This document shows, in pieces, positions 1-64,000 of a stretch of DNA of 64,000 bases (positions are counted from its first letter, which is position 1; every line of letters begins with the position of its first letter). The stretch is taken from the NCBI GenBank assembly GCA_963817465.1, contig CAWFOP010000007.1, positions 302,856 to 366,855 on the forward strand. The letters run 5' to 3'. The DNA comes from an uncultured Acidobacteriota bacterium. Lineage in GTDB: Bacteria > Acidobacteriota > Terriglobia > Bryobacterales > UBA6623. The notes below the pieces were generated by a model. That model was not told where the DNA came from, ran no database searches, and saw nothing but the letters and a program-made list of their open reading frames with translations. Both the position numbers and the translations under genes were made by a program.

Positions 1-1391
1 CCGGAAGAGAACACGATGCGTTCGCCGTCCGGGCTCCAGGCGCCGCCAACGAATGCGTTCCCGGCGCCGCCCGTCAACGCGCAGAGCGTGGTCGGATCGC
101 CGCCCTCGATGGAGATTTTCTTCAATTCCATCCCCGCGCGAAATCCAATTGACCGGCTGTCCGGAGACCAGAAGGCCCTCCCCCGCGCCCCGGCGGTGCC
201 CAACACTTCGCGCGCGGACTCATCCCCGAGAGGACGCAGCCGGATGCTGCTTTGTGGAGGGACGCCGACGGTGTAGAGGATGAACCTTCCGTCCGGAGAG
301 ATGACCGCAGAATTCGTCGAGAGGTCGTCAGGAGCGAAGGAGAAGCGCCGTAGCGGCGCGGGCGTCGGCGCTTGCCCGAAGTATGCGAATGAGAGCGCGA
401 GCAACGCAACGGCGAGCACGCCCGCCAGAGCGTACACCGCCTGCAACCTACGTCTACCCACTAGCACTGCATCCGGCGGCAAGGTCGCGGCCGGGTGGAG
501 CGTGTGAGCTGCTGTCATCGTCGCCGGGACGCCGACGGTGAGGTTCGCCGTCCGCAGGATCGTCGAGCGGCCGGACTTGAGCTTTTCGGCGAGAGTGCGC
601 AGATCGACGGCGATCTCGCCGGCGTGCTGGTAGCGGTCGGCCGCGTCTTTCGCCAGGCACTTGCCGACCATGAACTCGAGTTCCATCGGCACGCCGGCGC
701 GGACGGACGTGAGCGGCTCGGGCTCCTGTTGCACGATCTCGTAGAGCAGCGCTTGGTCGTAGGCGCCTTTGAACGCCCGCGCGCCCGCCACCATCTCATA
801 GACCACGCAACCGAGCGCCCACAGATCCGAGCGGTGGTCGACCTCGCCGCCTTGCGCCTGCTCCGGCGACATATAGGCGACCGTCCCCACCGTCTGCTCG
901 GCCTTGGTCAGCCGCGAAGCCTCGGTCAGCCGCGCGAGGCCGAAGTCCATGATGGTCGCGCGGCCTTCAGGCGAAAGCAGGATATTCGCCGGCTTGACGT
1001 CCCGGTGGACGATGCCCTCGGCGTGCGCCGCCTGCAAGCCTTCGGAGACCTGCCTGCCGATGTCGAGCGCATCCTTGAGCGGCAGCGGGCCCTTGGCGAT
1101 GCGCTCTTCGAGCGTTTCGCCTTTGACGAACTCCATCGAGATGAAGGTCTTGCCGTCGATGTCGTCAATCTCGTAGACGTGACAGATGTTGGGATGGCTC
1201 AACGCGGCTGCGGCCTTGGCTTCGCGCAGGAAGCGCTGCTTCGCTTCCTCGTCGTTGAGCAGGTGTGCGGCGAGAAACTTCAGTGCGACGGACCGGTCGA
1301 GCTTCGTATCCTCAGCCTTGTAGACCACGCCCATGCCACCCTCGCCGAGCTTCTCGAGGATCTTGTAGCGGCTGATGACTGAGCCGATCAC
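1..1391 (-). CDS. Ser/Thr protein kinase with one TM segment and C-terminal PD40/TolB-like repeats; 3' end runs off the window
   Basis: Absent from the ORF track because no stop falls in the window. Reverse translation from GTG 1391 gives YKILEKLGEGGMGVVYKAEDTKLDRSVALKFL (Gly loop, VAxK), GIVHRDVKPANILL, MDFGLA and GTVAYMSPEQ. A hydrophobic AVYALAGVLAVALLALSFAYF follows, then WSPDS/WSPDG repeats. The frame is open to base 1. The + ORF 495..1382 is its antisense shadow. Confidence 0.85.
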   Translation of the reverse strand, partial: MIGSVISRYKILEKLGEGGMGVVYKAEDTKLDRSVALKFLAAHLLNDEEAKQRFLREAKAAAALSHPNICHVYEIDDIDGKTFISMEFVKGETLEERIAKGPLPLKDALDIGRQVSEGLQAAHAEGIVHRDVKPANILLSPEGRATIMDFGLARLTEASRLTKAEQTVGTVAYMSPEQAQGGEVDHRSDLWALGCVVYEMVAGARAFKGAYDQALLYEIVQQEPEPLTSVRAGVPMELEFMVGKCLAKDAADRYQHAGEIAVDLRTLAEKLKSGRSTILRTANLTVGVPATMTAAHTLHPAATLPPDAVLVGRRRLQAVYALAGVLAVALLALSFAYFGQAPTPAPLRRFSFAPDDLSTNSAVISPDGRFILYTVGVPPQSSIRLRPLGDESAREVLGTAGARGRAFWSPDSRSIGFRAGMELKKISIEGGDPTTLCALTGGAGNAFVGGAWSPDGERIVFSS

Positions 1392-1473
1392 GACGGCAAT
1401 TGTAGCTCCCTTACGACGCTGAAAGGACGGGGGTTATGGGATCTTCCAAATTTCCCGCCGATCCGAGTCGCGG

Positions 1474-3192
1474 CTAGCGCGCGGCGGCGCTCGCTTTGGG
1501 CTGCGGCGGGGCGTGCGGGATGTCTTTCACGGGCGCATCGAGCGTACCGTAGCGGCCGGTGAGGCGGTCGCGCACGATCAGGCGCACGGCGGAGGCGCCG
1601 GGCGCCAACTCCCAACTGTGGCGAACCTGCACCACGCCGACGTCGCCGGCTTCTCCCTCGGGAAACGGAATCTCCGTCTGATCGCGCTGCATCCGGAACT
1701 GCGCGTTCGGCAGCTTGTCGACGATAGCCACGTCCGCCGCGGCGGACGATCGTCCATCGACTTGGCGGAAATGAAGATCATCCGTCACAATTTGCATCAC
1801 CATGCTGACGGTCTTGGAGTCGGCGGCGTCGTTGATTTGGAACCGCGCATCGAGGCGTACGGCCGTCGATCCGACCGGATTGTAAACGGCGGCGCGCCAC
1901 TGGTCGTCAGTCCACTCCAGCGGCGCATCCGGCGGCGCTTCCGACAAATATCCGTCGCGATACTTGAGTTTGACGCCCTTGCGCGTGACGCTGACCTTGA
2001 GGCCGTGCCACTTGTCGTCGGGCTCGCCGTCGGCGTAGAAGCCGAGCGAGTAAGCGCCTTCGGAATCGGCGGCGATCTCGTCCACGGCGCGACCCACGTC
2101 GTTGGTGTTCCAGAAAAACCGCCCGCCGGTGATGTCGGCGAACTCGGCCATCGCCGGCGTCGTATCCGCGCTAACCGTCGCGTTCGCCTTCAGTCGCTCA
2201 TAGCGAGAGATCCCGCCCACGCTGCTCGGGTCCGCGCGACTCCTCTCGACCGACATGTCGGCCTGCCCTTGCATGCCGCGCGCGTCGAACATGTACATCG
2301 TGACGCCCTGCTGCGCCAGGCGACGCGAAGTGTTGCGCACCAAATCCTCGTAGGATTTGTTGCTGGCCGGCGTGTCGAATTCCAGCGATCCGGTGATCGA
2401 CAGCATCGAGATGCCGCTGCCGAACCACACGATGCTCTTGCGTCCCGGGATGCCGGCCAGGTGATCGCCGAGAGCCTCGAGCAAACCCAGGGTTGTGCGC
2501 GTGCGCTGCTCGTCGGCCGATTCGTGGGCGCGCCTCTCGACTTGGAGCAGCCGGGCGACCATCTCGGGATGTCCCGGATTCTCATCCGTCAGCTTTTGGA
2601 TCAAAGTCTCCATCTCACGGGCCATATCGTCGATGTGTCCGAGCGTCGGCCCGGCTTGTTTGACGCGCGCCCGCTCCAGGAACGCCCGCAGAGATTCGGC
2701 GTCGTCGGTGAAATCATGCAGCACGGTCAAGTCTTGTCCCAACAGATAGACGGCGACGCGCGTGTTGGGAAGAAGCGTGCTCAGGTAGCGCATCGTTTGC
2801 GCCTTCACCCAGATCCAGTCCTTGGGCTGCGTGTTGAGGGTGTCGAGCACGATGGCGGTGATGTTGCGCGGCGGCCCGGGCGTCAGACCGGGAGTATTGG
2901 TGAAAATGCCCGGCGGCGGCTTCGGCGCGGTTCGGCTCTGCTCGCCGCCCTCGTACCGGAACACGGCAAGGTTGCGAGGTTGTCCTTTGTCCTTGACGAC
3001 GATCTCGTCTTTTTTGAGGTCGGTGACCGGGTTTCCGTCCTCATCGAGGGCAACGAGGGTGAATTCGATCAGCGTGGTTCGCGTGCGAAAGACCGGCGGC
3101 TGATCCTGCGCGGCCGTCGGGAGGGCGCTCCACAACAGGCAATTCGCCAGGGCCAGCGCTAGCGCGGCCGCGCGACGTTGGGCCACCGACAT
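1474..3192 (-). CDS. secreted VWA-domain protein (VWFA-related acidobacterial domain type)
   Basis: 572 aa ORF with a signal peptide (MSVAQRRAAALALALANCLLWSALPTAAQ). The N-terminus FRTRTTLIEFTLVALDEDGNPVTDLKKDEIVVKDKGQPR is typical of this acidobacterial family, followed by a VWA-like core. The call rests on family recall. Confidence 0.7.
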   Translation of the reverse strand: MSVAQRRAAALALALANCLLWSALPTAAQDQPPVFRTRTTLIEFTLVALDEDGNPVTDLKKDEIVVKDKGQPRNLAVFRYEGGEQSRTAPKPPPGIFTNTPGLTPGPPRNITAIVLDTLNTQPKDWIWVKAQTMRYLSTLLPNTRVAVYLLGQDLTVLHDFTDDAESLRAFLERARVKQAGPTLGHIDDMAREMETLIQKLTDENPGHPEMVARLLQVERRAHESADEQRTRTTLGLLEALGDHLAGIPGRKSIVWFGSGISMLSITGSLEFDTPASNKSYEDLVRNTSRRLAQQGVTMYMFDARGMQGQADMSVERSRADPSSVGGISRYERLKANATVSADTTPAMAEFADITGGRFFWNTNDVGRAVDEIAADSEGAYSLGFYADGEPDDKWHGLKVSVTRKGVKLKYRDGYLSEAPPDAPLEWTDDQWRAAVYNPVGSTAVRLDARFQINDAADSKTVSMVMQIVTDDLHFRQVDGRSSAAADVAIVDKLPNAQFRMQRDQTEIPFPEGEAGDVGVVQVRHSWELAPGASAVRLIVRDRLTGRYGTLDAPVKDIPHAPPQPKASAAAR

Positions 3193-3381
3193 GCCGAGAG
3201 CATGATACCAGCCCGAGTTCCGGTCCCAGCGAGCCGGCCGAGCGCCTCCCTTCGTACAACTATCCGGCCGATCCGAGCCGCGAAGCTTCAGCCCGCGGGC
3301 CGATGGGCCGCACGCTCAAGCGGTGCGGTTCGGAACGCGAACAGAAAGATTGTTTGAATCCTCAGCGGTCTTGCGTCGTGC

Positions 3382-4164
3382 TTGTCGCTTCTCGACAATC
3401 AAGGTCTGCCGCTGCCGCGTTTGCATTTGTTCGAATTCGGAGACCAGCCTTGGTTTCCCGCGTTGTGGCGCAACTTCATGACGGACTATCTGCGCTACGT
3501 CGAGGAGAAGTTCAAGCTGCATGCGCTCTTTCTCGAACCTCTGACGGCGGCGCTCGAGCGTTCCGGAGCGAGCCGCGTCGTTGACCTTTGTTCCGGTTCG
3601 GGCGGGCCCTTGGCGGTCGTCTTGCGGGATTGGGAGGCGCAAGGCCGGCGCATCGAAGCTGTGTTCACGGATCTGTATCCGCACGCCGCCTCCGATCCGA
3701 GGTACTATCACGAGCCCGTGGACGCCCGCGCCGTTCCTCCACAATTGACGGGCTTGCGGACGATCTTCAACGGCTTTCATCACTTCCGCCCGGACGATGC
3801 GAAGAGGGTGCTCGCCGATGCCGTCCAAGCAGGTCAGCCGATCGCCGTTTTCGAGGTTGCGGATCGCTCGGCGGCGGCGATCGCCCCGCTAATCCTCGTG
3901 CCGGTCTTCGTGCTTGTCCTGACGCCGTTCATCCGTCCCTTCCGTTGGTCGCGGCTGTTTTGGACTTACTTGATCCCGGTGATGCCGCCGGCGATCTTGT
4001 GGGACGGCGTTGTTTCGTATTTGCGGGCCTATACGCCCGATGAGCTGCTTGCGCTGGCCCGCGCCGTCGAGCCGCGACGTTATCTTTGGGAGGCGGGCCA
4101 CACCAAAGCGCCGCAGGGGCCGGGGCGTGCGACGTATCTCACGGGGATGCGACGGCCGGATTGA
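3382..4164 (+). CDS. class I SAM-dependent methyltransferase-like protein with C-terminal hydrophobic segments
   Basis: VVDLCSGSGGP matches SAM-binding motif I. The C-terminal part (IAPLILVPVFVLVLTPFIRPF...LIPVMPPAILW) is hydrophobic. The TTG start is uncertain. Confidence 0.5.
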   Translation: MSLLDNQGLPLPRLHLFEFGDQPWFPALWRNFMTDYLRYVEEKFKLHALFLEPLTAALERSGASRVVDLCSGSGGPLAVVLRDWEAQGRRIEAVFTDLYPHAASDPRYYHEPVDARAVPPQLTGLRTIFNGFHHFRPDDAKRVLADAVQAGQPIAVFEVADRSAAAIAPLILVPVFVLVLTPFIRPFRWSRLFWTYLIPVMPPAILWDGVVSYLRAYTPDELLALARAVEPRRYLWEAGHTKAPQGPGRATYLTGMRRPD

Positions 4165-4224
4165 GCGGCGTCCGCTAAGCGGCGAGCGTTCGAATTCCGG
4201 ATTGCGCAGCGCTCATCATATGCC

Positions 4225-4256
4225 TTGACAAGTATATACTCCTGCGGGGTATATCA
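4225..4256 (+). promoter_or_regulatory. putative arsR promoter/operator: TTGACA box plus palindromic TATA-rich operator abutting the start codon
   Basis: TTGACA at 4225-4230. AGTATATACT (4231-4240) is a perfect 10-bp palindrome. ATATAC (4234-4239) is repeated inverted as GTATAT (4249-4254), 3 nt before ATG 4257. No Shine-Dalgarno sequence is visible. Confidence 0.3.
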
Positions 4257-4607
4257 ATGAGAGTGGAATCTGTGTTCGAGATCATTGCGGAGCCCAACCG
4301 CCGCGCGATATTGAGCCTGCTGGTCTCGTCCCAACAGTCGGTCGGCGAGATCGAGCGTCGGCTTGGCATGCCGCAGCCGACCGTGTCAAAGCATCTGCGA
4401 GTGCTGCGCGATGCCGGTTTCGTGGAATCCACGGTGGACGCGCAGCGCCGCCTCTACCGGCTCAAACCCGAACCGCTTCGGGAGGTGGATGCTTGGCTGG
4501 CTCCGTTCCGCCGCTTCTGGTCCGCGCACGTCGACGCTCTCGAACGCCACCTCGACCGTATGGATCAACCGACGCCGCCGAAAAGGAAGACAAGGAAAAG
4601 GGGATGA
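4257..4607 (+). CDS. ArsR/SmtB-family transcriptional regulator
   Basis: FEIIAEPNRRAILSLL...SVGEIERRLGMPQPTVSKHLRVLRDAGFV is the canonical ArsR winged-HTH signature. Confidence 0.9.
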   Translation: MRVESVFEIIAEPNRRAILSLLVSSQQSVGEIERRLGMPQPTVSKHLRVLRDAGFVESTVDAQRRLYRLKPEPLREVDAWLAPFRRFWSAHVDALERHLDRMDQPTPPKRKTRKRG

Positions 4608-4988
4608 CAAAGAAGGCTCCGAAGACCGCGAAACCGCCCGCGAAAAAGGCCGACGGCGAGGCCGCGGTGCTCGCGAAGATCGCGGCGATGCCGGCCGCCC
4701 TACCGCGCCATGGGCGAGCGCCTCCACGCGCTCATCTTGCGCAGCGCGCCGGCGCTCCAGCCGCGGGTGTGGTACGGCATGCCGGGGTACGCGAAGACGA
4801 AGGACAGCCCGGTCATCTGCTTCTTTCGCGCGGACGAATACATGACGTTCGGCCTCACCGAGAAGGCGAACTTTTCCCGCGAGGAGGGCGCGCCGCACCA
4901 GCTCCTCGAGTCCGCGTGGTTCTTCACTGCGCTGGATGACGCGACCGAGGCAAAGCTCGCCGCCATCGTACGCAAGGCGGCGAGCTGA
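4604..4988 (+). pseudogene. DUF1801 (YdhG-like) protein, reading frame broken near 4694-4700 (or assembly indel)
   Basis: ATG 4604 overlaps the arsR stop (ATGA). Frame 2 reads MTKKAPKTAKPPAKKADGEAAVLAKIAAMPAA... Frame 0 (track ORF 4710..4988) reads MGERLHALILRSAPALQPRVWYGMPGYAK... Removing one C in gccgccc gives a continuous ..AAMPAPYRAMGERLH.. Confidence 0.6.
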
Positions 4989-5002
4989 CCAGGAGAAAAC
5001 GG

Positions 5003-5573
5003 ATGGACGATCGCGAGCAGTACGAACCGGGTCCGGCCGACGGCGCGCGGATACAAAAGGACGGAGAGAAGTGGACGCTCATCCTCGTCAGAGAACTGCG
5101 CCACCCGCCCGAGAAAGTCTGGCAGGCGCTTACCGACCCAGCGCATCTGCGCGAATGGGCGCCCTTCGACGCCGACGCGAGCCTGGGTACGGTTGGGGCC
5201 ACGGTGAAGCTCACCACGGTGGGAGCGCCCACGCCGCATGTTTCCGAAACCAGCCGTGAAGCGGGCCGACGCTCCGCGGCTGCTCGAATATAGCTGGGGC
5301 GGGGGGGATCTCCGGTGGGAGCTCGAGCCGCTCGGCGGCGGCACGCGCCTCACGCTGTGGCACAACATCGATCGCCGCTTCATCTCAATGGGCGCCGCCG
5401 GGTGGCACATTTGTTTCGATGTTCTGGATCACCTTCTCAGCGGAGCTCCCATCGGCCGCATCGTCGGCCCCGACGCCATGAAGTTCGGCGGCTGGCGGCG
5501 ATTGAACGCCGGGTACGCAAAGCAGTTCGGCGTTGAACCCCGAGTTGGCCGCCCAACGCCCCGAAGACGTTGA
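5003..5573 (+). pseudogene. SRPBCC/AHSA1-family protein, reading frame broken near 5246-5256 (or assembly indel)
   Basis: ORF 5003..5293 (..LVRELRHPPEKVWQALTDPAHLREWAPFD..VKLTTVGAPTPHVSET) and ORF 5238..5573 (..VKRADAPRLLEYSWGGGDLRWELEPLGGGTRLTLWH..) are consecutive parts of a single SRPBCC domain, lying in frames 2 and 0. Confidence 0.6.
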
Positions 5574-5591
5574 AGCGGGAGGAAGAACCCC

Positions 5592-6026
5592 ATGGAATCG
5601 ACCCTGCGGAAGCCGGCCTTCGTCGCCGCCAAGGACAAGACCATCGCCTATTGGGCCTATTGGGTCGTCACCGCGCTCTTTTGCTTGCAGATGAGCTTCA
5701 CCGCCTACGCGCAATTGCGCCTGCCGCAGGTGGCGGAGGCGTTCGCCCACCTCGGTTTCCCCGACTACTTCCGGGTGGAGCTGTCGTGGGCCAAGCTCGT
5801 CGGCGTGGCGCTGCTGCTTACGCCTGTGCCGGCGCGGCTCAAGGAGTGGGCTTACGCCGGCTTCGCCATCGACCTCGCCTCGGCGATCATCGCCCATCTC
5901 GCGGTGGGCGACGGCCCGGAGGCATGGGGCTGGGCGGCGGCCACCGGCGTGCTCTGGGGACTCTCGTACTTGTTCCGGCGCCGCCTGCAAGCGCCGGCTG
6001 TTTCGGTAGGTAATAGGAGGCTGTAT
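5592..6026 (+). CDS. DoxX-like membrane protein; no in-frame stop, reads through into the next domain
   Basis: Four hydrophobic segments (AYWAYWVVTALFCLQMSF.., LVGVALLLTPVP.., AGFAIDLASAIIAHL.., AATGVLWGLSYLF). TAG, TAA and TAG at 6007-6016 lie in the other two frames. Confidence 0.55.
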
Positions 6027-6455
6027 ATGAAAAGGTCCGTGCCGGCGGAATCCGCCTCCGCGCTCATCGACGAGAGGATCAAAGAGCTCGGCGACTGGCG
6101 CGGGAAGACGCTCGCGAAAGTTCGCGAAATCATCCACCAGGCGGACCCTGAGATCGTCGAGGAGTGGAAGTGGAGAGGGACGCCCGTTTGGTCCCACGGC
6201 GGCATCGTCTGCACGGGAGAGACGTATAAGCAGGTCGTCAAGATGACGTTCGCCAAGGGAGCTGCCTTGCAGGACCCGGCGGGTCTATTCAACTCCAGCC
6301 TCGAGGGGAACGTCAGGCGCGCGATCGACATCCACGAAGGCGAGGAAATCGATGAGGCGGCCTTGAAGGATCTCATCCGCGCGGCGGCGGCGCTCAATCT
6401 CGAGGGCAAGAGCAAGCCGAAGCCCCGGCGCGCGAGCGGCAAGCGCGCCGAATAG
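6027..6455 (+). CDS. DUF1801 (YdhG-like) domain protein, second copy in the cluster
   Basis: AGGAGG at 6015-6020 sits 6 nt before ATG 6027. The sequence IDERIKELGDWRGKTLAKVREIIHQADPEIVEEWKWRGTPVWSHGGIVCTGETYKQVVKMTFAKGA is typical of DUF1801. Confidence 0.7.
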   Translation: MKRSVPAESASALIDERIKELGDWRGKTLAKVREIIHQADPEIVEEWKWRGTPVWSHGGIVCTGETYKQVVKMTFAKGAALQDPAGLFNSSLEGNVRRAIDIHEGEEIDEAALKDLIRAAAALNLEGKSKPKPRRASGKRAE

Positions 6456-6649
6456 CTTCATCAACAGGGTGAGACGCGCAGCCGTGAGCGAATTGCGATT
6501 CGCGAAGCGAGAGCCGCGCCCGGTTGGGCGACATGGCGGGGCCAATCGGGGAGCTCATCGGGACTTCCTGACAACTATCGCTTTGGCGTGCCCTGTCGGA
6601 ATCGTCGCCGGACCCGGCAGCGTAGATCCGGTCTCAGCCGCATACAATC

Positions 6650-6685
6650 AAAACGTGCAAAACGCGCAAAACGCGCAAAACGCGC
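6650..6685. repeat. 4 x 9-bp tandem repeat AAAACG(T/C)GC
   Basis: Read directly: aaaacgtgc aaaacgcgc aaaacgcgc aaaacgcgc. Intergenic, about 55 nt upstream of the DAC-domain gene. Confidence 0.9.
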
Positions 6686-6739
6686 CGGCGAGCCGGCGGA
6701 GAAGCCGGCAGGGGTTGAGCATACAAGGAGCAGGCGGTC

Positions 6740-7615
6740 TTGACCCAGAGGAAGCACAAGGAAACCCACGAGTTGGTGGTGAGCGCATTCGCGCTGGCGC
6801 GCTCGCTCGGGATCAAGACGCTCGTGGTTCAGGCTGGTGAGATCAATGACGTGCGCTTGGTCAAAGGGCTGCGCGCCGATGAGCGAGTCATTTGGCTCGC
6901 CCGCGACCGGAAGCAGATCCCGCACTTTGATCCCTCCAAAGATATCGTGTTGGACATGCCGGACGCCGCATTGAACCGGCTCAGCCAGCTCAACCTCGCT
7001 TTGTTCCTCGCTGCTCTAAACCGTCACTTCGGGCTCGAAGAGCGGGTCCTTGGGCTATCGGGAGTCACCGGCTCAAAACGATTGGACACCTTGATCATCG
7101 CCAAGCCGGGGCGCGACTATCCGTGGCTGCAGCATCACAAAAGCGAAGTCGCCATCACCCGGCACCTCGCCAAGCTATTGGAGATCGCGCTGCGCTTCGC
7201 TCGAGAGGGCCGCGAGGGCTCAGCTATTGGGACGATTTTCGTGCTCGGCGCCGGCAAGCAGCTAGCGCCCTACTTACGCCAACTGATTTTGAACCCGCTG
7301 AAGGGGCACTCGCGGGACAAGCGCAGCATTCACGATCCGGAGTTCGTCGAGACGCTGCGCGAGTTGGCCGCAATGGATGGCGGATTCGTCGTAAACCGGC
7401 GCGGCGTCGTGGATTCAGCATGCACGTATCTGAACGCGCCCGTCGGAGCGGGACGACTGGGACCCGGTCTCGGTTCCCGTCACGCCTCGGCGCTTGCTAT
7501 AACAACCGTCACCGACGCCACCGCTGTCGTGGTCTCGAGTTCCTCCGGCACTGTTTCGGTCTACGACCACGGCCAGACTGTCCTCGAGCTCGAGCGAACT
7601 AACTTGGCGGGATGA
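6740..7615 (+). CDS. DAC (diadenylate cyclase) domain protein with an N-terminal non-membrane domain (CdaZ/DacZ-like architecture)
   Basis: The C-terminal half reads GTIFVLG..(45 aa)..MDGGFVVNRRGVVDSACTYL..GLGSRHASALAITTVTDATAVVVSSSSGTVSVY, which matches the DAC core layout (DGA and RHR positions read DGG and RHA). TTG start. Confidence 0.65.
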   Translation: MTQRKHKETHELVVSAFALARSLGIKTLVVQAGEINDVRLVKGLRADERVIWLARDRKQIPHFDPSKDIVLDMPDAALNRLSQLNLALFLAALNRHFGLEERVLGLSGVTGSKRLDTLIIAKPGRDYPWLQHHKSEVAITRHLAKLLEIALRFAREGREGSAIGTIFVLGAGKQLAPYLRQLILNPLKGHSRDKRSIHDPEFVETLRELAAMDGGFVVNRRGVVDSACTYLNAPVGAGRLGPGLGSRHASALAITTVTDATAVVVSSSSGTVSVYDHGQTVLELERTNLAG

Positions 7616-7632
7616 GAAGGCTTCACGGCCGC

Positions 7633-7706
7633 AAAAAAACGCTTGCGCATCACCCCAGCGCCCACCCGCTCTTTCGAGCGACAGCCGCGGCGGCAATGCG
7701 CAAGCG
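7633..7706 (-). terminator. putative intrinsic terminator of the SYLF-OmpA transcription unit
   Basis: On the minus strand, CGCTTGCGCAT...ATGCGCAAGCG forms an 11-bp stem (7696-7706 and 7640-7650). The 45-nt loop holds an inner hairpin, cgctc-gaaa-gagcg. A T7 run follows (7633-7639). Confidence 0.45.
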
Positions 7707-7726
7707 CCTCCCCACATCGAAAAGTC

Positions 7727-9517
7727 TTAGCGGACTGCCGCTGTAGGCGTACCGATCTGTTCGCCGATGATCTCGCCTGAAACCACCAGCTCCACGCGAC
7801 GATTCTCCTGCCGGCCCGCGGAAGTTTCGTTGGAGGCCGTCGGCTGACTTTCTCCAAAACCTCGGGTCGTAACGGAGTCGGGCGCTATCCCTTGCGCCAT
7901 CAGGTAATCGCGAACGGCTTCGCCCCGCTTCTCCGAGAGCGTCTGGTTGTACTCGTCGCTGCCGACGTTATCGGTATGGCCTTCGACTTCCAGCTTCAGG
8001 CCCGGATGGCCCGAGATGACTCCGGCCACCTTCGCCAGCTTCTCCCGCGCCGCCGGCCGCAAGGCATACTTGGCCGTGTCGAAGAGGACGTCCGACATGT
8101 TGACGATCAAGCCGCGCGCGGAATCGCGGGTCGCAAGAATCGAGTTGAACTGCTGCAGGAGTTGCGCTCGCAGTTCCGCCCTTTCGGCTTCCGCCGCCGC
8201 CTTCTCTTGGGCCGCACGATCCAACTCGGCTTGTGCGGCGGCACGCTGCTCATCCATCGCTTGCTGCAGGCGCGCGGCCTCGGCCCGATTTGCGGCGGCA
8301 AGCGCCTCGTTCTCTTCCTTCAGACGCCGGGCTTCTTCTTGGGCCGCGGTGCGCTGGGCTTCGTTCTGTTGCGTCAAGCGGTCCGCTTCGGCTCTGGCCG
8401 CCGCCGCCTGGGCTTCGTTCTGCTGCGTCAAGCGGGCAGCTTCGGCTCTGGCCGCCGCCGCCTGAGTCTCATTCTGCTGCGCCAAGCGGTTCGCCTCGGC
8501 CTGTGCCGCAGCCGCCTGGGCGTCGCTTTCGCGGCGCATGCGGTCGGCGTTTTCTTGGGCGGCGAGTCTGGCCGCTTCGGCCTCGCGTGTGACGCGGTCG
8601 GTCTCGGACTGTGCGGCTGCGCGTTCTTCCCTTGCCTGCGCTTCGCGATCCGCCGCAGCTTGGCGCTCATTCGCCAGGCTTTCCTCTTCCTGACGCTGCA
8701 CGGCGATGGCGCGGGCGTCCTCCGCCGTTTGCACGGCTTGGCGCGCGGTCATCGTCACCGGTTTCTTGCCGGCATTGCGCTCTTGATACGCCTCGGCTTG
8801 TTCCAAGCTTTTCTGAGCCTTCGCAAAGGTATCGGAAGCGTAGCGGTCGGCGCCCATGCCCTTGGCGATCTGAACCGCGTTACGCGCCTCGTAGAGCTCG
8901 AGCGGGACCTTGCGATCGAGCTTGAGCGCCAATGGGTTCGCCAGCATCTGGTACTCGCCTCTCTTGAGCAGCTCGTACTTGGCGTCGATCTCTTCGATCT
9001 TGCCCTTCGTGTCCTCGCGCACCACGTTTTCCATCACGACGAGGTCGCTCGGCCGTGACACGGAGAAATAGGGTTCCGCGGTCACCACCAAGCCGAAAAC
9101 CTGCATTTCGGTCGTCACGTTCAGCTTGCTCTTGGTTCCGTTCAGCAGGATCTCGCCCAAGTTGGCCGTACGGCCTTCGGGGCTGATGGCCCAGAGCACG
9201 TAGGTGAGGTATTCGGCGCCGTTCTTGTTCGCCGGGGTGAGGTCGTCGAACTCGACCTCGATCTCGATGTAGCCCTGCTTGCTTTCGACTTTAGCCTCGC
9301 CGCGGGCCTTGGGCATCAGCGAAGTGCCGGCGAAATCGATCTTCGTCGCGCCGCTGCGGTGCCGGTAGTTGATCGCCTTCGCGGTTCGCGCGATTCCGGT
9401 CGCCCGGAATATGGGCATCGTCTCCGCCTGCAGAACCGCATCGGCATCCGCCGGCGTCTGAGCGGACAAGAACCCAACGGCGGCTAAGAATACACCCATC
9501 ATCATCGTCTTTTTCAT
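7727..9517 (-). CDS. OmpA-family peptidoglycan-associated protein with long Ala/Gln/Glu-rich coiled-coil
   Basis: Signal peptide MKKTMMMGVFLAAVGFLSAQ. C-terminal OmpA_C domain (LFDTAKYALRP..LEVEGHTDNVGSDEYNQTLSEKRGEAVRDYL..NRRVELVV). Confidence 0.85.
   Translation of the reverse strand: MKKTMMMGVFLAAVGFLSAQTPADADAVLQAETMPIFRATGIARTAKAINYRHRSGATKIDFAGTSLMPKARGEAKVESKQGYIEIEVEFDDLTPANKNGAEYLTYVLWAISPEGRTANLGEILLNGTKSKLNVTTEMQVFGLVVTAEPYFSVSRPSDLVVMENVVREDTKGKIEEIDAKYELLKRGEYQMLANPLALKLDRKVPLELYEARNAVQIAKGMGADRYASDTFAKAQKSLEQAEAYQERNAGKKPVTMTARQAVQTAEDARAIAVQRQEEESLANERQAAADREAQAREERAAAQSETDRVTREAEAARLAAQENADRMRRESDAQAAAAQAEANRLAQQNETQAAAARAEAARLTQQNEAQAAAARAEADRLTQQNEAQRTAAQEEARRLKEENEALAAANRAEAARLQQAMDEQRAAAQAELDRAAQEKAAAEAERAELRAQLLQQFNSILATRDSARGLIVNMSDVLFDTAKYALRPAAREKLAKVAGVISGHPGLKLEVEGHTDNVGSDEYNQTLSEKRGEAVRDYLMAQGIAPDSVTTRGFGESQPTASNETSAGRQENRRVELVVSGEIIGEQIGTPTAAVR
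8354..8515. repeat. 3 x 54-nt (18-aa) tandem repeat inside the OmpA coiled-coil
   Basis: Units start at 8354, 8408 and 8462 (ctgggcttcgttctg.tgcgtcaagcgg...gcttcggctctggccgccgccgc). They encode AAAARAEA(A/D)RLTQQNEAQ. Confidence 0.8.
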
Positions 9518-9562
9518 GTTTTTGTCTCTATTCCTGATTTCATCCGACCCTGAGGCAGCGGC

Positions 9563-10519
9563 CTAAAGTTTGCCAACGAGCGTTTCCGCTCCAACGCCCA
9601 GTTTCTCGGCGGTCTCCCGATCCAGCCGTCCGGTGACCGGCAGCCCTTCCGCCTTCTGGTAAGAGCGAATGCCTGCTCGTGTGCGAGCGCCCATGACGCC
9701 GTCGGCCGGTCCGACGTCGAAGCCTTTCTCGTTCAGGGCGTCCTGGACTTGCCTGACATCGTCGGGGCGCATCGAGGTCCGGCTCACTTTCGCGTGCGAC
9801 GGGCTGGCCTTCTTCGCGTCCCGGCGGTCGGCCGCCGACATCATGCCTTGGCCTTCGCGCGCCGAGTGTTTGTTGAGCAGAGCCAGCAGCTCGCCGGCCG
9901 CCTGCGGCGGCCGCACGTCCGTCGTGACGATCTCGCGATTCTCGAGTCGCTTGCCGTAGAGCGTCTCGTTGTCGTCGAGGTCCTGCCGCAAGGTGGCGCC
10001 CGCGAGCGCAACGCCGGCAAAGAGCCCTTGAGACCGCGACCAAGACAGGATGTCCGCCTTCATCTGCGCGTCGGTCTGAGCGGTCGCCGTGCGTCCCACC
10101 GGGCCCGCGGCGACGGATCCTTCCGCGCCTAGCGTGAACTTGCTGGAAAGCAGCTTGTCCGCTCCGCGCTCACTCATCACGAGCATGATCAAGTCCGTCG
10201 ACGATCCGCCGATCTGGAAGCCGACGCTGCCGCCCTCGATCCGCACAGTCCCGGGCGCCGACCAACCGGTTTCATTCGCTTTCCGGCAAGACAGGTAGCC
10301 TTTGCCGTACTTGCCTCCGAAAACGAAGGCCGCGGTCTTGAGTCCCGGCACGATCACGATGCAATGCGCCTTGGTGAGCAGATCTTGCGGGATGCTGGTG
10401 TCCGTGGCCGCCATGATTTCGGAAAACACCGCGGCGGCTTCTCCCAACCGTTCCGCAGGTTCCTTGTCCTGCGCCAGCAACGGTGAAAGCGCCAACAACG
10501 CAATTAGTAGCAGTCTCAT
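9563..10519 (-). CDS. secreted SYLF (Ysc84/DUF500) lipid-binding domain protein with C-terminal peptidoglycan-binding domain
   Basis: True start taken as MRLLLIALLALSPLLA (ATG 10519, GAGG upstream). SYLF core: IVIVPGLKTAAFVFGGKYGKGYLSCR..GGSVGFQIGGSSTDLIMLVM..FTLGAEGSVAAGPVGR. PG_binding_1-like tail: VRQVQDALNEKGFDVGPADGVMGARTRAGIRSYQKAEGLPVTGRLD. Confidence 0.75.
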   Translation of the reverse strand: MRLLLIALLALSPLLAQDKEPAERLGEAAAVFSEIMAATDTSIPQDLLTKAHCIVIVPGLKTAAFVFGGKYGKGYLSCRKANETGWSAPGTVRIEGGSVGFQIGGSSTDLIMLVMSERGADKLLSSKFTLGAEGSVAAGPVGRTATAQTDAQMKADILSWSRSQGLFAGVALAGATLRQDLDDNETLYGKRLENREIVTTDVRPPQAAGELLALLNKHSAREGQGMMSAADRRDAKKASPSHAKVSRTSMRPDDVRQVQDALNEKGFDVGPADGVMGARTRAGIRSYQKAEGLPVTGRLDRETAEKLGVGAETLVGKL

Positions 10520-10581
10520 TCGTTTACCTCTGTCGAGTCGCTCCGGTGCGCCGCTAAGGCCATCGGTGACGCTCGTAGCGG

Positions 10582-10597
10582 TGCACGCACTGCGCCA
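10582..10597 (-). promoter_or_regulatory. candidate sigma54 -24/-12 promoter P1 (TGGCGCAGTGCGTGCA)
   Basis: The minus strand reads TGGCGC-AGTGC-GTGCA (GG-N10-GC), about 60 nt upstream of the SYLF start. A weaker alternative, TGGCCTTAGCGGCGCA, lies at 10562-10547. Confidence 0.45.
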
Positions 10598-10825
10598 TTC
10601 GCAGGGGGACGACAACCCCGCGGTCCTACTGACTTGGTTGCTGCAGGCTCGCGGCGCCGGGCGGCGGATGCGGCAAGAAGAGCCAGGAACGAGGGGGTGA
10701 TTGGACTTACACCGGTTCTTGCGCCGGCGATCGGCCGTCAAGTTCCGGGGCGTATGGTCGCAACAGCGCGGCCATTTACGTGGCGTTCCAAGGACACGAC
10801 GCCGTTGAAACCGACGCCGTGAACG

Positions 10826-10859
10826 TAACCTCAGGCCGTCAACTGACCGCGTATGGTCA
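10826..10859. promoter_or_regulatory. tandem dyad pair D1: TAACC-TCAGGC-CGTCA / TGACC-GCGTAT-GGTCA
   Basis: Perfect dyad at 10844-10859, overlapping the EBP stop codon. A 9/10 copy lies at 10826-10841, offset by exactly 18 bp. Confidence 0.55.
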
Positions 10860-12986
10860 GAAGTCCTTACGCGAGATCTGGAGCCTCCGCATCATGGCGT
10901 TCAAGGTCGTCCGCGGCAATCCGAGCCGGTTCGCCGCCCGGCTGACGACTCCGCCGGTCTCCCTGAGCACGTGCAGAATGTGGTCCCGGTCCACCTGCTC
11001 CAGCGTACTATCGTGAGCGGATTCGAAGGATTCCGTGCGCAACTCGGCTAACGGAGCCCTAAGCTCGGCGCCCGTTGAAAGGATGACCGACCGCTCGATG
11101 AAGTTCTCCAGTTCGCGGACGTTCCCGGGCCAAGAGTACTGCACGAGAGCGGACATGGTCTCGGGCGAGATCGTGCGAACGTTCCGCCTTAGTTGCCCGG
11201 CGTATTTCTCTACGAAGTGGCGGGAGAGGATGGGAATGTCTTCGGCGCGGTCCCGGAGAGAGGGCATCGTGATCGGAAACACCTTCAAGCGGTAATAGAG
11301 ATCGCTTCGGAAGAGTTTGTCCCCCATCATCTGCTGCAAATTTCGGTTCGTCGCCGCCAGGAGCCTGACGTCGATCGGGATCGTGCGCGTGCCGCCGAGT
11401 CTTTCGAACTCCTTTTCCTGCAGGGCGCGCAGGAGCTTGGGCTGCAGGTCGAGCGGAATATCCCCGACCTCATCGAGTAACAGCGTTCCGCGGTGCGCCA
11501 GCTCAAAGCGGCCGATCTTGCGCGACAAAGCGCCGGTGAAGGCGCCGCGTTCGTAACCGAACAGCTCGCTTTCGAGCAGGCCGGTCGGGATCGCAGCGCA
11601 GTTCAATGTGATGAAGGGATGCTCACTGCGACCGCCTAGGTGGTGAATCGCGCGCGCCACCAGCTCCTTGCCCGTCCCGGTTTCACCCAGAATCAGCACC
11701 GTCGCCTCAGTCGGCGCAACGATCTCCACCTGCTGGAGAACGCGTTGCAAGGCGACCCCGCGCCCCACGATCCTTTCAAACGGAGCGCTGACAGGGAGAT
11801 CGTCTTGGACGCTCTCCTCTTTGCGCGGCTTGACGTCCTGCACAAACGCGGTCCACCGGAATGGGGCAAGGCTAAGAACGGCGCGGGTTTCGAGCACCCG
11901 GATGCGGGAGCCATCCTTGCAAACGTATTCCTTTTCGAAGGGCGTGCACGCGCCGTGGATCAAGGCCTCCTCGTGCGCCCGTTCGTCGAGCAGCGCGTGC
12001 TCGGGCGGAGTAAGATCCGGCCAATAAGGGGAGCCTGTAAGCAACTCTTCTTGGCTGTAACCCACCATCTCCAGGAATCCGTCGCTGGCGCTGGTTATGC
12101 GGTCAAATTCGCCTGCGACGACCCCGGTCTTGGGGTACCTAGGCCGGTCTCCGCCCTCGCCCCTTTCGCCGTTCTTTGCCTTCTGATCCGCTTCGTGGCG
12201 ATCGGTAAAGTCGCGCACGATGCTCGCATAACCTTGCAGTTGCTCGCGGTCGTCTTTGAGAGCGACCGTGAGCACGTTCGCCCAGAAGAGCGAGCCGTCC
12301 TTTTTGCGGCGCCAGCCCTGCGCTCCGAAGCGGCCCCTGGCGGCGGCTTCGGTCAACTCGACTTGAGGTTCCCCACATTGAGCGTCCTTCGCCGAATACA
12401 GCAGGGACAAATACCGCCCGACGGCTTCTTGCCGCTGGTGGCCGAAAAGCCGCTCGGCTCCCGAGTACCACGCGGCCACCCGTCCATCCGGGTCCAGCAG
12501 CAGCAGCGCGATGTCCTTTGCCCACACCGGTACGCCTTTCGACGCGCCGTTCGTTCGTGCAAGCCTTCCCAAGATCTTTTGGTCTGTCCCGTCCCGGAGG
12601 ACCAACAAATGCCGTTGGGGCAAAACGCTGGAACAGGCCGCGAAAAGAGCTTCTCGTGCGGCGCCATCGGGAAACAGCAGCGGAAGGGCGCCCTCTTGGC
12701 GCCCTTGCGTCAAAAGATCCCGCCAGAGGCCATCCACGCGCGGCAGGAAACTCGGGTCGACAAAGTCGTCAATCTTGCGTCTGAGAAGCTGATCTCTCGA
12801 GGATCCCAGCAGCTGGCCTGCGCCGAAGCTAGCTTCCAGGCATTCGCGGGAGTCGCCTGCGATCAAGACCGGTACGGAGGAGTGGTAGAGTACGGCCCGG
12901 AGCAAGAGCTCAAGCTGTTCGGAACCCTTTTCGGCCAACCAATCGCTGCTTCCCTGCCGCGTTGCGGCGGGCTTCACCATGTACAC
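10857..12986 (-). CDS. sigma54-dependent transcriptional activator (PAS-PAS-AAA+-Fis HTH enhancer-binding protein)
   Basis: Walker A GETGTGKE. GAFTGA loop (ERGAFTGA). C-terminal HTH AANRLGLPRTTLNAMMRRLQI. There are two PAS-like blocks (..AAWYSGAERLFGHQRQEAVGRYL.. and ..GFLEMVGYSQEELLTG..). Confidence 0.9.
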   Translation of the reverse strand: MYMVKPAATRQGSSDWLAEKGSEQLELLLRAVLYHSSVPVLIAGDSRECLEASFGAGQLLGSSRDQLLRRKIDDFVDPSFLPRVDGLWRDLLTQGRQEGALPLLFPDGAAREALFAACSSVLPQRHLLVLRDGTDQKILGRLARTNGASKGVPVWAKDIALLLLDPDGRVAAWYSGAERLFGHQRQEAVGRYLSLLYSAKDAQCGEPQVELTEAAARGRFGAQGWRRKKDGSLFWANVLTVALKDDREQLQGYASIVRDFTDRHEADQKAKNGERGEGGDRPRYPKTGVVAGEFDRITSASDGFLEMVGYSQEELLTGSPYWPDLTPPEHALLDERAHEEALIHGACTPFEKEYVCKDGSRIRVLETRAVLSLAPFRWTAFVQDVKPRKEESVQDDLPVSAPFERIVGRGVALQRVLQQVEIVAPTEATVLILGETGTGKELVARAIHHLGGRSEHPFITLNCAAIPTGLLESELFGYERGAFTGALSRKIGRFELAHRGTLLLDEVGDIPLDLQPKLLRALQEKEFERLGGTRTIPIDVRLLAATNRNLQQMMGDKLFRSDLYYRLKVFPITMPSLRDRAEDIPILSRHFVEKYAGQLRRNVRTISPETMSALVQYSWPGNVRELENFIERSVILSTGAELRAPLAELRTESFESAHDSTLEQVDRDHILHVLRETGGVVSRAANRLGLPRTTLNAMMRRLQISRKDF

Positions 12987-13107
12987 TCCCAGCGTCGTCG
13001 AGCACGCGGGCTACCCGGCCGCAGAATATCGTCGCGCGACGAAAGCTTTACTGAATCGTTAAGGGGACTTTAGAGCGGCCGTCCCGCGCTAAGCGTACCA
13101 CTTCGGT

Positions 13108-13141
13108 TGACCATGGGGCGTCAATCGACTTCGCGCGGTCA
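13108..13141. promoter_or_regulatory. tandem dyad pair D2: TGACC-ATGGGG-CGTCA / CGACT-TCGCGC-GGTCA
   Basis: Perfect dyad at 13108-13123. An 8/10 copy at 13126-13141 is offset by 18 bp. The pair lies in the divergent region between the EBP gene and the small membrane protein gene. Confidence 0.55.
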
Positions 13142-13265
13142 CATTCGCCGCGGCTCGAGACGCCGTCTCTCAGGCTCACAGACCCAACCCTTACGGTCAC
13201 GATACCGCGCGAACTCAATACGTTACATGCCGCGGCGCATGCTGACCGGCCCGGGCCGCGAGGAT

Positions 13266-13281
13266 TGGTCGGCTGCGTGCC
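13266..13281 (+). promoter_or_regulatory. candidate sigma54 -24/-12 promoter P2 (TGGTCGGCTGCGTGCC)
   Basis: GG-N10-GC with GTGC at -12, 30 nt upstream of ATG 13311. GAGGAG lies between the promoter and the start. Confidence 0.45.
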
Positions 13282-13310
13282 TTCCCTTAGGCCTCGAGGA
13301 GAACAAGAGT

Positions 13311-13502
13311 ATGCCTTTGATCAATTTGGTCATTGCCCTGATCGTGGTCGGCGTCCTGCTGTATTTGGTCAACCGGTACATCCCGATGGCCTCCAGCATC
13401 AAAACAATTTTGAACGTGGTCGTCGTGGTCGCGGTTTGCGTTTGGGTCTTGCAGGCGACCGGAATCTGGGGCGGGCTGGCCGACTACCGGGTCGGCCCTT
13501 AA
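13311..13502 (+). CDS. 63-aa two-TM membrane protein (Thivi_2564-like family)
   Basis: MPLINLVIALIVVGVLLYLVNRYIPMASSIKTILNVVVVVAVCVWVLQATGIWGGLADYRVGP. The internal ATG of track ORF 13107..13502 has GAGGAG upstream. The family name is recalled from memory. Confidence 0.65.
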   Translation: MPLINLVIALIVVGVLLYLVNRYIPMASSIKTILNVVVVVAVCVWVLQATGIWGGLADYRVGP

Positions 13503-13564
13503 CAGGCTCAACGGACGGGGCGGCGGACAACGCGGCGCGAGTGAAATCCAGCTAGGAGATCGAC

Positions 13565-15514
13565 ATGATTAGCGACAGACAGTTAAGTGGCTCAGCAAGC
13601 GGCGCCGGGCGGTTCGCCGCGGTGGCCGCCGCAATTCTCCTGGCGCTATGCCTTGCGCCTCAGCTCGGCGCGCAAGGCGGGTTCAACGGCCCGGGCCGCT
13701 ACGAGATCTCCAATTTGAAATCCGGCAAGGTGCTCGAGTTGGACCGGAAGGATCAGATCGGCGTGATTCAGTTCTCTTCGCGGGGAACCGACAGCCAAGC
13801 CTGGGATATTCGCGCCGCGGGCGGAGGCTTCTATTCGTTGCAGAACGTGACGAACGGCAACGCTCTCGGAGCCGCGGGGACCGAAAACAGCACGCCGGTC
13901 CAGGTCACTCGCTTTGACGGCGGAATCGCGCAGCAGTGGCGCTTCGACGCGGGCAAGGATGGCAACGCGCTCATCGTCTCCCGCCTGGGCAAGACACTGG
14001 ACATCGCGGGAGCGGCGACGTCGGACGGAGCCCGCGTTCAGACCTATGAGGGCAACGGCGACTCGAACCAGCGGTTCAGCTTTCGGCTGGTGTCGGGAAT
14101 CCGCCCCGGCGGTTCGAATGGCAATGCCGCCGGCAACGTCGTGACGATCTACCCGGCCGCCGAGCGCGCCAACCCGGCGGTCGGCAACCGCACGGAATTG
14201 AAGCCGGGCTGGAACATGTTCTCGCCTCAACAGGACGTCGAAATGGGACAGCAGGCGTCCGCGGAAGTTGCGGGACAAGTGCTGCTGCTCAACGACTCGC
14301 GGGTGGACAACTACCTCAACAGCCTGGGCCAACGCCTGGCGGCGAATGCTCCCGGCGCCAAGTACCCCTATACCTTCAAGACCGTCAACGACAAGGGCAT
14401 CAACGCTTTTGCGCTTCCCGGCGGGTTCGTCTACGTCAACCGCGGCGTGATTGAAACGGCCGACAACGAAGCGCAACTTGCCAGCGTGATGGCGCACGAA
14501 ATTTCGCACGTGGCGCTGCGCCATGGCACCAACCAAGCCAGCAAGGCTTCGGTCGCGCAGATGCCGTTGGCGATCCTGGGCGGCCTGCTGGGCGGCGACT
14601 CCACCGCAGCCGCTCTGGCGCAGCTTGGCGCCGGCTTCACGGTGAACTCCATCCTGCTCAAGTACTCACGCGACGCGGAAAGCCAGGCCGACCTCATGGG
14701 CACGCAAATCCTTTTTGATTCCGGCCTCGATCCGCGAGCGATGGGACAGTTTTTCGGGAAGCTCCAGGGCGAAAACGGCATCGCGTTCTTCAACTCCCAT
14801 CCCAATCCGGACAGCCGTATCGAGCGCGTCAACGAGGAGGCGGCCGGCCTCGGCGTTTCGCAGAACAATTCGAGGAACGCTTCCCAGGAGTTCGATCAGA
14901 TCAAGCGCTACGTTCAGTCTCTGCCTGCGCCGCGGCCCAACCAACTCCAATCGCAGCAACAACCGAACGCATCCAGCAGCCCGAACGCAACGTCGGATCG
15001 CTTCGTGACCTTCGAAAACAGAGTACTGCGAATGAGCTACCCGGACAACTGGAAGACCTATGGGCAGGGCGACGCCGTGACCATATCGCCGCCGGGGGGA
15101 ATGGTGAGCGACGGTAACGGCAATCAAGCCATGGCTTACGGCGTCCTGGTGAACGTGTACGCGCCGCATTCGGGCAACTACGGTCGCCAGTTACAGGGGC
15201 CCGGCTACGGACAGGGCTCCGGGCCAACGTTGGAAGATGCGACGGACCAGTTGGTCCAGGATCTGCGCCAGTCCAATCAGAACCTGCGCGTGGTTCGCAG
15301 CCACGAGCCTATCGACGTGGGCGGGCAGAACGGGCTATCCACCTACTTGTCCAACGATTCCCCTATCGCCGGCGCACGCGAGACCAACTGGCTGGTGACC
15401 GTGCCGCAGCTTGACGGGGTGTTGTTCTTCGTTTTCACCGCCCCGGAGCGTGAGTTCCAAGGTTATGAAAGCGCGTTCCAGCGCATGCTCTATTCCGCCC
15501 GAGTGAGCCGCTGA
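13565..15514 (+). CDS. secreted ricin-type beta-trefoil lectin / M48 zinc metalloprotease fusion
   Basis: Signal peptide, then QxW-like lectin repeats (SQAWDIR, QQWRF, NQRFSF), then AFALPGGFVYVNRG..MAHEISHVALRHG (HExxH of M48). Confidence 0.85.
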   Translation: MISDRQLSGSASGAGRFAAVAAAILLALCLAPQLGAQGGFNGPGRYEISNLKSGKVLELDRKDQIGVIQFSSRGTDSQAWDIRAAGGGFYSLQNVTNGNALGAAGTENSTPVQVTRFDGGIAQQWRFDAGKDGNALIVSRLGKTLDIAGAATSDGARVQTYEGNGDSNQRFSFRLVSGIRPGGSNGNAAGNVVTIYPAAERANPAVGNRTELKPGWNMFSPQQDVEMGQQASAEVAGQVLLLNDSRVDNYLNSLGQRLAANAPGAKYPYTFKTVNDKGINAFALPGGFVYVNRGVIETADNEAQLASVMAHEISHVALRHGTNQASKASVAQMPLAILGGLLGGDSTAAALAQLGAGFTVNSILLKYSRDAESQADLMGTQILFDSGLDPRAMGQFFGKLQGENGIAFFNSHPNPDSRIERVNEEAAGLGVSQNNSRNASQEFDQIKRYVQSLPAPRPNQLQSQQQPNASSSPNATSDRFVTFENRVLRMSYPDNWKTYGQGDAVTISPPGGMVSDGNGNQAMAYGVLVNVYAPHSGNYGRQLQGPGYGQGSGPTLEDATDQLVQDLRQSNQNLRVVRSHEPIDVGGQNGLSTYLSNDSPIAGARETNWLVTVPQLDGVLFFVFTAPEREFQGYESAFQRMLYSARVSR

Positions 15515-15562
15515 GGCGGTCCGTCGATCGCAAGAAACGTTCTAACAGAGAGGTAACTTCAT

Positions 15563-15715
15563 ATGTTGTGGACAATCGTATTAATCCTATTCGTTTTGTG
15601 GGTTCTAGGCTTGGTCACTTCTTACACGATGGGCGGATTCCTACACATTCTGCTTGTGCTGGCGCTCGTCATCTTCATCATCAACTTACTGCAAGGCCGC
15701 AGGACAATCGTCTAG
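15563..15715 (+). CDS. 50-aa membrane protein (lmo0937-like family); below the ORF-track cutoff
   Basis: MLWTIVLILFVLWVLGLVTSYTMGGFLHILLVLALVIFIINLLQGRRTIV. GAGAGG lies 8 nt upstream. The segment has locally lower GC. Confidence 0.6.
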   Translation: MLWTIVLILFVLWVLGLVTSYTMGGFLHILLVLALVIFIINLLQGRRTIV

Positions 15716-15943
15716 TCGTACGGTTACAGATATGAAATCACAGCATGAGCTCGCCCGCGAGGCGAAAGCCCGGAGCTGATCGGCATCGCTCCCATGCGGT
15801 TCGCCGCAGCCTTCGCCGGCATTACAAACCGATCCAGCGGCGACTCCAGAAGTATCTCGAGATTCGTCTCATTTCCACGGCTGCGCCTCGCCGTCGGTCG
15901 GTCGGTTAGTTCTTTTTTTAAGGTTAGAAGAGTGGGAAAACCA

Positions 15944-16507
15944 ATGACGACATCACATCAAATTTCGCCGTGCAAATCCAACGACATGCCGGTCATGACC
16001 CGACAGCAGTACGCCGCCGCCTATAACCACGGTTACCCCAAGACAATTGGATTCATGCTTTCGCGCGGAGCGTCCCGCGACATATCCGAAGACATGGCGC
16101 AGGCGGCGTGGGCAAAAGGTTGGCAATATCGAGGGCAGATCCGCGATCCCTTGAAAGTCGATTCGTGGGTGAATTCGATCGCATTCAATCTTTTCCGGGG
16201 TTCGTTCCGCCAGGCGCCGACCGTAGAGCTGCTCCCCGCCGACCATCCGGCTTCGCCGGGAACGAGCGCCGCTACGATCGACTGTCAGCGGCTCCTCGCG
16301 CAGTGCTCGCCTTCCGAACGAGAGTTGATCGACGGATGCTACGTGGCGGGCTATACCAGCGCGCAGCTCGGCCGCCGCTTGGGCTGTTCGGCTGTTGCAG
16401 TGCGGGTCCGCCTGCTGCGGCTTCGTCGCCGGCTCCAGATAGCCGTGAAGCCAAGGGCCCCCTTTGTGGCTGACGCCGTCGCCGCGCGCCGGGTATCGAG
16501 TGAATGA
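15944..16507 (+). CDS. ECF-type RNA polymerase sigma factor
   Basis: Region 2-like: ISEDMAQAAWAKGWQYRGQIRDPLKVDSWVNSIAFNLFRGSFR. Region 4 HTH: ELIDGCYVAGYTSAQLGRRLGCSAVAVRVRLLRLRRRL. Start taken at ATG 15944. Confidence 0.8.
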   Translation: MTTSHQISPCKSNDMPVMTRQQYAAAYNHGYPKTIGFMLSRGASRDISEDMAQAAWAKGWQYRGQIRDPLKVDSWVNSIAFNLFRGSFRQAPTVELLPADHPASPGTSAATIDCQRLLAQCSPSERELIDGCYVAGYTSAQLGRRLGCSAVAVRVRLLRLRRRLQIAVKPRAPFVADAVAARRVSSE

Positions 16508-16588
16508 GCGTCCGGCAGGGCACTGAGAAGAGAGAGCGGAAGGCGCCGTCGGTTTTTATCGAGCCCTGGCTCGCCTTTCAGAAGAGGC

Positions 16589-16622
16589 TGACCGCAAGAC
16601 GTCAAGTGGCGGTCAGCGGTCA
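16589..16622. promoter_or_regulatory. tandem dyad pair D5: TGACC-GCAAGA-CGTCA / TGGCG-GTCAGC-GGTCA
   Basis: Perfect dyad at 16589-16604. A 9/10 copy at 16607-16622 is offset by 18 bp. Confidence 0.55.
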
Positions 16623-16742
16623 CTTTTTTGGCGCGCTCCCCTCGCCTGTGCAGGGCGGCCAGTTGCGAATGATCGGGCAGGATATTGAAAACAAACGACT
16701 GGGAGCCGGCCACAGCAGGCCTTCCGAGGCCTGCTGTCGTTG

Positions 16743-16758
16743 TGGCGCACGGATTGCC
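16743..16758 (+). promoter_or_regulatory. candidate sigma54 -24/-12 promoter P5 (TGGCGCACGGATTGCC)
   Basis: The best match of the five to TGGCAC-N5-TTGC. It lies 80 nt upstream of ATG 16838 and 121 nt downstream of D5. Confidence 0.55.
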
Positions 16759-16837
16759 GTCACTCACGAACGTGAGACGTCGATCGCCAAAAAGTCGTGC
16801 GACGAATGATCGCACAAGAGTTAGAACGGAGAACGTT

Positions 16838-17614
16838 ATGAGTTACTTGAAAATTGCAACGATCGGCTTGTCCCTGGCGCTTCTTGGCGCCGTGATATTG
16901 CCAAACGCTTCGGCGGATGAATGGAATCGAAAGACCGTGGTCACATTCAGTGGGCCCGTGGAGATTCCGGGAGTTCACCTGACGGGCTGGGGCGTATTGC
17001 CGGCGGGCACATACGTGTTCAAGATCCTGGACTCGCAGTCCAATCGGCACATCCTGCAGATCTTCAACAAGGAAGAAACGCAGGTTTATGCCACGATCCT
17101 CGCCATCCCCAACTATCGCCTCAAGGCGACCGACAAGACCGTGATCACCTTCAGCGAGAGGCCGGCCGGAGAGCCGGAGGCGCTCCGCGCCTGGTTCTAT
17201 CCGGGGAGGAACTGGGGCGAGGAGTTCGTGTATCCGAAGCAGAGAGCGATCGAGCTCGCGAAAGAGACCAACCAGGTCGTTCTCTTCACGCCCGCTGAGA
17301 TCGAAGAAGAAGTCGCCGAGCCGATCGAGTCGGCGGCGGAGCCTGTAGTGGTAGAGCTGAAGCAGGCGCCTGTGAAGGCAATCAATCCTAGCGGCGAAGA
17401 GGTTGAACTGGCCCAGGCGGTGACGCCTCCCCCAGCCGCGGAGGTCGCGCAGGCGCCCGCACCGGCTCGGCGCCGGACACCCGTACAAACGGCGCAGAAC
17501 ATTCCGCAGACTCTCCCGAATACGGCGGGCCTGTTGCCGCTGTTCGGGCTGTTCGGAATGCTGGCTTTAGGCGGAGGCGCGGCGCTCCGGCTTGTACGGC
17601 GTCGCATCGGCTAA
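16838..17614 (+). CDS. secreted acidobacterial protein with LPNTAG + hydrophobic + RRR C-terminal sorting-signal-like tail
   Basis: Signal peptide MSYLKIATIGLSLALLGAVILPNASA. Conserved-looking N-domain (TVVTFSGPVEIPG..YVFKILDSQSNRHILQIFNK..). C-terminus QTLPNTAGLLPLFGLFGMLALGGGAALRLVRRRIG. Confidence 0.7.
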   Translation: MSYLKIATIGLSLALLGAVILPNASADEWNRKTVVTFSGPVEIPGVHLTGWGVLPAGTYVFKILDSQSNRHILQIFNKEETQVYATILAIPNYRLKATDKTVITFSERPAGEPEALRAWFYPGRNWGEEFVYPKQRAIELAKETNQVVLFTPAEIEEEVAEPIESAAEPVVVELKQAPVKAINPSGEEVELAQAVTPPPAAEVAQAPAPARRRTPVQTAQNIPQTLPNTAGLLPLFGLFGMLALGGGAALRLVRRRIG

Positions 17615-17761
17615 GTACTCGGTAACGGAATGGGCCATCCGGCGCGTCACCCGGCGCGCCGCTGGTCCTTTCTTGCGGGGGTCGCCGTAAGCGCCTCGCA
17701 AACGGAGCTCAACGACGGCGAAGTTCAGCAGGCGCGCGTGGCGCCGGCGCACGGGAGTGAG

Positions 17762-18313
17762 ATGAGCGTATCGATGATTGACGACGACAATGTGGTGGCG
17801 GTCTTCAGCGCGAATGCGAGGGTGGAAAGCGCCGTTCAAACGCTTCGGAAGTCCGGTTACGACATCCGCAAAATATCGATTTTCCTGAACGAGGGCCGCT
17901 TCAAGCAGCGAATTGTCGGCTTCTACGGCAGGCGCGACCTCACAGGGGACTGGCGAGTTTACGGCGTTCTCTGGGGCGGCGTTCTCGCACTGCTGTTGGG
18001 AATCGCTTTATCCACGATCTCCAGGACGTGGTTCGGGTTGGGAATGATCGCTGAACCGCTGACGGTCGGGTTCGGCGCCGCCTTATGCATCGGAGGACTG
18101 GGCGCGATCAGCGCAGGCGCATACAGCATGGCCTCACCGAACCACAGCGTCCTCAAACGCAACCTTCCGATAGAGAGGATCGATGAGTTCCGCCTGGTGG
18201 CTTGCGACGCCGCGGCGGCGGCGGCGGCGCGGGACATCATCGGCGAACGGCGCCCAGCCATGTCGGGCGTGCTTTCGGGGGCGCCTGTTTACCACGCCGG
18301 AGCAGGGGCGTGA
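17762..18313 (+). CDS. membrane protein with N-terminal general-stress-protein-17M (YflT)-like domain and Gly-rich TM region
   Basis: NVVAVFSANARVESAVQTLRKSGYDIRKISIF resembles the YflT/GSP17M domain. Next come VYGVLWGGVLALLLGIAL and GFGAALCIGGLGAISAGAY. GGGAGTGAG lies upstream of ATG 17762. Confidence 0.45.
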   Translation: MSVSMIDDDNVVAVFSANARVESAVQTLRKSGYDIRKISIFLNEGRFKQRIVGFYGRRDLTGDWRVYGVLWGGVLALLLGIALSTISRTWFGLGMIAEPLTVGFGAALCIGGLGAISAGAYSMASPNHSVLKRNLPIERIDEFRLVACDAAAAAAARDIIGERRPAMSGVLSGAPVYHAGAGA

Positions 18314-18408
18314 TCCCTCGCAAGAGCCAGGGTGAGAGGGCGTTGAATGATGATCTGTCGCAATCGCCGCCTCGGAAACGACGGGAGCTAGGAACCAAGG
18401 TTAGACCC

Positions 18409-20142
18409 ATGAAAGATACCCATGTCGGCGCGCCTGTCCCTAGACGAAATCGGAGTCCGATCAGGCCCGGCCGGCATGAAACCAAAGCGCGTGGAATGGC
18501 CGTGCTCACTACGCCCCTGATCAACAAGGGGACGGCCTTCACGACGGAGGAGCGAATTGATCTGGGCCTCACCGGCCTGCTCCCTCCGGCCATCAGCACT
18601 CTGGAAGATCAAACGCGGCGCGCCTACATTCAATACCAGCGGCTGCTCGATCCGTTGAGCAAGAACGTCTACTTGACTGCGTTGCACGACCGCAACGAGG
18701 TTCTGTTCTACCGGCTGCTCGCCGATCATCTGCGGGAGATGATCCCCATCGTCAACGACCTGACCGTGGGTCTGGCCGTGGAGCGATATCACCATGAGTT
18801 CCGGCGGCCCGGAGGCGTGTATCTGTCAATCGACCACCCTGAAGAGATCGAGGAGGCGCTTGGAAATCTCCACGCCGGCCCGGACGACATCGACCTCGTC
18901 GTCGCGACCGATGGCGCGCAGGTTCTGGGCCTCGGCGACTGGGGTGTCGGCGCCATCGAGATTTCGATCGGCAAGCTGGCGATCTTTACCGCCGCCGGAG
19001 GAATCGACCCGTTGCGGGGGATCCCGGTCGTGCTCGACGTCGGCACCAATCGGGAAAGCCTGCTCAACGATCCGATGTATATCGGGAACCGGCACGGCCG
19101 GGTGGGCGGGGAGCGCTATGACGCATTTATCGACGCTTACGTCCAAGCGGTGCGGAAGTTCTTTCCGAAGGCCGTGCTGAACTGGGCGGACTTTACAAGC
19201 GCCAGCGGCCGCCGCATTCTCGAGAAGTACCGCGGCGAGTCTCCGACCTTCAACGACGAACTGCAGGGCACCGGCGCCATAACGCTCGCGGCCGCGATCT
19301 CTGCAGGGCGCGTCTGCGGAGCGCCGCTGCGAAACCAACGCGTCGTGATCTTCGGCGCGGGTGTGGCCGGCATCGGAATCGCCGACCAGCTCCGCGACGC
19401 CATGGTGCGGGAAGGCCTGTCGAAGCAGGATGCGATCGCGCGCATCTGGTGCGTGGACCGGGCCGGACTTCTCCGCGAAGACATGGCGGGAGTTCAGCTC
19501 GACCCCTACCAGGCGCCGTACGCCCGCCCGAAGGCGGACGCTCACGCCTGGCAACGCTATGGAGCCGACATCGGCCTGGCCGAAGTCGTGCACCAAATAC
19601 ATCCGACGATGCTGGTCGGCGCGTCGGCTTCTCCCGGCGCCTTCACGAAGGCGATCGTCCAAGAGATGGCCGCCCACGCGCCGCGGCCGATCATTTTTCC
19701 GATTTCGAGCCCCGCCTCGCTGGCCGAGGCGACGCCGGCCGACCTGATCGCATGGACCAACGGCCGCGCCCTGGTCGCCACCGGCAGCTCCTTCCCTCCT
19801 GTCACCCACAAGGGAACGACCTACGTCATCGGCAACGTCAGCAACGCACTACTCTATCCGGGGCTGAGCCTCGGCGTCATCGTATCCCGGGCCAGGCGAA
19901 TCACGGACGGCATGTTGGCCGCGGCGGCGAACGCCGTATCCAGCCTCGTCGCCGTTCATTTGCCTGGAGCGTCCTTGCTCCCCCATGTGGACAACTTGCG
20001 CGGCGTCTCATCGACAGTAGCCCTCGCGGTAGCCGCGGCGGCGGTGGCGGAAGGGGTTGCCGACTTCAGGCCGGGCGACATCGTTCAACAAGTGCTTGAG
20101 GCGATGTGGAAACCCGAGTACTGCCCGCTGCGGGCGATTTGA
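18409..20142 (+). CDS. NAD(P)-dependent malic enzyme (large, SfcA/MaeA type)
   Basis: LINKGTAFTTEERIDLGLTGLLPP.., VATDGAQVLGLGDWGVGAIEISIGKL, FNDELQGTG, VIFGAGVAGIGIA. The start (ATG 18409) is uncertain. Confidence 0.85.
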   Translation: MKDTHVGAPVPRRNRSPIRPGRHETKARGMAVLTTPLINKGTAFTTEERIDLGLTGLLPPAISTLEDQTRRAYIQYQRLLDPLSKNVYLTALHDRNEVLFYRLLADHLREMIPIVNDLTVGLAVERYHHEFRRPGGVYLSIDHPEEIEEALGNLHAGPDDIDLVVATDGAQVLGLGDWGVGAIEISIGKLAIFTAAGGIDPLRGIPVVLDVGTNRESLLNDPMYIGNRHGRVGGERYDAFIDAYVQAVRKFFPKAVLNWADFTSASGRRILEKYRGESPTFNDELQGTGAITLAAAISAGRVCGAPLRNQRVVIFGAGVAGIGIADQLRDAMVREGLSKQDAIARIWCVDRAGLLREDMAGVQLDPYQAPYARPKADAHAWQRYGADIGLAEVVHQIHPTMLVGASASPGAFTKAIVQEMAAHAPRPIIFPISSPASLAEATPADLIAWTNGRALVATGSSFPPVTHKGTTYVIGNVSNALLYPGLSLGVIVSRARRITDGMLAAAANAVSSLVAVHLPGASLLPHVDNLRGVSSTVALAVAAAAVAEGVADFRPGDIVQQVLEAMWKPEYCPLRAI

Positions 20143-20418
20143 CAAGGAGTACCGTCCAACTTGGCAGACGCGGCGCCTGTTTGCGGCAGCGTTCGCGGGT
20201 CGGGGCGACGGCCCGGATGGTAACGATTCTGTCCGTCGCAAGGGCGCCCTAGTCTCTGAACGCTGTCCGATGCTGTGCGATGTTGCCGGAGCAGTCCGTT
20301 GATCATATATGTCACACCTCCCCCATCAGGCGTCTCAGGTTCGAAGCGTGCCCAAGGCTCAGCGCGTCATTCTTGGCGCTCGCCCCGTCACCGCTTACGA
20401 GGCCGCCGCTGCCTGACT

Positions 20419-20452
20419 CAACCATATACGGTCATTTGACGATGGGGCGTCA
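20419..20452. promoter_or_regulatory. tandem dyad pair D3: CAACC-ATATAC-GGTCA / TGACG-ATGGGG-CGTCA
   Basis: Perfect dyad at 20437-20452; its ATGGGG spacer is identical to that of D2. An 8/10 copy at 20419-20434 is offset by 18 bp. Confidence 0.5.
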
Positions 20453-20564
20453 GTTCCGCCTCGGCACAGATCGGCTCTACAAACCAGCCCGCTCTCTACT
20501 GCGGCGGCGGTAACCGGCGCGGTTTCAGTGTGAGCTCCGCGCGCTCGACGCCCGGCGTCGTGAT

Positions 20565-20580
20565 TGGCCATCAGAGTGCG
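20565..20580 (+). promoter_or_regulatory. candidate sigma54 -24/-12 promoter P3 (TGGCCATCAGAGTGCG), no obvious intact gene downstream
   Basis: GG-N10-GC with GTGC at -12. The preceding GATTGG is identical to that of P2. Confidence 0.35.
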
Positions 20581-20833
20581 CTAAGGTTCGCCGGGAACGA
20601 TTCCGTGTCGAGAAAAACACGCGCCCTGGCGTTGGGCCAGTCAAACGCCGATAGGCAAGAGGGCGCTGTCCAGCTAGGGCAAGCCGCCGTCAAAGGCGTG
20701 TCGGACGGGCTCGGCGCCACCCCCGCCCAGGTGAAAGGGTTCCGGCGGTTGGCGGAAGCGACGCTGAATCCAGCGCGTTGGCTCGCCTCCATGAAGCGCA
20801 ACTCGAGATTTATGTCCGCGTGAGGCGCCGCTC

Positions 20834-20950
20834 ATGATACAAGCTCAATACACAGCGACCTACCACCGGGGCTACTCCAAGACCCTGGGATTCATGCAGT
20901 CACGCGGGATGTCTCTCGGCGTATCCGAGGACTTGGCCCAGGGCGCCAAT
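20834..20950 (+). pseudogene. truncated paralog of the ECF sigma factor (N-terminal ~37 codons only)
   Basis: MIQAQYTATYHRGYSKTLGFMQSRGMSLGVSEDLAQGA aligns with MTRQQYAAAYNHGYPKTIGFMLSRGASRDISEDMAQAA of the 15944 gene. Similarity stops about 50 nt before the convergent GH gene ends. Confidence 0.5.
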
Positions 20951-20995
20951 CCGAAGTCGCACGTCCGGCGCGTACGACTCCTCCTCAATCAGATT

Positions 20996-22171
20996 TCAGG
21001 GCCGGCGCACTATGGCTTCGAGGAATGGCGTTTGGCCTCGTTCCACAGCGACGGCCGCATAAAGGTACATTGCCGCTGACCAACTCTGCCAATCCTGCCC
21101 TCGCGCGACGCCGTCCGAAGCGCCAAACCATTCGTTGAAACCGTAAGGCAACGACGCGTCGCGCCCCCGCCCGACCAGTTCGGTCAGCGCCGCCAGTTTT
21201 TCGCACGCCAGTTCCCGGCGGCCCGCGGCCACTAGCGCGGCGACATAGAACCCGCAGACGAAAGGCCAGACTCCCCCGTTGTGGTATTCGCCCGGCAGGT
21301 TGAAACGCTCGTACCGGGGTCGCCAATCCGGATCTTCGCGTTGGATATAGGGGAATAGGCACGGCGGCAGATCGAGCGCCAGAAAGCCGCGCTCCCGCAG
21401 CGCCTTGCACTCCGCTTCAACCCACGCCACAATCGCCTGCGCTCGCGATGGTGACGCCAAGCCGCTGAGGATCGCCAGGGAGTTGCCCAGAAGGTCGAAT
21501 CGTTCACTATTGCTGACCTTATAAGCCCAAAGGGCATAGTATGGCTTGTTCGCCACGGTGAGCCCCTCATGCACGTGGCGCATCCCCTCCCCGCCGCGAA
21601 TGTCGAGACAATCCAGGATCGCCGCTACCCCCTCAGCCTCCTGGTCCAAACCGTACAGCCTGAGATACATGTAGACCAAGGCGTTCACATACAGCCCGTA
21701 CCCTAGAACCCATTGCTCGTCCCGCCAATCGCTCGTCGGCAGTTGCGCAACGACGATCATGTCGTCCGGACTCTGGTAGCGCATCCACTGCATCGCCAAA
21801 CTCACTGCCGACTCTAGAAAACGAGCTTCTCCCGTTTTGCGCCGATACAGCGCAACGCCGATCAAAAACAGGGGCGTCGTGTCACTCGCGCCGCGGTCGT
21901 CGGGATCGTGCACCAAGGACGGGATATGTCCGAGTCGAGTCTGTGTCACCGCAAGCTTTTCCAGCACGCGCCGCAACGATGCGGTCAGATCCTCGTCCTC
22001 GCTGACAAGAACCCCGAAAGCGGCGATCATGAGGTCTCGCGTGTAAGGTTCCGGATATCCCCACCCAGCGGTCCGAGGCAAGTCCTCGAACGGCCCGTGA
22101 GCGTTGTGCCGCAGCACGTTCAGCGCCGCCTGCTTCATTTCGTCGATCCGCGGTTGAGAGAAGGCGGACAT
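20996..22171 (-). CDS. (alpha/alpha)6-barrel glycoside hydrolase, GH100 (neutral invertase)/amylo-alpha-1,6-glucosidase-like
   Basis: GEYHNGGVWPFVCGFYVAALV, SDWRDEQWVLGYGLYVNALVY and QDWQSWSAAMYLYA are typical of this fold. Specificity is unknown. Confidence 0.6.
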   Translation of the reverse strand: MSAFSQPRIDEMKQAALNVLRHNAHGPFEDLPRTAGWGYPEPYTRDLMIAAFGVLVSEDEDLTASLRRVLEKLAVTQTRLGHIPSLVHDPDDRGASDTTPLFLIGVALYRRKTGEARFLESAVSLAMQWMRYQSPDDMIVVAQLPTSDWRDEQWVLGYGLYVNALVYMYLRLYGLDQEAEGVAAILDCLDIRGGEGMRHVHEGLTVANKPYYALWAYKVSNSERFDLLGNSLAILSGLASPSRAQAIVAWVEAECKALRERGFLALDLPPCLFPYIQREDPDWRPRYERFNLPGEYHNGGVWPFVCGFYVAALVAAGRRELACEKLAALTELVGRGRDASLPYGFNEWFGASDGVARGQDWQSWSAAMYLYAAVAVERGQTPFLEAIVRRP

Positions 22172-22175
22172 GGCG

Positions 22176-23318
22176 CTACCGGATACCGAGCCGTGTTGTC
22201 ATCAAGCTCACAAAGCGTTTCGCCACGACGCGATAGTCGAACAGCTCGACAGCCCGCCGCCTGCCCGCTTCGCCCATGCGCCGGCGCAGCTCGCCGTCTT
22301 GCATTAGATCCATCAAGTAGTTCGCAATGTCGTGTACGCTCGCCCGGTACTCCGCCGTCCGGCCGCCGGCGAAGACGACGCGGTGCCCTTCTTCAAAACC
22401 CGACTCGTCCCCCAGCGTGGCTTCTTGGATGCGCACCTCTTGCGCAACGCCTGCAAGCAGCGCCGTCTCGCCGTGGACAAGGGTATCGAGCATACCCATC
22501 GCCCTGATTCCGATGACCGGTTTGCCGCACGCACCCGCTTCCACCTGAACCATTCCAAAGCCTTCGAGCCTTGACGGGCCTGCGTAGATGTCGCAGGCCG
22601 CGAGCAGATACGGCATGAAGTTGCGAGAAATGATACTGGTCGTAAATGTGACGCTCTTGTCGATCCCCAGGTGGGAGGCGAGCCGCAAATCAATCTCGTT
22701 TTGCAGATTGGTGCGGGACTGCGGCCAGACCTTGCATACATACTTCCAGTCGGGAGCTTTTTGCCCGTTGACCGCGAGGGCCTGCATGACCTCTTGGGCG
22801 CCCTTGGATGTTGCGTCTCCTCCCACGGTCAGCACCAAGAGTTGTCCCGGCGCCATGCCGAGCACCTCGCGCACGGCTTGGACCTTGGGATCGAACGAAT
22901 CGCGCGGCACGAAGGCGTCGGTATCGCAACCGACCGGCAAGACCTCGATGTTGCTTCCATCGATCCCGTCGCGAACGTACATCTCCTTGACCCAATTAGA
23001 AGTCACCAGGATCAACGGCAAGGCGTTGAGCACCTCGTGGTAGTTCGCGATATAGCCGTCCGCAACCAGCCACGGGACAGGCTGCGCTCCGTGTCGTTGC
23101 GGATGCAGCACCAATTGAGGCGTGTGGCCCCAATACCCGATGCCCAACACCACATCGGGTTTGAACCAGCGGTAGTACCACTCCTTCTCCTGGGCCGATT
23201 CGAAATTAACCGATCGGGCGTCCACGCCGATCTCCGTCAGGCCGCGGGCGATCAGAGCGCCCTGGGTGGCAAGCCCGCCGGGCGAGGCCGGATAGTCATA
23301 GAGAACGAGAACTTTCAT
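22176..23318 (-). CDS. GT4-family glycosyltransferase
   Basis: 380 aa. C-terminal GT-B signature: PSRLEGFGMVQVEAGACGKPVIGIRAMGMLDTLVHGETALL (EX7E region). Confidence 0.8.
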   Translation of the reverse strand: MKVLVLYDYPASPGGLATQGALIARGLTEIGVDARSVNFESAQEKEWYYRWFKPDVVLGIGYWGHTPQLVLHPQRHGAQPVPWLVADGYIANYHEVLNALPLILVTSNWVKEMYVRDGIDGSNIEVLPVGCDTDAFVPRDSFDPKVQAVREVLGMAPGQLLVLTVGGDATSKGAQEVMQALAVNGQKAPDWKYVCKVWPQSRTNLQNEIDLRLASHLGIDKSVTFTTSIISRNFMPYLLAACDIYAGPSRLEGFGMVQVEAGACGKPVIGIRAMGMLDTLVHGETALLAGVAQEVRIQEATLGDESGFEEGHRVVFAGGRTAEYRASVHDIANYLMDLMQDGELRRRMGEAGRRRAVELFDYRVVAKRFVSLMTTRLGIR

Positions 23319-23341
23319 GTTCGGCCTGTGTCTGGGCGTCG

Positions 23342-24028
23342 CTATTTGCCGGGTGGCTCCGGAATGCGCTCGCGCTCCACCCAGCGGCGAGCGGTCTCAG
23401 GATCGCTGAAGCCCCAGAACGCCTCGCAGCGCGGAGTCGTCCGAGCCTCCCAACTGTCGGGGCTGAAGCCGTAACCTTCGGTCATGAGGCGGTACTTTTG
23501 GAGCCAAATACTCTCGCTCAGCTCTTCGCGGATCGGCGCCTCCGGCTGCGCGCGCGGCAAGTATGCGCCGCCGCCATCCTCGAATCCGAAAAGCCACAAA
23601 GACTCGGTCGAAAGCGAGCCATCCGCCCACAAGCCGACGACCGCGCGACAAGTCTCCTCATGACGGCGGTGCCGCGTGTACTCGCCTCGTGGGCCGTGCG
23701 TCAGGACCACGCCGTACGTGGCCGCGGGAAGCTGTGAAAGAATGGCCTGCCGAACCTGAGCGTCATCCAAGGGGAACTGCTCCGGACCGTCGTCGAGCGC
23801 GCCCATTGAACCCACCGCGCCGAGTTCCGCCGCCACGCGCCGAAACCTAGGCGCACGGTCGGGATCGTCGGAGCGGGTGAGCGAAGCGACGTGCCACCGC
23901 CAGCGCGGTCGCAGCAGGATGGCGCCGCCGGCCCACAGAACCTCGTCGTCCGGGTGAGCGACAACTACCGCCGCCCCGGCGGAAGAGGCTCCCGGCCCGC
24001 TAGGCAACGACGCACTCACTCCCCGCAT
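23342..24028 (-). CDS. PIG-L/LmbE-family N-acetylglucosaminyl deacetylase
   Basis: VVVAHPDDEVLWAGGAI (the PIG-L signature AHPDDE) and ..LTHGPRGEYTRHRRHEE. Confidence 0.8.
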   Translation of the reverse strand: MRGVSASLPSGPGASSAGAAVVVAHPDDEVLWAGGAILLRPRWRWHVASLTRSDDPDRAPRFRRVAAELGAVGSMGALDDGPEQFPLDDAQVRQAILSQLPAATYGVVLTHGPRGEYTRHRRHEETCRAVVGLWADGSLSTESLWLFGFEDGGGAYLPRAQPEAPIREELSESIWLQKYRLMTEGYGFSPDSWEARTTPRCEAFWGFSDPETARRWVERERIPEPPGK

Positions 24029-24052
24029 GCAGGCTCCATTTGATTGCTGCTG

Positions 24053-24415
24053 TCACCGCGGCTCCCGCGCCGCCTTGATTGCCTGATAGCGCACGTCATG
24101 AAAGATCATCCGCCTCACTTGGTCGGTGATCTCCTGCCAAAACTTGATGAAGTATCCGGCCCGTTGAATGCCCATGACCTCGTATCTCTTGTCTTCGAGG
24201 ATTGCGATCACGGCTTCGGTCTCGGCGCGCTTGGCGGCGGTCTGTTTGACGGCAACGGTTCGAAATGAAGCGGCGACGCCGTCGAATTCGTCGTTCACTT
24301 CGCGCTTGATACGTTCAGCCCACTCCACCTGACTTGGCGTGCCATGCAGCGTCGCCGCCAGGCCGCCAAGAGCCGCTCCGCCGTCGTCTTCCCACTTTGC
24401 GAGATCGCAGGTCAC
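24053..24415 (-). CDS. hypothetical protein (120 aa)
   Basis: GTG start with GAGGAA upstream. Contains GTPSQVEWAERIKREVNDEF. No family could be assigned. Confidence 0.45.
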   Translation of the reverse strand: MTCDLAKWEDDGGAALGGLAATLHGTPSQVEWAERIKREVNDEFDGVAASFRTVAVKQTAAKRAETEAVIAILEDKRYEVMGIQRAGYFIKFWQEITDQVRRMIFHDVRYQAIKAAREPR

Positions 24416-24449
24416 AGGGCGCTTCCTCGGTCTTTTGTCTCACCTTTTC

Positions 24450-24671
24450 CTAACGCACGACCGACGCGATCGTCAGGGTCGAGAAGCGACGCCAGGATAT
24501 CCGGGCCAAGACCACGCAAAGCGCACTCAGGCCCAACGCAATGCCTGCGGGCACAAAGCCGACCGGACGAGACAACACCAGCATCGCCGGACTGAAGACG
24601 AAAGCGACTACAAGCAAGGCAACCGTCAGGTTGTAGTCCGTCCCGGTATAGGTTTGGCGAGATTTGGTCAT
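24450..24671 (-). CDS. small two-TM membrane protein (73 aa)
   Basis: ATG 24671 with GGGAGG 7 nt upstream. NLTVALLVVAFVFSPAMLVL and GFVPAGIALGLSALCVVLA. Confidence 0.5.
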   Translation of the reverse strand: MTKSRQTYTGTDYNLTVALLVVAFVFSPAMLVLSRPVGFVPAGIALGLSALCVVLARISWRRFSTLTIASVVR

Positions 24672-24700
24672 TGGCAACCTCCCGGTTGTCGAGTAGATCG

Positions 24701-24723
24701 AGGGCAGAGGCGGGATCGAACCG
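24701..24723 (-). other. tRNA 3'-end-like fragment (T-loop + 3' acceptor strand), possible att remnant
   Basis: The minus strand reads CGGTTCGATCCCGCCTCTGCCCT (GGTTCGATCC T-loop, 5-nt stem, 7-nt acceptor strand, discriminator). There is no 5' half and no cloverleaf. Confidence 0.4.
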
Positions 24724-24750
24724 TTCTATTTGGACAGAGTTCTATTTGGA
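24723..24750. repeat. 12-bp direct repeat GTTCTATTTGGA x2 (4-nt spacer) in AT-rich divergent promoter region
   Basis: Read directly: 24723-24734 and 24739-24750. Confidence 0.85.
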
Positions 24751-24890
24751 AAGCGCGGCCGAGCGCGAGCGAACCTCGCTCATTTATTAACTAGTATCGG
24801 TTACATATCTTGCCACGTCAATCGCTCGTGCGTTAATTTGATGAGTGATGCTAAACCGCACTGGGTTAATCGAAACCCGCTAGGAGCACC

Positions 24891-25814
24891 GTGGACGTTT
24901 CATTGCGAATCCGACAACGTCTGGATGAGCTGGGACTCGACCAGAAGGACCTCGCCTCCGCGACGCAAGTCACCGAGTCGTACATCTCCCAGCTTTTGAC
25001 CCGCAGGAAGGCGCCGCCGGCGCCGGACCGCACGGACATCTACGAAAAGATCAGCTCGTTCCTGAAGCTCCCGGGAAAAGAGCTCGAGAAGCTGGCCGAG
25101 GCGCAGCGGCTGCACGAGGCGAAGAGAAGGGTCGCCGAACATCCCGGTCCGCTGTTTCAGGATTTTCGAGAGTTGCTGCTGCGTAAGTGCGCGCCGGAGA
25201 ACCGGCAAGAGGTGCGCCGGATCTTCGAGAAAGAGGCCTTTGGCGAGCTCGAGCGCTTGGTTACGCAAAAAGTCCTGGAGGCGGCTCAGCGCGCCGCCCG
25301 TGAGGAGCTCCAGCGGGAAGAGCAAGTCCGCTCGATGGCGCAAGTCGGCGGCCGCAGCTACCAGGACCTGCGGGTGGCCATCTTGGAGTTCCTGGATACG
25401 GACATCTTGCACGTCTCGGCCGACAGTTGCGTCTCCTTCCTGGAACCAACGATCGACTCCTGGGACATCAACCTAGCGACGTTCAGCATGGAGGTCGTCC
25501 TCAACCGGCAAATGGCGAAAAACGGCACGAAGCGCTACGAGTTCGCCGAGCAACCGGCGCAGGATTCGCCGGTTCTCGAGCCGGGGTTCCACGACTTCCT
25601 GGCCAATGACGCAATGAGCGGGGACGCAGCGGAAGACGAGATCGAGTTTCTGAAACGGCTGCGCTTCACGGGAAGCCGACCCACGTCGCTGTACTACTAC
25701 CGCGAATTGCAAAACCTCAGGGACCCGCTCCACTTCACGCCCGCAGGCACGGCTGCAGGAGACGATGTAACGGACGATGGTTTGGGCGCTCCACCGAGAA
25801 GAAGATTCTCATGA
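24891..25814 (+). CDS. XRE-family HTH protein with large uncharacterized C-terminal domain
   Basis: IRQRLDELGLDQKDLASATQVTESYISQLLTRRK is an XRE/Cro-type HTH. Its stop overlaps the next ATG (ATGA at 25811). Confidence 0.7.
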   Translation: MDVSLRIRQRLDELGLDQKDLASATQVTESYISQLLTRRKAPPAPDRTDIYEKISSFLKLPGKELEKLAEAQRLHEAKRRVAEHPGPLFQDFRELLLRKCAPENRQEVRRIFEKEAFGELERLVTQKVLEAAQRAAREELQREEQVRSMAQVGGRSYQDLRVAILEFLDTDILHVSADSCVSFLEPTIDSWDINLATFSMEVVLNRQMAKNGTKRYEFAEQPAQDSPVLEPGFHDFLANDAMSGDAAEDEIEFLKRLRFTGSRPTSLYYYRELQNLRDPLHFTPAGTAAGDDVTDDGLGAPPRRRFS

Positions 25815-28126
25815 ATGACGCCGCCAGAGTCAAGGAGATCGCGTTCATCGGGGACCACCTTCCGCGCAAATGCGGCATCGCCACCTTTACCGCGGACTTA
25901 CTCAGCGCTGTCGCCGACGCCCATCCCCGCACGCAATGTTTCGCGGTCTCGGTCACCGACGTAGCATCCGGCTATGACTACCCGGATGTGGTTCGCTTCG
26001 AGATCGAAGAGCAGGACTTGTCGTCATACCTGCGCGCGGCGGATTTTCTCAACATCGGCAACGTCGACATCGTCTGCCTGCAGCACGAGTTCGGGATCTT
26101 CGGAGGAGCGGCCGGCGGTCACATCCTGGCGCTGCTGCGCGAACTGCGCATGCCGGTCGTGACGACGCTGCACACCGTGTTGAATCAGCCTCGAACGGAC
26201 CAACGCCGCGTGATGGAGGAATTGACCGCGTTGTCGAGCCGGCTGGTCGTGATGACCGAGCACGGCCGCCGCATACTGCACGACGTCTATGGCACACCGC
26301 CCGCCAAGATCGACATGATCGAACATGGCATTCCGGACATGGGCTTCTTCGATCCGGCGCAATTCAAGGGCCAGTTCGGCGTGCAAGGCAGGACCGTCTT
26401 GCTGACGTTTGGATTACTTTCTCCGAATAAAGGCATCGAGTTTGTCATTAACGCGCTGCCCGCCATCGTCGCGCAGTTCCCGCAAGTGGTTTACATTGTG
26501 CTGGGCGCCACTCACCCCAACGAGCTCCGTAGCCAGGGCGAGGCCTACCGCGTGAGCCTCGAGATGTTGGCGAAGAAACTCGACGTGGATCGGAACGTGA
26601 TTTTCTACAACACGTTCGTCGAGTTGGATGCACTGAAGGAGTTTATTGGCGCATCCGATGTGTATATCACGCCCTACCTGAACGAGACGCAAGTTACCTC
26701 GGGGACGCTCTCCTACGCTTTTGGCGCCGGGAAGGCGGTCGTGTCGACGCCATACTGGCACGCAGCCGAGCTCTTGGCTGACGATCGCGGCGTGCTGGTG
26801 CCCTTTCGCGATGCGGAAGCGATCGCACGGGCGGTGATTTCGTTGCTCGCCGACGATGCCAGGCGCGACGCGATGCGAAAAAAGGCCTACCGCCTCGGTC
26901 GCGATATGGTGTGGAGCAACGTGGCGCACCTCTATATGCGCTCATTCGAGCGCGCGCGGGTGGACTGCGCCGCGCACGCTCAACGGTCGCTCGTCACCAA
27001 GACTCTCGACCAGAGACCCGGTGAGTTGCCGAGGCTGAAGCTGGACCACCTGCTGCGAATGACGGATTCGACCGGCGTTTTCCAGCACGCCGTCTTCGAC
27101 GTTCCGAACTTTTCCGAAGGCTACTGCACCGATGACAACGCACGCGCGTTCATCTTGGCCGTGCGGCTTGGCGAAGCAGGCGAGGAATCGGGGCATGCGC
27201 GGTCTCTGGGCGTCACATCGGCGGCGTTCCTCCACCATGCGTTCGACCCCAAGACGAAGCGCTTCCACAACCACATGAGCTTCGACCGCGCCTGGCTGGA
27301 CGACCCAGGTTCCGAGGACTCCCACGGCCGTGCGTTGTGGGCCCTTGGCGTCGGCGTCGGGCGTTCGCCCTTTCGCGGCCTCCAGATGATCGCCGGCCAA
27401 CTCTTCGCACTCGCGTTGCCGCCGTCGGCGGAGTTCTCATCGCCGCGCGCTTGGGCGTTCGTACTGCTCGGAATTCACGAGTACTTGCGCCGCCTGAGCG
27501 GCGACAGCCTCGTGACCGCAATTCGCGAGACGCTTACGGCCAGGCTCTCCGATCTCTTTGTGCGCAACGCAGCAGACCCGGACTGGTGTTGGTTCGAACA
27601 GGAACTGTCGTACGACAACGCGAAGCTCGCACACGCCCTGATCGTCACAGGTCACGCCACCGGCCAAGCCCGGGTTCTGGATCAGGGGTTGCGCGCTCTG
27701 CGCTGGCTCACCGAAGTACAGGTGTCTGAGAAAAGATATTTTCGACCGATCGGCAGCAACGGCTTCCATAAACGGGGCGGCGAGCGAGCCGCTTTCGATC
27801 AACAGCCCATCGAGGCGTATGCGACCGTTTCGGCGTGCCTTGAAGCCTACCGCGCCACGTCCGACTTTTGGTGGTATGAGCACGCGCAACGCGCCTTTGA
27901 TTGGTTCATCGGATCGAACGACCTGGGCCTCGACCTTTACGTCCCGGAAAGCGGCGGCTGCGCGGACGGGTTGCACATGGACCGGGTCAACGGCAACCAG
28001 GGGGCCGAGTCCACACTGGCCTTCCTGCTTTCGCTTGTCGAGATGCGGCTCGCCCAGAACATGGTTACCAGCTTTAAGGGGCCAGTCGCGACGGCAAGTA
28101 GTTATCAATGCACGAACCGACATTAA
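25811..28126 (+). CDS. GT4 glycosyltransferase fused to a C-terminal (alpha/alpha)-barrel-like domain (771 aa)
   Basis: N-terminal half is GT-B (..LLTFGLLSPNKGIEFVINA.., YITPYLNETQVTSGTLSYAFGAGKAVVSTPYWHAAELL). The C-terminal ~380 aa is rich in W/D/helix motifs (GYCTDDNARAF.., DSHGRALWALG.., SYDNAKLAHALI.., NQGAESTLAFLLSL). Confidence 0.75.
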   Translation: MNDAARVKEIAFIGDHLPRKCGIATFTADLLSAVADAHPRTQCFAVSVTDVASGYDYPDVVRFEIEEQDLSSYLRAADFLNIGNVDIVCLQHEFGIFGGAAGGHILALLRELRMPVVTTLHTVLNQPRTDQRRVMEELTALSSRLVVMTEHGRRILHDVYGTPPAKIDMIEHGIPDMGFFDPAQFKGQFGVQGRTVLLTFGLLSPNKGIEFVINALPAIVAQFPQVVYIVLGATHPNELRSQGEAYRVSLEMLAKKLDVDRNVIFYNTFVELDALKEFIGASDVYITPYLNETQVTSGTLSYAFGAGKAVVSTPYWHAAELLADDRGVLVPFRDAEAIARAVISLLADDARRDAMRKKAYRLGRDMVWSNVAHLYMRSFERARVDCAAHAQRSLVTKTLDQRPGELPRLKLDHLLRMTDSTGVFQHAVFDVPNFSEGYCTDDNARAFILAVRLGEAGEESGHARSLGVTSAAFLHHAFDPKTKRFHNHMSFDRAWLDDPGSEDSHGRALWALGVGVGRSPFRGLQMIAGQLFALALPPSAEFSSPRAWAFVLLGIHEYLRRLSGDSLVTAIRETLTARLSDLFVRNAADPDWCWFEQELSYDNAKLAHALIVTGHATGQARVLDQGLRALRWLTEVQVSEKRYFRPIGSNGFHKRGGERAAFDQQPIEAYATVSACLEAYRATSDFWWYEHAQRAFDWFIGSNDLGLDLYVPESGGCADGLHMDRVNGNQGAESTLAFLLSLVEMRLAQNMVTSFKGPVATASSYQCTNRH

Positions 28127-29580
28127 ACCTCCAGCGAACGGAGACGCTTCTTGCTCCCAACCAATCGCGAGTCCTCTTGAGAGCATTCAATGCGGGAGAC
28201 GCCGACCGGGTTGGGCGGGTCATCACTCGCGTCCTGTCACTGCCCGAGGCGAAGGTTGCCCTGCTCCTCGCGGAGGTGGACTCTGAATTCGCTCAAAGGC
28301 ACTCGGAATTGCGAAAACGACTCCAGCGGCGCTTCGACCAGGTTTGCGGAGATCACGTTCACGCGTCTGCGATCTCGCAGGAGCGCCAGCTGTTGATTGG
28401 GTCGTATTTCCTTGCTGAGTACTCGCTCGAGTCCGCCGCGTTGTTCAATCCTTCAATTGTTCCGCACCCGGACCAACGCCGGTTGGCGTCCGGATCGCTT
28501 CGATTCATCCTGAGTCTCCGGGCGACAGGGGAAGGACATATCTCTTCCATCACGTTCCGGACGGGCGTGATCGACTCGAACAACCGCATCACCGTGCAGC
28601 ACCCTGCAGGGACGCTGACCGAGCCGGAACAGATCCCCAACGCCAGATACGAAACTGCTCTGTTTGCACGAAAGCTCTGCGAACTGGGCGTGCAGTCTGA
28701 GTTCGTCCAACGCGTCATGGCGAGACTTGAAGAGTCATTCTCGATAGGCGGCCTGCGAGAAGCCCTTGACGCGGAGTTGGACCGACCGTCATCGGACGAC
28801 CCGACGGACGAGAATCGGAGCGCGGCGAAAACAGTCTTGCTCCTCGCGCAGTCGAACTACGAGGTCCGTTTCCAGGCTGACGAGCAACTCTCTTCGCGAA
28901 TTCTCTTCCCGGCCACGCCGTCCCAGCGCAACGGAATCGAGGATGCTCGGTTCGTCCAGTTCCACAAGCCCGACGGAAGCCGCGTTTACTTCGCGACGTT
29001 TACGGCGTATGACGGCAGGGTCATCATGCCGGAGCTGGTGCAGACCGCGGACTTCTTGACGTTTCGATTCACCACTTTGAACGGACCCGCGGCCCAAAAC
29101 AAAGGAATGGCGCTGTTCCCGCGTATGATCGAGGGGCGCTATGCGATGCTTTCCCGCCAGGACAACGAGAGCATCCACATCATGTTCTCCGACAACGTCC
29201 ATTTCTGGAACGAGCACAAGGTTCTTCTCAAGCCGCGGTTTGCGTGGGAGCTTGTCCAGCTTGGCAATTGCGGGTCTCCGATCGAAACCGAGGACGGCTG
29301 GCTCGTCCTGAGTCACGGCGTGGGCCCGATGCGGCAGTACTGCATTGGCGCGTTCCTGTTGGATCGTAAGGACCCTAGTAAGGTTATCGGTCGACTCGAA
29401 GAGCCGCTGCTGCAACCCAACCGCTTTGAGCGCGAAGGCTATGTGCCCAACGTCGTCTATACCTGCGGGGCCCTGCTTCACGGGGCGCAGCTGATCATTC
29501 CCTACGGTCTCGCCGATCACGCCACCAGTTTCGCGACGGTCCCGGTAAAGAATGTCCTTGCCGCCATGGTTGCGCCTTAG
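28108..29580 (+). CDS. GH130-like glycosidase/phosphorylase with ~190-aa N-terminal extension
   Basis: The C-terminal beta-propeller-type sequence (IEDARFVQF..FATFTAYDG.., NKGMALFPRMIEGRYAMLSRQDNESI.., GNCGSPIETEDGWLVLSHGVG.., YVPNVVYTCGAL..IPYGLADHA) matches GH130. It overlaps the GT4 gene by 19 nt. Confidence 0.7.
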   Translation: MHEPTLNLQRTETLLAPNQSRVLLRAFNAGDADRVGRVITRVLSLPEAKVALLLAEVDSEFAQRHSELRKRLQRRFDQVCGDHVHASAISQERQLLIGSYFLAEYSLESAALFNPSIVPHPDQRRLASGSLRFILSLRATGEGHISSITFRTGVIDSNNRITVQHPAGTLTEPEQIPNARYETALFARKLCELGVQSEFVQRVMARLEESFSIGGLREALDAELDRPSSDDPTDENRSAAKTVLLLAQSNYEVRFQADEQLSSRILFPATPSQRNGIEDARFVQFHKPDGSRVYFATFTAYDGRVIMPELVQTADFLTFRFTTLNGPAAQNKGMALFPRMIEGRYAMLSRQDNESIHIMFSDNVHFWNEHKVLLKPRFAWELVQLGNCGSPIETEDGWLVLSHGVGPMRQYCIGAFLLDRKDPSKVIGRLEEPLLQPNRFEREGYVPNVVYTCGALLHGAQLIIPYGLADHATSFATVPVKNVLAAMVAP

Positions 29581-29663
29581 ATCTCCTCCCAGCGGCGTCC
29601 GCCGAGCCTCGCGACTTAACCACAATGAATGAATAATATGATTTCCTGGACCCTATCCATACA

Positions 29664-29692
29664 TTGACATGGCGCTTAAAATAACCGATAAT
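29664..29692 (+). promoter_or_regulatory. sigma70-like promoter candidate TTGACA-N17-GATAAT
   Basis: TTGACA at 29664-29669, a 17-nt spacer and GATAAT at 29687-29692, in an AT-rich gap about 120 nt upstream of ATG 29815. Confidence 0.35.
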
Positions 29693-29814
29693 AGTTAAGA
29701 ATGGGCCTTTACCCATTCTCCGCCATCCGAGCTAGGCCGGATGGTCGGATTCCAAGCTTAGCCATCCATCGGAAACCGGTGAGCGCTCAGGCGGCGCTGG
29801 CAGGAGGGCGTCCA

Positions 29815-30624
29815 ATGTCAACGAAGAGCGCAGGTCGACGACACTGCGGTGGATTGGCGGCAGCTCTCGTCGTCCTCTCGTTGGCCTTGCCGACCGCCGC
29901 CTCGGCCCAAGGAAATGCGTCAACACCGCCTGTGGAACTGATCGTCTCGCGCATGACGGCGGCTCGGGAGCAGAACCAAGCGCATCTCCGAGGCTATGTC
30001 GTCACTCGCGAGTATGTCCTGCTTGGTAAGAATGCTGAGCAGAAACGGGCCGAAGTCACTGCGCAAGTCTCGTTCGCCCCTCCCAACCTGAAACGCTACG
30101 ACATCGTTCGCTCCGAGGGCATCGGACTGGGGGAGAGGATCGTCCGCCGAATGTTGGACGGCGAAACGCAGATCGTCAAGGACTACTCGGCAACCGACAT
30201 ATCAGAGGCCAACTACGACTTTCGTCTTCTCGGCGAAGACGCGAAATACGGCGCGCGCTGCTACCGCCTCGAGTTGATTCCTAAGCGCAAGGACAAGACG
30301 CTGCTTCGAGGAACGATGTGGGTCGATGCGACGACGTACCTCCTGCGGCGAATGGAAGCCGAGCCCGCGAAAGGTCCCTCGTGGTGGCTTCGAGACGTCA
30401 GCCTGGTGTTTGTGTATGCGGACGTCCACGGAATGTGGCTGCAAACCGCATCTGAATTTACTACGAACGTGCGCATCTTCGGTTGGCACACGATGACGTC
30501 GCGCGACGTGCATTACGACCTGGTGGAACGAGACGCCGTCGACTCGCTCGCGGCGCGAGGGCAGACGCAAGCCATGCCTCCGCGGTCCGACTTTGCGCCG
30601 CATTCCGCGGAGTCTCAGCGATAG
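29815..30624 (+). CDS. secreted protein, possibly LolA-like/outer-membrane-lipoprotein-sorting fold
   Basis: GGAGGG upstream. Signal peptide LAAALVVLSLALPTAASAQ. The family call is weak and made from memory. Confidence 0.45.
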   Translation: MSTKSAGRRHCGGLAAALVVLSLALPTAASAQGNASTPPVELIVSRMTAAREQNQAHLRGYVVTREYVLLGKNAEQKRAEVTAQVSFAPPNLKRYDIVRSEGIGLGERIVRRMLDGETQIVKDYSATDISEANYDFRLLGEDAKYGARCYRLELIPKRKDKTLLRGTMWVDATTYLLRRMEAEPAKGPSWWLRDVSLVFVYADVHGMWLQTASEFTTNVRIFGWHTMTSRDVHYDLVERDAVDSLAARGQTQAMPPRSDFAPHSAESQR

Positions 30625-30677
30625 CGCTGACACACAATGCGCCGCGTGGCGGCGAACAACGTCCCTAGGAGGGCGAC

Positions 30678-30797
30678 ATGGGCGATAGAGGCAAGAAAGA
30701 CAAGGTTAAGAAGGGTAAGCAAAAGAAGGTCACACTGACCGCCAAAAATGATCGTCAAGCGGCGCGGGGCGCCGCGGAAGAGATCAAAAAGGGCTAA
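30678..30797 (+). CDS. 39-aa Lys-rich small protein (hypothetical)
   Basis: TAGGAGGG lies 5 nt upstream of the ATG. The product is MGDRGKKDKVKKGKQKKVTLTAKNDRQAARGAAEEIKKG. Below the ORF-track cutoff. Confidence 0.35.
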   Translation: MGDRGKKDKVKKGKQKKVTLTAKNDRQAARGAAEEIKKG

Positions 30798-30844
30798 TCC
30801 GCGAATTGCAGCGCAATTCGCCTGGCGGAGCTACGGATCACACC

Positions 30845-31513
30845 ATGAACAATTTCAAGAGCCTTACCGCGCTTATCATCGGCTTCCTCTTCGTATCCTC
30901 GTCGCTCTATGCGGCGGATCTGTCGGTCTATCGGCAGTTTCACTTGAATGCTGACCTGTCCGGAGTCGCACAGGAGGCGGGCGTCAACCCCGCCGAGGCG
31001 ATCGTGATCCATCAGCGTCCCGCTTTGATCCAGGAGTTGTCGTGGCGCACCGCACCCGGCGACTCGGTCAGCGATATCGTGTTCGGATTCTACAACGGCG
31101 ATCTGTTCCGGATGGTCGTGAGCTACGACCTCGACAACACGGACGGCCTGACCACGGCGGACATGATCGATGCGATCTCTGCGCAGTACGGGGCGGCGAC
31201 TACCGATCCTTCCGCCGAGATCTCCTTGTCCTCGATCTACGACGACAGCGAGATCGTACAGGTGCTCGCGCGCTGGGAGGACCCAAGCTGGTTCTTTAAT
31301 CTCGTTCGTTCCAAGTACCGGGCCTCATTCTTTTTAGTCGCGCTGTCGAAGCGACTGAGCCCGGTCGCTGGAAAGGCCGTCATCGAGGCGGGCCGTCTGG
31401 ACCGGGAAGAGGCTCCACAGAGGGAGCTCGATCGCAAGAGCAAGGAACAAGACGAAAAACTGTTGCAGCAGGAAAATGCGCGTATCGCGAACAGGGCGGA
31501 TTTCCGCCCATAG
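30845..31513 (+). CDS. secreted hypothetical protein
   Basis: Signal peptide MNNFKSLTALIIGFLFVSSSLYA. No recognizable family. Confidence 0.5.
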   Translation: MNNFKSLTALIIGFLFVSSSLYAADLSVYRQFHLNADLSGVAQEAGVNPAEAIVIHQRPALIQELSWRTAPGDSVSDIVFGFYNGDLFRMVVSYDLDNTDGLTTADMIDAISAQYGAATTDPSAEISLSSIYDDSEIVQVLARWEDPSWFFNLVRSKYRASFFLVALSKRLSPVAGKAVIEAGRLDREEAPQRELDRKSKEQDEKLLQQENARIANRADFRP

Positions 31514-31699
31514 ATCCCGGCGAGATGCGCCAGTACGCTTTCTTGCCGCCTTCAGCAATGTTTCGACCCGCGTTTGCGCTGTGCAAGGCCCGCCCGGCGC
31601 CGCTCGGAGCCCGCCCATCAAGGCCACGCCTATCGCCTGCAGCGGCCGGCTCGCAGGCCTCGGAAATGCCGCAGCGGGAAACCGCGAGGGCGCGGAACC

Positions 31700-32743
31700 A
31701 TGACGGCAGGTCGTAAAAACAGGGTGGCCGTTCTTTCGCCGGTCGCTTGGCGAACACCGCCCCGTCGCTACGGGGCGTGGGAGACGGTGGCCGGCAACAT
31801 CACCGAAGGACTCGTCGCCCTTGGGTGGGATGTGACGCTTTTTGCGAGCGGGGACTCGATCACCCGCGGCCGACTGCACGCCGTTGTCGAGCGCGGATAT
31901 GAAGAGGACCCCGCCGTTGATCCCAAGGTTGCGGAGTACCTTCATATCTCCGAGGTTTTTGAGCACGCGGCGGAGTTCGACCTCATCCACAGCCACTACG
32001 ATTTCATGGCGTTGACCTACACGCGCTTGGTCGCCACACCGGTGCTCACGACGATACACGGCTTCTCGTCCCCGAAAATCCTGCCGGCGTACGAGAAATA
32101 TCGTGATTCCTACTTCGTATCAATCAGCGATTCGGATCGACACTCCGGCTTGAACTATCTGGACACCGTGTACAACGGCATCGACCTCTCGCTGTATCCT
32201 CTCCGCGCGGCCGCCGGCGGGGACTTGATCTTCCTCGGGCGCATTCACCCGGATAAGGGCGTTCATCTGGCAATTGAGGTGGCGCAGCGCTGCGCGCTTC
32301 CTCTCATAATCGCCGGCATCGTCCAGGATGAGACCTACTTTCGCGAGCAGGTGGAACCTCATGTCGATGGTCAGCGGATTCAGTTCATCGGTCCGGTGGA
32401 TGTGCCGGGCAAAAACCGGCTCTTCGCTCGCGCGCGCGCTTTGTTGCACCTGAACACGATCCCCGAGCGGTTCGGACTCGTCTTAGCGGAGGCAAACGCC
32501 GCCGGCGTGCCCGTTATCGCGATGGATCTGGGTTCATGCCGCGAGGTAATCGAGGACGGGCGAACAGGATTTCTGGTGAGCGGAGTCAGCGAGGCGGCTG
32601 AGGCTGTAAAGCGAGTTGGCGACGTGGATCCCGCCGCCTGCCGTGAGCGGGTGCGCCGGCGCTTTTCCATCGACACGATGGTCGCTTCATACGAACGCGT
32701 CTACGCCAAAATCTTCGAGTTGGAACAGGAGAAGCGCTCATGA
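31700..32743 (+). CDS. GT4-family glycosyltransferase
   Basis: NRVAVLSPVAWRTPPRRYGAWETVAGNITEGL.. and ..ERFGLVLAEANAAGVPVIAMDLGSCREVIEDGRTGFLV (EX7E). Confidence 0.8.
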   Translation: MTAGRKNRVAVLSPVAWRTPPRRYGAWETVAGNITEGLVALGWDVTLFASGDSITRGRLHAVVERGYEEDPAVDPKVAEYLHISEVFEHAAEFDLIHSHYDFMALTYTRLVATPVLTTIHGFSSPKILPAYEKYRDSYFVSISDSDRHSGLNYLDTVYNGIDLSLYPLRAAAGGDLIFLGRIHPDKGVHLAIEVAQRCALPLIIAGIVQDETYFREQVEPHVDGQRIQFIGPVDVPGKNRLFARARALLHLNTIPERFGLVLAEANAAGVPVIAMDLGSCREVIEDGRTGFLVSGVSEAAEAVKRVGDVDPAACRERVRRRFSIDTMVASYERVYAKIFELEQEKRS

Positions 32744-33675
32744 ATACTCCCGTCGTCAAGCGATACCCGCAGAACCCGATTCTCACAAAGGCCGATATTC
32801 CGTACGCGGTTGAAACGGTGCACAACGCCGCGGTGGTAAAGCATGACGGCAAGTACGTTATGCTCTTTCGCTCTCACCTTCGTACGGGACGATCGATTAT
32901 CGGGTTGGCGCGCAGTCTCGACGGATTTCACTTTGCGGCTGATCCGCAACCCTTTCTCATTCCGGAATCCGAAGGGCGCTTTGCCGAGCATGAGGAGTAT
33001 GGCGTCGAAGACCCTCGCGTCACGCGCGTAGGAGACGAGTTTCTCATCACCTATAGCGCGTATTCGCGAAGCGGCGTACGAATCGCGCTTGCGAAGACGA
33101 CGGACTTCGTTCACATCGAACGCCTCGCGCTGATCACGCAAGCGGACTCCAGAAACGCCGTGATATTCCCTGAGAAGTTCGACGGACTCTACGCTCGACT
33201 GGATCGCCCGCATTCCGAGATCGCGGCCTGGTCAATCTGGGTCTCATACTCCCCGGACCTCCGTTTTTGGGGCGAATCGAAGTTGGTCATGAGACCGGCG
33301 ACGTATCACTGGGATGAAATGAAGATCGGTCCGGGCGCGCCGCCGATCAAGACTCTCCAGGGCTGGCTGTCCATCTATCACGGCGTCTTCAAGACGATGG
33401 CGGGGTCGGTCTACCGGCTGGGCGTTGCGCTACACGACCTCAACGATCCGGGGACGATTCTCGGGGTGAGCGATTCCTGGATCCTACAACCGGAAGACCC
33501 GTGGGAGGTTACCGGATACGTTCCGAATGTGGTGTTTAGCTGTGGCGCGGTCCCGGAGCCTGATGGAACGGTGAAGATCTACTGGGGCGGCGCGGATACG
33601 GTCATGTGCGCCGGCGAGGCCAATATCGCCGACCTCGTAGATCTCTGCTTGCACCACACTCGACCGCCGATTTGA
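32740..33675 (+). CDS. GH130-family glycoside phosphorylase/hydrolase (beta-mannoside phosphorylase-like)
   Basis: NPILTKADIPY..VHNAAVVKHDGKYVMLFR.., GVEDPRVTRVGDEFLITYSAY.., RNAVIFPEKFDGLYARLDRP.., YVPNVVFSCGAV..IYWGGADT. ATGA overlap with the GT4 gene. Confidence 0.85.
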   Translation: MNTPVVKRYPQNPILTKADIPYAVETVHNAAVVKHDGKYVMLFRSHLRTGRSIIGLARSLDGFHFAADPQPFLIPESEGRFAEHEEYGVEDPRVTRVGDEFLITYSAYSRSGVRIALAKTTDFVHIERLALITQADSRNAVIFPEKFDGLYARLDRPHSEIAAWSIWVSYSPDLRFWGESKLVMRPATYHWDEMKIGPGAPPIKTLQGWLSIYHGVFKTMAGSVYRLGVALHDLNDPGTILGVSDSWILQPEDPWEVTGYVPNVVFSCGAVPEPDGTVKIYWGGADTVMCAGEANIADLVDLCLHHTRPPI

Positions 33676-33733
33676 TGGCCTTGGCCGGCGATTGCGAGAT
33701 GCGTCGAGGCCGAGTAAGGCTAAACCCGTTGGC

Positions 33734-34639
33734 TTATCCTCGTCCTGCCGGCTTCCGCGGTCCGCCTAGCGCCTCGAAGCCCGAGACTACATCGAACAGT
33801 TCCTCGTCGATACCGCTTTGACGCAGACCGTGGAACGCGGCGTGGAGATTCTCCAGCAGTTCATCGATGTTCTTGTCGGCGCGTTGCATCGCCGCGAGAC
33901 GGCTCGCGTTCTCGCTCGCCAGAGATCCGGCGCACGCCCGGAACAGGGATACGAAAAGATATTCGCGGATGAGCGCCCGCCATGTCGTCGTGCCGCCGCT
34001 CATGACCTCGGGCAAGTTTCTCGTCGGCCAGGGAAGCTCGGCCAACTTACGCCGCCAGTCTTCGTCCAGCGGCAGCAGTCTCTGACTAACGGGCGCATAG
34101 ACCGCCCCGGACATGGGGCGGTTGTAGAAGAGGTGGAGCTCGGTGACTTCGCCCTTGCTGTGGCGCGCCTCGCTCTCGACGAGAATCCGCCCGACGAGCG
34201 GGGTTATGGCCTGGACCGAGTTCGGGACGGGGAACAACCCGATTAGCGGCAGGCCCGTGTCGGCCAGCCGCGCCTGCACGCGCTCCCCGACGGCCCATAC
34301 CTCGGCTCTGGCCGGCAGGGCCGCCAGCGTCTTGACCGCATAGTCGGCCACCACGTCGTTGAACTGCCCCACCAGGCCCTGGTCGGAACCGAATACTACC
34401 GCGCCGATCGCAGCGCCGACTCTTTGCCCACCCTGTTGCGCGGCCAAGGGCGATCGATTGGCCCGGAAACATGCGCCTAAGCCCAACTCGACGGTGCGGT
34501 AGTAGTCGTCCAAGGCGAGCACCGATCTCTCGTATTGACCAATGCTCGAGGCGGCCACGGCCTTCATCGTGCGGACGACCGATTGGAGGTCGCCCGCCGC
34601 GCGGATCTTGCGGCGAAGGGTCGCCGTGGTGTCGCTCAT
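33734..34639 (-). CDS. atpG: N-ATPase gamma subunit
   Basis: TLRRKIRAAGDLQSVVRTMKAVAASS.. and a C-terminus ..ASRLAAMQRADKNIDELLENL. Last gene of the atpDCQRBEFAG order. Confidence 0.85.
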   Translation of the reverse strand: MSDTTATLRRKIRAAGDLQSVVRTMKAVAASSIGQYERSVLALDDYYRTVELGLGACFRANRSPLAAQQGGQRVGAAIGAVVFGSDQGLVGQFNDVVADYAVKTLAALPARAEVWAVGERVQARLADTGLPLIGLFPVPNSVQAITPLVGRILVESEARHSKGEVTELHLFYNRPMSGAVYAPVSQRLLPLDEDWRRKLAELPWPTRNLPEVMSGGTTTWRALIREYLFVSLFRACAGSLASENASRLAAMQRADKNIDELLENLHAAFHGLRQSGIDEELFDVVSGFEALGGPRKPAGRG

Positions 34640-36182
34640 GCCTTCTCCTCGGGCGCGGGTTGAGGCTGGAAGGGGGCAAGCGATTTGCGAGCAATTTCGA
34701 CGATGGCCGCCCGATCCGCATCGCTTAGTGATTCCGCCGTATTCAGTCGTTCGCGCACCTCGGCGGGGATATCCGCCGCCGCCTCGGAGAGGGCGCTCTC
34801 GGCGGCTTTCATGTGGTCAAGCGGCACCTGGTCGAAGAGCTCCGCGGTCAACGCCAGCAGCACGGCGATCTGCGCGGGCACGGAGACGGGAGCGAACTCC
34901 GGCTGCTTGAGGCAGGCGCGGATTCGCCGCCCGTGTTCGATCGTCTTGCGGGAGTCCTGATCCAAGCGCGCGCCGAACCGGGTAAAGGTTTCGAGCTCTT
35001 CAAACTGCGCGTAGGCAAGCTTGAGGTCGCCGGCCACCGCCCGGTAGGCGGCCTTTTGCGCCTTCCCCCCACGCGCGATACCGATCGGCCGACATCGACC
35101 GCGGGCAGCACGCCTAGTTCGAACAGCGACGGCGACAGATAGATCTGTCCGTCGGTGATCGAGATTAAGTTCGTAGGGATGTAGGCGGAGATGTTCTGCG
35201 CTTCGGTCTCGATGATGGGCAGCGCCGTGAGCGAGCCGCCGCCAAGCTCCGCGCGCAAATGGGTGGAGCGTTCGAGAAGGCGCGAGTGGATATAAAAAAT
35301 GTCACCGGGGAAGGCTTCGCGTCCGGGCGGGCGGCGCAGCAGCAAAGAGAGCTCGCGATAGGCGCGGGCGTGCTGCGTGAGGTCGTCGTAAACGATCAGC
35401 ACGTCGCGGCCCTCTTCCATAAACCGCTCGGCGATGCTGGTCGCCGCGTACGGGGCGATATAGGCAAGGCCGGGCGGATCATCGCCTTCGGCCACGACAA
35501 CCACGGTGTACTCCATCGCGCCCTTCTCCTTCAAGTTGGCCACGGCCTTGGCCACGGAGGAAGCGCGCTGCCCGATGGCGCAATAAACACACACGATGTC
35601 CTGGCCCTTCTGGTTCAGGATGGCGTCGATCGCGATGGCGGTTTTGCCCGTTTGCCTGTCGCCCAGAATCAACTCGCGCTGGCCGCGCCCAACGGGAATG
35701 AGCGCGTCAATTACTTTCAGACCTGTCTGAAGCGGCTCCGTGACGGGCGCACGATCCATGATTGGCGCGGCAGGACGTTCGATCGGCAGGCGCCCGCCGG
35801 CGGCCACAGGACCGTTGTCATCGAGCGGTCGGCTGAGCGGATCGATGACGCGTCCGAGCAGACCGCCTCCCACCGCCACATCCATGACCCTGCCCGTGCG
35901 CTCGACTTCATCGCCCGCATGCAGATGCGAATACTCGCCGAGCAGGACGACGTCGACGTCATCCTCATCGACGTTGAAGGCGATGCCGAACACGCCGCCG
36001 GGAAACTGAATCAGCTCCTCAAAGCCCACGCCGGGGAGGCCGGAGACCTTTGCAATGCCGGTCGAGACCGAAGTGATCGTTCCGACCTCGCGCAGCCCAA
36101 GCCGCGGAACAAACCCTTCGCGTACTTGGCGTAAGCCGCTAAACGCGCGGTCGAGATCGTTCTGGAGGCTCTCGGGTTCCAT
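34636..36182 (-). pseudogene. atpA: N-ATPase alpha subunit, frame broken at a G6 run (plus-strand C6 35065-35070) or assembly indel
   Basis: ORF 34848..36182 carries GDRQTGKT (Walker A) up to ..[12 protein letters not shown] and then goes out of frame. ORF 34636..35037 continues ..[17 protein letters not shown].. One additional G restores [19 protein letters not shown]. Confidence 0.85.
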
Positions 36183-36184
36183 GC

Positions 36185-36979
36185 TTATTGGCTCGCCGCC
36201 AAGGGTTCAGGCTCTGGTCCGGACTGCTCTTGCATGAGCCCGTTGACGGCCCGCTCCATCGACGTCAGATAGTCCTCAATGCTCCAGGCCACCTTCTGTC
36301 CGTTGGCGGTGAGCTCGATGCCGCCGATCAAACCGGGCGCTGTCTCGAATTGAACGTGGATCTCGGCGGAGAACATCTCGTTGAGCGCATTCCGTATCGC
36401 CGAGCGCTGCACCGCGGGCAGTTCCAACACGCTGCGCACGATCGCTGGATCAGAAGCGGACGTCAGGGCCTCCCCGAGGCCTTGCTTGGCCTTGTCGTCC
36501 AGCTCCCGCAAGCGGTCCACAAATACGCTGCACAGGCGCTCTTCCAAAGCGGTCGCGGCAAGATCGGCCAGGACTTTGCGCGAGATGGCAAACACTTCTT
36601 GCTGCGCCCGGAGGGCAATGGCTTGGTGTAGATCCCGCTGCTCGTTCTCCAATCTCTCCCGCCGTTTGGAGCTGAGCGCATCCGCCGCGCTCCGCGCCTC
36701 ATCGAGGAGACGGCCGCGTTCGGCCTGCGCCTCGTCCGTCGCTTGACTCAGCATTGCGGCGCGCTGCTTGTCGAACTCTTCGTTCTTGCTCCGGAACGCG
36801 TCCCGTTCCTTCTTGGCTTCCGCCTTCTTCGCGTCGGCTTCCGCGAGCTCCGCCGCAATTCGTTTCTCTCGCTCGTCGATGGCCTGCAGGATCGGCTTGT
36901 AGAGAAACCGCTTCATCAACCACACCAAGATGAGGAAGTTGAGCGCCTGCGCGGCGACCGTGAACCAATCCACTAACAT
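36185..36979 (-). CDS. atpF: N-ATPase subunit b with delta/OSCP-like C-terminal extension
   Basis: N-terminal TM ([18 protein letters not shown]), a long charged helix, and a C-terminus ..[23 protein letters not shown] that resembles delta. The operon has no separate delta gene. Confidence 0.8.
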
Positions 36980-36983
36980 GGGC

Positions 36984-37265
36984 TCACTTGCCCGCCGCTT
37001 GGGCGATGGCGTGATTCCAGAATGGGTTGGCGAAGATAAGAATCATCGACACCACGAAGCAGTAGATGGCGGTGGACTCAATCATCGCCAGGCCCACGAA
37101 CAAGGTTCGCGTAATTGTGGCGGAAGCGTCCGGCTGCTGCGCGAGGGAACTCAGAGCCGACGCGACCGCTTTGCCCTCCGCCAAGGCGGGCGCCATGGTG
37201 CCGAAACCGGTGGTAAGGCCGGCGATGACAATCGACGCCACTGCGATCATAGTTAAGCTATCCAC
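36984..37265 (-). CDS. atpE: N-ATPase c subunit with complete Na+-binding signature
   Basis: ..AEGKAVASALSSLAQQPDASATITRTLFVGLAMIESTAIYCFVVSMILIFANPF. The start is either GTG 37265 or ATG 37250. Confidence 0.85.
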   Translation of the reverse strand: MDSLTMIAVASIVIAGLTTGFGTMAPALAEGKAVASALSSLAQQPDASATITRTLFVGLAMIESTAIYCFVVSMILIFANPFWNHAIAQAAGK

Positions 37266-37296
37266 AATATTTAATTTCCTCTCAGTTTCTCGGAGG

Positions 37297-37998
37297 TTAC
37301 GCCGCAACGCCTTCCGCGGCTTCAGCCTTGGGTTTACTCACCCTCGTGGCGGCGGCGATATACACCGCGGCTAGAATGCTGAAAATGTAGGCCTGCACCA
37401 TGCCGGTAAGCAGACCGAGCAGGGTCATGACGATCGGGAATACGAACGGCGTAATCGTGAGCAGGATGGCGATAATCATCGCTCCGCTCATCATGTTGCC
37501 GAACAAGCGGACGGCCAGAGCCAGGGTGCGCGACAGCTCGCTGATGATATTGAACGGCAGCATGATTAACGTCGGCTGCACATAGGATCCAAGATAGCCG
37601 CCCAATCCACGCTCTTCGATCCCGAACAACGGCACGGCGACAAATACGCTCAGCGCGAGCGCGACCGTCGTCGAAAGCGACCCTGTCGGCGGCTCGTAGC
37701 CCGGAATGACCGTAGCGAGGCTCGCCGCCGCGACGAACAGAAAGAGCGTGCCTAAAAAGCCGAGATACTTGTGCGGCTCACTCAATCCCACTTCTTTAAT
37801 TTGTTTCACGATGCCCGTGACGACGATCTCCAACAAGTTCTGCCAGCGGGAGCGTTCCAAACCCTTGGCCAGTTTGCGCGTAATCAGCCACGACCCAATG
37901 ACCAAAACGAGCATCAGCGCCCAGGTGAACGCGATAGTGGCGTTGAGTTTGAGAAACCCCAGGCGCCAAAAGATCATCTCGTCAGGGCTAAGGCGCAT
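37297..37998 (-). CDS. atpB: N-ATPase a subunit
   Basis: ELSRTLALAVRLFGNMMSG contains the essential Arg of subunit a. There are multiple TM segments. Confidence 0.85.
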   Translation of the reverse strand: MRLSPDEMIFWRLGFLKLNATIAFTWALMLVLVIGSWLITRKLAKGLERSRWQNLLEIVVTGIVKQIKEVGLSEPHKYLGFLGTLFLFVAAASLATVIPGYEPPTGSLSTTVALALSVFVAVPLFGIEERGLGGYLGSYVQPTLIMLPFNIISELSRTLALAVRLFGNMMSGAMIIAILLTITPFVFPIVMTLLGLLTGMVQAYIFSILAAVYIAAATRVSKPKAEAAEGVAA

Positions 37999-38302
37999 GG
38001 CTGCCCTCCGAAACCTGAGCGGGGCGCGTCTGCACCGGCGACCGCGTGAACCATGTCACGACCAAGCGCGCCGCGATAAACCCCAGCAGGCATGCCAGCA
38101 GCGTCCTCCAACCGTCGCTAGCCACGAGGTAGAAGCCCGCCAGCACGACGCTCGTGCGCAGCAACAGGCTGCCCAAAAACCACAGCGCCGCATGTTCGGA
38201 CGGCAATCCCTTGCGAATCGTCCACCACAGGCCGCCGAAGAAAATCACGCCGAGCAAGACGCCCGTCGCCAAGGCCGGCAAGAGGCTCGTAGTCTCAGCC
38301 AT
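37988..38302 (-). CDS. atpR: N-ATPase accessory membrane protein AtpR
   Basis: MAETTSLLPALATGVLLGVIFFGGLWWTIRKG.., about 104 aa with 3 TM segments. It occupies the R position of atpDCQRBEFAG. Confidence 0.7.
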   Translation of the reverse strand: MAETTSLLPALATGVLLGVIFFGGLWWTIRKGLPSEHAALWFLGSLLLRTSVVLAGFYLVASDGWRTLLACLLGFIAARLVVTWFTRSPVQTRPAQVSEGSHAP

Positions 38303-38625
38303 TACCGTTCTCCTGTTCCTCTCGCATTTCCTTTTCTTCCTTCGCCACCCAATGCCAGGCGTTGAAACAACCGACCGCAAGGCCGACGATCAGCAGGGCC
38401 AGCGTCCACGAATGGCGCGATGGGTAGCGACCATCAAGCCAGATGCCAAGCGCCGCGCCAAGCAGCGTTGGAATCGTCACTGACCACCCGATAAGCCCCA
38501 TCATTCCCAAGCCGAACCAGACTCCCTGCGTCGGGTTGCGCCGCGCCTTGAGCTTACGCTCCGCCTTCGCGCCGACCTGCTCGCCGAGGGTAGGTCCGCC
38601 TTGCGGGGGTCTGCTGGGCGACCGC

Positions 38626-38633
<8 letters not shown>
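38295..38633 (-). CDS. atpQ: N-ATPase accessory membrane protein AtpQ (AtpZ/AtpI-like)
   Basis: Internal ATG 38633. ..GVWFGLGMMGLIGWSVTIPTLLGAALGIWLD..WTLALLIVGLAVGCFNAW.. Overlaps its neighbours by 8 nt on each side. Confidence 0.7.
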
Positions 38634-41385
<2,752 letters not shown>

Positions 41386-41519
41386 GCGCTTTTCTCTTGC
41401 GCGGGTAGAGGAACCTCGTCCCCGTCGTCTTGCCGGCGTTCGATCACCCGCGGCGAAGGTTGAAACCAAAACCTCGACCGTACAGTGATCCACGTACAGT
41501 GATCCAGACGTGTCTGAGC

Positions 41520-43898
41520 TTATTCACGGTTCAGATCCCACTTCCAATTTCGGATCTCCGGCAGGTCCTGCCCATGCTTGTCGATGTACCGCTTGTGTTC
41601 GATGAGCTTGTCCTCGAGATTCTGCTTTAGCGCGGCGCCCTTTTGGCCTGTCTGCGGCAAGCGGTTGATGGCGTCCATCGCCAGGTGGAAGCGGTCCAGG
41701 TCATTCAGCACGGTCATATCGAAGGGAGTGGTGATGGTCCCTTCCTCCTTGTAGCCGCGGACGTGCATATGGTCGTGGTTGGTGCGGCGGTAGGTCAGCC
41801 GGTGGATCAACCACGGGTAAGCATGGAAGGCGAAGATGATCGGCTTGTTCTTGGTGAAAAGCGCGTCGAACGCCTCGTCGCTCAATCCGTGCGGGTGCTC
41901 GGCTTGCGGCTGCAGCTTCATCAGGTCGACGACGTTGACGACGCGAACTCTTAGCTCGGGCAGATGCTCGCGCAGGATGGATACGGCGGCGAGCGTCTCG
42001 ACAGTGGGCACGTCGCCGCAACAGGCCATCACCACATCCGGCTCCAAGCCTTGATCATTGCTGGCCCATTTCCAGACGCCGATGCCCTCGGTACAGTGCT
42101 TGACGGCGGCGTCCATCGTCAACCACTGCGGCGCTTGGTACTTGCCCGCGATGACGACGTTGACGTAGTGGCGGCTGCGCAAGCAGTGATCCCAGACCGA
42201 GAGCAGACAGTTGGCGTCCGGCGGAAGATAGACGCGCACGACGGAGGCCTTCTTGTTCACGACGTGATCGATGAAGCCGGGGTCCTGATGCGTAAAGCCG
42301 TTGTGCATTTGCTGCCAAACATGGGATGCCAGCAGGTAGTTCAGCGATGCGATCTTCCGCCGCCAGGGCAGTTCCGCCGTGACCTTCAGCCATTTGGCGT
42401 GCTGATTGAACATCGAGTCGATGATGTGAATGAACGCCTCGTAGCAGTTGAAGAGCCCGTGCCGGCCAGTGAGCAGGTAGCCTTCCAGCCAGCCTTCGCA
42501 TTGATGCTCGCTCAGCATCTCGATGACGCGACCTTGCAGAGCGAGGAACTCATCGTTGTCCTGCGTTCGTGCGTCCCACTGCCGGCTGGTCTCGTCGAAC
42601 ACGGCGTTCAGGCGATTCGATAGCGTTTCGTCGGGCCCGAAGATCCGGAAATTCCGCTGCTCCTGGTTGAGCTTCACCACGTCGCGCAGGAATACGCCGA
42701 GCTCGTGCGTGTCCGCCGCGTTAACGGACCCGGGCGACGGCACCTCGACCGCGTATTCGCGAAAGTCCGGCATGACCAGGTCACGCAGCAGCAGCCCGCC
42801 GTTGGCGTGGGGATTGGCGCCCATGCGGCGATCACCCTGCGGCGCGAGCTCCGCCAGCTCCGGTTTCAACCGGCCCTGCTCATCGAAGAGCTCCTCCGGG
42901 CGGTAGCTTCGCAGCCAGTCCTCCAAAATCCGGAGGTGCTCCGGGTGGGCGGCGGGATCGGAAAGCGGCACTTGGTGGGCGCGGAAAGTCCCCTCGATTT
43001 GAACGCCGTCGACCCATTTGGGTCCCGTCCAACCCTTCGGCGATTTGAGGACGATCATCGGCCAGCGAGGGCGCATCGTGTTGCCGTCCGTGCGAGCGCT
43101 GCGCTGGATCCGCTTGATCTCTTCCACCACACGGTCGAGGGTCGCGGCCATCGCCTCGTGCATCAGCTCGGGGTCGTCGCCCTCGACGTAGTAAGGGATC
43201 CAGCCGCAACCTCGCAAGCACTGGTCCAGTTCCTCCGGCTCGATGCGTGCGAAGACGGTCGGGTTCGCAATCTTGTATCCGTTCAGGTGCAAGATCGGCA
43301 GCACGGCGCCGTCGGTCGCCGCGTCCAGAAACTTGTTGGAATGCCACGCCGTAGCCAGCGGACCCGTCTCCGCTTCGCCGTCGCCCACGACGCAGGCGAC
43401 GATCAGATCAGGGTTGTCGAAAACGGCCCCGAACGAATGGCTGAGCGAATAGCCTAGTTCCCCGCCCTCGTGGATCGAGCCGGGACACTCCGGCGAGGCG
43501 TGGCTGGGAATTCCTCCGGGAAACGAGAACTGAAGAAAGAGCTTCTGAAGCCCGGCCTCATCCTGGCTGATGTCGGGATAGATCTCGCTGTACGTGCCCT
43601 CCAGGTAAGTGTTGCCCACGACGGCCGGACCGCCGTGCCCGGGGCCGCAGACGTAGATCATGTCGAGGTCGTATTTCTTGATGACCCGGTTCAAATGCAC
43701 GTAGATGAAGTTCTGCCCGGGGGTGGTGCCCCAGTGGCCGAGCAGCATGTGCTTGATATCCGTGAGCGCCAGCGGCCTCTTCAGCAGCGGATTGGCGAAC
43801 AGATAGATCTGTCCGACCGACAAATAGTTCGCCGCGCGCCAATAGGCGTCTATTTTGCTTAACAATTCCGGGCTCAGTGTGTTTGCTTCTGTTTCCAT
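41520..43898 (-). CDS. xfp: xylulose-5-P/fructose-6-P phosphoketolase
   Basis: [18 protein letters not shown].., [38 protein letters not shown]. Confidence 0.9.
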
Positions 43899-43960
43899 GT
43901 TTCGCAATCCATTGCCTCTTTATCGCTTGCTGTCGTATCACTCGCGTTCCGACGGCGCCG

Positions 43961-45889
43961 TCATAGATCGTGGATCACTTGAGGAGGGAAGGCGGCCCGC
44001 AAGGCGTTCAGCACGGCCAGAACGTCGATGACTTCCTGAGTGATGGCGCCGCTTACCGGACTTAAGTGACCGCCGGCTGCGAAGACCATGCCGATGACGC
44101 TCAGCGCCATGCCGCCCACCGCGCTCTGCAACGCGATGACTCGCATCCGGCGGCTGATGTGCATGAACTCGTCCACCTTCTCGAGGGAGTTGTCCATCAC
44201 CACGACTCCCGCCGCTTCGGCGGTGACATCGCTGTTCTGTCCGATCGCCATACCGACGGTGGCGGCCATCATTGCCGGAGCGTCGTTGATGCCGTCCCCC
44301 ACGTAAAGGGTCTTGGCGGCGGCTGTCTCCTCCCGCACGATGGCGAGCTTCTCTTCGGGACTCTTCTCAGCGTAGACGTCGGTGATGCCTACCTGCTCGG
44401 CGAGGTAGCGCACCTCCGACTCGCGATCCCCCGACACGATCAGCACGCGTGAGAACTGGTGTTTTGGACCCAGATGGCTGACGAAGGAGCGGCTCTCCGC
44501 CCGCGGCGCGTCACGGAAGCGCAAGGCCGCCGCATAGCGTTGATCGATCGTCACCACGCACTCGAGCCCGCCGGCGACAGGCGGAAGCTGATCGAGACCC
44601 GCGACCTGTTGAGCGCCAAGCCGGCCGCGGCTGGTGACTTGCACCTGGCGGCCGGAAACGGTTCCGCGCAGACCCTGGCCGGGCGGCTCGCTCACCTCGG
44701 CGGCCTCCGGGAGCGGAATCCCGTCCGCCTTCGCCGCCGCCAGAATGGCGTGCGCCAGCGGATGTTTCGAGTAGCGCTCCAGACCCGCCACGAGGGTCAG
44801 CACTTCCTTTTGGGCGAAGCCCGGGGCGACGAGTTGTTCGGTCAGCTTCGGCGCGCCGTAAGTCAGCGTTCCGGTCTTGTCGAAAATCGCGGTGCGACAC
44901 TCGGCGATCCGCTCGAGCGCCACCGGGCTCTTGACGATGATCGCCCGGCGGGCGCAAAGGGAAATCGAGCCGATGATGGCGATCGGTATCGCGATCAGCA
45001 GCGGGCATGGCGTGGCGATCACCAGCACAGCCAGGAAGCGAATGGATTCTCCGCTGAAGGCCCAGGCGAGCAGCGGCTACCGTCAGCGCCACCGGAGTAT
45101 AGATCGCGCCCAAGCGATCTCCCAGACGCCGCAACTGCGGTCGCTTCGCCTCGGACTCGCGCATGACTTCCATGATCTTTGCGTAGCGCGAATCGGCGGC
45201 GCGCTTGGTCGTGCGGATGGTCAGAGCCGATTCTCCGTTGATCGCGCCCGAGATCACCGTCGAGCCGGAGGTCTTGGTAATCTCGAACGGCTCGCCCGTC
45301 AGGTAGGATTCATCCATCACGCCGTGTCCCTCGATCACCACGCCGTCCACCGGGCAGATGTCATGCGGGTAAATCACGAGCGTGTCGCCCACGGCGACCT
45401 CGTGCAGCGCCACATCCACGATTTCCGATTCCCGTTTCCGATGGGCGATCGAAGGCATCCGCTTTGCTAGCGCGGCCAGCACCGAAGAGGCGCTGCGCAA
45501 CGCGTAACTCTCCAGCGCTTCACCTCCCGAGAGCATCAGGACGATAATCGAGCCGGCCAGGTATTCGCCCAGCAGGATGGAAGTGACGATGGAAATGCCG
45601 CCCAGCAGATCGGAACCGAATTCCCGCTTCAGGAGCTTCCGAAGCAGGTCATACAGAAGCGGCGGACCGCCGAGAGCGAGCGTCGCCAGCAAGGGGATCC
45701 GGTAAGCGCCCGGACTGCTGTGGAAGCCGAAGCGGAGCGCCACGATGCAAAAGCGATGGCGACGATCGAAAACGCCGCGATGACCGTGGTCTTGCGGCGC
45801 CGCAGACCGAACGGCGGCTCTTGACTCAACTGTGTCTCCGCCCGCTTCTCCGAAGCGACGGCGGGGGGATAGTCCAAGGTGGCCTTCAT
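43961..45889 (-). pseudogene. P1B-type (heavy-metal) P-type ATPase lacking N-terminal metal-binding domain; two frame breaks (~45744-45746 and ~45068-45075) or assembly indels
   Basis: Three consecutive ORFs (45629..45889, 44511..45743, 43961..45028) together read as one about 640-aa ATPase. Motifs: [19 protein letters not shown] (TPCP at the CPx position), [19 protein letters not shown]. Confidence 0.8.
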
Positions 45890-45966
45890 GCCGAATCTCC
45901 GCTTTGCAAGCGGTCAGGAGCGACGACGGCGGAGCCTCGAACTGAATTCATCGCCGGTCGTTAGCT

Positions 45967-46122
45967 TCAGTGGAACACGCCAAGCATATAGGCGATGAGT
46001 AGGATCACCAATACTGTGCCCACTCCTGTGCCGGCCCCGCCGCTGGGACCCCAACGGCTATGGCCGTAGTACCCTCCGCCGACGCCAAACAGCAACACCA
46101 AAATGACGATGAGTAAGAGCAT
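45967..46122 (-). CDS. 51-aa membrane protein (DUF3309-like)
   Basis: MLLLIVILVLLFGVGGGYYGHSRWGPSGGAGTGVGTVLVILLIAYMLGVFH. Internal ATG of the track ORF, with AGAAGGAA upstream. Confidence 0.6.
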   Translation of the reverse strand: MLLLIVILVLLFGVGGGYYGHSRWGPSGGAGTGVGTVLVILLIAYMLGVFH

Positions 46123-46247
46123 TGTCCGTTCCTTCTTTCTTCTGAGTCCTATAGCCCCGGTTGGCTTCTTTGAACTCAGCCCTTCCGGCGTGCCGCCCAA
46201 GAGCCTGCCGCGCAAGGCCGACGCTCGCCGTCAGTTCACCAGTGGGA

Positions 46248-46263
46248 AGCACGCCGCGTACCA
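46248..46263 (-). promoter_or_regulatory. candidate sigma54 -24/-12 promoter P4 (TGGTACGCGGCGTGCT)
   Basis: The minus strand reads TGGTAC-GCGGC-GTGCT, about 125 nt upstream of the DUF3309 start. Confidence 0.45.
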
Positions 46264-46328
46264 TCTTGCATGTCCCCTGGATTCGCAGGATTCACAGGGA
46301 TCCGGAGCGACCCTGATTGCCCGACACC

Positions 46329-46362
46329 TGACCGAGACTGGCCATATGACCAAATACGGTCA
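46329..46362. promoter_or_regulatory. tandem dyad pair D4: TGACC-GAGACT-GGCCA / TGACC-AAATAC-GGTCA
   Basis: Perfect dyad at 46347-46362, overlapping the ackA stop codon. A 9/10 copy at 46329-46344 is offset by 18 bp. Confidence 0.55.
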
Positions 46363-47583
46363 CTTGTCTTGGAGCGAGGCAGCCTCGAGGAAACGACAGA
46401 CTTCCCGGGCAATCATCAGTTCTTCATCGGTACGGATCACACGGACGGCAACCCTGCTTGCGCCGGTGGAAATCAGCGCTGAGCCCGCGGCGTTCCTGGC
46501 TTCGTCGAGCTCGATACCGAGAAATCCCAAACCGCTGCATACGCGGGCTCGCACTTCCACGGAGTTTTCGCCGATGCCGCCTGCGAACACCAGCGTCTCC
46601 ACTCCGCCGAGGACGGCCGCGAACGCCCCGATCCATTTGCGGGTTTGGTAGCAGAACAGCTCGACCGCCTCGGCGGCGCGGACATCGCTGTTCTGCCGCT
46701 CGATCAAATCGCGCATGTCGGAGCTGGTTTCTGAAACCCCCAGCAGGCCGGACTCATGATTGATCAAATGGTTGAACTGCTCGGGCGACAGATTCTCGGA
46801 GCGCATCATGTACCAGGCGACGCCGGGATCCAAGTCGCCGGGTCGCGTGCCCATCGGTAATCCGGCTGCCGGAGTGAATCCCATGCTGGTTTCGATGCTC
46901 TTGCCGCCTTGGACCGCCGCCAAGCTTGCTCCACCGCCAAGGTGAGCCAGGATCACCCTGCCTTGAGCCGTCTTCGCATCGGCCACGCGAGCCAGTTCGT
47001 CCATGAGGTAGGCATAGGACAGGCCGTGGAAACCGTATCGTTGAACGCCCTGCGCGTCGAACCGGCGGGGGATCGGCAAGAGCCGGGCCACACGCGGCAT
47101 GCCGCTGTGAAACGCCGTGTCAAAGCAGGCGACTTGAGGCAGCTTCGGCTGACGCTGCCGGAACGCCTCGATCAGCAGGATCTCCTGAGGCAGATGGTCC
47201 GGGTCATAGGGACTGATGCGACGCAGCTCCTCTAACAGGTCCTGCGTCACACGCTCGGGCCGGGTATAGCTCATGCCGTGGACCACGCGGTGTCCCACGG
47301 CCCTGACCGAAGCAAAATCAATCCGGCGTTCGAGCCAATCGATGAGGAAATCCGCCGCCGAGCTGTGATCGGAGGCTTCCAGGCTGCAACTGTCCCGCCG
47401 GTTCCCAGCCGCATCGCTGAATGTCAGATTCGTGCCGGGCAAGCCGATGCGGTCAACCTTCCCATGAAGATGTCGTTGGGGCGCCTCCTCCGTCTCATAC
47501 AGCGCGAACTTGATGCTCGACGAGCCGCCGTTGATCGTCAGGACCAATGGTTTGCCTGGTTTCGCCGATGATGTTTCCATCAT
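46360..47583 (-). CDS. ackA: acetate kinase
   Basis: VLTINGGSSSIKFALY, RVVHGM, GFHGLSY, ..VFAGGIGEN.. ATG 47583 overlaps the HAD stop (ATGA). Confidence 0.9.
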   Translation of the reverse strand: MMETSSAKPGKPLVLTINGGSSSIKFALYETEEAPQRHLHGKVDRIGLPGTNLTFSDAAGNRRDSCSLEASDHSSAADFLIDWLERRIDFASVRAVGHRVVHGMSYTRPERVTQDLLEELRRISPYDPDHLPQEILLIEAFRQRQPKLPQVACFDTAFHSGMPRVARLLPIPRRFDAQGVQRYGFHGLSYAYLMDELARVADAKTAQGRVILAHLGGGASLAAVQGGKSIETSMGFTPAAGLPMGTRPGDLDPGVAWYMMRSENLSPEQFNHLINHESGLLGVSETSSDMRDLIERQNSDVRAAEAVELFCYQTRKWIGAFAAVLGGVETLVFAGGIGENSVEVRARVCSGLGFLGIELDEARNAAGSALISTGASRVAVRVIRTDEELMIAREVCRFLEAASLQDK

Positions 47584-48194
47584 TCCCGAACCTTCAATCC
47601 GAACGAGGCCAGCTTTGAGCGGGTTGCCTTGTAATCCGTGTGAAGGATGCTGCGAATCCCCAAACCTTGCGCGACCTGGACGAACAGGGCGGTGTTTTCG
47701 ATATAGACCACCTGCCGGGCCGGCGTCTGAGCGAGGTCCAGCGCAAGCCGAAAGATGTCCGTGTCGGGTTTGCGCATCCGGACGAAGCAGGAGGAAACAA
47801 AACAATCCACAAACTTGTCGAGCTTGAACTTGCGAATCCGATACGCATTCAGCTCGCGCGCTTCATTGCTGACCACGACGATCTTGAGCCCGTGCCGGAC
47901 CTTGAGCTGAGCGCACATCTCGATCATCTCGGGGTAAGGTTTCGATTGCGCGAACAGGAACCGCTCGAACTGAGCCCTGGTAAACGGTCGCTTTTGGTTG
48001 AAGACCACGCGGCCCAGATATTCTTCCAGGGTGAGCTTTCCCTCCTCGTAGACGGCGAAGTTCAAGTGGTGCCGATCTTCCATCTCGGCCCACTCCAGCT
48101 TGAACTTCGTCGCCGCCCGTTTACGGGCGTGATGGTCCCAGCCGTTGGTGAGCAGTACGCCGCCTATATCCAGAAACAACGCTGTGATCGGCAT
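47580..48194 (-). CDS. HAD-superfamily hydrolase (subfamily IA-like)
   Basis: ALFLDIGGVLLTNGW (motif I variant DxG), VVSNEAR (motif II), ..RKPDTDIF.. (motif III region). Confidence 0.7.
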   Translation of the reverse strand: MPITALFLDIGGVLLTNGWDHHARKRAATKFKLEWAEMEDRHHLNFAVYEEGKLTLEEYLGRVVFNQKRPFTRAQFERFLFAQSKPYPEMIEMCAQLKVRHGLKIVVVSNEARELNAYRIRKFKLDKFVDCFVSSCFVRMRKPDTDIFRLALDLAQTPARQVVYIENTALFVQVAQGLGIRSILHTDYKATRSKLASFGLKVRE

Positions 48195-48406
48195 TGCTAG
48201 GCCGCCACTTCCTGCACCGGACGCAGGCAAGCAATGACGTCCTCACGGCTCATCATGCCGACCACCTGAGCGGTCGCCTATTATTCGGAGCCGGTTCACA
48301 TCCGGTCGGGTCAAAAGTGTTGTCATGTCGCAGTGTCTCTCCTTGCTAGCGGTGGCGGTGACCGCCGCCGCGGCGGACCAACGGGCCTTGGCCCTTGGAA
48401 GCCCAA

Positions 48407-50950
48407 TCAACGCTGCCACACGATTCGCGCGGTTTCCAGGGGGACGGCAACCCCGTCAAAGTGCGGTATCACGCGCGCTGTGTAGTCGGAAGCCGGACGA
48501 GTCGCGGGCGCCTGTGCGCGATAAGCGTAGCCGCCGTACGCCCCCGCGAGTTTATGGACGCGCTGCATCTCCCGCCGCTCTGGACCGCCGCCGTTAACGC
48601 CGTCGGCATAGAGCTCCACCCGCACCGCATTCGGGTCGAGACCGTCGAGATAGACCTGAACCTCGAAGACGTGCCGCTCGCCATTGGTCTCGACCGTGAG
48701 CTCGCCAAAGCGCACAGCAGGCCACTCCTTTTCCACGGCGTGCCGCCAATCGACCATTTGTCCGCCCTCCGCTGCTCCGGCCGCGCGCTTGCGGTACGTT
48801 TCCGCAGCCGGGAGGTAGTGCTGCTCGGTGTATTCGCGCACCGTGCGGTCGGCGGAGAAGCGGGGCGTCAATTGCGCCATGCTCTCGCGCATCCGCTGGA
48901 TCCATGCCGTGGGAATACCCTGCTCGTCGCGGGTGTAGAACTCGGGGATCACCTCCCGCTCGAGCAGGTTGTAGAGCGCGTCGGCCTCGGCCGCGTCCCA
49001 CTCAGGATCGTCGCCGTGCTCTTGGCCGTCCCCAAAGGCCCACCCGACTTCGGGCGTGTAGGCCTCCGCCCACCAGCCGTCTAACTCCGACAGGTTGAGG
49101 CCCCCGTTGACGAGCACCTTCATCCCGCTCGTCCCGCTGGCTTCCCAGGGCCGCCGCGGCGTGTTGATCCAGACGTCGACCCCTTGCACCAAGTGCTCGG
49201 TCAACAGCATGTCGTAGTCACTGAGAAAGATCGCATGCGGGCGCGTCTCGGGCCGCCGGATGAAATGCATCCATTCCTGAATCAGGGCCTGTCCAGCCTC
49301 GTCCGCCGGATGCGCCTTGCCCGCGATGATGAGCTGCACCGGCCGCTGGGGATTGCTCAACAGTCGAAGCAGTCGCTCAGGGTCGTGGAGCAGCAGGTTC
49401 GGTCTCTTATAGCTCGCGAAGCGGCGTGCAAAGCCCAGCGTCAGCGCGTTGGGATCAAACAGACGTTCAGCGGCTTCGGACACCTCGGGCGGCGCGCCGG
49501 CGGCGGTCAGGTCCAGCGACAATCGTTGGCGAGCGTACTCCACAAGCGACTCGCTGGCGTCGCTGCGAAGCTGCCATAGCCTGCCGTCGGAGACCCGGCG
49601 AATGTCCTGACCCAGAGTCTCCGTCGTCCCGAGCCAACGATCCTTTCCACTGCTTTGCGTCCAAAGATCGTCGGCCGGCGCCGAGTCCCAGGTGGGCATG
49701 TGGACTCCGTTGGTGACGTGTCCGATCGGGATTTCGTCCTCCGGCCAGTGCGGAAACAGAGGCAGAAAGAGGCGCCGGCTCACCTGCCCGTGCAAGCGGC
49801 TCACCCCGTTCACCGCCCCGCTCCCACGGATGGCCAGATGCGCCATGTTGAAAGGCTCGGAAGAGTCGGTCGGGTTCCGGCGGCCCAGGGCCAGCAAATC
49901 GTGGACGGCAATGCCGAGCTTCTCTTCGGCATACCCCCCAAGATATTGCTCGATGAGAGCGGGCGCAAAGCGGTCAAAACCGGCGGCCACCGCAGTGTGG
50001 GTCGTGAAGAGATTGCCCGCTCGCGTGATCGCCATGGCGACCTCGAAGGGCTGCTTTGTCTCGTCCATGAAAGTGCGGGCTCGCTCCAACACGGCGAACG
50101 CCGCATGTCCTTCATTCAGGTGACAGATTTCCGGCTCTATGCCGAGGGCGCGGAGCAGCCGCCATCCGCCGATCCCAAGGAGCAGCTCTTGCTTGAGACG
50201 CAGCTCCGGCCCGCCGCCATAGAGCTCGCTCGTAATCCCCCGATGAGCGGGGAAGTTCGCAGCGTCATTGCTGTCAAGCAGGTAGAGCTTCACCCGGCCG
50301 ACCCGGACCTGCCAGGCGCGCAGCCAGACCGAGTATCCAGGCAACTCGATCTCCAACCGCAGCCACTCTCCGTTCGGCTGGCGCAGCGGCGTGATCGGCA
50401 GTTGTCCGGGATCGTTGTAGGGGAAGAGCGCCTGCTGCGCGCCCTTCTTGTCGATTACCTGGCGGAAGTAGCCCTGTTGATAGAGCAGTCCCACGCCGAC
50501 CACCGGCACACCCAGATCGCTCGCGGCCTTGAGTTGATCGCCGGCGACGTTGCCAAGCCCGCCCGAGTAGATGGGCAGCGCTTCACTCAACATGAACTCC
50601 ATGCTGAAGTAAGCGGCGCAGGTTAGGGCCGTCCCCTGATGGCTCTTCTGAAACCAAGCGGGCGCCGCGGCGGCTTGCCGGCTGGCTTCGATTAGCCCAT
50701 CCACCTTCTTGCGGAAGACAGGGTCGGCCAACACGCTCTCGATGCGGTTCCGCGAGACCGTCTGCAGGACGACCCAAGGGTTGTGCGTGATTGACCACAA
50801 TTCGGGATCGAGCTTCCGCCACACCTCGTCGGTCGCATGATTCCAGGACCAGCGCATGTCGAGGGCAAGTTCCGCCAGGGAATCGAAGCCGTCGATTTCG
50901 GTCGGTAGAAGGTTGTAGATCGGGTGGCTGACGCGCGTCGGTTTGCTCAT
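48407..50950 (-). CDS. glgP: alpha-glucan (glycogen/maltodextrin) phosphorylase, GlgP family with DUF3417-type N-terminus
   Basis: LAELALDMRWSWNHATDEVW.., YFSMEFML..PIYSGGLGNVAGD, EASGTSGMKVLVNGG (PLP-Lys region). Start taken at MSKPT (ATG 50950). Confidence 0.85.
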   Translation of the reverse strand: MSKPTRVSHPIYNLLPTEIDGFDSLAELALDMRWSWNHATDEVWRKLDPELWSITHNPWVVLQTVSRNRIESVLADPVFRKKVDGLIEASRQAAAAPAWFQKSHQGTALTCAAYFSMEFMLSEALPIYSGGLGNVAGDQLKAASDLGVPVVGVGLLYQQGYFRQVIDKKGAQQALFPYNDPGQLPITPLRQPNGEWLRLEIELPGYSVWLRAWQVRVGRVKLYLLDSNDAANFPAHRGITSELYGGGPELRLKQELLLGIGGWRLLRALGIEPEICHLNEGHAAFAVLERARTFMDETKQPFEVAMAITRAGNLFTTHTAVAAGFDRFAPALIEQYLGGYAEEKLGIAVHDLLALGRRNPTDSSEPFNMAHLAIRGSGAVNGVSRLHGQVSRRLFLPLFPHWPEDEIPIGHVTNGVHMPTWDSAPADDLWTQSSGKDRWLGTTETLGQDIRRVSDGRLWQLRSDASESLVEYARQRLSLDLTAAGAPPEVSEAAERLFDPNALTLGFARRFASYKRPNLLLHDPERLLRLLSNPQRPVQLIIAGKAHPADEAGQALIQEWMHFIRRPETRPHAIFLSDYDMLLTEHLVQGVDVWINTPRRPWEASGTSGMKVLVNGGLNLSELDGWWAEAYTPEVGWAFGDGQEHGDDPEWDAAEADALYNLLEREVIPEFYTRDEQGIPTAWIQRMRESMAQLTPRFSADRTVREYTEQHYLPAAETYRKRAAGAAEGGQMVDWRHAVEKEWPAVRFGELTVETNGERHVFEVQVYLDGLDPNAVRVELYADGVNGGGPERREMQRVHKLAGAYGGYAYRAQAPATRPASDYTARVIPHFDGVAVPLETARIVWQR

Positions 50951-51099
50951 GTTTTCACACGCCTGGTTTTCCAGCCGGTGTCGCCGGAGAAGGAATGCAC
51001 GCGCCGTGCCAAACCGCGGAACCGGCAATCCGGGGCGCGGGAAGCGTGCGGCCGCTCGACTGGTAGACTGAAGGGTCCCGGCGAATCCGTTTTTGAGCA

Positions 51100-51972
51100 A
51101 TGTCCTCCAATGCCCCTAACTCCAGGCAAGCCCGGCCTGGTGATCATGATCACGGTCGCCTCGAACGTATCGAGAAGATTTTGTCCGAGGCCGGCGGCGT
51201 CTCCCGGCGCCGCGCCGCGGAACTGATTCGCGCGCAGCAAGTGACGATCAACGGCGAAGCGGCTGCGCTCGGCGCGAAGGTCAATCTCGACTCCGACAGC
51301 ATCCGCATCGATGGCGTCCGTATCGCGGCCCCTATCAAGGACTATCACTATATTTTGCTCAACAAGCCTGCGGGATACGTCACGACCCGCTCGGACCCGG
51401 AGAAGCGCTCCACGGTCATGGATTTGATTCCGGCGCGCATGCGAAGAAAAGTCGTTCCCGTGGGTCGCCTCGACTATCACACCGAAGGTCTCCTGCTGCT
51501 GAGCGACGATGGCGACTTCAGCCAGCACGTGATGCATCCCAGGTACGGCTGCAAGAAAACCTATGAGGTCAAGGTCAAAGGCGTCCCCGCCGAGGCGGCG
51601 ATCGTGAAGCTGGCCCGGGGGATCACCCTATTCGGAAAACGGACGAGGCCGGTTTCGATCTCCGCAATGAAGGCGCCGCGAGGGCCTCGCAAGATTCTCA
51701 ACAATTCCTGGTGGTCCGTCATTCTGACGGAAGGGCGAACGCGGCAAATCCGGGAGATGTTTTTTCGCATCGGTCATCCGGTCATGCGTCTCCGAAGAGT
51801 GGCGATTGGGAGTCTGAAGGACCGTCGTCTTCCGTCCGGCGCTTGGCGTGACCTGACTGAGCACGAAATCCGATCGCTGCTTCAAATAGGAGACGCCGCC
51901 GAAGATCGCGCTCGTCCAGCCCCGGCTCGGCCCAGGACGTTGAAGGCGGGACGGACGAGCCGGAGCCGCTAG
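51100..51972 (+). CDS. rluB: 23S rRNA pseudouridine synthase (RsuA/RluB family)
   Basis: S4 domain (RIEKILSEAGGVSRRRAAELI), catalytic PVGRLDYHTEGLLLLSDDG, and an Arg-rich tail. Confidence 0.85.
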   Translation: MSSNAPNSRQARPGDHDHGRLERIEKILSEAGGVSRRRAAELIRAQQVTINGEAAALGAKVNLDSDSIRIDGVRIAAPIKDYHYILLNKPAGYVTTRSDPEKRSTVMDLIPARMRRKVVPVGRLDYHTEGLLLLSDDGDFSQHVMHPRYGCKKTYEVKVKGVPAEAAIVKLARGITLFGKRTRPVSISAMKAPRGPRKILNNSWWSVILTEGRTRQIREMFFRIGHPVMRLRRVAIGSLKDRRLPSGAWRDLTEHEIRSLLQIGDAAEDRARPAPARPRTLKAGRTSRSR

Positions 51973-52012
51973 CGGTCCCGATCCGGCGAGGGTTGAAGGC
52001 TCACTGCCGCCG

Positions 52013-52249
52013 ATGGCGCCGGTCATCCGGCTAGCCCGCCAATTGAACCCGCAGCTCAAGACGCTCGGTATTGTCTGGAACCCCGCCGAGTCGAACTTCG
52101 AGATCTTTACGGTCGAAGCCCGGCGCGTCAGCAAAGGGTTGGGCATTGAGCTGCTCGAGGCTACGGTCCACAACTCGGCCGGCGTGTTCGAGGCCGCGAT
52201 TTCGCTGGCGGCGCGCGGCGCCGAGCCGTTGTTGATGAGCGGGCGTTAG
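52013..52249 (+). pseudogene. fragment (~78 aa) of an ABC-transporter substrate-binding protein (ABC_sub_bind/DUF534-like)
   Basis: LNPQLKTLGIVWNPAESNFEIFTVEARRVSKGLGIELLEATVHNSAGVFEAAISLAARGAE matches only the middle part of ~320-aa proteins. There is no signal peptide and no C-terminal half. Confidence 0.4.
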
Positions 52250-52395
52250 GTACGAAATCTACGACGAGACGTCCGCCCGATCGTGACGCGGCGGCATGGC
52301 GAAAAACTCGGCAACCTGCGCCCGTGGTAGCCGCTTCCACCGGATTTTCTCGTCTCCTTGTGTCGCCGGGCGGCGCGGATCGGCGATCATAAGCT

Positions 52396-52572
52396 ATGGA
52401 CATCAATAGGATCCTCGACGAGCTTCGTGCGGAGTTGGAAGCGATCGACAACTCCATCGCGGCTCTCGAGAGTCTGGCTGTCGACAAAGGCGGCAAGAAG
52501 CGCGGCCGACCGCCCGGTTGGCTCGTCGACGCCCGCAAGCGCAAGGCCCAAGAGCCCAAGGCGACGTCCTAG
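52396..52572 (+). CDS. 58-aa small protein with coiled-coil N-half and RGRPPGW (AT-hook-like) basic tail (hypothetical)
   Basis: MDINRILDELRAELEAIDNSIAALESLAVDKGGKKRGRPPGWLVDARKRKAQEPKATS. GC-rich third positions. Below the ORF-track cutoff. Confidence 0.35.
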   Translation: MDINRILDELRAELEAIDNSIAALESLAVDKGGKKRGRPPGWLVDARKRKAQEPKATS

Positions 52573-52684
52573 CCGCCGAAAGCCGCGCGCCCGCTCGTCC
52601 CCGACGAGAATTGCTTCTGGCGGGAAGGCGCTCGAGAAAAGCGTCGCCGGCTCGATTGTTCCCGCGTAAATCAGCCGTAGCGCG

Positions 52685-53890
52685 CTACTGGAACGCCGCC
52701 GTCACGACGTTGGCGTCCTTGCCGTCGATCATGACCTCGATGTCGACCTCGCCGCCGCCGATGAGCGAACGCGGCAGCGGACCCACGTTCAACTGGTCGA
52801 GGCCCGCGAACTGCATCTGGTCCACGGGACCGCTGTAGGGCGCCTCGATTCCGTTGACCTTCACCGAAACGTTTCCCATGTGATTGCGCATGCCGGTGCA
52901 GTACAGAAATATGTAAAGCTGCGAGCCCTCCGGCCCCATGTCGAGGGGAATCGGAGCCAGCGAGCCGTCGAAGATCACGCCGTCGGTGCGCGAGCCGTCG
53001 GGATTCACGCGTAAGAAAACGGCAGCGGCCACGCCCTCGCCGTTGCTCGCGGCCGAGAAAATGCCCGGAGACACGGCCGCTATTTCGACCGTGTCTTCGG
53101 CCACGATTTGGTTGTCGCGCTTCACCGTCACAACCGCTTCGCCAAACGCGACGCCCGCCGGGATCAAGTAGTTGATTTGCTTCGGACTGACGACGTAGAT
53201 CCGCGCCGCGTGCATCTCGCCCGCGCTGTCGGTGATCGTCACCGTGACGCCTCCAAGCGTCGTCGGAAGATCGTAGCCCACTTCGGTGGCGGCGGCGAGG
53301 TTCGAGCCGAATGCCGCGACGAACGCTTCCGGCGCCAGCCCATGCTTTGCGAAATAGCTCGCGCCGTTCAGATGCGTGATCGTCGCCCCGCCAACCCGCG
53401 CCAGCGGCGTCGCAATGCCTCCGCTCTGCAGGACCCCGCGCATAGCGCCTGTGTCGTCGTCGATGTTTGTGTAGGCGCCGGCCCAGCGGGGCGGCTCGTC
53501 GCCCGGAAAGGTTTGGTCGATCAGGATGCTCCCTTTGTCGGAGAGGTCGTAATCGCGATAGAGCCCGATGAGGGTTTCGCCGTTGGTGCAGGCGTAGACC
53601 TCGCCGCGTTTCTGGTAGTCATAATCGCCCCCATAAAACTCGCGCTTTTCTCCGGCCGCGGGGCACAGCTTCTCGACCGCGCCTTCGCCCCCGAACTCGT
53701 TCATCTTCGGAATCGCTTCGGCCTCATCAACCTGCATGAAATTGATGGGACCGATGATCGTCGACCCAAAGAAATCCGGGAACGACGCCCCCCAACTCCC
53801 GTTGAACGCGCCGTCGACGAAGACGCTGTCCGCGGCCAAGGCGGGCGCGGCGAATACTAAGACCAGCGCGCCAAATCGGCGAAATAACAT
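52685..53890 (-). CDS. secreted protein with Solibacter-type uncharacterized C-terminal domain (TIGR03437-like)
   Basis: Signal peptide MLFRRFGALVLVFAAPALA. C-terminal half: ..LGGVTVTITDSAGEMHAARIYVVSPKQINYLIPAGVAFGEAVVTV..AAVSPGIFSA..GLDQLNVGPLPRSL. Confidence 0.6.
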   Translation of the reverse strand: MLFRRFGALVLVFAAPALAADSVFVDGAFNGSWGASFPDFFGSTIIGPINFMQVDEAEAIPKMNEFGGEGAVEKLCPAAGEKREFYGGDYDYQKRGEVYACTNGETLIGLYRDYDLSDKGSILIDQTFPGDEPPRWAGAYTNIDDDTGAMRGVLQSGGIATPLARVGGATITHLNGASYFAKHGLAPEAFVAAFGSNLAAATEVGYDLPTTLGGVTVTITDSAGEMHAARIYVVSPKQINYLIPAGVAFGEAVVTVKRDNQIVAEDTVEIAAVSPGIFSAASNGEGVAAAVFLRVNPDGSRTDGVIFDGSLAPIPLDMGPEGSQLYIFLYCTGMRNHMGNVSVKVNGIEAPYSGPVDQMQFAGLDQLNVGPLPRSLIGGGEVDIEVMIDGKDANVVTAAFQ

Positions 53891-54028
53891 CTGATTACCT
53901 CCTGGGCAGCCGGCGGCGAATCGGTTCGTCCGCTGGGGTGGGCAGGGTAACACGCACGACGACCGCGGGCTAAGCCGGCGGGAGCTTTGGGCCGAAAGCG
54001 AGGTCGCCCGGGAGTTGGAAGCGGTCGT

Positions 54029-54733
54029 CTACCAGGAGGGGTAGCGCACGGGACGATAGCGCGCCTTGCGCGGCACGGAAAGAAAAATCAGAGCGCCCGC
54101 CACGAAGCCCCCGACGTGGGCCCACCACGCAACTCCGCCGGCCTCGCCGCCGAACGAGGCGGCGCCCGAGAAGAACTGGATGGCGAACCAATAGATCAGG
54201 ATCACCGCCGCCGGCAGCTCAACGGTCGTGATGAAGATGAACAAGAAGATGAGCGTCGTGATGCGCGCGTGGGGGAAGCGAATCAGGTAGGCCCCCATCA
54301 CACCGGAGATCGCGCCGCTGGCGCCGATCGAAGGGATCGTCGACGAGGGGTCGCTGAGGTATTGGCCGAACGAAGCCGCCAGGCCGCAGACCAGATAAAA
54401 CGCCAGGTAACCCCCGTGCCCGAGCTCGTCTTCCACGTTGTCGCCGAAGATCCACAGGAACCACATGTTCCCGATCAAGTGCAGGAAGCCCCCGTGGAGG
54501 AACATCGACGTGAACACGGGAACAAATGCCGGCACGAGGGGATAATCGCCTCCCAAGGCGGCGGTAATCTTGGCCGGCACGGAACCGAAGCTCATCACGA
54601 ACATCTCGGCGTCGTTCGGTCCCGCCGAGAGCAGGCTGAATTGGTACAGAAAGACGACCGTGTTGACGGCGATGAGGCCGTAGGTGACGTAGGGGGCCCC
54701 GGCGGTCGGGTTGTGATCTCGGAGCGGAATCAT
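54029..54733 (-). CDS. rhomboid-family intramembrane serine protease
   Basis: FLHGGFLHLIGNMWFLWIFG (the H..N pair), the catalytic Ser in GASGAISGVMGAY, and a later HVGGF. Confidence 0.85.
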   Translation of the reverse strand: MIPLRDHNPTAGAPYVTYGLIAVNTVVFLYQFSLLSAGPNDAEMFVMSFGSVPAKITAALGGDYPLVPAFVPVFTSMFLHGGFLHLIGNMWFLWIFGDNVEDELGHGGYLAFYLVCGLAASFGQYLSDPSSTIPSIGASGAISGVMGAYLIRFPHARITTLIFLFIFITTVELPAAVILIYWFAIQFFSGAASFGGEAGGVAWWAHVGGFVAGALIFLSVPRKARYRPVRYPSW

Positions 54734-54771
54734 CTCGCGATCGCAGCCCCGCGCGGGCTGCTCAGGTCATC

Positions 54772-55722
54772 CTAACGTCGATCGACTCTGCGGGAAAACT
54801 CGGCGTGCGCGCGCCGCTCCCCGTCGGCGACGAGCGCCTCGGCTTCGTCGCGAGTGCGAATGCCGCCGCGAGCGCCGAGCGCCTTGCAGTTGAGCGCCGC
54901 CATCGCATTCGAGAAATCGAGGATGCGGCCGATTGGCCAGCCCGCCAGCACGCCGAAGCAAAAGCCCCCGTGAAAGACGTCTCCGGCGCCGGTGGTGTCA
55001 ATCGTATTGACGACAAAAGCGGGCGAATAATGGAAGCGACCTTCCTCGAGCGCGAGGCAGCCGTGCGCGCCTAGGGTCATCGCCGCGACCCGCATGCCGT
55101 ATTCGCGCTGGATCAGCTCGAGCGCCTTGAAGGGATCGCGCTCGTTGGTCCACTGCTCGGGGAAGTTTGTGCTGGCGATCAGATAATCGACGTACGGCAG
55201 CACGCGATCGAAGCCGTGATAGATCGTGTCGACGTCGACGGTGACCGGGATGCCGTGCTCGCGAGCGATGCGAGCGGCGCGCTCGACGGCCGGAGTGTCG
55301 TGTCCGTCGATGTGCAGCAGTCGGGAACCGACGATCTGCTCGGGCGTGATGGATTCGGGGTCGAGGCGCAAGCACTCGTCGCGACGCCAAAAGACAGTGC
55401 GCTCGCCGGTGGAGCGGTCGATCACGATGTAGGCGGATTGATTGGCGCAGCCTTCGCGGACCTGGACATGCGTCGTATCCACGCCGGCTTCTTCGAGGCT
55501 TTCGAGTTGAATGCGCCCGCGAAAGTCGTCCCCGACAGTCCCGACGTACTTGGCCTTGAGGCCAAGCTTTTGACAGGCGACGACGGCGCTGGCGACTTGC
55601 CCGCCGACGCTGATCATCTCTTCTTGAAAAGGCTCTTTGCCGGCGTAAGACGGAAAGCGCGGCACAACAATCAAGGTGTCGGTGGCGTTGAGGCCGACGC
55701 CCACAACATCGAACGCGGACAT
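54772..55722 (-). CDS. PfkB-family carbohydrate kinase
   Basis: VGVGLNATD..GGQVASAVVA.. and the C-terminal DTTGAGDVFHGGF signature. Confidence 0.85.
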   Translation of the reverse strand: MSAFDVVGVGLNATDTLIVVPRFPSYAGKEPFQEEMISVGGQVASAVVACQKLGLKAKYVGTVGDDFRGRIQLESLEEAGVDTTHVQVREGCANQSAYIVIDRSTGERTVFWRRDECLRLDPESITPEQIVGSRLLHIDGHDTPAVERAARIAREHGIPVTVDVDTIYHGFDRVLPYVDYLIASTNFPEQWTNERDPFKALELIQREYGMRVAAMTLGAHGCLALEEGRFHYSPAFVVNTIDTTGAGDVFHGGFCFGVLAGWPIGRILDFSNAMAALNCKALGARGGIRTRDEAEALVADGERRAHAEFSRRVDRR

Positions 55723-55767
55723 AAGCGGCCAGTGTAACGGAAACCTCCCAGGGCAAGGGAGCGTAGA

Positions 55768-56598
55768 ATGAGCGGCATGGGGAGAATTGCGATCTTGGCC
55801 TTCGCCGCAGCCGCGACGCTCTGCGCGCAGATTACGGTGCGGTCGGGGCAGACGATTCGAAGCACCGGCGCCGCGCTTCCTTCGACCGGCGTTTCATCGA
55901 CACCGACGGCGGCGCCGCCGGCGGTGACCGGGACGCGGTCCGACGCGCGCATGGGCGCGGGCGGCGCCGGGATGCGAACCGGAAACATCGTTTATCCCGG
56001 AACTCCCAACGGCGGCCGGCCGGGGTCGATCACGTCTCCGGGCCTGCCGAATCCGCCGAGCCGGCCGACTTCCATCTTGACCCCCGGCACGCCTCCCCCG
56101 CCGAGCGTGCAGCAACCGCCGCCGGCTTCGCTGCGGAGCGACGGAGGCGGCGTGCGCGGGCGCGGACGGCATCGCGACCGGCTGTCGCCGAACCAGGCTG
56201 GGTACGTGCCGACTTACTGGCCGGTATACGGCTACGTCTATGAGTACGGCGGCCCGAGCGTGGTGGAAGTGCAGCCGGAGGTCGCGACGGATTCTCAGAC
56301 GACTTACACCGTCGACGACGGTGCAGCGGAGCCGCCGGTGGGGACTCGGATCGAAGGGCGATCGAAAGTCTACGAAGTGCGCGAACAGGACAAGCCGGCT
56401 GAGGCGCAAGGCGACTACTGGCTGATCGCACTCAAGGGCGGGCTGATCTACGCGGCCGAGCGGTTTTGGATGCAGAACGAGACGTTCCGCTTCAAGACCA
56501 TGGCCGGCAAAGAGTTCATCGTTTCACCGGTCGAGGTGGACGTGGAGTTCACCCAGGAATTGAACGGGGACCGCGGCCGCGAATTCCAGATGCCGTAA
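55768..56598 (+). CDS. secreted Pro-rich hypothetical protein
   Basis: Signal peptide, then a long P/G/T-rich low-complexity region, then a C-terminal block DYWLIALKGGLIYAAERFWMQNETFRFKT.. seen in acidobacterial hypotheticals (from memory). Confidence 0.55.
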   Translation: MSGMGRIAILAFAAAATLCAQITVRSGQTIRSTGAALPSTGVSSTPTAAPPAVTGTRSDARMGAGGAGMRTGNIVYPGTPNGGRPGSITSPGLPNPPSRPTSILTPGTPPPPSVQQPPPASLRSDGGGVRGRGRHRDRLSPNQAGYVPTYWPVYGYVYEYGGPSVVEVQPEVATDSQTTYTVDDGAAEPPVGTRIEGRSKVYEVREQDKPAEAQGDYWLIALKGGLIYAAERFWMQNETFRFKTMAGKEFIVSPVEVDVEFTQELNGDRGREFQMP

Positions 56599-56915
56599 GA
56601 ATTGGTTCGCAGGTTTCGCTCGACCCGAGTCGCTCAGCGCTCCGAGTGTTCAGCGATAAAAGAATTCTTTTGCGTTGAATCCAAAAACCTTAAGCGACGG
56701 TAAGCACTTCTTCGCTTGGTCGCCCCTGTCAAACTGGAGTCGTAAGAGTCCGTTGCCGGCGGGGCGCGCCGGCGGCGGAACACCTCGAGGTTCAAGCCAT
56801 CCGCCCTGGGTTGTCGCTCATCCCCTGAAAGCGACCGTTTCGCAAAGGAACCGGTTCCTGACTTGCTGCTCCCAAACCGCGACGTGACCGCGGATTTGGC
56901 CTTCAAGCGCAGCGT

Positions 56916-56962
56916 CGAACGGCCCTCGGCAGTATGCGAGGGCCGTTCGGCGTTGTTTTCTC
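56916..56962 (+). terminator. strong intrinsic terminator (13-bp perfect stem, T-rich tail)
   Basis: CGAACGGCCCTCG-gcagtatg-CGAGGGCCGTTCG followed by gcgttgttttctc. It lies 318 nt after the nearest upstream + strand stop. Confidence 0.6.
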
Positions 56963-57035
56963 ATCCACGCAAAGCCGTCGTGCGTCTCGAAGTGAGCCTC
57001 GCCGCCGGGCGGCCCTTCGACGGCGTCCTAAAAGC

Positions 57036-59936
57036 TCAGTAGCGGGTGATGAACTCGTGCTTGTTGAGCAGGGCGCGGGCGACAGTCGTCCAGCGCGTCA
57101 GCTCGTCCTTGTCGAGATTCCCGGGAGCTTTCCAGAAGCCCACCGTCAACAGCTCCTCGCCTGCCGTCGTCGAGTCGAGCAACTCAGTCAGAACGGCCTT
57201 TTCTTCCTCGGTCCCTTTGCGGTCGAACGCTTCGCGGAAGGCGAAATCGAGCCTCTCGTTCGTCCCCCTCCCGCCTTCCTGAATGATGCGGACGGCGAAC
57301 GCCCGCGCCGCTTCCACGTAAGTCGGATCGTTGAGCAGCGTCAGCGACTGCAGCGGCGTGTTCGACACCGACCTATCGGCCGTGCACTCCTCGCGGGAGG
57401 GCGCGTCGAATGCCATTAGTGACGGGTGGAGGTACGTACGCTGCCAGTGCGTGTAGAGGCCGCGGCGCCACTGATTCTTGTCGTGGTCGGGCTCGTAGCG
57501 GCGCCTGGGGAAGTTGAGCTCTTGGTAGTAGTCCTTGGGCTGGTACGGTTTGACGCTGGGACCGCCCATCGTCGGGTTGAGCAGGCCGCTGACCTCGAGG
57601 GCGGCGTCGCGCACGAACTCAGCCTCGATGCGCTTGGGCGACTGCCGCGCATGGTAGCGGTTGTAGGGGTCGGCCTCGAGCAGCGCGGGAGTAGGCTCGC
57701 TCGAGCGGCGGTAGGCGTCGGTGAGCAGCATTGTCCGGACGACGTGCTTGACATCCCAGCCGCTCTCCATGAACTCGACCGCCAGCCAGTCCAACACGTC
57801 TTGGTGCAGCGGCGTCTCGCCCTGCGAGCCGAGGTCGTTGAGGGTCTTCGAAAGGCCCGTACCAAAGAACATCGCCCACATCCGATTGACGAAAACGCGC
57901 GCGGTCAGCGGGTTTTTCTTACTGGTGAGCCAAGCCGCCAAGTCGAGGCGCGAAAGGCGCTTGCCGTCGGCGGGAATCGTGTCGAGGAAATGCGGCGCCT
58001 GCGGCTCGACGATTTCGCCGCTTTCGTCCATCCAGTTGCCGCGCCCCAGCACGCGGATGACGCGAGGTTCGTCGCGCGCCTCCGTCACCAGACACTCGTC
58101 GGCGTGATCGTAAAGCGACTTCCGCTGGCGCTCGAGTCCGCGGATCTCGCGCCAATGCGGATTGGCCGCGGTCCACTTGTCGAACGACGGCTCGCCCTCG
58201 ATCGGCAATTCGGGGAACGCGGCGTCGCTCACCGAGAAGCGCAGCCGGCCGGGGATGCGCTTGCTGGGTCTGCCCTCGGAGGCGATCATGATCTCCAGAT
58301 CGCGCGCCGTGACCGGTTTGTCGAAAACGAACACCGCGCGGCGCACGCCTTCGGTCGCGGGCTCGCCGCGCCAGCCGGTGTGCGTGTTGGCGTCGGCGGT
58401 CATGTAGAGCGCGGCTTCGGGGTCTTCGCGGTCGGGGACGAACGACGCGAAGTTGACCTCGCGTCCGGCGGCGCGAAGCCCGACCTCGCTGAGCTCGAAC
58501 TTCTCGTAGCCTTCGCCCTCGTAGGGCAGCACCTCGATCATCAGCGCCGTCGCCGCCTTGAAAGGCTGCGGCGCGTCGACGCGCACGATCGCCTTGTTGG
58601 CTTTCTTCTCGGGGTCGAGGTCGCGGGCGGAAACAATCTCGCCCTGGACGTCGAAGTCGATGCGGTCGCAGTCGTTGAAGTCCGGGTCGCCGCAGTCGTC
58701 CCACGCCTTCGTCGGCTCGAGCGTTCGCCAAGCTCCGGCGTTGGCATGCAGGTACTTGTCGAGGGCCTTCCGGTTCTTTGTGTTGTCCGCGAGCTCGCCG
58801 TCTCCCTTCCGAAGCTGGGCGAGTCGCCCGTCGATCGCGCCGACTTGCCGCTTCGCCTCGCGTGTCAACACGCGAGCGGTCGGGCCCCACTTCGCGCGGC
58901 CGTTGTAGACGCCTTCCTCGGTGACATCGGCGAAGAACGCCGCCATCTCATAAAAGTCCTTCTGGGCGAAGGGATCGAACTTGTGGTCGTGGCACTCGGC
59001 GCAGCCGAGCGTCGAGCCGAGCCAGGCGGTCGCAATGGTGCGAACACGGTCGGCGGCGTAGCGCACCAGATACTCCTTCTCTTGCGCGCCGCCTTCATTG
59101 GTCATGCGGCCGAGGCGGTTGAAGGCGCTGGCGACCACTTGCTGGTCGCTGGCGTGGGGGATCAGGTCGCCCGCGATCTGCTCCTTCGTAAACTCGTCGA
59201 ACGGCATGTTTTCGTTGAACGCGCGGATGACGTAGTCGCGGAAGGGGTAGACGTTGATCGAGACGTCGCTGTGGTAGCCGACCGAATCCGCATAGCGCAC
59301 CAGATCGAGCCAGTTCACGGCCATGCGCTCGCCGTATTCCGGAGAGGCCAGCATGCGGTCGACGAGCTTTTCGTAAGCGTTGGGGGACTGGTCGTTGACG
59401 AAGGCGTCGACCTGGTCGGGCGTCGGCGGCAGGCCGCGCAGGTCGAAGCTGAGGCGGCGGACGAGCGTGCGGCGATCGGCCTCTGCCACGGGCTCGAGGC
59501 CCTTGGCCTTCATGCTCTTACCGAGCAAAGAGTCGATGCCGGCGGGGCCGGCGGGCGACTTGGGGCGTTCGGGCGCGATGTAAGCCCAGTGGCCCTCATA
59601 TTTCGCCCCTTGCTTGATCCACTGCTCGAGCAGCGTCTTTTGCTGCTGGGTGAGCGTCTTGTTGGCGAACTCGGGCGGCATCTTCGTCGCGTCGGTCGCG
59701 TTGATGCGCTTGACGAGCTTGCTGTCGGCGGGTGCGCCCGGCGCGATGGCGCCCTTGGCCACGGCGATTTCGCGCTGGTCGAGGCGCAAATCGGCCAAGC
59801 GCGAGTCCTTGTCGGGCCCGTGGCATTGGTAGCAGTTCTCCGACAGGATCGGTCGGATGTCCCGATTGAAGCGGATGTCCTGGGCTGGGAGAAACCCCGC
59901 AAGAAGAACCAAGGCGAAAAGGAAGCGAGCGGCCAT
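57036..59936 (-). CDS. PSCyt1/DUF1549/DUF1553 (planctomycete-cytochrome-C-domain) protein
   Basis: Signal peptide. FNRDIRPILSENCYQCHGPDK (CxxCH heme motif). A long DUF1549/DUF1553-type body. Confidence 0.85.
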   Translation of the reverse strand: MAARFLFALVLLAGFLPAQDIRFNRDIRPILSENCYQCHGPDKDSRLADLRLDQREIAVAKGAIAPGAPADSKLVKRINATDATKMPPEFANKTLTQQQKTLLEQWIKQGAKYEGHWAYIAPERPKSPAGPAGIDSLLGKSMKAKGLEPVAEADRRTLVRRLSFDLRGLPPTPDQVDAFVNDQSPNAYEKLVDRMLASPEYGERMAVNWLDLVRYADSVGYHSDVSINVYPFRDYVIRAFNENMPFDEFTKEQIAGDLIPHASDQQVVASAFNRLGRMTNEGGAQEKEYLVRYAADRVRTIATAWLGSTLGCAECHDHKFDPFAQKDFYEMAAFFADVTEEGVYNGRAKWGPTARVLTREAKRQVGAIDGRLAQLRKGDGELADNTKNRKALDKYLHANAGAWRTLEPTKAWDDCGDPDFNDCDRIDFDVQGEIVSARDLDPEKKANKAIVRVDAPQPFKAATALMIEVLPYEGEGYEKFELSEVGLRAAGREVNFASFVPDREDPEAALYMTADANTHTGWRGEPATEGVRRAVFVFDKPVTARDLEIMIASEGRPSKRIPGRLRFSVSDAAFPELPIEGEPSFDKWTAANPHWREIRGLERQRKSLYDHADECLVTEARDEPRVIRVLGRGNWMDESGEIVEPQAPHFLDTIPADGKRLSRLDLAAWLTSKKNPLTARVFVNRMWAMFFGTGLSKTLNDLGSQGETPLHQDVLDWLAVEFMESGWDVKHVVRTMLLTDAYRRSSEPTPALLEADPYNRYHARQSPKRIEAEFVRDAALEVSGLLNPTMGGPSVKPYQPKDYYQELNFPRRRYEPDHDKNQWRRGLYTHWQRTYLHPSLMAFDAPSREECTADRSVSNTPLQSLTLLNDPTYVEAARAFAVRIIQEGGRGTNERLDFAFREAFDRKGTEEEKAVLTELLDSTTAGEELLTVGFWKAPGNLDKDELTRWTTVARALLNKHEFITRY

Positions 59937-60010
59937 ACCGCCCCTTAGTTTAGTGCCAACGCGGTCGGCGTCTGCGATGCCTCGGTCGCGGACCTGCTAG
60001 ATTGTTCCCG

Positions 60011-60931
60011 ATGAGAGTTGATCGCCGTCGATTTTTCGCCTTGGCCGGAGCGGGAGCGCTGGCCGCTTGTTCAGGGAGCGAGGAACAGCCCGCGGCCGAG
60101 GCGCCGCCGGAAGCCGCGGCGACCTTCTCGAAGCCCATCGGCGCACAGCTCTATACCCTGCGCAGCATTCTGCCCGACAACCCGGGGCAGATCCTCAAGA
60201 ACCTCGCGGCCATCGGCTACACCGAAGTCGAGGTGCTGCAGGACGGCTGGGACGACATGGCGCCGCTGGTCAAGGATGCGGGCCTCAAACCCGTGAGCAT
60301 GCACGTCAGGCCAGGCGTGGTGACGGGCGATTTCGGCAAGGAAAAACGCATGTCGCACGACACGGCTGCATCGGCCGCGGAGTGGGCGGCGGGCTTCGGC
60401 ATCGAGTGGTTTGTAATGCCCTACGTGCCGGACGATCAGCGCGGGACGACGGCTGACGATTTCAAAAAGTTGACGGCGAAGCTAAATGCCGCCGCCGAGG
60501 CCGCCAAGGCCGCGGGCTTGAAGTTCGCCTATCACAATCACGCCTTCGAGTTCGGTCCGCTGGGAGACACGACGCGGTTCGAGATTTTGATGTCTGAAAC
60601 CGACGCGGACCTGGTGAAGCTCGAGTTGGACGTGTTCTGGGCGAAACTGGCGGGTCACGATCCGGCGCAGCTCATTCGCGATCTCAACGGCCGCGCGGCG
60701 TTGCTTCACCTCAAGGACCTCGCGCCGGGGACCGAGACGCAGTACAAGGAAGGCGCGCCGAAGGAGTGGTTCAAGGAAGTCGGTAACGGCGTGATCGATT
60801 TCAAGGCCGTGCTCCAAGCGGCGGAGCAGAACAACGTCGCGCACTACTTCGTCGAGCAGGATCAGACGCCCGGCGACCCGCTCGACAGCTTGCGGCAAAG
60901 CTACGCGTACCTGCGCTCCGTGGAGGTTTGA
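60011..60931 (+). CDS. Tat-exported sugar phosphate isomerase/epimerase (xylose-isomerase-like TIM barrel)
   Basis: MRVDRRRFFALAGAGALAAC is a twin-arginine signal. ..FAYHNHAFEF.., ..LHLKD.., ..HYFVEQD.. are TIM-barrel metal-site motifs. Confidence 0.75.
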   Translation: MRVDRRRFFALAGAGALAACSGSEEQPAAEAPPEAAATFSKPIGAQLYTLRSILPDNPGQILKNLAAIGYTEVEVLQDGWDDMAPLVKDAGLKPVSMHVRPGVVTGDFGKEKRMSHDTAASAAEWAAGFGIEWFVMPYVPDDQRGTTADDFKKLTAKLNAAAEAAKAAGLKFAYHNHAFEFGPLGDTTRFEILMSETDADLVKLELDVFWAKLAGHDPAQLIRDLNGRAALLHLKDLAPGTETQYKEGAPKEWFKEVGNGVIDFKAVLQAAEQNNVAHYFVEQDQTPGDPLDSLRQSYAYLRSVEV

Positions 60932-60946
60932 TCCCGATGCTTCGTC

Positions 60947-61609
60947 TTGCTCGTGATCGTCGCAGTGTCTGTAGTCGGGCTGCTCTCCGCGCAGCTCGCC
61001 GAGAAGGCGAATGAGGGCTATCGCACCGAACAGGGCCGCGAGAATGTCGCGCGCGGCCTCGACAACCCGGACCGGGTGAAGGAGCAGAAGCCGCGCGCGT
61101 TGCTGAAGGAAATCGGGCTCCGCAAGGGCGACACGGTGGCGGACATCGGCACGGGCGTCGGCTTCATGATTCCGTTCTTTCTCGAAGTAGTCGGCCCTCA
61201 AGGGAAAGTGCTGGCCGAAGACATTCAGCAGGACTTTCTCGACAAGGTCATCGCGAAGAAAAAGGAAGAAGGCTGGACCAATGTCGAGACGGTCCTGGGC
61301 GGTCAGACAGACCCGAAGCTGCCGGCGGGGTCGGTCGATCTGGCGTTCATTCTCGACGCGTACCACCACTTCGAGAAGCCGGTCGAGACGCTGAAGGCGA
61401 TTCGCGCCTCGCTGAAACCGGGCGGGCGGCTGGCTTTGGTCGACTTTTATCGGTTCCGCACGCGGGAAGGCCGCTCGGCCGAGTGGACGCGGAATCACAT
61501 TCGCGCCGACCGCGATGAGTTCCGCGCGGAAGTCGAGCAAGCCGGCTTCACGTTCGAGCGGACGTTCGACCACTTGCCGTATCAATACGTACTGCTGTTC
61601 AAGAAGTAG
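60947..61609 (+). CDS. class I SAM-dependent methyltransferase; 5' end possibly frame-broken
   Basis: VADIGTGVGFMIPFF (motif I) and LKPGGRLALVDF. A better-placed ATG at 60937 (GGAGG 11 nt upstream) lies in another frame. Confidence 0.7.
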   Translation: MLVIVAVSVVGLLSAQLAEKANEGYRTEQGRENVARGLDNPDRVKEQKPRALLKEIGLRKGDTVADIGTGVGFMIPFFLEVVGPQGKVLAEDIQQDFLDKVIAKKKEEGWTNVETVLGGQTDPKLPAGSVDLAFILDAYHHFEKPVETLKAIRASLKPGGRLALVDFYRFRTREGRSAEWTRNHIRADRDEFRAEVEQAGFTFERTFDHLPYQYVLLFKK

Positions 61610-61618
61610 CGCCGACGC

Positions 61619-62443
61619 TCAACTTTGGGCGAAGGCCAGCAGATCGGCGTTGAGGCGCTCCTTGTGGGTAGCCGCCAAACCGTGCGGGCCGCCTTCGTAG
61701 ACCTTCAAAGTGGCGTTTGGGACGAGCTTTGCCGAGGCCCGGCCCGCAGCGTCGATTGGGACGATCTGGTCGTCGTCGCCATGCACGATCAGGGTCGGGA
61801 CGTTGAACTTCTTGAGATCCTCGGTGAAGTCCGTTTCCGAGAAAGCCTTGATGCAGTCATAGGCGCTCTTGTGGCCGGACAGGATGCTTTGAAGCCAGAA
61901 CGACTCCATCACGCCGCTCGAGGGTTTGGAGCCCGGCCGGTTGTAGCCGAAGAAAGGTCCGCTGGCTAGGTCCTTGTAGAATTGCGAACGGTCGGCGAGG
62001 GAAGCGGTGCGCAGCTCATCGAACACTTCGATCGGCAACCCCACGGGGTTCGCGTCGGTCTTGAGCATGAGGGGCGGAACCGAGGAGACAAGCGCGGCTT
62101 TGGCGAGGCGCTTGCCGCCATGCCGCCCGATGTAACGCGCGACCTCGCCGCCGCCGGTTGAGTGCCCGATGAGGATGGCGTCCTTCAAGTCGAGCGCGTC
62201 GAACAACCCGGCGAGATCATCAGCGTAGGTATCCATCTCGTTGCCGTCCCACGTTTGGGTCGAACGGCCATGGCCGCGGCGATCGTGCGCGATCGTCCGA
62301 AAGCCGTGGAACGACAGATGCAGCATCTGCGCCTCCCAAGCGTCGGCGGTCAGGGGCCAGCCGTGGCTGAATACGACCGGTTGGCCGCTTCCCCAATCCT
62401 TGTAGTAAATCTGTGCGCCGTCTTTTGCCGTGATGTATGGCAT
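61619..62443 (-). CDS. alpha/beta hydrolase (non-heme haloperoxidase/arylesterase-like)
   Basis: [31 protein letters not shown].., GHSTGGG nucleophile elbow, ..[11 protein letters not shown].. Confidence 0.85.
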
Positions 62444-62498
62444 GGGGTTCTCCGCCAGTTTAATTTTAGGTCGGAGCTCGAGATGGAAGCATACGCCG

Positions 62499-62751
62499 GA
62501 GTTCTCTGCATTTGCGCCGGGCTTGAAAACGCTGGCCGATGCAGTAGCCGTTCGCAACCGGCTGATTGCCGCTTTCGAAACCGCCGAGGCGGAAGAGCGC
62601 CCGGCGGATCGCCTCGATTTGCTCACGTTCGTTCTCATCGGCGCCGGGCCGACAGGCGTCGAGAATGGCCGGCGCTCTTGCCGTATTCATTCGCTCGACG
62701 ATTGCGTCCGTGGTCGGCAAGGGGTTCGCAGCGTTGCAAACGAGAACGTGA
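62499..62751 (+). pseudogene. fragment of a type-II NADH dehydrogenase (NDH-2), internally frameshifted
   Basis: [51 protein letters not shown] is the region around the second dinucleotide fold of NDH-2. It continues in another frame (MAGALA..). The N-terminal third is missing; that space is occupied by the opposite-strand hydrolase. Confidence 0.45.
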
Positions 62752-62830
62752 AGATGAGTGGGCGGCTTGCCTGGCTGATCGTCGCGCGCAGTCAGTGGAA
62801 GAAGAGCTTTGGCGCCCTCGAGCGCCCACG

Positions 62831-63277
62831 TCAGACCGCGAGCGGCGGCAAGCGGGCGAGGCCAAGCCAGAATTCTTCCACTCGACGCAGGACATCGGTG
62901 AAACGATCCAGGCCCAGCGGCTTGGCGACGTAGCAGTTGGCGTGGAGCCCGTACGCTCGATAGATGTCCTCTTGTGCGCGGGAGGTCGTAAGAACCACGA
63001 CGGGGATTCTTTTCGTCGCGTCGTCCCGCTTGATCTGCTCCAAGACATCCTGCCCGCTCATACCCGGCAGGTTGAGGTCGAGCAGGATCAGGTTCGGGAG
63101 GACAGCGCCATGGAACGGCTCCTGCCGGCGCAACAGTTTCAGGGCGTCCTCGCCCGTCCCGACGACTTGGAGATGATGCATCGTTTTCGTTTCCGACAGC
63201 GCTTCGCGCGTCATCAGGACGTCGGTCTGGCTGTCTTCGACCAGAAGGATCTCAGTCTGGGTCCCATTCGGCCTCAT
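62831..63277 (-). CDS. single-domain response regulator (CheY-like receiver)
   Basis: ILLVEDSQTD.., LILLDLNLPGMSG, ..VVVLTTS.., ..YVAKP. Confidence 0.85.
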   Translation of the reverse strand: MRPNGTQTEILLVEDSQTDVLMTREALSETKTMHHLQVVGTGEDALKLLRRQEPFHGAVLPNLILLDLNLPGMSGQDVLEQIKRDDATKRIPVVVLTTSRAQEDIYRAYGLHANCYVAKPLGLDRFTDVLRRVEEFWLGLARLPPLAV

Positions 63278-64000
63278 ATTCCTGCTTATCGGCGATCGTG
63301 AAGAAAAATGTTGATCCTTCATCAGGTTCCGAATCGACCCAAATCTTGCCTCCGTGGCGTTCGACGATCTTTTTGCACGCGGCAAGGCCGATGCCGGTTC
63401 CGGAATACTCCGCGCGCGGATTCAGACGTTTGAAGATCTGGAAAACCCGCTCAAAGTGACTCGGCTCGATTCCGATGCCGTTGTCGCGCACCGCGAAGCG
63501 CCAGCCGGCGCCGCCCTCCGCGGAGCCAGCCCGATCCAACCGCTCGGCCGACACCAGAACTCGAGGCGCCTCCGGACCGCGGAACTTGATTGCGTTCGCC
63601 ACCAGATTCTGGAACAGTTGCCGCAGTTGCAGCGGGTCTCCGACTAGCTGGGGCAGATCCTCGAAGACAACCCGGGCGCCGCTCTCTTGAATCGCCGTCC
63701 GCAGCGCGGCGCAAACCTCCGTCAGCAGCTCACCGCAGTCGAGGAGTTGCAAGCGATTCCGGCGGTTGAGGCGCGAATACTCCAGGAGGTCCTGAATCAA
63801 GTTGCGCATCCGCTCCAGGTTGTCGACGGCGTGGCCGATAAACTCGTCGGCGCGGGCGTCGATGCGTCCGGAGTAGCGCTTCCGCAAGAGCTCGACGCAG
63901 CCGGCTACACCTCGTAAAGGCTCCTGCAGGTCGTGGGAGGCTAAGTAGGCGAACTCTTCCAGAGCGGCGTTGGAGCGGCTGAGCTCCTTGGTCCTGCGGA
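63252..64000 (-). CDS. sensor histidine kinase, 5' end outside the window
   Basis: H-box FAYLASHDLQEPL (read from 63888-64000). N box QNLVANAIKF. G1 box DNGIGI. G2 box GTGIGLAACKKIVERHGG. Confidence 0.85.
   Translation of the reverse strand, partial: RRTKELSRSNAALEEFAYLASHDLQEPLRGVAGCVELLRKRYSGRIDARADEFIGHAVDNLERMRNLIQDLLEYSRLNRRNRLQLLDCGELLTEVCAALRTAIQESGARVVFEDLPQLVGDPLQLRQLFQNLVANAIKFRGPEAPRVLVSAERLDRAGSAEGGAGWRFAVRDNGIGIEPSHFERVFQIFKRLNPRAEYSGTGIGLAACKKIVERHGGKIWVDSEPDEGSTFFFTIADKQEYEAEWDPD

Follow-up and report, generated by a model that had tools for sequence, protein, structure and literature searches.

Paired TGACC-N6-GGTCA palindromes coupled to -24/-12 elements as candidate enhancers of a PAS-type sigma54 activator in Bryobacterales-like Acidobacteriota

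The 64-kb stretch of DNA analyzed here (the window) was found to carry a gene for an enhancer-binding protein (EBP), five pairs of palindromes (D1 to D5) proposed as upstream activating sequences (UAS, or enhancers), a -24/-12 element for each pair (P1 to P5), and the genes that these elements are predicted to serve, as follows.

7727..9517, minus strand: OmpA-family protein (Pfam), probably second in the D1/P1 unit
9563..10519, minus strand: secreted protein with Ysc84 (SYLF) and PG_binding_1 domains, 318 aa, ATG at 10519 (Pfam, NCBIfam); predicted D1/P1 target
10582..10597, minus strand: P1, TGGCGCAGTGCGTGCA, -24/-12 element 228 bp from D1
10826..10859, unstranded: D1 pair, TAACCTCAGGCCGTCA-ac-TGACCGCGTATGGTCA, overlapping the EBP stop codon (10857-10859); proposed UAS for P1
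10857..12986, minus strand: EBP, 709 aa from a GTG start (707 aa in the database copy)
13108..13141, unstranded: D2 pair, TGACCATGGGGCGTCA-at-CGACTTCGCGCGGTCA, between the divergent EBP and Thivi_2564 genes; proposed UAS for P2
13267..13282, plus strand: P2, TGGTCGGCTGCGTGCC, -24/-12 element 125 bp from D2, with 28 nt between it and the Thivi_2564 ATG
13311..13502, plus strand: Thivi_2564-family membrane peptide, 63 aa (NCBIfam NF041949); predicted D2/P2 target
13565..15514, plus strand: Ricin-B lectin and M48 peptidase protein (Pfam), probably in the D2/P2 unit
15995..16507, plus strand: ECF-type sigma factor-like gene (Pfam, NCBIfam); alignment with locus L005 suggests a start at M68 of the longest ORF, for a product of about 170 aa
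16589..16622, unstranded: D5 pair, TGACCGCAAGACGTCA-ag-TGGCGGTCAGCGGTCA; proposed UAS for P5
16743..16758, plus strand: P5, TGGCGCACGGATTGCC, -24/-12 element 120 bp from D5
16838..17614, plus strand: secreted 258-aa protein with an LPxTG-like C-terminal sorting signal; predicted D5/P5 target
17630..18313, plus strand: 227-aa protein, second gene after P5
18202..20142, plus strand: malic enzyme (Pfam), longest ORF with the true start probably later; third gene after P5
20419..20452, unstranded: D3 pair, CAACCATATACGGTCA-tt-TGACGATGGGGCGTCA, between convergent genes that are 850 bp apart
20565..20580, plus strand: P3, TGGCCATCAGAGTGCG, 112 bp from D3
20834..21079, plus strand: 81-aa ORF, possible D3/P3 target, the assignment being uncertain
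45967..46122, minus strand: DUF3309 membrane peptide, 51 aa (translation, Pfam); predicted D4/P4 target
46248..46263, minus strand: P4, TGGTACGCGGCGTGCT, -24/-12 element 65 bp from D4
46329..46362, unstranded: D4 pair, TGACCGAGACTGGCCA-ta-TGACCAAATACGGTCA, overlapping the acetate kinase stop codon (46360-46362); proposed UAS for P4

Pfam searches and alignment revealed the domain order of the EBP to be an N-terminal PAS-like region, two PAS domains, an AAA+ Sigma54_activat domain, an AAA_lid, and an HTH_8 domain. With GETGTGKE (Walker A) and GAFTGA present in Sigma54_activat, the protein is a complete bEBP. None of the named NCBIfam EBP equivalogs was matched above its cut-off. A receiver domain is absent; thus, phosphorylation of the EBP itself is unlikely to be the means of control. 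Full-length orthologues of 60-74% identity numbered more than 100, the few named ones being from Bryobacterales. The GAFTGA and Walker motifs were invariant, which suggests that the activation machinery is under selection, and the HTH recognition helix, PRTTLNAMM(R/K)KL, was nearly invariant in orthologues whose loci carry the DNA motif described below.

A pattern scan of the window for the perfect dyad TGAC[CG]-N6-[CG]GTCA returned exactly five matches, at 10844, 13108, 16589, 20437, and 46347. These are the positions reported in the initial annotation, which had expected such a dyad well under once in 64 kb; the shuffled window held a mean of 0.38, and none of 100 shuffles reached five. Each dyad was also confirmed to have a partner 16-mer, matching 8-9 of the 10 half-site positions, at exactly ±18 bp. 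When the window was scanned at offsets of 8 to 44, five strong pairs were detected at offset 18 and 0-1 at each of the others, with only 0.017 18-bp pairs expected per window from first-order Markov randomizations. In the resulting 34-bp element, a 2-bp gap separates two 16-bp palindromes, TGACC-N6-GGTCA, which are thus in an 18-bp register; within each palindrome, the half-site centers are 11 bp apart. In agreement with the earlier placement, no dyad was found within a coding sequence apart from the stop-codon overlaps of D1 and D4; D2, D3, and D5 are intergenic, with D2 in the divergent region upstream of the EBP gene.

All five promoter strings proposed earlier were located where they had been placed, and every pair was found to lie upstream of one, at 65-228 bp when measured from the pair edge to the TGG (67-229 bp in the initial annotation). 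P1 to P5 all match the stricter form TGG-N9-TGC, for which the chance is about 0.10 per 230 bp of one strand; all five pairs have one within 230 bp. A scan with an E. coli-style sigma54 position weight matrix (PWM), which had been suggested as a check, bore out part of this set: P4, P1, and P5 ranked 3rd, 7th, and 9th in the window and were the only ones in the top ten, whereas P2 and P3 scored below 7.4 bits and are weak by that matrix. P2 and P3 are supported instead by alignment with orthologous regions, in which P3 aligns with P2 and with the Thivi_2564 promoters of loci L005 and L004, and ATTGG-N9-TGC is invariant throughout. For P1, conservation was seen at the equivalent place in L005 and L004 (GGCG...TGCAC). 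The P1 sequence is also similar to Ysc84 promoters found on other contigs (TGGCGCG-N2-TCGTGCA), and its spacing from D1 is unusually long (228 bp vs mostly 50-135 bp at sites elsewhere).

Related genomes were then considered, a search for 18-bp pairs in such genomes having been proposed at the outset. Nine of the ten loci retrieved via EBP orthologues (60-74% identity) were found to contain at least two pairs each, nearly all at the 18-bp offset and intergenic; in the tenth, a perfect dyad precedes the EBP gene by 147 bp. A pair with a promoter was likewise detected in both loci retrieved via a target gene, one of which (L135) repeats the D1, D2, and D5 positions. These 12 loci, 247 kb chosen without regard to spacing, held 36 perfect dyads compared with 1.5 expected, and 34 pairs at offset 18 with at most four at any other offset. 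In the seven loci of L004-L011, which were checked by hand against gene calls, the perfect dyads were outside called genes or only overlapped a stop codon; the single exception was beside a doubtful start. Three loci with only distant AAA+ relatives had no pairs and no matching HTH. One explanation would deny the dyads any regulatory role and ascribe them to chance or to the copying of a repetitive or mobile element: GC-rich DNA can yield short palindromes by chance, and a few low-GC metagenome hits (L016 and L087), which probably belong to something else, are exact tandem duplications. However, this origin is effectively refuted by the shuffles, the pair expectation, the unrelated flanks of the five window sites (0.21-0.40 identity), and the persistence of the offset-18 peak in the 247 kb, and the sites are kept at orthologous intergenic positions though their flanks diverge.

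The sites also recur at set positions relative to the EBP gene. In L005, L006, L133, and L135 the stop codon of the EBP gene is overlapped by a pair, as it is in L004 with an offset of 19 bp; in L004, L005, L007, L009, L011, L132, L134, and L135 a dyad or pair precedes the EBP start by about 120-165 bp. Since D2 is at this conserved distance from the EBP gene, it is probably an autoregulatory site through which the EBP also controls its own expression. PspF and NtrC autorepress through their enhancers. This precedent, the lack of a convincing -24/-12 element directed at the EBP from D2 (122 bp upstream of the EBP start), and the poor matrix scores of P2 and P3 would fit an EBP that mainly represses or autoregulates at sigma70 promoters, with the nearby TGG-N9-TGC strings not being working sigma54 promoters. 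We regard this as very unlikely, based on (i) the invariant GAFTGA and Walker motifs; (ii) the retention of -24/-12 elements in the orthologous alignments; and (iii) the orientation and position of these elements in metagenome DNA. The perfect double dyad was detected on at least 120 contigs from soil or peat, which are related to one another such that their counts are not independent events. On 120 of these contigs, 117 TGG-N9-TGC elements near pairs were directed away from the pair and 48 toward it (46 expected), and in the 50-100 bp bins the bias reached 60 vs 2. The elements preceded the start codons of recurrent targets by 20-100 nt, which also argues against repression as the main activity.

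The same contigs bear on which protein recognizes the sites. A 5-N6-5 palindrome is the site geometry of the CRP/FNR family. The pairs could thus be genuine regulatory sites bound by a CRP/FNR-type factor or another EBP, with the PAS-EBP being merely a regulon member or neighbor; genes with cNMP_binding and HTH_Crp_2 domains occur in L008, L011, and L132, and in L136 a pair-bearing target gene adjoins a receiver-type EBP (REC-AAA+-HTH_8) with no PAS-EBP within 10 kb. Counter to this, Crp-family genes were found on 1 of the 120 contigs and are absent from the window, while the PAS-EBP was encoded on 21 of 120 despite a mean contig size of only about 4.5 kb. It was the only DNA-binding regulator among the families most often co-occurring with the pairs, and no other regulator family ranked near it in unbiased ORF clustering. 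Also favoring the PAS-EBP are the positions of the sites around its gene in most orthologue loci (overlapping the stop codon, and at a fixed distance before the start), the HTH that is invariant where the motif is invariant, and the tandem placement 50-135 bp upstream of -24/-12 elements, which fits an EBP and differs from class I/II CRP activation. A different factor is therefore considered unlikely.

Overall, the orthologue loci, the oriented -24/-12 elements, the co-occurrence, and the HTH conservation support the earlier proposal that the pairs are UAS of the adjacent PAS/AAA+ activator. We suggest, with a probability of roughly 0.8 and on the basis of sequence comparison, that the 34-bp elements are enhancers for the PAS-PAS-AAA+-HTH_8 EBP, each feeding a -24/-12 promoter. 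EBP binding, sigma54 dependence, the direction of regulation, and the existence of a physiological signal are what we infer from these patterns. One HTH_8 dimer would occupy each palindrome, such that two dimers would be tethered per site, about 95-270 bp upstream of the transcription start. A signal read by the N-terminal PAS domains would lead the AAA+ domains to form a hexamer, which would reach the sigma54-RNA polymerase closed complex at -24/-12 via DNA looping, with ATP hydrolysis and the GAFTGA loop driving promoter opening. The rpoN gene was absent from the window and every fetched locus; RpoN was found in all three Acidobacteria genomes surveyed (PMC3372290), and rpoN is presumably present in the host genome. 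The mechanism would be of the ordinary kind, the standard enhancer-binding-protein architecture. The motif, activator subfamily, and regulon seem not to have been described before; a literature search found no description of the motif or regulon, and the initial annotation knew of none.

The families recurrently found downstream of the sites include (i) a secreted protein of about 250 aa (abundant and unannotated), the Thivi_2564 membrane peptide, and Ysc84/PG-binding and OmpA-like proteins; (ii) DUF3309, DUF5670, DUF6804, CsbD, and YflT proteins; and (iii) GroES/EL, a DksA/TraR-type protein, an ECF sigma factor, and malic enzyme. An RRM protein is also in the regulon across relatives. With CsbD, YflT-like, GroES/EL, and DksA/TraR-type members, this gene set suggests a regulon of Bryobacterales-like Acidobacteriota that deals with stress and the cell envelope. 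In the window, D1/P1 would serve the Ysc84/PG-binding and OmpA-like proteins. The Ysc84/PG_binding family was downstream of a pair and promoter on 10 contigs, and its gene order with OmpA downstream of the EBP is kept in L004, L005, and L135; in L132 the Ysc84-OmpA genes are about 3 kb from the EBP and have their own dyad pair. D2/P2 would serve the Thivi_2564 peptide (downstream of a pair and promoter on 14 contigs, and on 35 of the 120 pattern-found contigs), the M48 peptidase (at an equal position in L135 and also in L133), and probably the ECF sigma factor, a conserved cluster member that is directly downstream of a pair and promoter in L032.

D5/P5 is predicted to control the secreted 258-aa protein, the 227-aa protein, and the malic enzyme. 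In L004, L005, L007, and L135, an equivalent pair separates the sigma-like gene from the 258-aa-family gene. The 258-aa family, with about 8000 homologues, was the most frequent target (downstream of a pair and promoter on 33 contigs, and on 57-69 of the 120), although the protein showed no Pfam domain or fold match. The 227-aa protein had no match in Pfam or NCBIfam; at the corresponding position in L135 there is a gene of about 215 aa. Malic enzyme was on 40 of the 120 contigs, its position third after P5 is conserved, and the L010 copy has a separate pair, at 8451. D4/P4 would direct the DUF3309 peptide, whose family follows a pair and promoter in L068 and adjoins the EBP gene in L009. D3/P3 may serve the 81-aa ORF. 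The first 38 residues of this ORF share 58-63% identity with the N-terminus of the cluster's ECF-like sigma factor (tblastx, BLASTP), of which it is probably a truncated paralogue.

An exact scan of the window for the dyad TGAC[CG]-N6-[CG]GTCA returned exactly five perfect matches (10844, 13108, 16589, 20437, and 46347), at the same positions that the initial annotation had read by eye, and its estimate that such a dyad is expected well under once per 64 kb was borne out by dinucleotide-preserving shuffles, in which the mean was 0.38 and five matches were reached in 0 of 100 shuffles. When all 16-mers were scored, every perfect dyad was found to have a partner matching 8 or 9 of the 10 half-site positions at exactly +18 or −18 bp, as had been proposed for an imperfect second 16-mer. 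The resulting 34-bp dyad pairs (D1 to D5) were located as follows:

D1, 10826-10859: overlaps the stop codon of the gene for the sigma54 activator (enhancer-binding protein, EBP; 10857-12986, minus strand)
D2, 13108-13141: intergenic
D5, 16589-16622: intergenic
D3, 20419-20452: intergenic, in an 850-bp gap between convergent genes
D4, 46329-46362: overlaps the stop codon of the acetate kinase gene

The earlier placement of two sites over stop codons (D1 and D4) and three in intergenic DNA thus held, and the overlap of D1 with the end of the EBP gene was confirmed by coordinates. When strong pairs in the window were counted at offsets of 8 to 44 bp, five were found at 18 bp and 0 or 1 at all others, with 0.017 pairs expected per window from first-order Markov randomisations. 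A repeat element as the origin of the dyads was also considered and was rejected; the 80-bp flanks of the five sites were only 0.21-0.40 identical, no closer than random sequence, and because flank identity is at the random level D1 to D5 are not repeat-element copies.

Each pair is partnered by a −24/−12 element (P1 to P5), at distances from the pair edge of 228 bp (P1, unusually far from its upstream activating sequence, UAS), 125 bp (P2), 120 bp (P5), 112 bp (P3), and 65 bp (P4). All five promoter strings quoted in the initial annotation were present, and all matched the stricter form TGG-N9-TGC (5/5), with the −24 GG and −12 GC 10 bases apart; the probability of this form turning up by chance in 230 bp of one strand is about 0.10, compared with 0.34 for the looser TGG-N10-GC. 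Scanning with an approximate, E. coli-type sigma54 weight matrix (PWM) upheld the assignments in part, as P4, P1, and P5 ranked 3rd, 7th, and 9th in the window and P2 and P3 scored weakly. The PWM separated sites from controls weakly (mean 7.7 vs 6.3 bits) and under-scored the local TGGACC/TGGCCC-type promoters, a poor performance that is explained by the local consensus TGG[A/C]CC..G..TGC[T/C/A] derived from metagenome contigs found by the double-dyad pattern. The PWM was replaced by an unweighted, orientation-controlled count of TGG-N9-TGC. In an alignment of the spacer between the EBP and Ysc84 genes from the window and two loci fetched through EBP orthologues (L005 and L004), P1 (GGCG....TGCAC) and the D1 pair were kept while most of the spacer had diverged. 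Furthermore, ATTGG-N9-TGC was invariant when the D2 and D3 regions were aligned with the regions upstream of the Thivi_2564 genes of L005 and L004, which lends support to P2 and P3 even though the PWM scored them low. A second candidate promoter below D1 (10759-10774, gap 51) was rejected, as it is not kept in L005 or L004 and P1 is. Scanning around the EBP gene revealed no usable sigma70 promoter or terminator. Between D1 and P1, a short block, GTAAGTCCAATCAC (minus strand, window ~10693-10710), is kept in the L005 and L004 spacers with diverged surroundings and might bind a DNA-bending protein or an additional regulator. The best −24/−12 match of the whole window, TGGCACGGCGCGTGCA (50996-51011, minus strand, 15.9 bits), is located just 5' of an alpha-glucan (glycogen) phosphorylase gene (48407-51100, minus strand); no TGACC dyad pair was found near it, and it presumably answers to a different EBP.

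The EBP was found to have the domain order of a complete bEBP, with a conserved PAS-like N-terminal region, two Pfam PAS domains, Sigma54_activat (PF00158, E = 2e-68, residues 407-572), AAA_lid_14, and a C-terminal Fis-type HTH (PF02954 HTH_8, residues 661-697). Walker A (GETGTGKE) and Walker B (LLLDEVGD) are present, as is the GAFTGA loop (ERGAFTGA), which is invariant in 16 orthologues; a Response_reg (receiver) domain was not detected in the protein, and PAS domains stand at its N-terminus. The recognition helix, PRTTLNAMM[R/K]KL, barely varies across the orthologues examined, a conservation that we pair with the invariant DNA half-site. By NCBIfam equivalog cut-offs, the EBP fell below the threshold for all 25 families listed (FhlA, NifA, NtrC, NorR, AtoC, ZraR, PspF, PrpR, RtcR, TyrR, and others), and the best match was to FhlA, at 395.6 vs 830 bits and over residues 399-707 only, a stretch limited to AAA+ and HTH. 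Among solved structures, the ZraR AAA+/HTH module is nearest in sequence. The window and all fetched loci, 807 kb together, were searched for an RpoN box without a hit; RpoN is present in 3 of 3 Acidobacteria genomes surveyed (PMC3372290, Table 1).

A protein search returned more than 100 full-length EBP orthologues at 60-74% identity, the few named ones being from Bryobacterales or Bryobacteraceae, taxa of the Acidobacteriota, and DNA was fetched around 10 of them. Two to five dyad pairs were detected in nine of the 10 loci, and in the tenth, L134, only one perfect dyad was seen, 147 bp upstream of the EBP gene. Scanning a genome collection with the EBP yielded only three distant deltaproteobacterial AAA+ relatives (from MAGs), which were used as negative controls; these loci had dyad pairs in 0 of 3 cases and also no match to the HTH region. 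Across 247 kb of loci unselected for spacing, made up of these ten loci and two more fetched through a target gene (L135 and L136, below), 36 perfect dyads were counted vs 1.5 expected, and a search of relatives at the 18-bp offset, which had been put forward as a check, gave 34 strong pairs at 18 bp, three at 19 bp, and at most four at any other offset in the same DNA. In L004-L011 (seven loci, compared by hand with the called genes), perfect dyads lie outside genes or overlap a stop codon only, with the exception of one L007 dyad next to a doubtful start codon. Two positions recur around the EBP gene: (i) a dyad or pair about 120-165 bp upstream of its start (window, L004, L005, L007, L009, L011, L132, L134, and L135); and (ii) a pair overlapping its stop codon (window, L005, L133, and L135; L004 with a 19-bp offset). 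The first of these, the D2-type site, suggests by analogy with PspF or NtrC that the EBP may be autoregulated. Two additional loci (L135 and L136) were retrieved through orthologues of the secreted 258-aa target encoded downstream of D5 rather than through the EBP, and a pair plus TGG-N9-TGC was found upstream of the 258-aa gene in both (2/2). In L135 the entire gene order of the window recurs, and pairs occupy the D1, D2, and D5 positions. In L136, no PAS-EBP was found within 10 kb of the pair-bearing gene; a receiver-type EBP (Response_reg, Sigma54_activat, HTH_8) and a YflT-like gene (7982-9391) lie immediately upstream of it, and this receiver-type protein may replace or supplement the PAS-EBP as activator in that genome.

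We also scanned metagenomes for the exact double dyad TGACC-N6-GGTCA-N2-TGACC-N6-GGTCA (20 specified bases) and found it on at least 120 contigs, mostly from soil or peat and of 55-63% GC. On the flanks of the pairs in the 120 contigs listed, TGG-N9-TGC was oriented away from the pair in 117 cases and toward it in 48, against a background expectation of 46; within the 50-100 bp bins of the contigs listed, 60 pointed away and 2 toward. An outward TGG-N9-TGC at 40-170 bp was present at 72 of 121 sites among the matches listed. Taking the window and the other loci together, the distance from the pair to the −24 element was 50-135 bp and sometimes up to ~230 bp. These contigs are phylogenetically related and the counts are not independent, so that they overstate the number of independent events. 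When pair-to-TGG distances from these contigs, L004-L011, and the window were combined, they formed sharp peaks: 13 cases fell at 51 bp and 26 at 75-76 bp, and lesser groups lay near 87, 98, 110, 123, and 134 bp. The apparent period of the UAS-promoter distance, about 12 bp rather than 10.5 (vector strength 0.49), is confounded by orthologous promoters with a common distance, and helical phasing was left uninterpreted for this reason. The EBP is encoded on 21 of the 120 contigs listed, which average ~4.5 kb, mostly at full length and 59-61% identity. Other families on the same listed contigs were the 258-aa protein (57), malic enzyme (40), Thivi_2564 (35), and the sigma-like gene (6), and no other DNA-binding regulator appeared near the top of an unbiased ORF clustering of the 120. 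A Crp-family protein was considered as the binder and rejected, as genes of this family occur on 1 of the 120 contigs listed. In two matches of low GC (L016 1913-1946, 41%; L087 485-518, 53%), the double dyad is an exact tandem duplication of one 16-mer and probably belongs to an unrelated element.

The genes downstream of the five pair-plus-promoter units in the window are:

D1/P1: Ysc84 (SYLF) plus PG_binding_1 secreted protein, 9563-10519, then an OmpA-family protein
D2/P2: 63-aa Thivi_2564 membrane peptide, ricin-lectin/M48 peptidase, and an ECF-type sigma-like gene
D5/P5: secreted 258-aa protein without family assignment (16838-17614), 227-aa protein, and malic enzyme
D4/P4: 51-aa DUF3309 membrane peptide, 45967-46122
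D3/P3: 81-aa ORF, 20834-21079, plus strand, the only conserved feature downstream

When the first ORF downstream of each unit in the pattern-found contigs was clustered, the families among the matches listed were the 258-aa secreted protein (33 contigs), Thivi_2564 (14), a ~104-aa membrane protein with a weak DUF6804 match (14), Ysc84 (10), a ~120-aa WXXGXW-repeat protein (6), a ~92-aa His/Tyr-rich protein (5), YflT-like (4), CsbD (4), PAS histidine kinase (3), and DUF3309 (2), with single cases of DUF5670, GroES, a DksA/TraR-type protein, malic enzyme, and ECF-like sigma factors. On this basis, four of the five window units (D1, D2, D5, and D4) would drive families that are putative targets elsewhere too. 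In the gene-called loci, pairs were also found to precede GroES-GroEL in L004, L009, and L011. The target assignment of D3/P3 is uncertain. This region aligns with the D2/P2 region, and the first 38 residues of the 81-aa ORF are 58-63% identical to the N-terminus of the ECF-like sigma factor of the cluster (window 15995-16507; L005 2485-2994), so the ORF is probably a truncated duplicate of the sigma factor gene. Beyond it, tblastx of the D3 gap gave nothing, and Rfam and tRNA scans of the window had no match, which argues against a known RNA in the gap. For the 258-aa target, Pfam, NCBIfam, and PDB sequence searches gave no match, the AlphaFold model had a mean pLDDT of 66, and Foldseek of this model against the PDB returned nothing below E = 0.7. 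Databases contain ~8000 homologues of this family, about 70% identical, and its C-terminus is LPxTG-like, with TLPxTAS followed by a hydrophobic segment and a basic tail. Downstream of it in L135 (13272-14863) and L136 (10976-12439) come VWA-domain and sortase genes, which suggests that it may be sortase-anchored to the surface in a Gram-negative phylum. Near D4, a P-type ATPase flanked by the DUF3309 gene and a phosphoketolase gene (41520-43907) appears to be split over two overlapping frames (43961-45743, minus strand; E1-E2_ATPase 44511-45743, HAD hydrolase 43961-45028), through either a frameshift (pseudogene) or an assembly error.

The pairs sit roughly 95-270 bp upstream of the predicted transcription start of the −24/−12 promoter, and, as judged from sequence, the anatomy of the EBP and the arrangement of its putative sites are those of a textbook EBP system. 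In such a system, (i) two Fis-type HTH dimers would bind each pair, with half-site centres 11 bp apart; (ii) PAS-domain signalling would release AAA+ oligomerisation; (iii) DNA looping would bring the hexamer to sigma54-RNA polymerase; and (iv) ATP hydrolysis, by an activator with an intact GAFTGA loop, would open the promoter. A close parallel in architecture is NtrC (NR-I) at glnAp2 of enteric bacteria, which shares with the EBP the AAA+ sigma54 activator module, the GAFTGA loop, a C-terminal Fis-type HTH_8 dimer, and two dyad sites upstream of a −24/−12 promoter with half-site centres ~11 bp apart; in NtrC, as predicted for the EBP, two bound dimers are thought to nucleate an oligomer and the activator autoregulates via the enhancer. 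The two differ in half-site (TGCACC-N5-GGTGCA for NtrC, TGACC-N6-GGTCA here) and in dyad spacing, since the glnAp2 dyads are about three helical turns apart whereas those described here abut, with centres 18 bp apart. The EBP also has PAS domains instead of a receiver, scores 316 vs the NtrC cut-off of 559 bits, and has a predicted regulon of stress and envelope rather than nitrogen genes. PspF, of the phage-shock (envelope-stress) system, similarly lacks a receiver domain, its gene is divergent from the target operon with the UAS in the shared intergenic region (the pspA promoter), an arrangement also seen here and one that makes autoregulation possible, and the targets, putative in the case of the EBP, are small membrane or envelope-stress proteins in both. 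However, PspF lacks a sensory domain and is regulated through binding of PspA. The EBP, by contrast, has a ~400-residue PAS-type sensory region and a multi-locus regulon, and scores below both PspF cut-offs (277 vs 444 bits, TIGR02974; 227 vs 529 bits, NF008622); its annotated neighbourhoods showed no pspA homologue. FhlA, the JGI automatic label of many orthologues, is likewise large and has an N-terminal sensory region other than a receiver, GAF-type in FhlA and PAS in the EBP. No hyc or hyp operon was found linked to the EBP, and with a score of 396 vs 830 bits over residues 399-707 only and a PAS N-terminus, the name 'formate hydrogenlyase transcriptional activator' is unjustified. The motif differs from the known sites of NtrC, NifA, NorR, FleQ, XylR, GlrR, and TyrR. 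The system is therefore an unnamed EBP subfamily with a putative cognate enhancer and regulon; it brings no new mechanism and makes no departure from the standard enhancer-binding-protein model.

By gene names, the regulon resembles the general stress regulons of other phyla. Its content overlaps those of sigmaB (Bacillus), RpoS (enterics), and EcfG (Alphaproteobacteria), and CsbD and YflT take their names from sigmaB-dependent genes. A chaperonin and a DksA-like factor belong to it as well, as do OmpA-like envelope proteins and many small membrane peptides. In contrast to those systems, control here would lie with sigma54, a PAS-sensing EBP, and enhancers rather than a stress sigma factor with partner switching. 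A more far-reaching reading, to which we assign a probability of about 35%, is that the EBP with sigma54 governs, as master regulator, a general stress or dormancy response in much of the Acidobacteriota and is a functional counterpart of RpoS, sigmaB, or EcfG built on enhancer-dependent transcription. The regulon would comprise dozens of small envelope/stress proteins, a chaperonin copy, an ECF sigma factor (forming a cascade), and a secreted, uncharacterised family that ranks with the most abundant of its kind in soil metagenomes, with a KaiBC-histidine kinase module adjoining in some genomes. The Acidobacteriota rank with the most abundant bacteria of soil, and gene regulation in them is almost uncharted; a regulator, a candidate binding motif, and a gene set are now concrete, and searching any related genome for the 34-bp motif would yield its predicted regulon. 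About a dozen uncharacterised families (a ~250-aa sortase-signal protein, Thivi_2564, DUF3309, DUF5670, DUF6804-like, and others) would be tied to one signal, and should this prove to be stress or energy limitation, the system would show how slow-growing soil bacteria switch into persistence. In agreement with the initial annotation, which knew of no description, the literature searched contained none of the motif, the EBP subfamily, or an acidobacterial sigma54 regulon, and it yielded no expression data on induction of the gene set by stress or growth arrest. The nanoxia transcriptome of Acidobacterium capsulatum reports induced stress genes with no word on sigma54 (PMC11636273), and the main text of Francke et al. 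2011 does not mention Acidobacteria.

The neighbourhoods of the EBP orthologues were found to hold additional features. In L007, a second EBP paralogue (1545-3554) is split into three called ORFs (PAS; Sigma54_activat; AAA_lid plus HTH_8), and this broken copy has its own dyad pair at 1546-1579. In L004, the 1.9 kb upstream of the EBP orthologue (8065-10000) is without a called gene and contains a conserved dyad pair (9835-9868) with a leftward TGG-N9-TGC 156 bp away; an uncalled gene or RNA may be transcribed from this stretch. BON-domain and other such genes adjoin the EBP in some loci without a demonstrated site. A cluster of a KaiC-like ATPase, KaiB, a PAS histidine kinase (HisKA_3), and a GerE-type response regulator adjoins the EBP in L008 (14916-18688) and L133 (3848-8285), directly upstream and on the same strand in the latter. 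Finally, a GT4 glycosyltransferase gene accompanies the EBP cluster in the window (25811-29580), L010 (881-6560), and L004 (20427-22115), joined by a GH130 gene in the window and L010, which suggests that the conserved EBP neighbourhood extends past the regulon genes.

Follow-up and report, generated by a model that had tools for sequence, protein, structure and literature searches.

In Pseudomonas syringae, the HrpR/HrpS-sigma-54-HrpL system places an ECF sigma factor (ECF32), encoded without an adjacent anti-sigma factor, under an enhancer-activated sigma-54 promoter (PMC8999054). Judged from their genes, the intact modules described in this report resemble that system in bringing together an enhancer-binding-protein gene, upstream dyads, a GG-N10-GC promoter and a sigma factor gene. 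Nevertheless, the protein families and the phylum differ, and the modules are not members of the HrpRS-HrpL family. Unlike HrpL, the sigma factor is encoded last in an operon that opens with the gene of a Thivi_2564 small membrane protein; the activator, unlike HrpR and HrpS, has PAS domains; and the predicted regulon appears to be concerned with envelope or general stress rather than with type III secretion. Moreover, the segment at the centre of this study, positions 20419-20947 of the window (the whole 64-kb stretch of DNA that was analyzed), is no more than what truncation has left of one of these modules.

Truncated relics of paralogs are a product of ordinary genome decay and do not constitute a new kind of element. 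The segment shares several traits with pseudogenes that arise by duplication followed by deletion: a 5' stump that keeps its promoter, a sharp break, an unconserved open reading frame (ORF) and an intact paralog nearby, to which a relative adds further decayed copies of the same module. It differs from typical truncated pseudogenes in that its regulatory part is unusually well kept, and in that the stump points into a convergent operon. Our main conclusion, to which we give a probability of about 0.7, is that 20419-20947 is what decay has left of a second, once functional paralogous copy of the operon, the 3' part of which was later deleted.

The intact sigma factor and its operon

The reference copy of the sigma factor is an intact ECF-like gene located at 15995..16507 on the plus strand. 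Its true start is probably the ATG at 15995, and not 15944 or 15794, because the N-termini of the family align at that methionine; the annotated start lies too far upstream and should be corrected. The protein scores 26.1 bits against Sigma70_r4_2 (cutoff 25.7) and 41.0 against TIGR02937 (cutoff 42.9), and Pfam fails to recognize its region 2. Among its relatives, P0007, P0011 and P0014 reach 27 to 30 bits with Sigma70_r2 (cutoff 24). Full copies of the family show the composition that defines ECF factors, namely r2 together with r4 or r4_2 in about 150 to 200 aa, without regions 1.1 or 3. With only sigma-2 and sigma-4 in proteins of 150 to 190 aa, the full-length family is thus like the Group IV (ECF) sigma-70 factors, and it is the full copy of the window that stands apart, just under the TIGR02937 cutoff and with a region 2 missed by Pfam. 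In the searches run, the family was found only in Bryobacterales, other Acidobacteriota metagenome-assembled genomes, and soil or peat metagenomes; the best relatives were 52 to 54% identical in a scan of genome contigs from which the source species was absent.

The gene order around the sigma factor is recurrent, and was seen in loci L088, L093, L095-L099 and L001. It begins with a divergent enhancer-binding-protein gene, dyads, a sigma-54 promoter and a Thivi_2564 small membrane protein gene, and continues with an 80-aa gene, a 106-127-aa gene, the sigma factor gene, dyads and promoter once again, a gene for a 250-aa secreted protein, and a malic enzyme gene. Some sigma loci also carry an M48 peptidase gene and an lmo0937-type gene. 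As for Thivi_2564, we found no mention of it in the literature searched.

In the window, the regulatory part of this operon is the D2/P2 module (13108..13283, plus strand), made of a dyad at 13108-13123 and a promoter at 13264-13283. From its position, it is predicted to drive the Thivi_2564 gene (13311-13502) and, probably, the subsequent genes up to and including that of the sigma factor. Divergent from D2/P2, on the minus strand, lies the gene of a 709-aa enhancer-binding protein (10857..12986) with a PAS-AAA+-HTH_8 architecture: Pfam detects Sigma54_activat (2.3e-68) and HTH_8 (1.3e-10) in addition to PAS domains. This protein is the likely ligand of the dyads. The same divergent arrangement of the enhancer-binding-protein gene and the Thivi_2564 gene is present in L095, L097 and L098.

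Dyads and a sigma-54-type promoter upstream of the fragment

The motif TGACS-N6-SGTCA occurs in five perfect copies in the window, at 10844, 13108, 16589, 20437 and 46347, against 0.38 expected, and none of 100 shuffled sequences reached five. Four of the five stand in an 18-nt tandem with a weaker dyad (10826/10844, 16589/16607, 20419/20437 and 46329/46347), and the remaining one, at 13108, has by eye only a weak half-site partner at 13126. Orthologous counterparts of the dyads at 10844, 13108 and 16589 exist in L001, in L006 and in the ENA contig described below. The copy of interest here is the perfect dyad D3, TGACGATGGGGCGTCA (20437..20452), a putative upstream activating sequence. It is preceded, 18 nt away and in phase, by the imperfect dyad CAACCATATACGGTCA (20419..20434), a putative site for the enhancer-binding protein; the latter has two mismatches to TGACS-N6-SGTCA, and its spacer, ATATAC, is in keeping with the GTATAC-like ones at orthologous sites. 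No remnant of an enhancer-binding-protein gene was found in 20143-20418.

Downstream of the tandem dyads, which lie 111 to 147 nt 5' of it, is the sigma-54-type promoter P3, ATTGGCCATCAGAGTGCGCT (20563..20582, plus strand), with GG at 20566-20567, GC at 20578-20579 and a predicted transcription start near 20591. The promoter is 129 nt downstream of the dyad, compared with 72 to 189 nt in the other modules, and the PAS-AAA+-HTH_8 gene that could serve it is within the window. Both P2 and P3 have the GG-N10-GC spacing, with GG and GC doublets 12 nt apart as in -24/-12 promoters, and GATTGG is found directly 5' of each. We built a position weight matrix from nine GG-N10-GC sites that precede Thivi_2564-family genes of other genomes by 28 to 31 nt, a set from which both window sites were excluded. 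Over the two strands of the window (about 128,000 positions), this matrix ranked 13264 (P2) first and 20563 (P3) second. P3 is a poor match to the generic E. coli-type consensus TGGCACG-N4-TTGCW, with five mismatches, and is absent from the matches with at most three; the scan of the window with this generic sigma-54 consensus was uninformative (75 matches for 99 expected).

The preliminary description had presented D3/P3 as a repeat of the D2/P2 module. This holds for the motifs: the two dyads, TGACGATGGGGCGTCA and TGACCATGGGGCGTCA (13108-13123), share the ATGGGG spacer, the promoters share GATTGG and belong to the same class of sites, and TTGACGATGGGGCGTCA (20436-20452) is identical to TTGACCATGGGGCGTCA (13107-13123) at 16 of 17 positions, a score matched by 5 of 1000 shuffles. 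It does not hold in the sense of a recent block duplicate, as D2/P2 and D3/P3 give no significant alignment beyond the 17-nt dyad and the promoter core, and in pairwise comparison only the dyad reaches significance, unlike the promoter and leader. A candidate homology between the leaders and ribosome-binding sites of P2 and P3 (TCGAGGAGAACA versus TCGAGAAAAACA) was rejected, since 520 of 1000 shuffles matched it. It is their membership of these site families, and not a block repeat, that supports the view that D3/P3, as read from its sequence, is a real enhancer and sigma-54-promoter module of the same class as D2/P2.

The truncated sigma-factor gene and its surroundings

The fragment proper (20834..20947, plus strand) is the 5' stump of a sigma paralog and comprises its first 38 codons, that is, region 2.1 and the start of region 2.2. 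At the nucleotide level, repeat search and alignment gave 71% identity over 116 nt between 20827-20942 and 15988-16103. At the protein level, 22 of 38 residues are identical to the translation of 15995-16108 (E 1e-13, BLASTP of the two translations), and 24 of 38 to the L098 sigma factor. Similarity stops after codon 38, at 20947, directly 5' of a family-invariant tryptophan of region 2.2; across the break, the main sigma factor reads AQAA|WAKGW and the ORF from 20834 reads AQGA|NPKSH. Only 48 nt then separate the end of the fragment from the stop codon (20996-20998) of the convergent glycoside hydrolase (GH) gene. The preliminary description, which had reported about 37 codons of a sigma paralog with about half of the residues identical and an end of similarity some 50 nt from the GH gene, was therefore accurate on these points. 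It had also made nucleotide similarity to the main sigma gene, in advance, the matter on which paralogy should stand or fall, and that similarity is significant.

The stump cannot serve as a sigma factor, because it consists of region 2.1 and the beginning of region 2.2 only. Its 38 residues include about 28 of region 2, so that a complete sigma-2 domain (regions 2.1 to 2.4) is lacking, and there is no region 4, the sigma-4 helix-turn-helix that recognizes the -35 element. By tblastn, no region-4-like sequence was found 3' of the fragment in any frame or elsewhere in the window, and the 64-kb window held no second piece of a sigma paralog. In the family alignment, all 52 members run on beyond residue 38. 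The fragment is shorter than every one of them and its ORF is not conserved in other genomes, as is characteristic of a pseudogene.

The 38 codons nevertheless bear the mark of past function. We compared the fragment with three functional sigma genes (the main copy of the window, L098 and L097) and obtained 20 to 24 identities out of 38, dS values of 1.05 to 1.6, and dN/dS values of 0.20 to 0.23; the latter lie within the range of 0.10 to 0.28 observed among the functional sigma genes themselves. At eight conserved positions, defined from the family alignment without the fragment, seven residues are retained, and the codon changes at these positions are six synonymous and one non-synonymous, a bias with p of about 0.003 under neutrality by our own binomial estimate. 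A dS of about 1.2 combined with a dN/dS of about 0.2 points to a long-diverged functional paralog as the source, and not to the resident main copy. The sequence indicates, then, that the fragment derives from an old paralog that once worked as a sigma factor. Since no stop codon or frameshift interrupts the 38 codons, the truncation itself is suggested to be comparatively recent.

Beyond the stump, the reading frame continues through unrelated DNA. The annotated ORF, of 81 aa (20834-21079), owes its last 43 residues to a non-sigma tail (20948..21079, plus strand) composed of the 48-nt junction and then of sequence antisense to the final 28 GH codons. The tail has no similarity to any sigma factor beyond codon 38. 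The annotation of the source genome includes the ORF (P0053), which is on record from that genome alone: it had no relative among 5.8 billion clustered proteins, and neither Pfam nor NCBIfam recognized it. Exact look-ups in a contig index of this ORF, of the GH protein and of two start variants of the main sigma factor gave no match. Against 1.84 billion representatives, an exhaustive HMMER search returned, besides the ORF itself, only two other scorers, namely the window's own sigma factor and a repetitive 455-aa protein with a 34-residue match. In a metagenome scan with the N-terminal alignment, relatives of the fragment were all at most 45% identical. The short ORF thus occurs as a stand-alone gene in no related genome or metagenome, the case that had been named beforehand as speaking against a truncation. 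What the source genome lists as an 81-aa 'gene' is no genuine gene, and its annotation should be corrected as well. Within the junction, a hairpin at 20957-20979 had a non-significant fold z of -1.28, no remnant of malic enzyme or p258 was found after the breakpoint, and the junction carried no hallmark of a mobile element.

The gap between P3 and the fragment is filled by a 72-codon ORF with a GTG start (20605..20823, plus strand; 97 codons, 20530-20823, if read from 20530), which ends 11 nt 5' of the ATG of the fragment. Within it, GFRRLAEATLNPARWLA (20734-20790) is what is left of the N-terminal portion of the 106-127-aa gene found ahead of the sigma gene in relatives; in tblastn it matched the L098, L097 and L096 proteins with E values of 0.006 to 0.03, which are weak scores from a tiny search space. 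The alignment includes a 16-residue gap, and the C-terminal half of the gene is gone. GC contents at the three codon positions of the 72-codon ORF are coding-like (0.63/0.56/0.75). In either length, the ORF matched nothing in Pfam or NCBIfam and lacked homologs among 5.8 billion proteins, and by its sequence it is probably not a functional gene. That no intact gene follows D3/P3, as first described, is borne out by these two ORFs of 81 and 97 aa without homologs. The accompanying idea of an orphan promoter is not. Given the single-operon layout of the relatives and the small-gene remnant between P3 and the fragment, D3/P3 is best read as the fragment's own promoter, and the spacing agrees, with 256 nt from promoter to sigma ATG at P3 and 254 nt in L093.

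It is conceivable that the module has been kept because it is still useful, the P3 transcript acting as an antisense RNA on the GH-GT4-PIG-L genes or expressing the 72-aa and 81-aa small proteins. Indeed, the dyad (16/17 versus D2) and the promoter (second in the matrix ranking) are far better kept than their non-aligning surroundings, both ORFs are open, the third-position GC of the 72-aa ORF is coding-like, and the stretch from P3 to the GH gene is free of intrinsic terminators (a scan of 20000-21200 found neither a terminator nor a sigma-70 promoter). These motifs are almost perfect while the synonymous sites of the fragment are saturated, so that they could still be under selection and not a pure relic. 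Against this, neither ORF is conserved anywhere; comparison of 12-24 kb with Rfam at a permissive threshold gave only a chance snoRNA match; and the putative P3 leader folds without anything unusual (z -0.44). Moreover, a recent deletion accounts equally well for the preservation of the motifs, the fragment itself being free of decay. We therefore consider retained function quite unlikely. The dyads and promoter being intact, transcription from about 20591 is plausible: when the activator is on, the locus may yield a junk transcript extending in antisense into the GH gene, for which no function is indicated. The preliminary description had likewise allowed that the promoter may now drive a non-coding RNA. 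Co-option of the relic, with P3 read-through serving as a stress-inducible antisense RNA that would lower GH-GT4-PIG-L expression, seems highly doubtful to us; if true, it would mean that an envelope-stress signal has been wired to glycan metabolism through the promoter of a dead gene.

Origin of the remnant

The right-hand neighbour of the remnant is an intact, convergent GH100/GDE_C-like glycoside hydrolase gene (20996..22171, minus strand; Pfam), with which a block of carbohydrate genes begins. The preliminary description had suggested that a duplicated regulatory locus was cut by the insertion or rearrangement of this block (20996-33675). Two observations go in that direction. First, synteny of the window with the more distant loci L001 and L006 runs from 7739 to about 20200 and then breaks, VWA and sortase genes following the malic enzyme there in place of the glycan genes, without a second module. 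(The possibility that D3/P3 is the orthologous promoter of these VWA-sortase genes was discarded, L001 and L006 having no dyad or promoter at that place.) Second, the end of sigma similarity is sharp and lies 48 nt from the GH stop codon.

A closer relative leads to another conclusion. Contig ctg4075477 of ENA ERZ28493158 (816 kb), in which loci L095 and L096 merge over 35 kb, carries a first module that is the ortholog of the window's main one: its dyad TTGACCATAGGGCGTCA and flank are nearly identical to D2, p258 is 79% identical, a YflT homolog is present, and the malic enzyme gene is truncated at about residue 270. The same contig has an intact second module, made of a dyad, a Thivi_2564 gene, an 80-aa gene, a 109-aa gene, the sigma gene, dyads, p255 and a full malic enzyme gene. 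Only 54 nt after the latter come convergent GH, GT4 and PIG-L genes, in the order of the window and with 84% (390/391 residues aligned), 88% and 70% aa identity, respectively; beyond PIG-L, the next genes also follow the window's order. At a distance of 14.4 kb lies a third, internally deleted copy, whose identity to the second is 98% across 2.65 kb, indicating that the module repeatedly duplicates and decays; some such 'fragments' may be assembly errors, as the contig derives from a 6x long-read metagenome with evident frameshifts.

An intact sigma paralog at the syntenic site, for which the preliminary description had suggested looking in related genomes, is thus present in the relative, in the very slot of the remnant. 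The same contig speaks against the proposal of an inserted block, because the adjacency of malic enzyme and GH genes in the relative must predate the truncation and does not result from a recent insertion in the window. As to composition, which the preliminary description had proposed to compare by k-mers and GC skew, the GC content of the block (0.58 to 0.66) is that of its flanks. Furthermore, the other half of the sigma gene is absent from the far side of the block and from the rest of the window, and the junction shows no sign of a mobile element. Insertion or rearrangement of the block is, for these reasons, very unlikely, and deletion fits better with the whole module that occupies the slot in the relative.

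Two further explanations bear on the junction itself. In the first, the paralog was never complete in this place: a patchwork copy, with dyads and promoter, parts of the small gene and the initial 114 nt of the sigma gene, would have entered the malic-GH spacer through illegitimate recombination or template switching. The segment measures only about 530 nt and lacks the Thivi_2564 and 80-aa genes, no flanking remnants of enhancer-binding-protein or p258 paralogs are detectable, and the spacer is just 54 nt long in the relative, all of which would suit a partial copy. The substitution pattern of the fragment (dS of about 1.2, dN/dS of about 0.2), however, requires a functional paralog as its source, whether in this genome or in a donor, and whole modules do occupy this slot in the relative; we regard a partial copy as unlikely. 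In the second, 20947/20948 is a chimeric join made by the assembler across a repeat formed by two sigma paralogs. The source is a metagenome-assembled genome, known here from a single contig of 538,727 bp in one NCBI/ENA record, and paralogous modules are known to provoke misassembly. Yet the sigma copies, 71% identical in nucleotides, have no exact repeat in common that is long enough to mislead an assembler, the break is not at the edge of a shared stretch as a collapse would give, and the malic-GH order is found independently in the relative, which makes an artefact extremely improbable.

We favor, then, duplication followed by deletion. In this lineage, the operon has tandem sites to which a PAS-type enhancer-binding protein would bind, then a sigma-54 promoter, at least one small gene and the gene of an ECF-like sigma factor. 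Purifying selection would have acted on the sigma gene of the second copy as it diverged from that of the main copy. A later deletion would have taken the sigma gene from codon 39 onward, probably together with the paralogs of the following genes (p258 and malic enzyme), and would have joined the stump to the 3' flank of a GH gene that was already nearby. Most of the small genes that once stood between promoter and sigma gene would have been lost in further deletions. The second module of the relative need not be the same copy: its sigma factor shares 17 of 38 residues with the fragment, against 22 of 38 for the window's main sigma factor and 24 of 38 for that of L098. As the fragment is not nearest to the second-module sigma factor, the shared position could also result from independent duplications or gene conversion, and 38 codons are too few to place the lineage of the fragment among the sigma paralogs.

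By itself, a relic made of a stump and a promoter is of small importance and serves chiefly to correct the annotation; its regulon context is worth more. That context is an apparently undescribed regulon of Bryobacterales-like Acidobacteriota, centered on a PAS-type enhancer-binding protein and tandem TGACC-N6-GGTCA sites. The sigma-54 promoters of this putative regulon would control the genes of small membrane or stress proteins, of an M48 peptidase and an LPXTG-like surface protein, and of an ECF-like sigma factor. Its module has been duplicated and has decayed repeatedly, and it represents a candidate sigma-54-to-ECF cascade outside the Proteobacteria.

Remnants and neighbours of the sigma gene

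Directly 5' of the intact gene for the ECF-like sigma factor (15995-16507, +), the window holds a 54-codon ORF (15745-15909, +). Relatives have a 106-127-aa gene ahead of sigma, and this ORF is what remains of its C-terminal part (58% over 36 aa, E 1.5e-10). Ahead of the window's intact sigma gene the N-terminal half of that gene is absent, and so is the 80-aa gene. In the source annotation sigma starts at 15794 and has 237 aa, almost certainly too many: the N-termini of the family align at ATG 15995.

In relatives, one of two conserved genes upstream of sigma encodes 80 to 108 aa (9368-9610 in locus L098, with homologs at 9440-9682 in L096 and 6442-6768 in L097) and has a weak match to the GerE/LuxR-type helix-turn-helix (E 0.0067); a search for a family match of the 106-127-aa gene returned none. 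The ECF-like sigma gene adjoins this pair without a recognisable anti-sigma, and the two genes could be its regulators. In the syntenic Bryobacterales MAG LejiaD_62_10 (L001), the 80-aa and 127-aa genes are replaced by a DksA/TraR-type zinc-finger gene (4784-5191, +; Pfam zf-dskA_traR, 1e-11), lying between a second Thivi_2564 copy and sigma.

Paralogous modules and dyad spacers

A closer relative (ENA ERZ28493158, ctg4075477, contig positions 305694-340693; merged loci L095 and L096) carries three paralogous copies of the module inside 35 kb. Two of them share 98% nucleotide identity over 2.65 kb, with truncations that differ at each end, which suggests gene conversion or a recent segmental duplication. 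The enhancer-binding protein gene of one copy is broken into three ORFs, and part of the pattern may be indel error in this 6x long-read assembly.

In the window, the dyads upstream of the two sigma-54-type promoters P2 and P3, D2 (13107-13123) and D3 (20436-20452), have the same 6-nt spacer, ATGGGG. Alignment is lost over the rest of the two regions, and the truncated sigma paralog beside D3 (20834-20947, +) is saturated at synonymous sites. Spacers at orthologous dyads of other genomes vary (ATAGGG, AAATGC, GTATGT). The identity could stem from selection acting on these six nucleotides or from local gene conversion.

Ranked third or fourth in the window by the sigma-54 promoter matrix, ACTGGCCCTTGAATTGCGCC (26356-26375, -) lies within a 771-aa glycosyltransferase ORF (25811-28126), antisense to it; no dyad was noticed in its vicinity, so this match may be due to chance.

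Putative regulon of the tandem dyads

[quoted passage not shown] Its candidate members are the Ysc84/PG_binding gene (9563-10741, -) with OmpA (7727-9517, -); the Thivi_2564-M48-lmo0937-sigma genes; a 258-aa secreted protein gene (16838-17614, +) together with the malic enzyme gene and a YflT-like one; and, on the minus strand around 46100, a small membrane ORF (MLLLIVIL...GGGYYGHSRWG) that has a sigma-54-like site (46248-46263, -) upstream of it.

At its C-terminus the 258-aa protein has LPNTAG, then a hydrophobic stretch and RRR, an arrangement that resembles an LPXTG sortase signal. VWA and sortase genes immediately follow malic enzyme in the syntenic genomes L001 and L006; no homolog of either was found in all 64 kb of the window. 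Taken together, the genes of the putative dyad regulon have the look of a set for envelope or general stress.

What the first reader, a model, noticed from the sequence alone, without database searches (positions are those of the whole stretch)
33734..46362. Fifth dyad/promoter module heads a 12.6-kb co-directional string: DUF3309, P1B-ATPase, phosphoketolase, PPK2, N-ATPase
D4/P4 sits upstream of the DUF3309 gene. All genes from 46122 down to 33734 are on the minus strand, with short gaps: 77, 62, 134 and 14 nt, then overlaps within the atp operon. I could not see any intrinsic terminator in those gaps. atpD begins only 14 nt after ppk2, so the N-ATPase operon has no room for its own promoter there.

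If this is one unit, a sigma54/EBP signal would co-induce a metal pump, a phosphoketolase, a polyP-nucleotide phosphotransferase and an ATP-driven ion pump.
Basis: inference. Interest (0 to 1): 0.6.

Follow-up and report, generated by a model that had tools for sequence, protein, structure and literature searches.

The report
Sigma-54 promoter heading N-ATPase gene string
A stress-type (sigma-54) switch that recurs five times in this window sits in front of a 12.6-kb one-way run of genes that make ATP from stored glycogen-derived sugar phosphates and polyphosphate and spend it on an ATP-driven ion pump. This gives a testable idea of what the poorly understood "N-ATPase" is for.

Summary
All 14 genes from 46122 down to 33734 lie on the minus strand. 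The gaps are 77, 62, 134 and 14 nt, followed by overlaps, and I found no terminator, Rfam RNA or tRNA.

The "dyad" is a 34-bp double palindrome, TGACS-N6-SGTCA-NN-TGACS-N6-SGTCA, at 46329-46362. It occurs five times in the window against 0.04 expected. Each copy has a TGGY-N7-KTGC (-24/-12) site 68-142 nt away. A PAS-PAS-AAA+-HTH8 enhancer-binding protein gene (10860-12980) is flanked by two copies.

The dyad, the promoter and the gene string are conserved in close relatives (L161, L162, L165, L163). The 13-14-nt ppk2-atpD junction recurs in L161 and L162.

- The P1B-ATPase frame is broken twice and atpA once in this assembly. The relative L161 has both intact.
- The 134-nt gap is a deletion scar left by two lost genes.

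One transcript is plausible but unproven.

Among the 80 closest N-ATPase loci, from many phyla, xfp, P1B-ATPase, ackA, DUF2254, ppk2 and glgP recur next to the operon. No paper in the library reports this link. It suggests that the N-ATPase spends ATP made from reserve polymers.

The parts
46329..46362 (.). D4: 34-bp double dyad TGACCGTATTTGGTCA-TA-TGGCCAGTCTCGGTCA (read on the minus strand). Presumed binding site (UAS) for the enhancer-binding protein. It overlaps the ackA stop codon.
   Evidence: One of 5 matches in the window against 0.04 expected. Conserved in L161, L162, L163 and, inverted, in L165. The same motif flanks the orthologous EBP gene in L166-L168.
46275..46299 (.). Second dyad, CCCTG-N15-CAGGG, between the UAS and the promoter. 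It is not a conserved element.
   Evidence: One search finds it. In L161 the arms read CCTCGT/ACGAGG, and in L162 the segment is largely deleted.
46248..46263 (-). P4: sigma-54-type -24/-12 promoter TGGTACGCGGCGTGCT (GG-N10-GC), 83 nt from the UAS centre.
   Evidence: The block CAAGATGG..C...GCGTGC.TC.CA is conserved in L161 and L162 while the flanks diverge.
46123..46247 (-). Predicted 5' leader. Its 3' 70-90 nt are homologous to the end of a DUF3185 gene plus spacer in L165, so it is a gene remnant.
   Evidence: 83% column identity. No Rfam family. Fold z-score -1.18.
45967..46122 (-). DUF3309 small membrane protein (51 aa).
   Evidence: PF11752, 25.4 bits against a cutoff of 22.3. 51-aa orthologues occupy the same place in L161, L162 and L165.
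43961..45889 (-). P1B-type (heavy-metal) P-type ATPase with no N-terminal metal-binding domain and a TPCP motif in the membrane helix. The frame is broken at about 45744-45748 (2 extra nt) and at 45074 (1 extra nt).
   Evidence: Pfam E1-E2_ATPase and Hydrolase hits on different ORF pieces. An intact orthologue scores 481 bits on TIGR01525 against a cutoff of 346. PDB relatives are CopA, ZntA and CadA. Frame breaks.
41520..43898 (-). xfp, phosphoketolase (a TTG at 43907 is an alternative start).
   Evidence: XFP_N, XFP and XFP_C domains. NF003619 scores 1460 bits. 92% identical to L161 xfp.
41386..41519 (-). xfp-ppk2 gap. It is a deletion scar that joins the sequence just after xfp to the last ~65 nt of a His_Phos_1 gene, with the junction at about 41445-41452. 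It contains a window-specific tandem repeat, TGGATCACTGTACG x2, at 41479-41506.
   Evidence: Relatives carry DUF2254 and His_Phos_1 here.
40516..41385 (-). ppk2, class-I PPK2 (ADP-polyphosphate phosphotransferase).
   Evidence: PF03976. NF042973 equivalog scores 504.7 bits against a cutoff of 450.
39005..40501 (-). atpD, N-ATPase beta subunit. It starts 14 nt after the ppk2 stop and has a GGAG ribosome-binding site.
   Evidence: TIGR03305 scores 884 bits against a cutoff of 752. Junction sequence.
36984..39027 (-). atpC (38626-39027), atpQ (38295-38633), atpR (37988-38302), atpB (37297-37998) and atpE (36984-37265). The c subunit carries Q...ESTxxY.
   Evidence: Pfam ATP-synt_DE_N, ATPase_gene1, AtpR, ATP-synt_A and ATP-synt_C. 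TIGR03322 for the c subunit. Coordinates from L161 orthologues.
33734..36979 (-). atpF (36185-36979, a b-delta fusion), atpA (34636-36182, with a -1 frameshift in the G6 run at 35065-35070) and atpG (33734-34639).
   Evidence: L161 atpA is an intact 515 aa.
10860..12980 (-). Candidate cognate activator: a sigma-54 enhancer-binding protein (PAS-PAS-AAA+-HTH_8, ~706 aa), flanked by double dyads at 10826-10859 and 13108-13141.
   Evidence: Pfam. Dyads. The same arrangement is found around orthologues of 68-74% identity in L166-L168.
10759..20580 (.). The other four modules:
- D0 10826-10859 with P0 10759-10774(-), upstream of the Ysc84/PG-binding and OmpA-like genes.
- D1 13108-13141 with P1 13266-13281(+), upstream of the THIVI_2564-like small protein and the M48 peptidase.
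- D2 16589-16622 with P2 16743-16758(+), upstream of the 16838-17608 gene.
- D3 20419-20452 with P3 20565-20580(+).
   Evidence: Gene identities.
46360..51011 (-). Upstream co-directional unit: glgP-like alpha-glucan phosphorylase (48407-50950), HAD (47580-48194) and ackA (46360-47583). It has its own sigma-54-like site, TGGCACGGCGCGTGCA (50996-51011), but no double dyad.

Best explanation
D4/P4 is a genuine enhancer-dependent sigma-54 promoter. It belongs to a small lineage-specific regulon controlled by the PAS-PAS enhancer-binding protein encoded at 10860-12980.

Proposed mechanism:
1. The activator binds the 34-bp double palindrome.
2. It contacts sigma-54 polymerase at the TGGTAC-N5-GTGC site about 83 nt away.
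3. It starts a transcript that most likely runs through DUF3309, the P1B-ATPase, phosphoketolase and PPK2, and on into the nine-gene N-ATPase operon, which has no intergenic space for a promoter of its own.

Proposed function (inferred): under a stress or energy-limitation signal, the cell makes ATP without respiration and spends part of it on the ATP-driven N-ATPase, predicted to pump Na+, to keep the membrane energised and ions balanced.
- Xfp makes acetyl phosphate from sugar phosphates supplied by the neighbouring glycogen phosphorylase.
- AckA, encoded just upstream, turns acetyl phosphate into ATP.
- PPK2 makes ATP from polyphosphate and ADP.

What is shown: the sequence elements, their non-random pairing, their conservation and the synteny. 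What is inferred: activator-site pairing, read-through of the whole string, the inducing signal and the physiology.
For: Module statistics:
- Double dyad: 5 matches against 0.04 expected.
- Each dyad is paired with one of only 17 TGGY-N7-KTGC sites in the window. The chance for a random centre is 0.03.

Conservation:
- UAS and -24/-12 blocks are conserved in L161 and L162 while the sequence between them diverges. L162 is about 11 nt (one helical turn) shorter there.
- The motif is present in L163 and, inverted, in L165.
- The same motif flanks the orthologous EBP gene in L166-L168, and in L168 it also precedes groES-groEL.

The string:
- It has a single module, no terminator-like hairpins, no Rfam RNA and no tRNA.
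- In L161 the largest gap from DUF3309 to atpG is 68 nt. The ppk2-atpD gap is 13-14 nt in L161 and L162.
- The 134-nt gap in the window is made of former coding sequence.
- P1B-ATPase-xfp adjacency with gaps of 19-139 nt recurs in metagenome contigs L104, L107, L124 and L145.

Function:
- The PPK2 is the ADP-polyP phosphotransferase equivalog. The beta and c subunits match the alternate-F1F0 models.
- N-ATPase loci from many phyla carry xfp, ackA, ppk2, glgP, aldolase, PGI and transaldolase alongside.
- N-ATPase subunits rise at low O2 in Nitrospira marina (PMC8115632).
Against: - There are no transcript data. A 12.6-kb sigma-54 transcript is long, and promoters inside xfp or ppk2 coding sequence cannot be excluded.
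- Only 2 of 77 related N-ATPase loci have a sigma-54-like site upstream of atpD, so elsewhere the operon is driven differently and stands alone.
- In L165 three genes lie between ppk2 and atpD. In L163 the same genes follow ppk2.
- As assembled, the P1B-ATPase and atpA are frameshifted.
- P1 and P3 are weak matches to the canonical sigma-54 consensus (scoring).
- rpoN is not in the window.
- The activator-site assignment rests only on proximity and co-conservation.
Confidence: 0.55

Rival explanations
1. Several transcription units. P4 drives only DUF3309 and the P1B-ATPase (perhaps also xfp). ppk2 plus the N-ATPase operon, or the N-ATPase alone, is transcribed from a promoter hidden inside upstream coding sequence or in the deletion scar. 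Co-directionality then reflects gene packing in a mobile island, not one operon.
For: - N-ATPase operons are self-contained and mobile elsewhere (PMC2881411). In most of the 80 loci they stand without ppk2 or xfp directly upstream.
- Gene content between P4 and atpD varies among close relatives, which shows modular assembly.
- The sigma-70-type scan is uninformative for this unknown phylum.
Against: - The ppk2-atpD gap is 13-14 nt and conserved.
- In L165, GH130 runs into atpD with hardly any gap.
- The 134-nt gap is former coding DNA with no promoter-like or sigma-54-like site.
- No second UAS module lies inside the string in the window, L161, L162 or L165.
Confidence: 0.3
2. A decaying island. 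The frameshifts are real, so the P1B-ATPase and the N-ATPase alpha subunit are pseudogenes. The two deletions (DUF2254 with His_Phos_1, and DUF3185) are part of the same erosion. The promoter module survives, but in this genome the string no longer encodes a working pump.
For: - There are three frame breaks in 12.4 kb, two of them in one 1.9-kb gene and not in long homopolymers.
- About 9.5 kb of other window genes align to relatives in single frames.
- There are two lineage-specific deletions.
Against: - The atpA break is in a G6 run, a classic consensus error.
- Sister long-contig assemblies show frame breaks in other genes of the same cluster: L162 in the P-ATPase and xfp, and L165 in many genes.
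- The other 11 genes are intact and 74-95% identical to L161.
- Both deletions preserve the downstream start codons and ribosome-binding sites.
- Zero breaks in 9.5 kb is expected about 10% of the time at the same error rate.
Confidence: 0.3
3. The dyad at 46329-46362 is merely a transcription terminator or structural hairpin at the end of ackA, and the GG-N10-GC site is a chance match.
For: - The terminator scan lists 46347-46362 as a weak hairpin, but on the plus strand, which is the wrong strand for ackA.
- Canonical sigma-54 consensus matches in the whole window are not enriched: 52 against 60.5 expected.
Against: - The arms are only 5 bp long with non-conserved 6-nt spacers, and always come as two palindromes 18 bp apart. 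This is typical of a dimer-of-dimers protein site, not of an RNA hairpin.
- Four other copies lie upstream of genes rather than at gene ends.
- Pairing with TGGY-N7-KTGC is 5 of 5.
- In L161 the element lies 30 nt after ackA. In L162 there is no ackA at all.
Confidence: 0.04

Closest known systems
N-ATPase (atpDCQRBEFAG) operon of Dibrova, Galperin and Mulkidjanian 2010 (PMC2881411). The c-ring of the Burkholderia pseudomallei enzyme was characterised by Schulz et al. 2017 (PMC5376962).
   Same: - Identical gene order.
- AtpR and AtpQ are present.
- The b-delta fusion is present.
- The beta and c subunits score above the cutoffs of the alternate-F1F0 models.
- The c subunit has the ESTxxY Na+ motif.
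- Beta identity of 78-89% across many phyla fits a laterally mobile operon.
   Different: - Here the operon is welded 14 nt behind ppk2, at the end of a sigma-54-headed string.
- Published descriptions treat the operon as a self-contained insertion. They discuss salt or pH tolerance, not reserve-polymer catabolism.
- atpA is frameshifted in this assembly.
Low-oxygen-activated (lxa) locus of Burkholderia cenocepacia (Sass et al. 2013, PMC3721108).
   Same: - It is a large cluster switched on as a block under energy or oxygen limitation, by a short palindromic motif repeated at many intergenic points.
- It contains acetate kinase and storage-polymer genes, among others.
- PhaC and BON-domain genes recur next to related N-ATPase loci.
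   Different: - The lxa motif is FNR/Anr-like (TGA-N6-TCA), not a sigma-54 UAS plus -24/-12 site.
- Searches of that paper for phosphoketolase and polyphosphate found nothing. Its only ATP synthase mention is the downregulated F-type genes BCAL0029-0037.
- The resemblance is functional, not one of membership.
Classical bacterial enhancer-binding-protein/sigma-54 regulons (NtrC, FhlA, NorR, PspF type).
   Same: - AAA+ sigma-54 interaction domain with a C-terminal HTH_8 domain.
- Tandem palindromic upstream sites 70-140 nt from a GG-N10-GC promoter.
- A regulator gene flanked by its own sites.
   Different: - The EBP reaches no NCBIfam equivalog cutoff. The best hit, FhlA, scores 396 bits against 830.
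- The recognition motif TGACS-N6-SGTCA and the -12 element GTGC (instead of TTGC) look lineage-specific.
- The signal sensed by the two PAS domains is unknown.
Phosphoketolase-acetate kinase (Xfp-AckA) pathway, i.e. the bifid shunt or 'non-oxidative glycolysis'.
   Same: - xfp and ackA are linked.
- In related loci they sit together with class-I aldolase, PGI and transaldolase, the carbon-rearrangement enzymes this pathway needs.
   Different: Here the pathway genes are physically tied to PPK2, a P1B-ATPase and an ATP-consuming rotary pump. That tie is not part of the described pathway operons.

Membership tests
N-ATPase operon | Gene order atpD-C-Q-R-B-E-F-A-G, with no atpH (delta is fused to b). 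| tested here: met
   atpF carries ATP-synt_B plus OSCP.
N-ATPase operon | The N-ATPase-specific subunits AtpR (PF12966) and AtpQ (PF09527) are present. | tested here: met
   AtpR 102.5 bits, ATPase_gene1 60.6 bits.
N-ATPase operon | Catalytic and c subunits fall in the alternate-F1F0 clade. | tested here: met
   TIGR03305 scores 884.5 bits against 752, and TIGR03322 scores 155.7 bits against 130.85.
N-ATPase operon | It is always a second enzyme beside a canonical F- or A-type ATP synthase in the same genome. | not testable with these tools
   Only a 64-kb window is available. The window's own contig could not be retrieved.
N-ATPase operon | All nine reading frames are intact. | tested here: not met
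   atpA is split at the G6 run 35065-35070. Whether this is an assembly error or a real mutation is unresolved.
N-ATPase operon | ATP-driven outward Na+ (or H+) pumping. | not testable with these tools
   Only the c-subunit motif Q...ESTxxY is visible in the sequence. Ion specificity needs biochemistry.
Sigma-54-dependent promoter with enhancer | -24 GG and -12 GC elements spaced GG-N10-GC. | tested here: met
   TGGTACGCGGCGTGCT at 46248-46263. It has 2 mismatches to TGGCAC-N5-TTGC.
Sigma-54-dependent promoter with enhancer | Upstream activator sites about 70-150 nt away, repeated at co-regulated promoters. | tested here: met
   five modules at distances of 68-142 nt.
Sigma-54-dependent promoter with enhancer | Promoter and UAS are conserved in orthologous positions. 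| tested here: met
   (L161, L162, L163, L165).
Sigma-54-dependent promoter with enhancer | The genome encodes an enhancer-binding protein and RpoN. | tested here: inconclusive
   An EBP is present at 10860-12980. rpoN is not in the window.
Single operon (one transcript) | Co-directional genes, short gaps or overlaps, and no internal terminator. | tested here: met
Single operon (one transcript) | Gene order is conserved in relatives. | tested here: inconclusive
   Conserved in L161 and L162. L163 and L165 insert PMI, PMM and GH130 between ppk2 and atpD. Other phyla place ppk2 after atpG.
Single operon (one transcript) | A continuous transcript from one start site. | not testable with these tools
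   This needs RNA-seq or RT-PCR.
P1B-type (heavy-metal) P-type ATPase | DKTGT phosphorylation motif, an A domain and a P1B family HMM hit. | tested here: met
   FDKTGTLT is in the 43961-45028 piece. PF00122 and PF00702 hit. An orthologue scores 481 bits on TIGR01525 against 346.
P1B-type (heavy-metal) P-type ATPase | Subgroup signature. TPCP in the membrane helix would mean P1B-5. This signature is recalled from the literature and was not verified here. | tested here: inconclusive
   [15 protein letters not shown] and QEVID are visible. The literature search for the subgroup definition returned nothing useful.
P1B-type (heavy-metal) P-type ATPase | Intact reading frame. | tested here: not met
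   There are two frame breaks relative to more than 70 intact homologues.
PPK2 class I (ADP-polyP phosphotransferase) | Single PPK2 domain, with an equivalog HMM score above its cutoff. | tested here: met
   NF042973 scores 504.7 bits against 450. PF03976 hits.

The most novel reading that the evidence does not exclude
The N-ATPase is the energy sink of a laterally mobile, redox-neutral 'reserve-to-membrane-potential' module found in more than ten phyla.
- Glycogen (GlgP) is converted by phosphoketolase and acetate kinase to ATP. The aldolase, PGI and transaldolase found in related loci would supply the carbon rearrangements.
- Polyphosphate is converted by PPK2 to ATP.
- The N-ATPase spends that ATP to keep a Na+ or H+ gradient in non-respiring, starved or anoxic cells.

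In this lineage the whole module has been captured by a PAS-sensor, sigma-54 general-stress regulon.
Probability: 0.35. Interest if true: 0.75.

Novelty: new variant of a known kind. Interest (0 to 1): 0.58.

Why it matters
The cellular role of N-type ATPases is still called "largely unexplored" (PMC5376962) and of unclear adaptive advantage (PMC12342949).

This locus gives a concrete, testable proposal: the pump is co-regulated and co-inherited with enzymes that make ATP from stored glycogen and polyphosphate without respiration. The wider pattern supports it. Among the 80 closest N-ATPase loci, 18 carry a full-length xfp gene (23 counting fragments), 10-14 carry ackA, 14 a P1B-ATPase and 5-11 ppk2.

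The locus also defines a previously undescribed enhancer motif, TGACS-N6-SGTCA x2, and its probable PAS-domain activator. These could be used to map a stress regulon in uncultured soil and peat bacteria.

Tried and rejected
- Canonical sigma-54 consensus search over the window: not enriched, 52 against 60.5 expected. Only the lineage-adapted pattern paired with the dyads was informative.
I rejected it as a conserved element after aligning relatives.
- A generic repeat search did not reveal the modules.
- Sigma-54-like sites upstream of atpD in 77 related loci: only 2. Sigma-54 control is therefore not a general property of N-ATPase operons.
- A regex search upstream of the P1B-ATPase in 60 metagenome loci found no sigma-54 site and no DUF3309. 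blastn of the window's intergenic DNA against all loci found nothing. The regulatory DNA is conserved only in the closest relatives.
- Exact-protein look-ups for the window's own genes failed. The host is therefore unidentified. EBP homologues are labelled Bryobacterales, and a PSCyt/PSD1 protein is present.
- Folding of all gaps and the leader gave nothing beyond shuffled sequence. Rfam and tRNA scans found nothing.
- Literature searches found no paper joining N-ATPase with phosphoketolase or PPK2. The search for the P1B-5/TPCP definition was unproductive.
- The frameshift origin could not be settled. 9.5 kb of other window genes show no breaks, but sister assemblies do show breaks.

Full report
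**1. Observation**

ORF listing and direct reading confirm an unbroken minus-strand run from 46122 to 33734. Mapping the orthologous proteins of relative L161 back onto the window fixes the coordinates:
- DUF3309: 45967-46122
- P1B-ATPase: 43961-45889
- xfp: 41520-43898
- ppk2: 40516-41385
- atpD: 39005-40501
- atpC: 38626-39027
- atpQ: 38295-38633
- atpR: 37988-38302
- atpB: 37297-37998
- atpE: 36984-37265
- atpF: 36185-36979
- atpA: 34636-36182
- atpG: 33734-34639

The atp genes overlap or are 2-31 nt apart.

Pfam and NCBIfam confirm all identities:
- DUF3309: 25.4 bits against a cutoff of 22.3.
- Phosphoketolase: three XFP domains.
- PPK2: the ADP-polyphosphate phosphotransferase equivalog, 504.7 bits against 450.
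- N-ATPase: AtpR and AtpQ present, TIGR03305 for beta, TIGR03322 for c.

The c subunit shows the Q...ESTxxY pattern that the literature associates with Na+ binding (sequence; the motif is discussed in PMC12342949).

**2.

The P1B-ATPase is not one ORF. It falls into three pieces in two frames. Comparison with an intact planctomycete homologue, with about 70 intact metagenomic homologues and with L161 places the breaks as follows:
- Two extra bases at about 45744-45748.
- One extra base at 45074.
- In atpA, one missing base in a G6 run at 35065-35070.

L161 has an intact 651-aa P1B-ATPase and an intact 515-aa atpA. Whether the breaks are assembly errors or real mutations is unresolved.
- For error: one break sits in a homopolymer. 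Sister long-contig assemblies carry breaks in other genes of the same cluster. L162 has them in the P-ATPase and xfp, and L165 in many genes.
- For real decay: two non-homopolymer breaks lie in one gene, and about 9.5 kb of other window genes show none.

**3. The dyad/promoter module**

The end coordinate of the finding, 46362, is the first base of a 34-bp double palindrome. Read on the minus strand it is TGACCGTATTTGGTCA-TA-TGGCCAGTCTCGGTCA.

The pattern TGACS-N6-SGTCA-NN-TGACS-N6-SGTCA, with up to 3 mismatches allowed, occurs exactly five times in the window: 10826, 13108, 16589, 20419 and 46329. Shuffled sequence gives 0.04.

The lineage-adapted -24/-12 pattern TGGY-N7-KTGC occurs only 17 times on both strands. 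One copy lies 68-142 nt from each of the five dyad centres, on the side facing a gene. A random centre has such a neighbour with probability 0.03.

A sigma-54 enhancer-binding protein (PAS, PAS, AAA+, HTH_8) is encoded at 10860-12980, between D0 and D1.

**4. Conservation**

A protein search with PPK2 found close relatives, and their contigs were fetched.
- L161 (ppk2 92% identical): ackA, [UAS+promoter], DUF302, a hypothetical gene, DUF3309, P1B-ATPase, xfp, DUF2254, His_Phos_1, ppk2, 13 nt, atpD...atpG.
- L162: [UAS+promoter], DUF3309, then the same string.
- L165: [inverted UAS+promoter], DUF3185, DUF3309, P1B-ATPase, xfp, DUF2254, His_Phos_1, ppk2, PMI, a PMM-like gene, GH130, atpD...atpG.
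- L163: a module at the head of a 13-kb string containing LemA, M48 peptidase, ackA, xfp, His_Phos_1 and ppk2.

The three-way alignment shows conserved blocks at the UAS (ATGACCG.A..TGGTCA.ATG) and at the promoter (CAAGATGG..C...GCGTGC.TC.CA), with divergent DNA between them. L162 is about 11 nt shorter there. That is one helical turn, as expected if the face of the helix matters (inference).

The middle dyad, CCCTG-N15-CAGGG, is not conserved.

The double dyad was found only in these close relatives among 165 loci. The few other hits lie inside the atpB coding sequence.

Orthologues of the EBP at 68-74% identity sit in the same neighbourhood (THIVI_2564 small protein, EBP, Ysc84/PG-binding, OmpA, DAC). 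They are flanked by the same motif. In L168 the motif also precedes groES-groEL. This ties the motif to this regulator and suggests a general-stress regulon.

**5. The gaps**

No terminator-like site lies in any gap on the coding strand. Gap RNAs fold like shuffled sequence. There are no Rfam hits and no tRNAs.

The 134-nt xfp-ppk2 gap joins two sequences. One follows xfp directly in L162. The other is the last ~65 nt of His_Phos_1 in L161, L163 and L165, which in those relatives overlaps the ppk2 start. So the gap is the scar of a deletion of DUF2254 and His_Phos_1, and it was coding DNA in the ancestor. It also carries a window-specific 14-nt tandem duplication at 41479-41506.

The leader of DUF3309 retains the 3' end of a lost DUF3185 gene.

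In L161 the largest gap between DUF3309 and atpG is 68 nt.

**6. Is ppk2-atpD adjacency conserved?**

Only partly. It holds, with a 13-14-nt gap, in the window, L161 and L162. In a Sumerlaeota locus (L006) ppk2 lies about 620 nt upstream of atpD. In L165, and probably L163, three genes intervene. In at least eight other loci ppk2 lies directly after atpG. So the functional linkage is robust and the exact junction is not.

Sigma-54-like sites upstream of atpD are rare elsewhere, 2 of 77 loci.

**7. Wider pattern (outside the finding's brief)**

The 80 closest beta-subunit loci come from Desulfobacterota, Acidobacteriota, Verrucomicrobiota, Planctomycetota, Nitrospirota, Chloroflexota, Pseudomonadota, Sumerlaeota, Gemmatimonadota and others. 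Their beta subunits are 78-89% identical to the window's.

Clustering of the flanking ORFs, with Pfam checks, gives these recurrent neighbours, nearly all on the same strand as the operon:
- xfp: 18 full-length, 23 with fragments, 76-86% identical to the window's xfp
- P1B-ATPases: 14
- ackA: 10-14
- DUF2254: 8
- ppk2: 5-11
- glgP-like phosphorylase: 5
- class-I aldolase: 5
- PRC-barrel: 5
- PMM-like HAD: 4
- Na+/H+ exchanger: 4
- BON, PhaC, pyruvate kinase, PGI, transaldolase, His_Phos_1 and GH130: 3 each

No paper in the searchable library holds both an N-ATPase term and phosphoketolase or PPK2.

One caveat applies. The sample is the sub-clade nearest to this window, not all N-ATPases.

**8. 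Mechanism proposed**

Shown:
- An enhancer-type site and a -24/-12 promoter, statistically paired and conserved, at the head of a tightly packed co-directional string.
- An EBP gene co-conserved with the motif.

Inferred:
- The PAS-domain EBP senses an energy, redox or stress cue, binds the double dyad as a pair of dimers, and activates sigma-54 polymerase at P4.
- The transcript reads through to atpG.
- Xfp yields acetyl phosphate from F6P or X5P. AckA, encoded upstream (and inside the string in L163), yields ATP from it.
- PPK2 yields ATP from polyphosphate and ADP.
- The N-ATPase hydrolyses ATP to export Na+ (or H+).
- The roles of DUF3309 and the TPCP-type P1B-ATPase are unknown.

Independent support for induction under energy limitation comes from Nitrospira marina. 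N-ATPase subunits increase there at low O2 (PMC8115632).

**9. Rivals**

- Several transcription units with promoters inside coding DNA (confidence 0.3).
- A decaying island with real pseudogenes (0.3). This is not exclusive of the others.
- Dyad as a terminator plus a chance promoter match (0.04). This is rejected on the five-fold pairing and on conservation in contexts without ackA.

**10. Comparison with what is known**

The pump is a bona fide N-ATPase operon by gene order, AtpR/AtpQ and family models (Dibrova et al. 2010, PMC2881411). Two criteria remain open: the intact-frame criterion fails in this assembly, and co-occurrence with an F-ATPase could not be tested.

The regulatory design is ordinary EBP/sigma-54 logic, with a new recognition motif and an unassigned EBP. 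Its best NCBIfam hit, FhlA, is far below cutoff.

The closest functional analogue is the B. cenocepacia lxa locus (PMC3721108). It uses an FNR-like motif. Searches of that paper found no phosphoketolase or polyphosphate, and its only ATP synthase mention is the F-type genes.

I therefore rate this a new variant of known kinds. The genuinely new element is the regulatory and physical coupling of N-ATPase to reserve-polymer ATP generation, here and across phyla.

**11. Limits**

- There is no expression data.
- The host is unidentified.
- rpoN was not seen.
- EBP-site pairing is by association only.
- The neighbourhood statistics lack a formal control set.

Noticed in passing
window 45744-45748, 45074 and 35065-35070: The P1B-ATPase has two frame breaks and atpA has one, in a G6 run. 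Orthologues in L161 are intact. L162 and L165 have breaks in other genes of the same cluster, so assembly error and real decay cannot be told apart.
   Followed up: partly
window 41386-41519 (tandem repeat at 41479-41506): The xfp-ppk2 gap is the scar of a ~2-kb deletion of DUF2254 and His_Phos_1, which are present in L161, L162 and L165. It contains a window-specific tandem duplication, TGGATCACTGTACG x2, next to the junction.
   Followed up: yes
window 46123-46215: The leader upstream of DUF3309 is homologous (83%) to the 3' end of a DUF3185 gene plus spacer in L165. It is the remnant of a lost small gene between the promoter and DUF3309.
   Followed up: yes
window 50996-51011 and 51140-51153: The glgP-HAD-ackA unit has its own, better sigma-54-like site (TGGCACGGCGCGTGCA) but no double dyad. 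A perfect 14-bp palindrome, GTGATCATGATCAC, lies about 135 nt upstream and might be the site of a different activator.
   Followed up: no
window 10759-10859, 13108-13281, 16589-16758 and 20419-20580: Four further dyad/promoter modules face the following genes: a Ysc84/PG-binding plus OmpA-like pair; a THIVI_2564-like 63-aa membrane protein plus a ricin-M48 peptidase; a 257-aa protein at 16838-17608; and the region at 20590-21000.
   Followed up: partly
window 16713-16736: A perfect 10-bp-stem dyad, CAGCAGGCCT-TCCG-AGGCCTGCTG, sits 6 nt upstream of promoter P2. Its role is unknown.
   Followed up: no
window 15988-16103 and 20827-20942: A 116-nt direct repeat at 71% identity. The second copy is a fragment paralogous to the sigma-70-like gene at 15749-16507, and it lies just downstream of module D3/P3.
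   Followed up: partly
L168 16380-16413; L162 17934-17967: In relatives the same double dyad also precedes groES-groEL (L168) and a giant GH94 glycan phosphorylase gene just after atpG (L162). This hints that the regulon is a general stress and carbohydrate-reserve programme.
   Followed up: partly
L001-L080 (flanks of N-ATPase operons): N-ATPase co-localises across phyla with xfp, ackA, P1B-ATPase, DUF2254, ppk2, glgP, class-I aldolase, PGI, transaldolase, PhaC, BON and a Na+/H+ exchanger. The xfp copies are 76-86% identical across phyla, which suggests co-transfer. No report of this was found in the literature library.
   Followed up: partly
L081-L160: The TPCP-type P1B-ATPase is highly conserved (82-91% aa identity) and abundant in peat, soil and freshwater metagenomes. 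It often sits between ackA and xfp. One homologue (L156) carries an N-terminal CxxxH...CPxC metal-binding extension.
   Followed up: partly
window 57036-59996: A PSCyt1/PSCyt2/PSD1 (planctomycete-type cytochrome) protein is present. Together with Bryobacterales-labelled EBP homologues, it points to an Acidobacteriota or PVC-type soil bacterium as host. The host remains unidentified.
   Followed up: no
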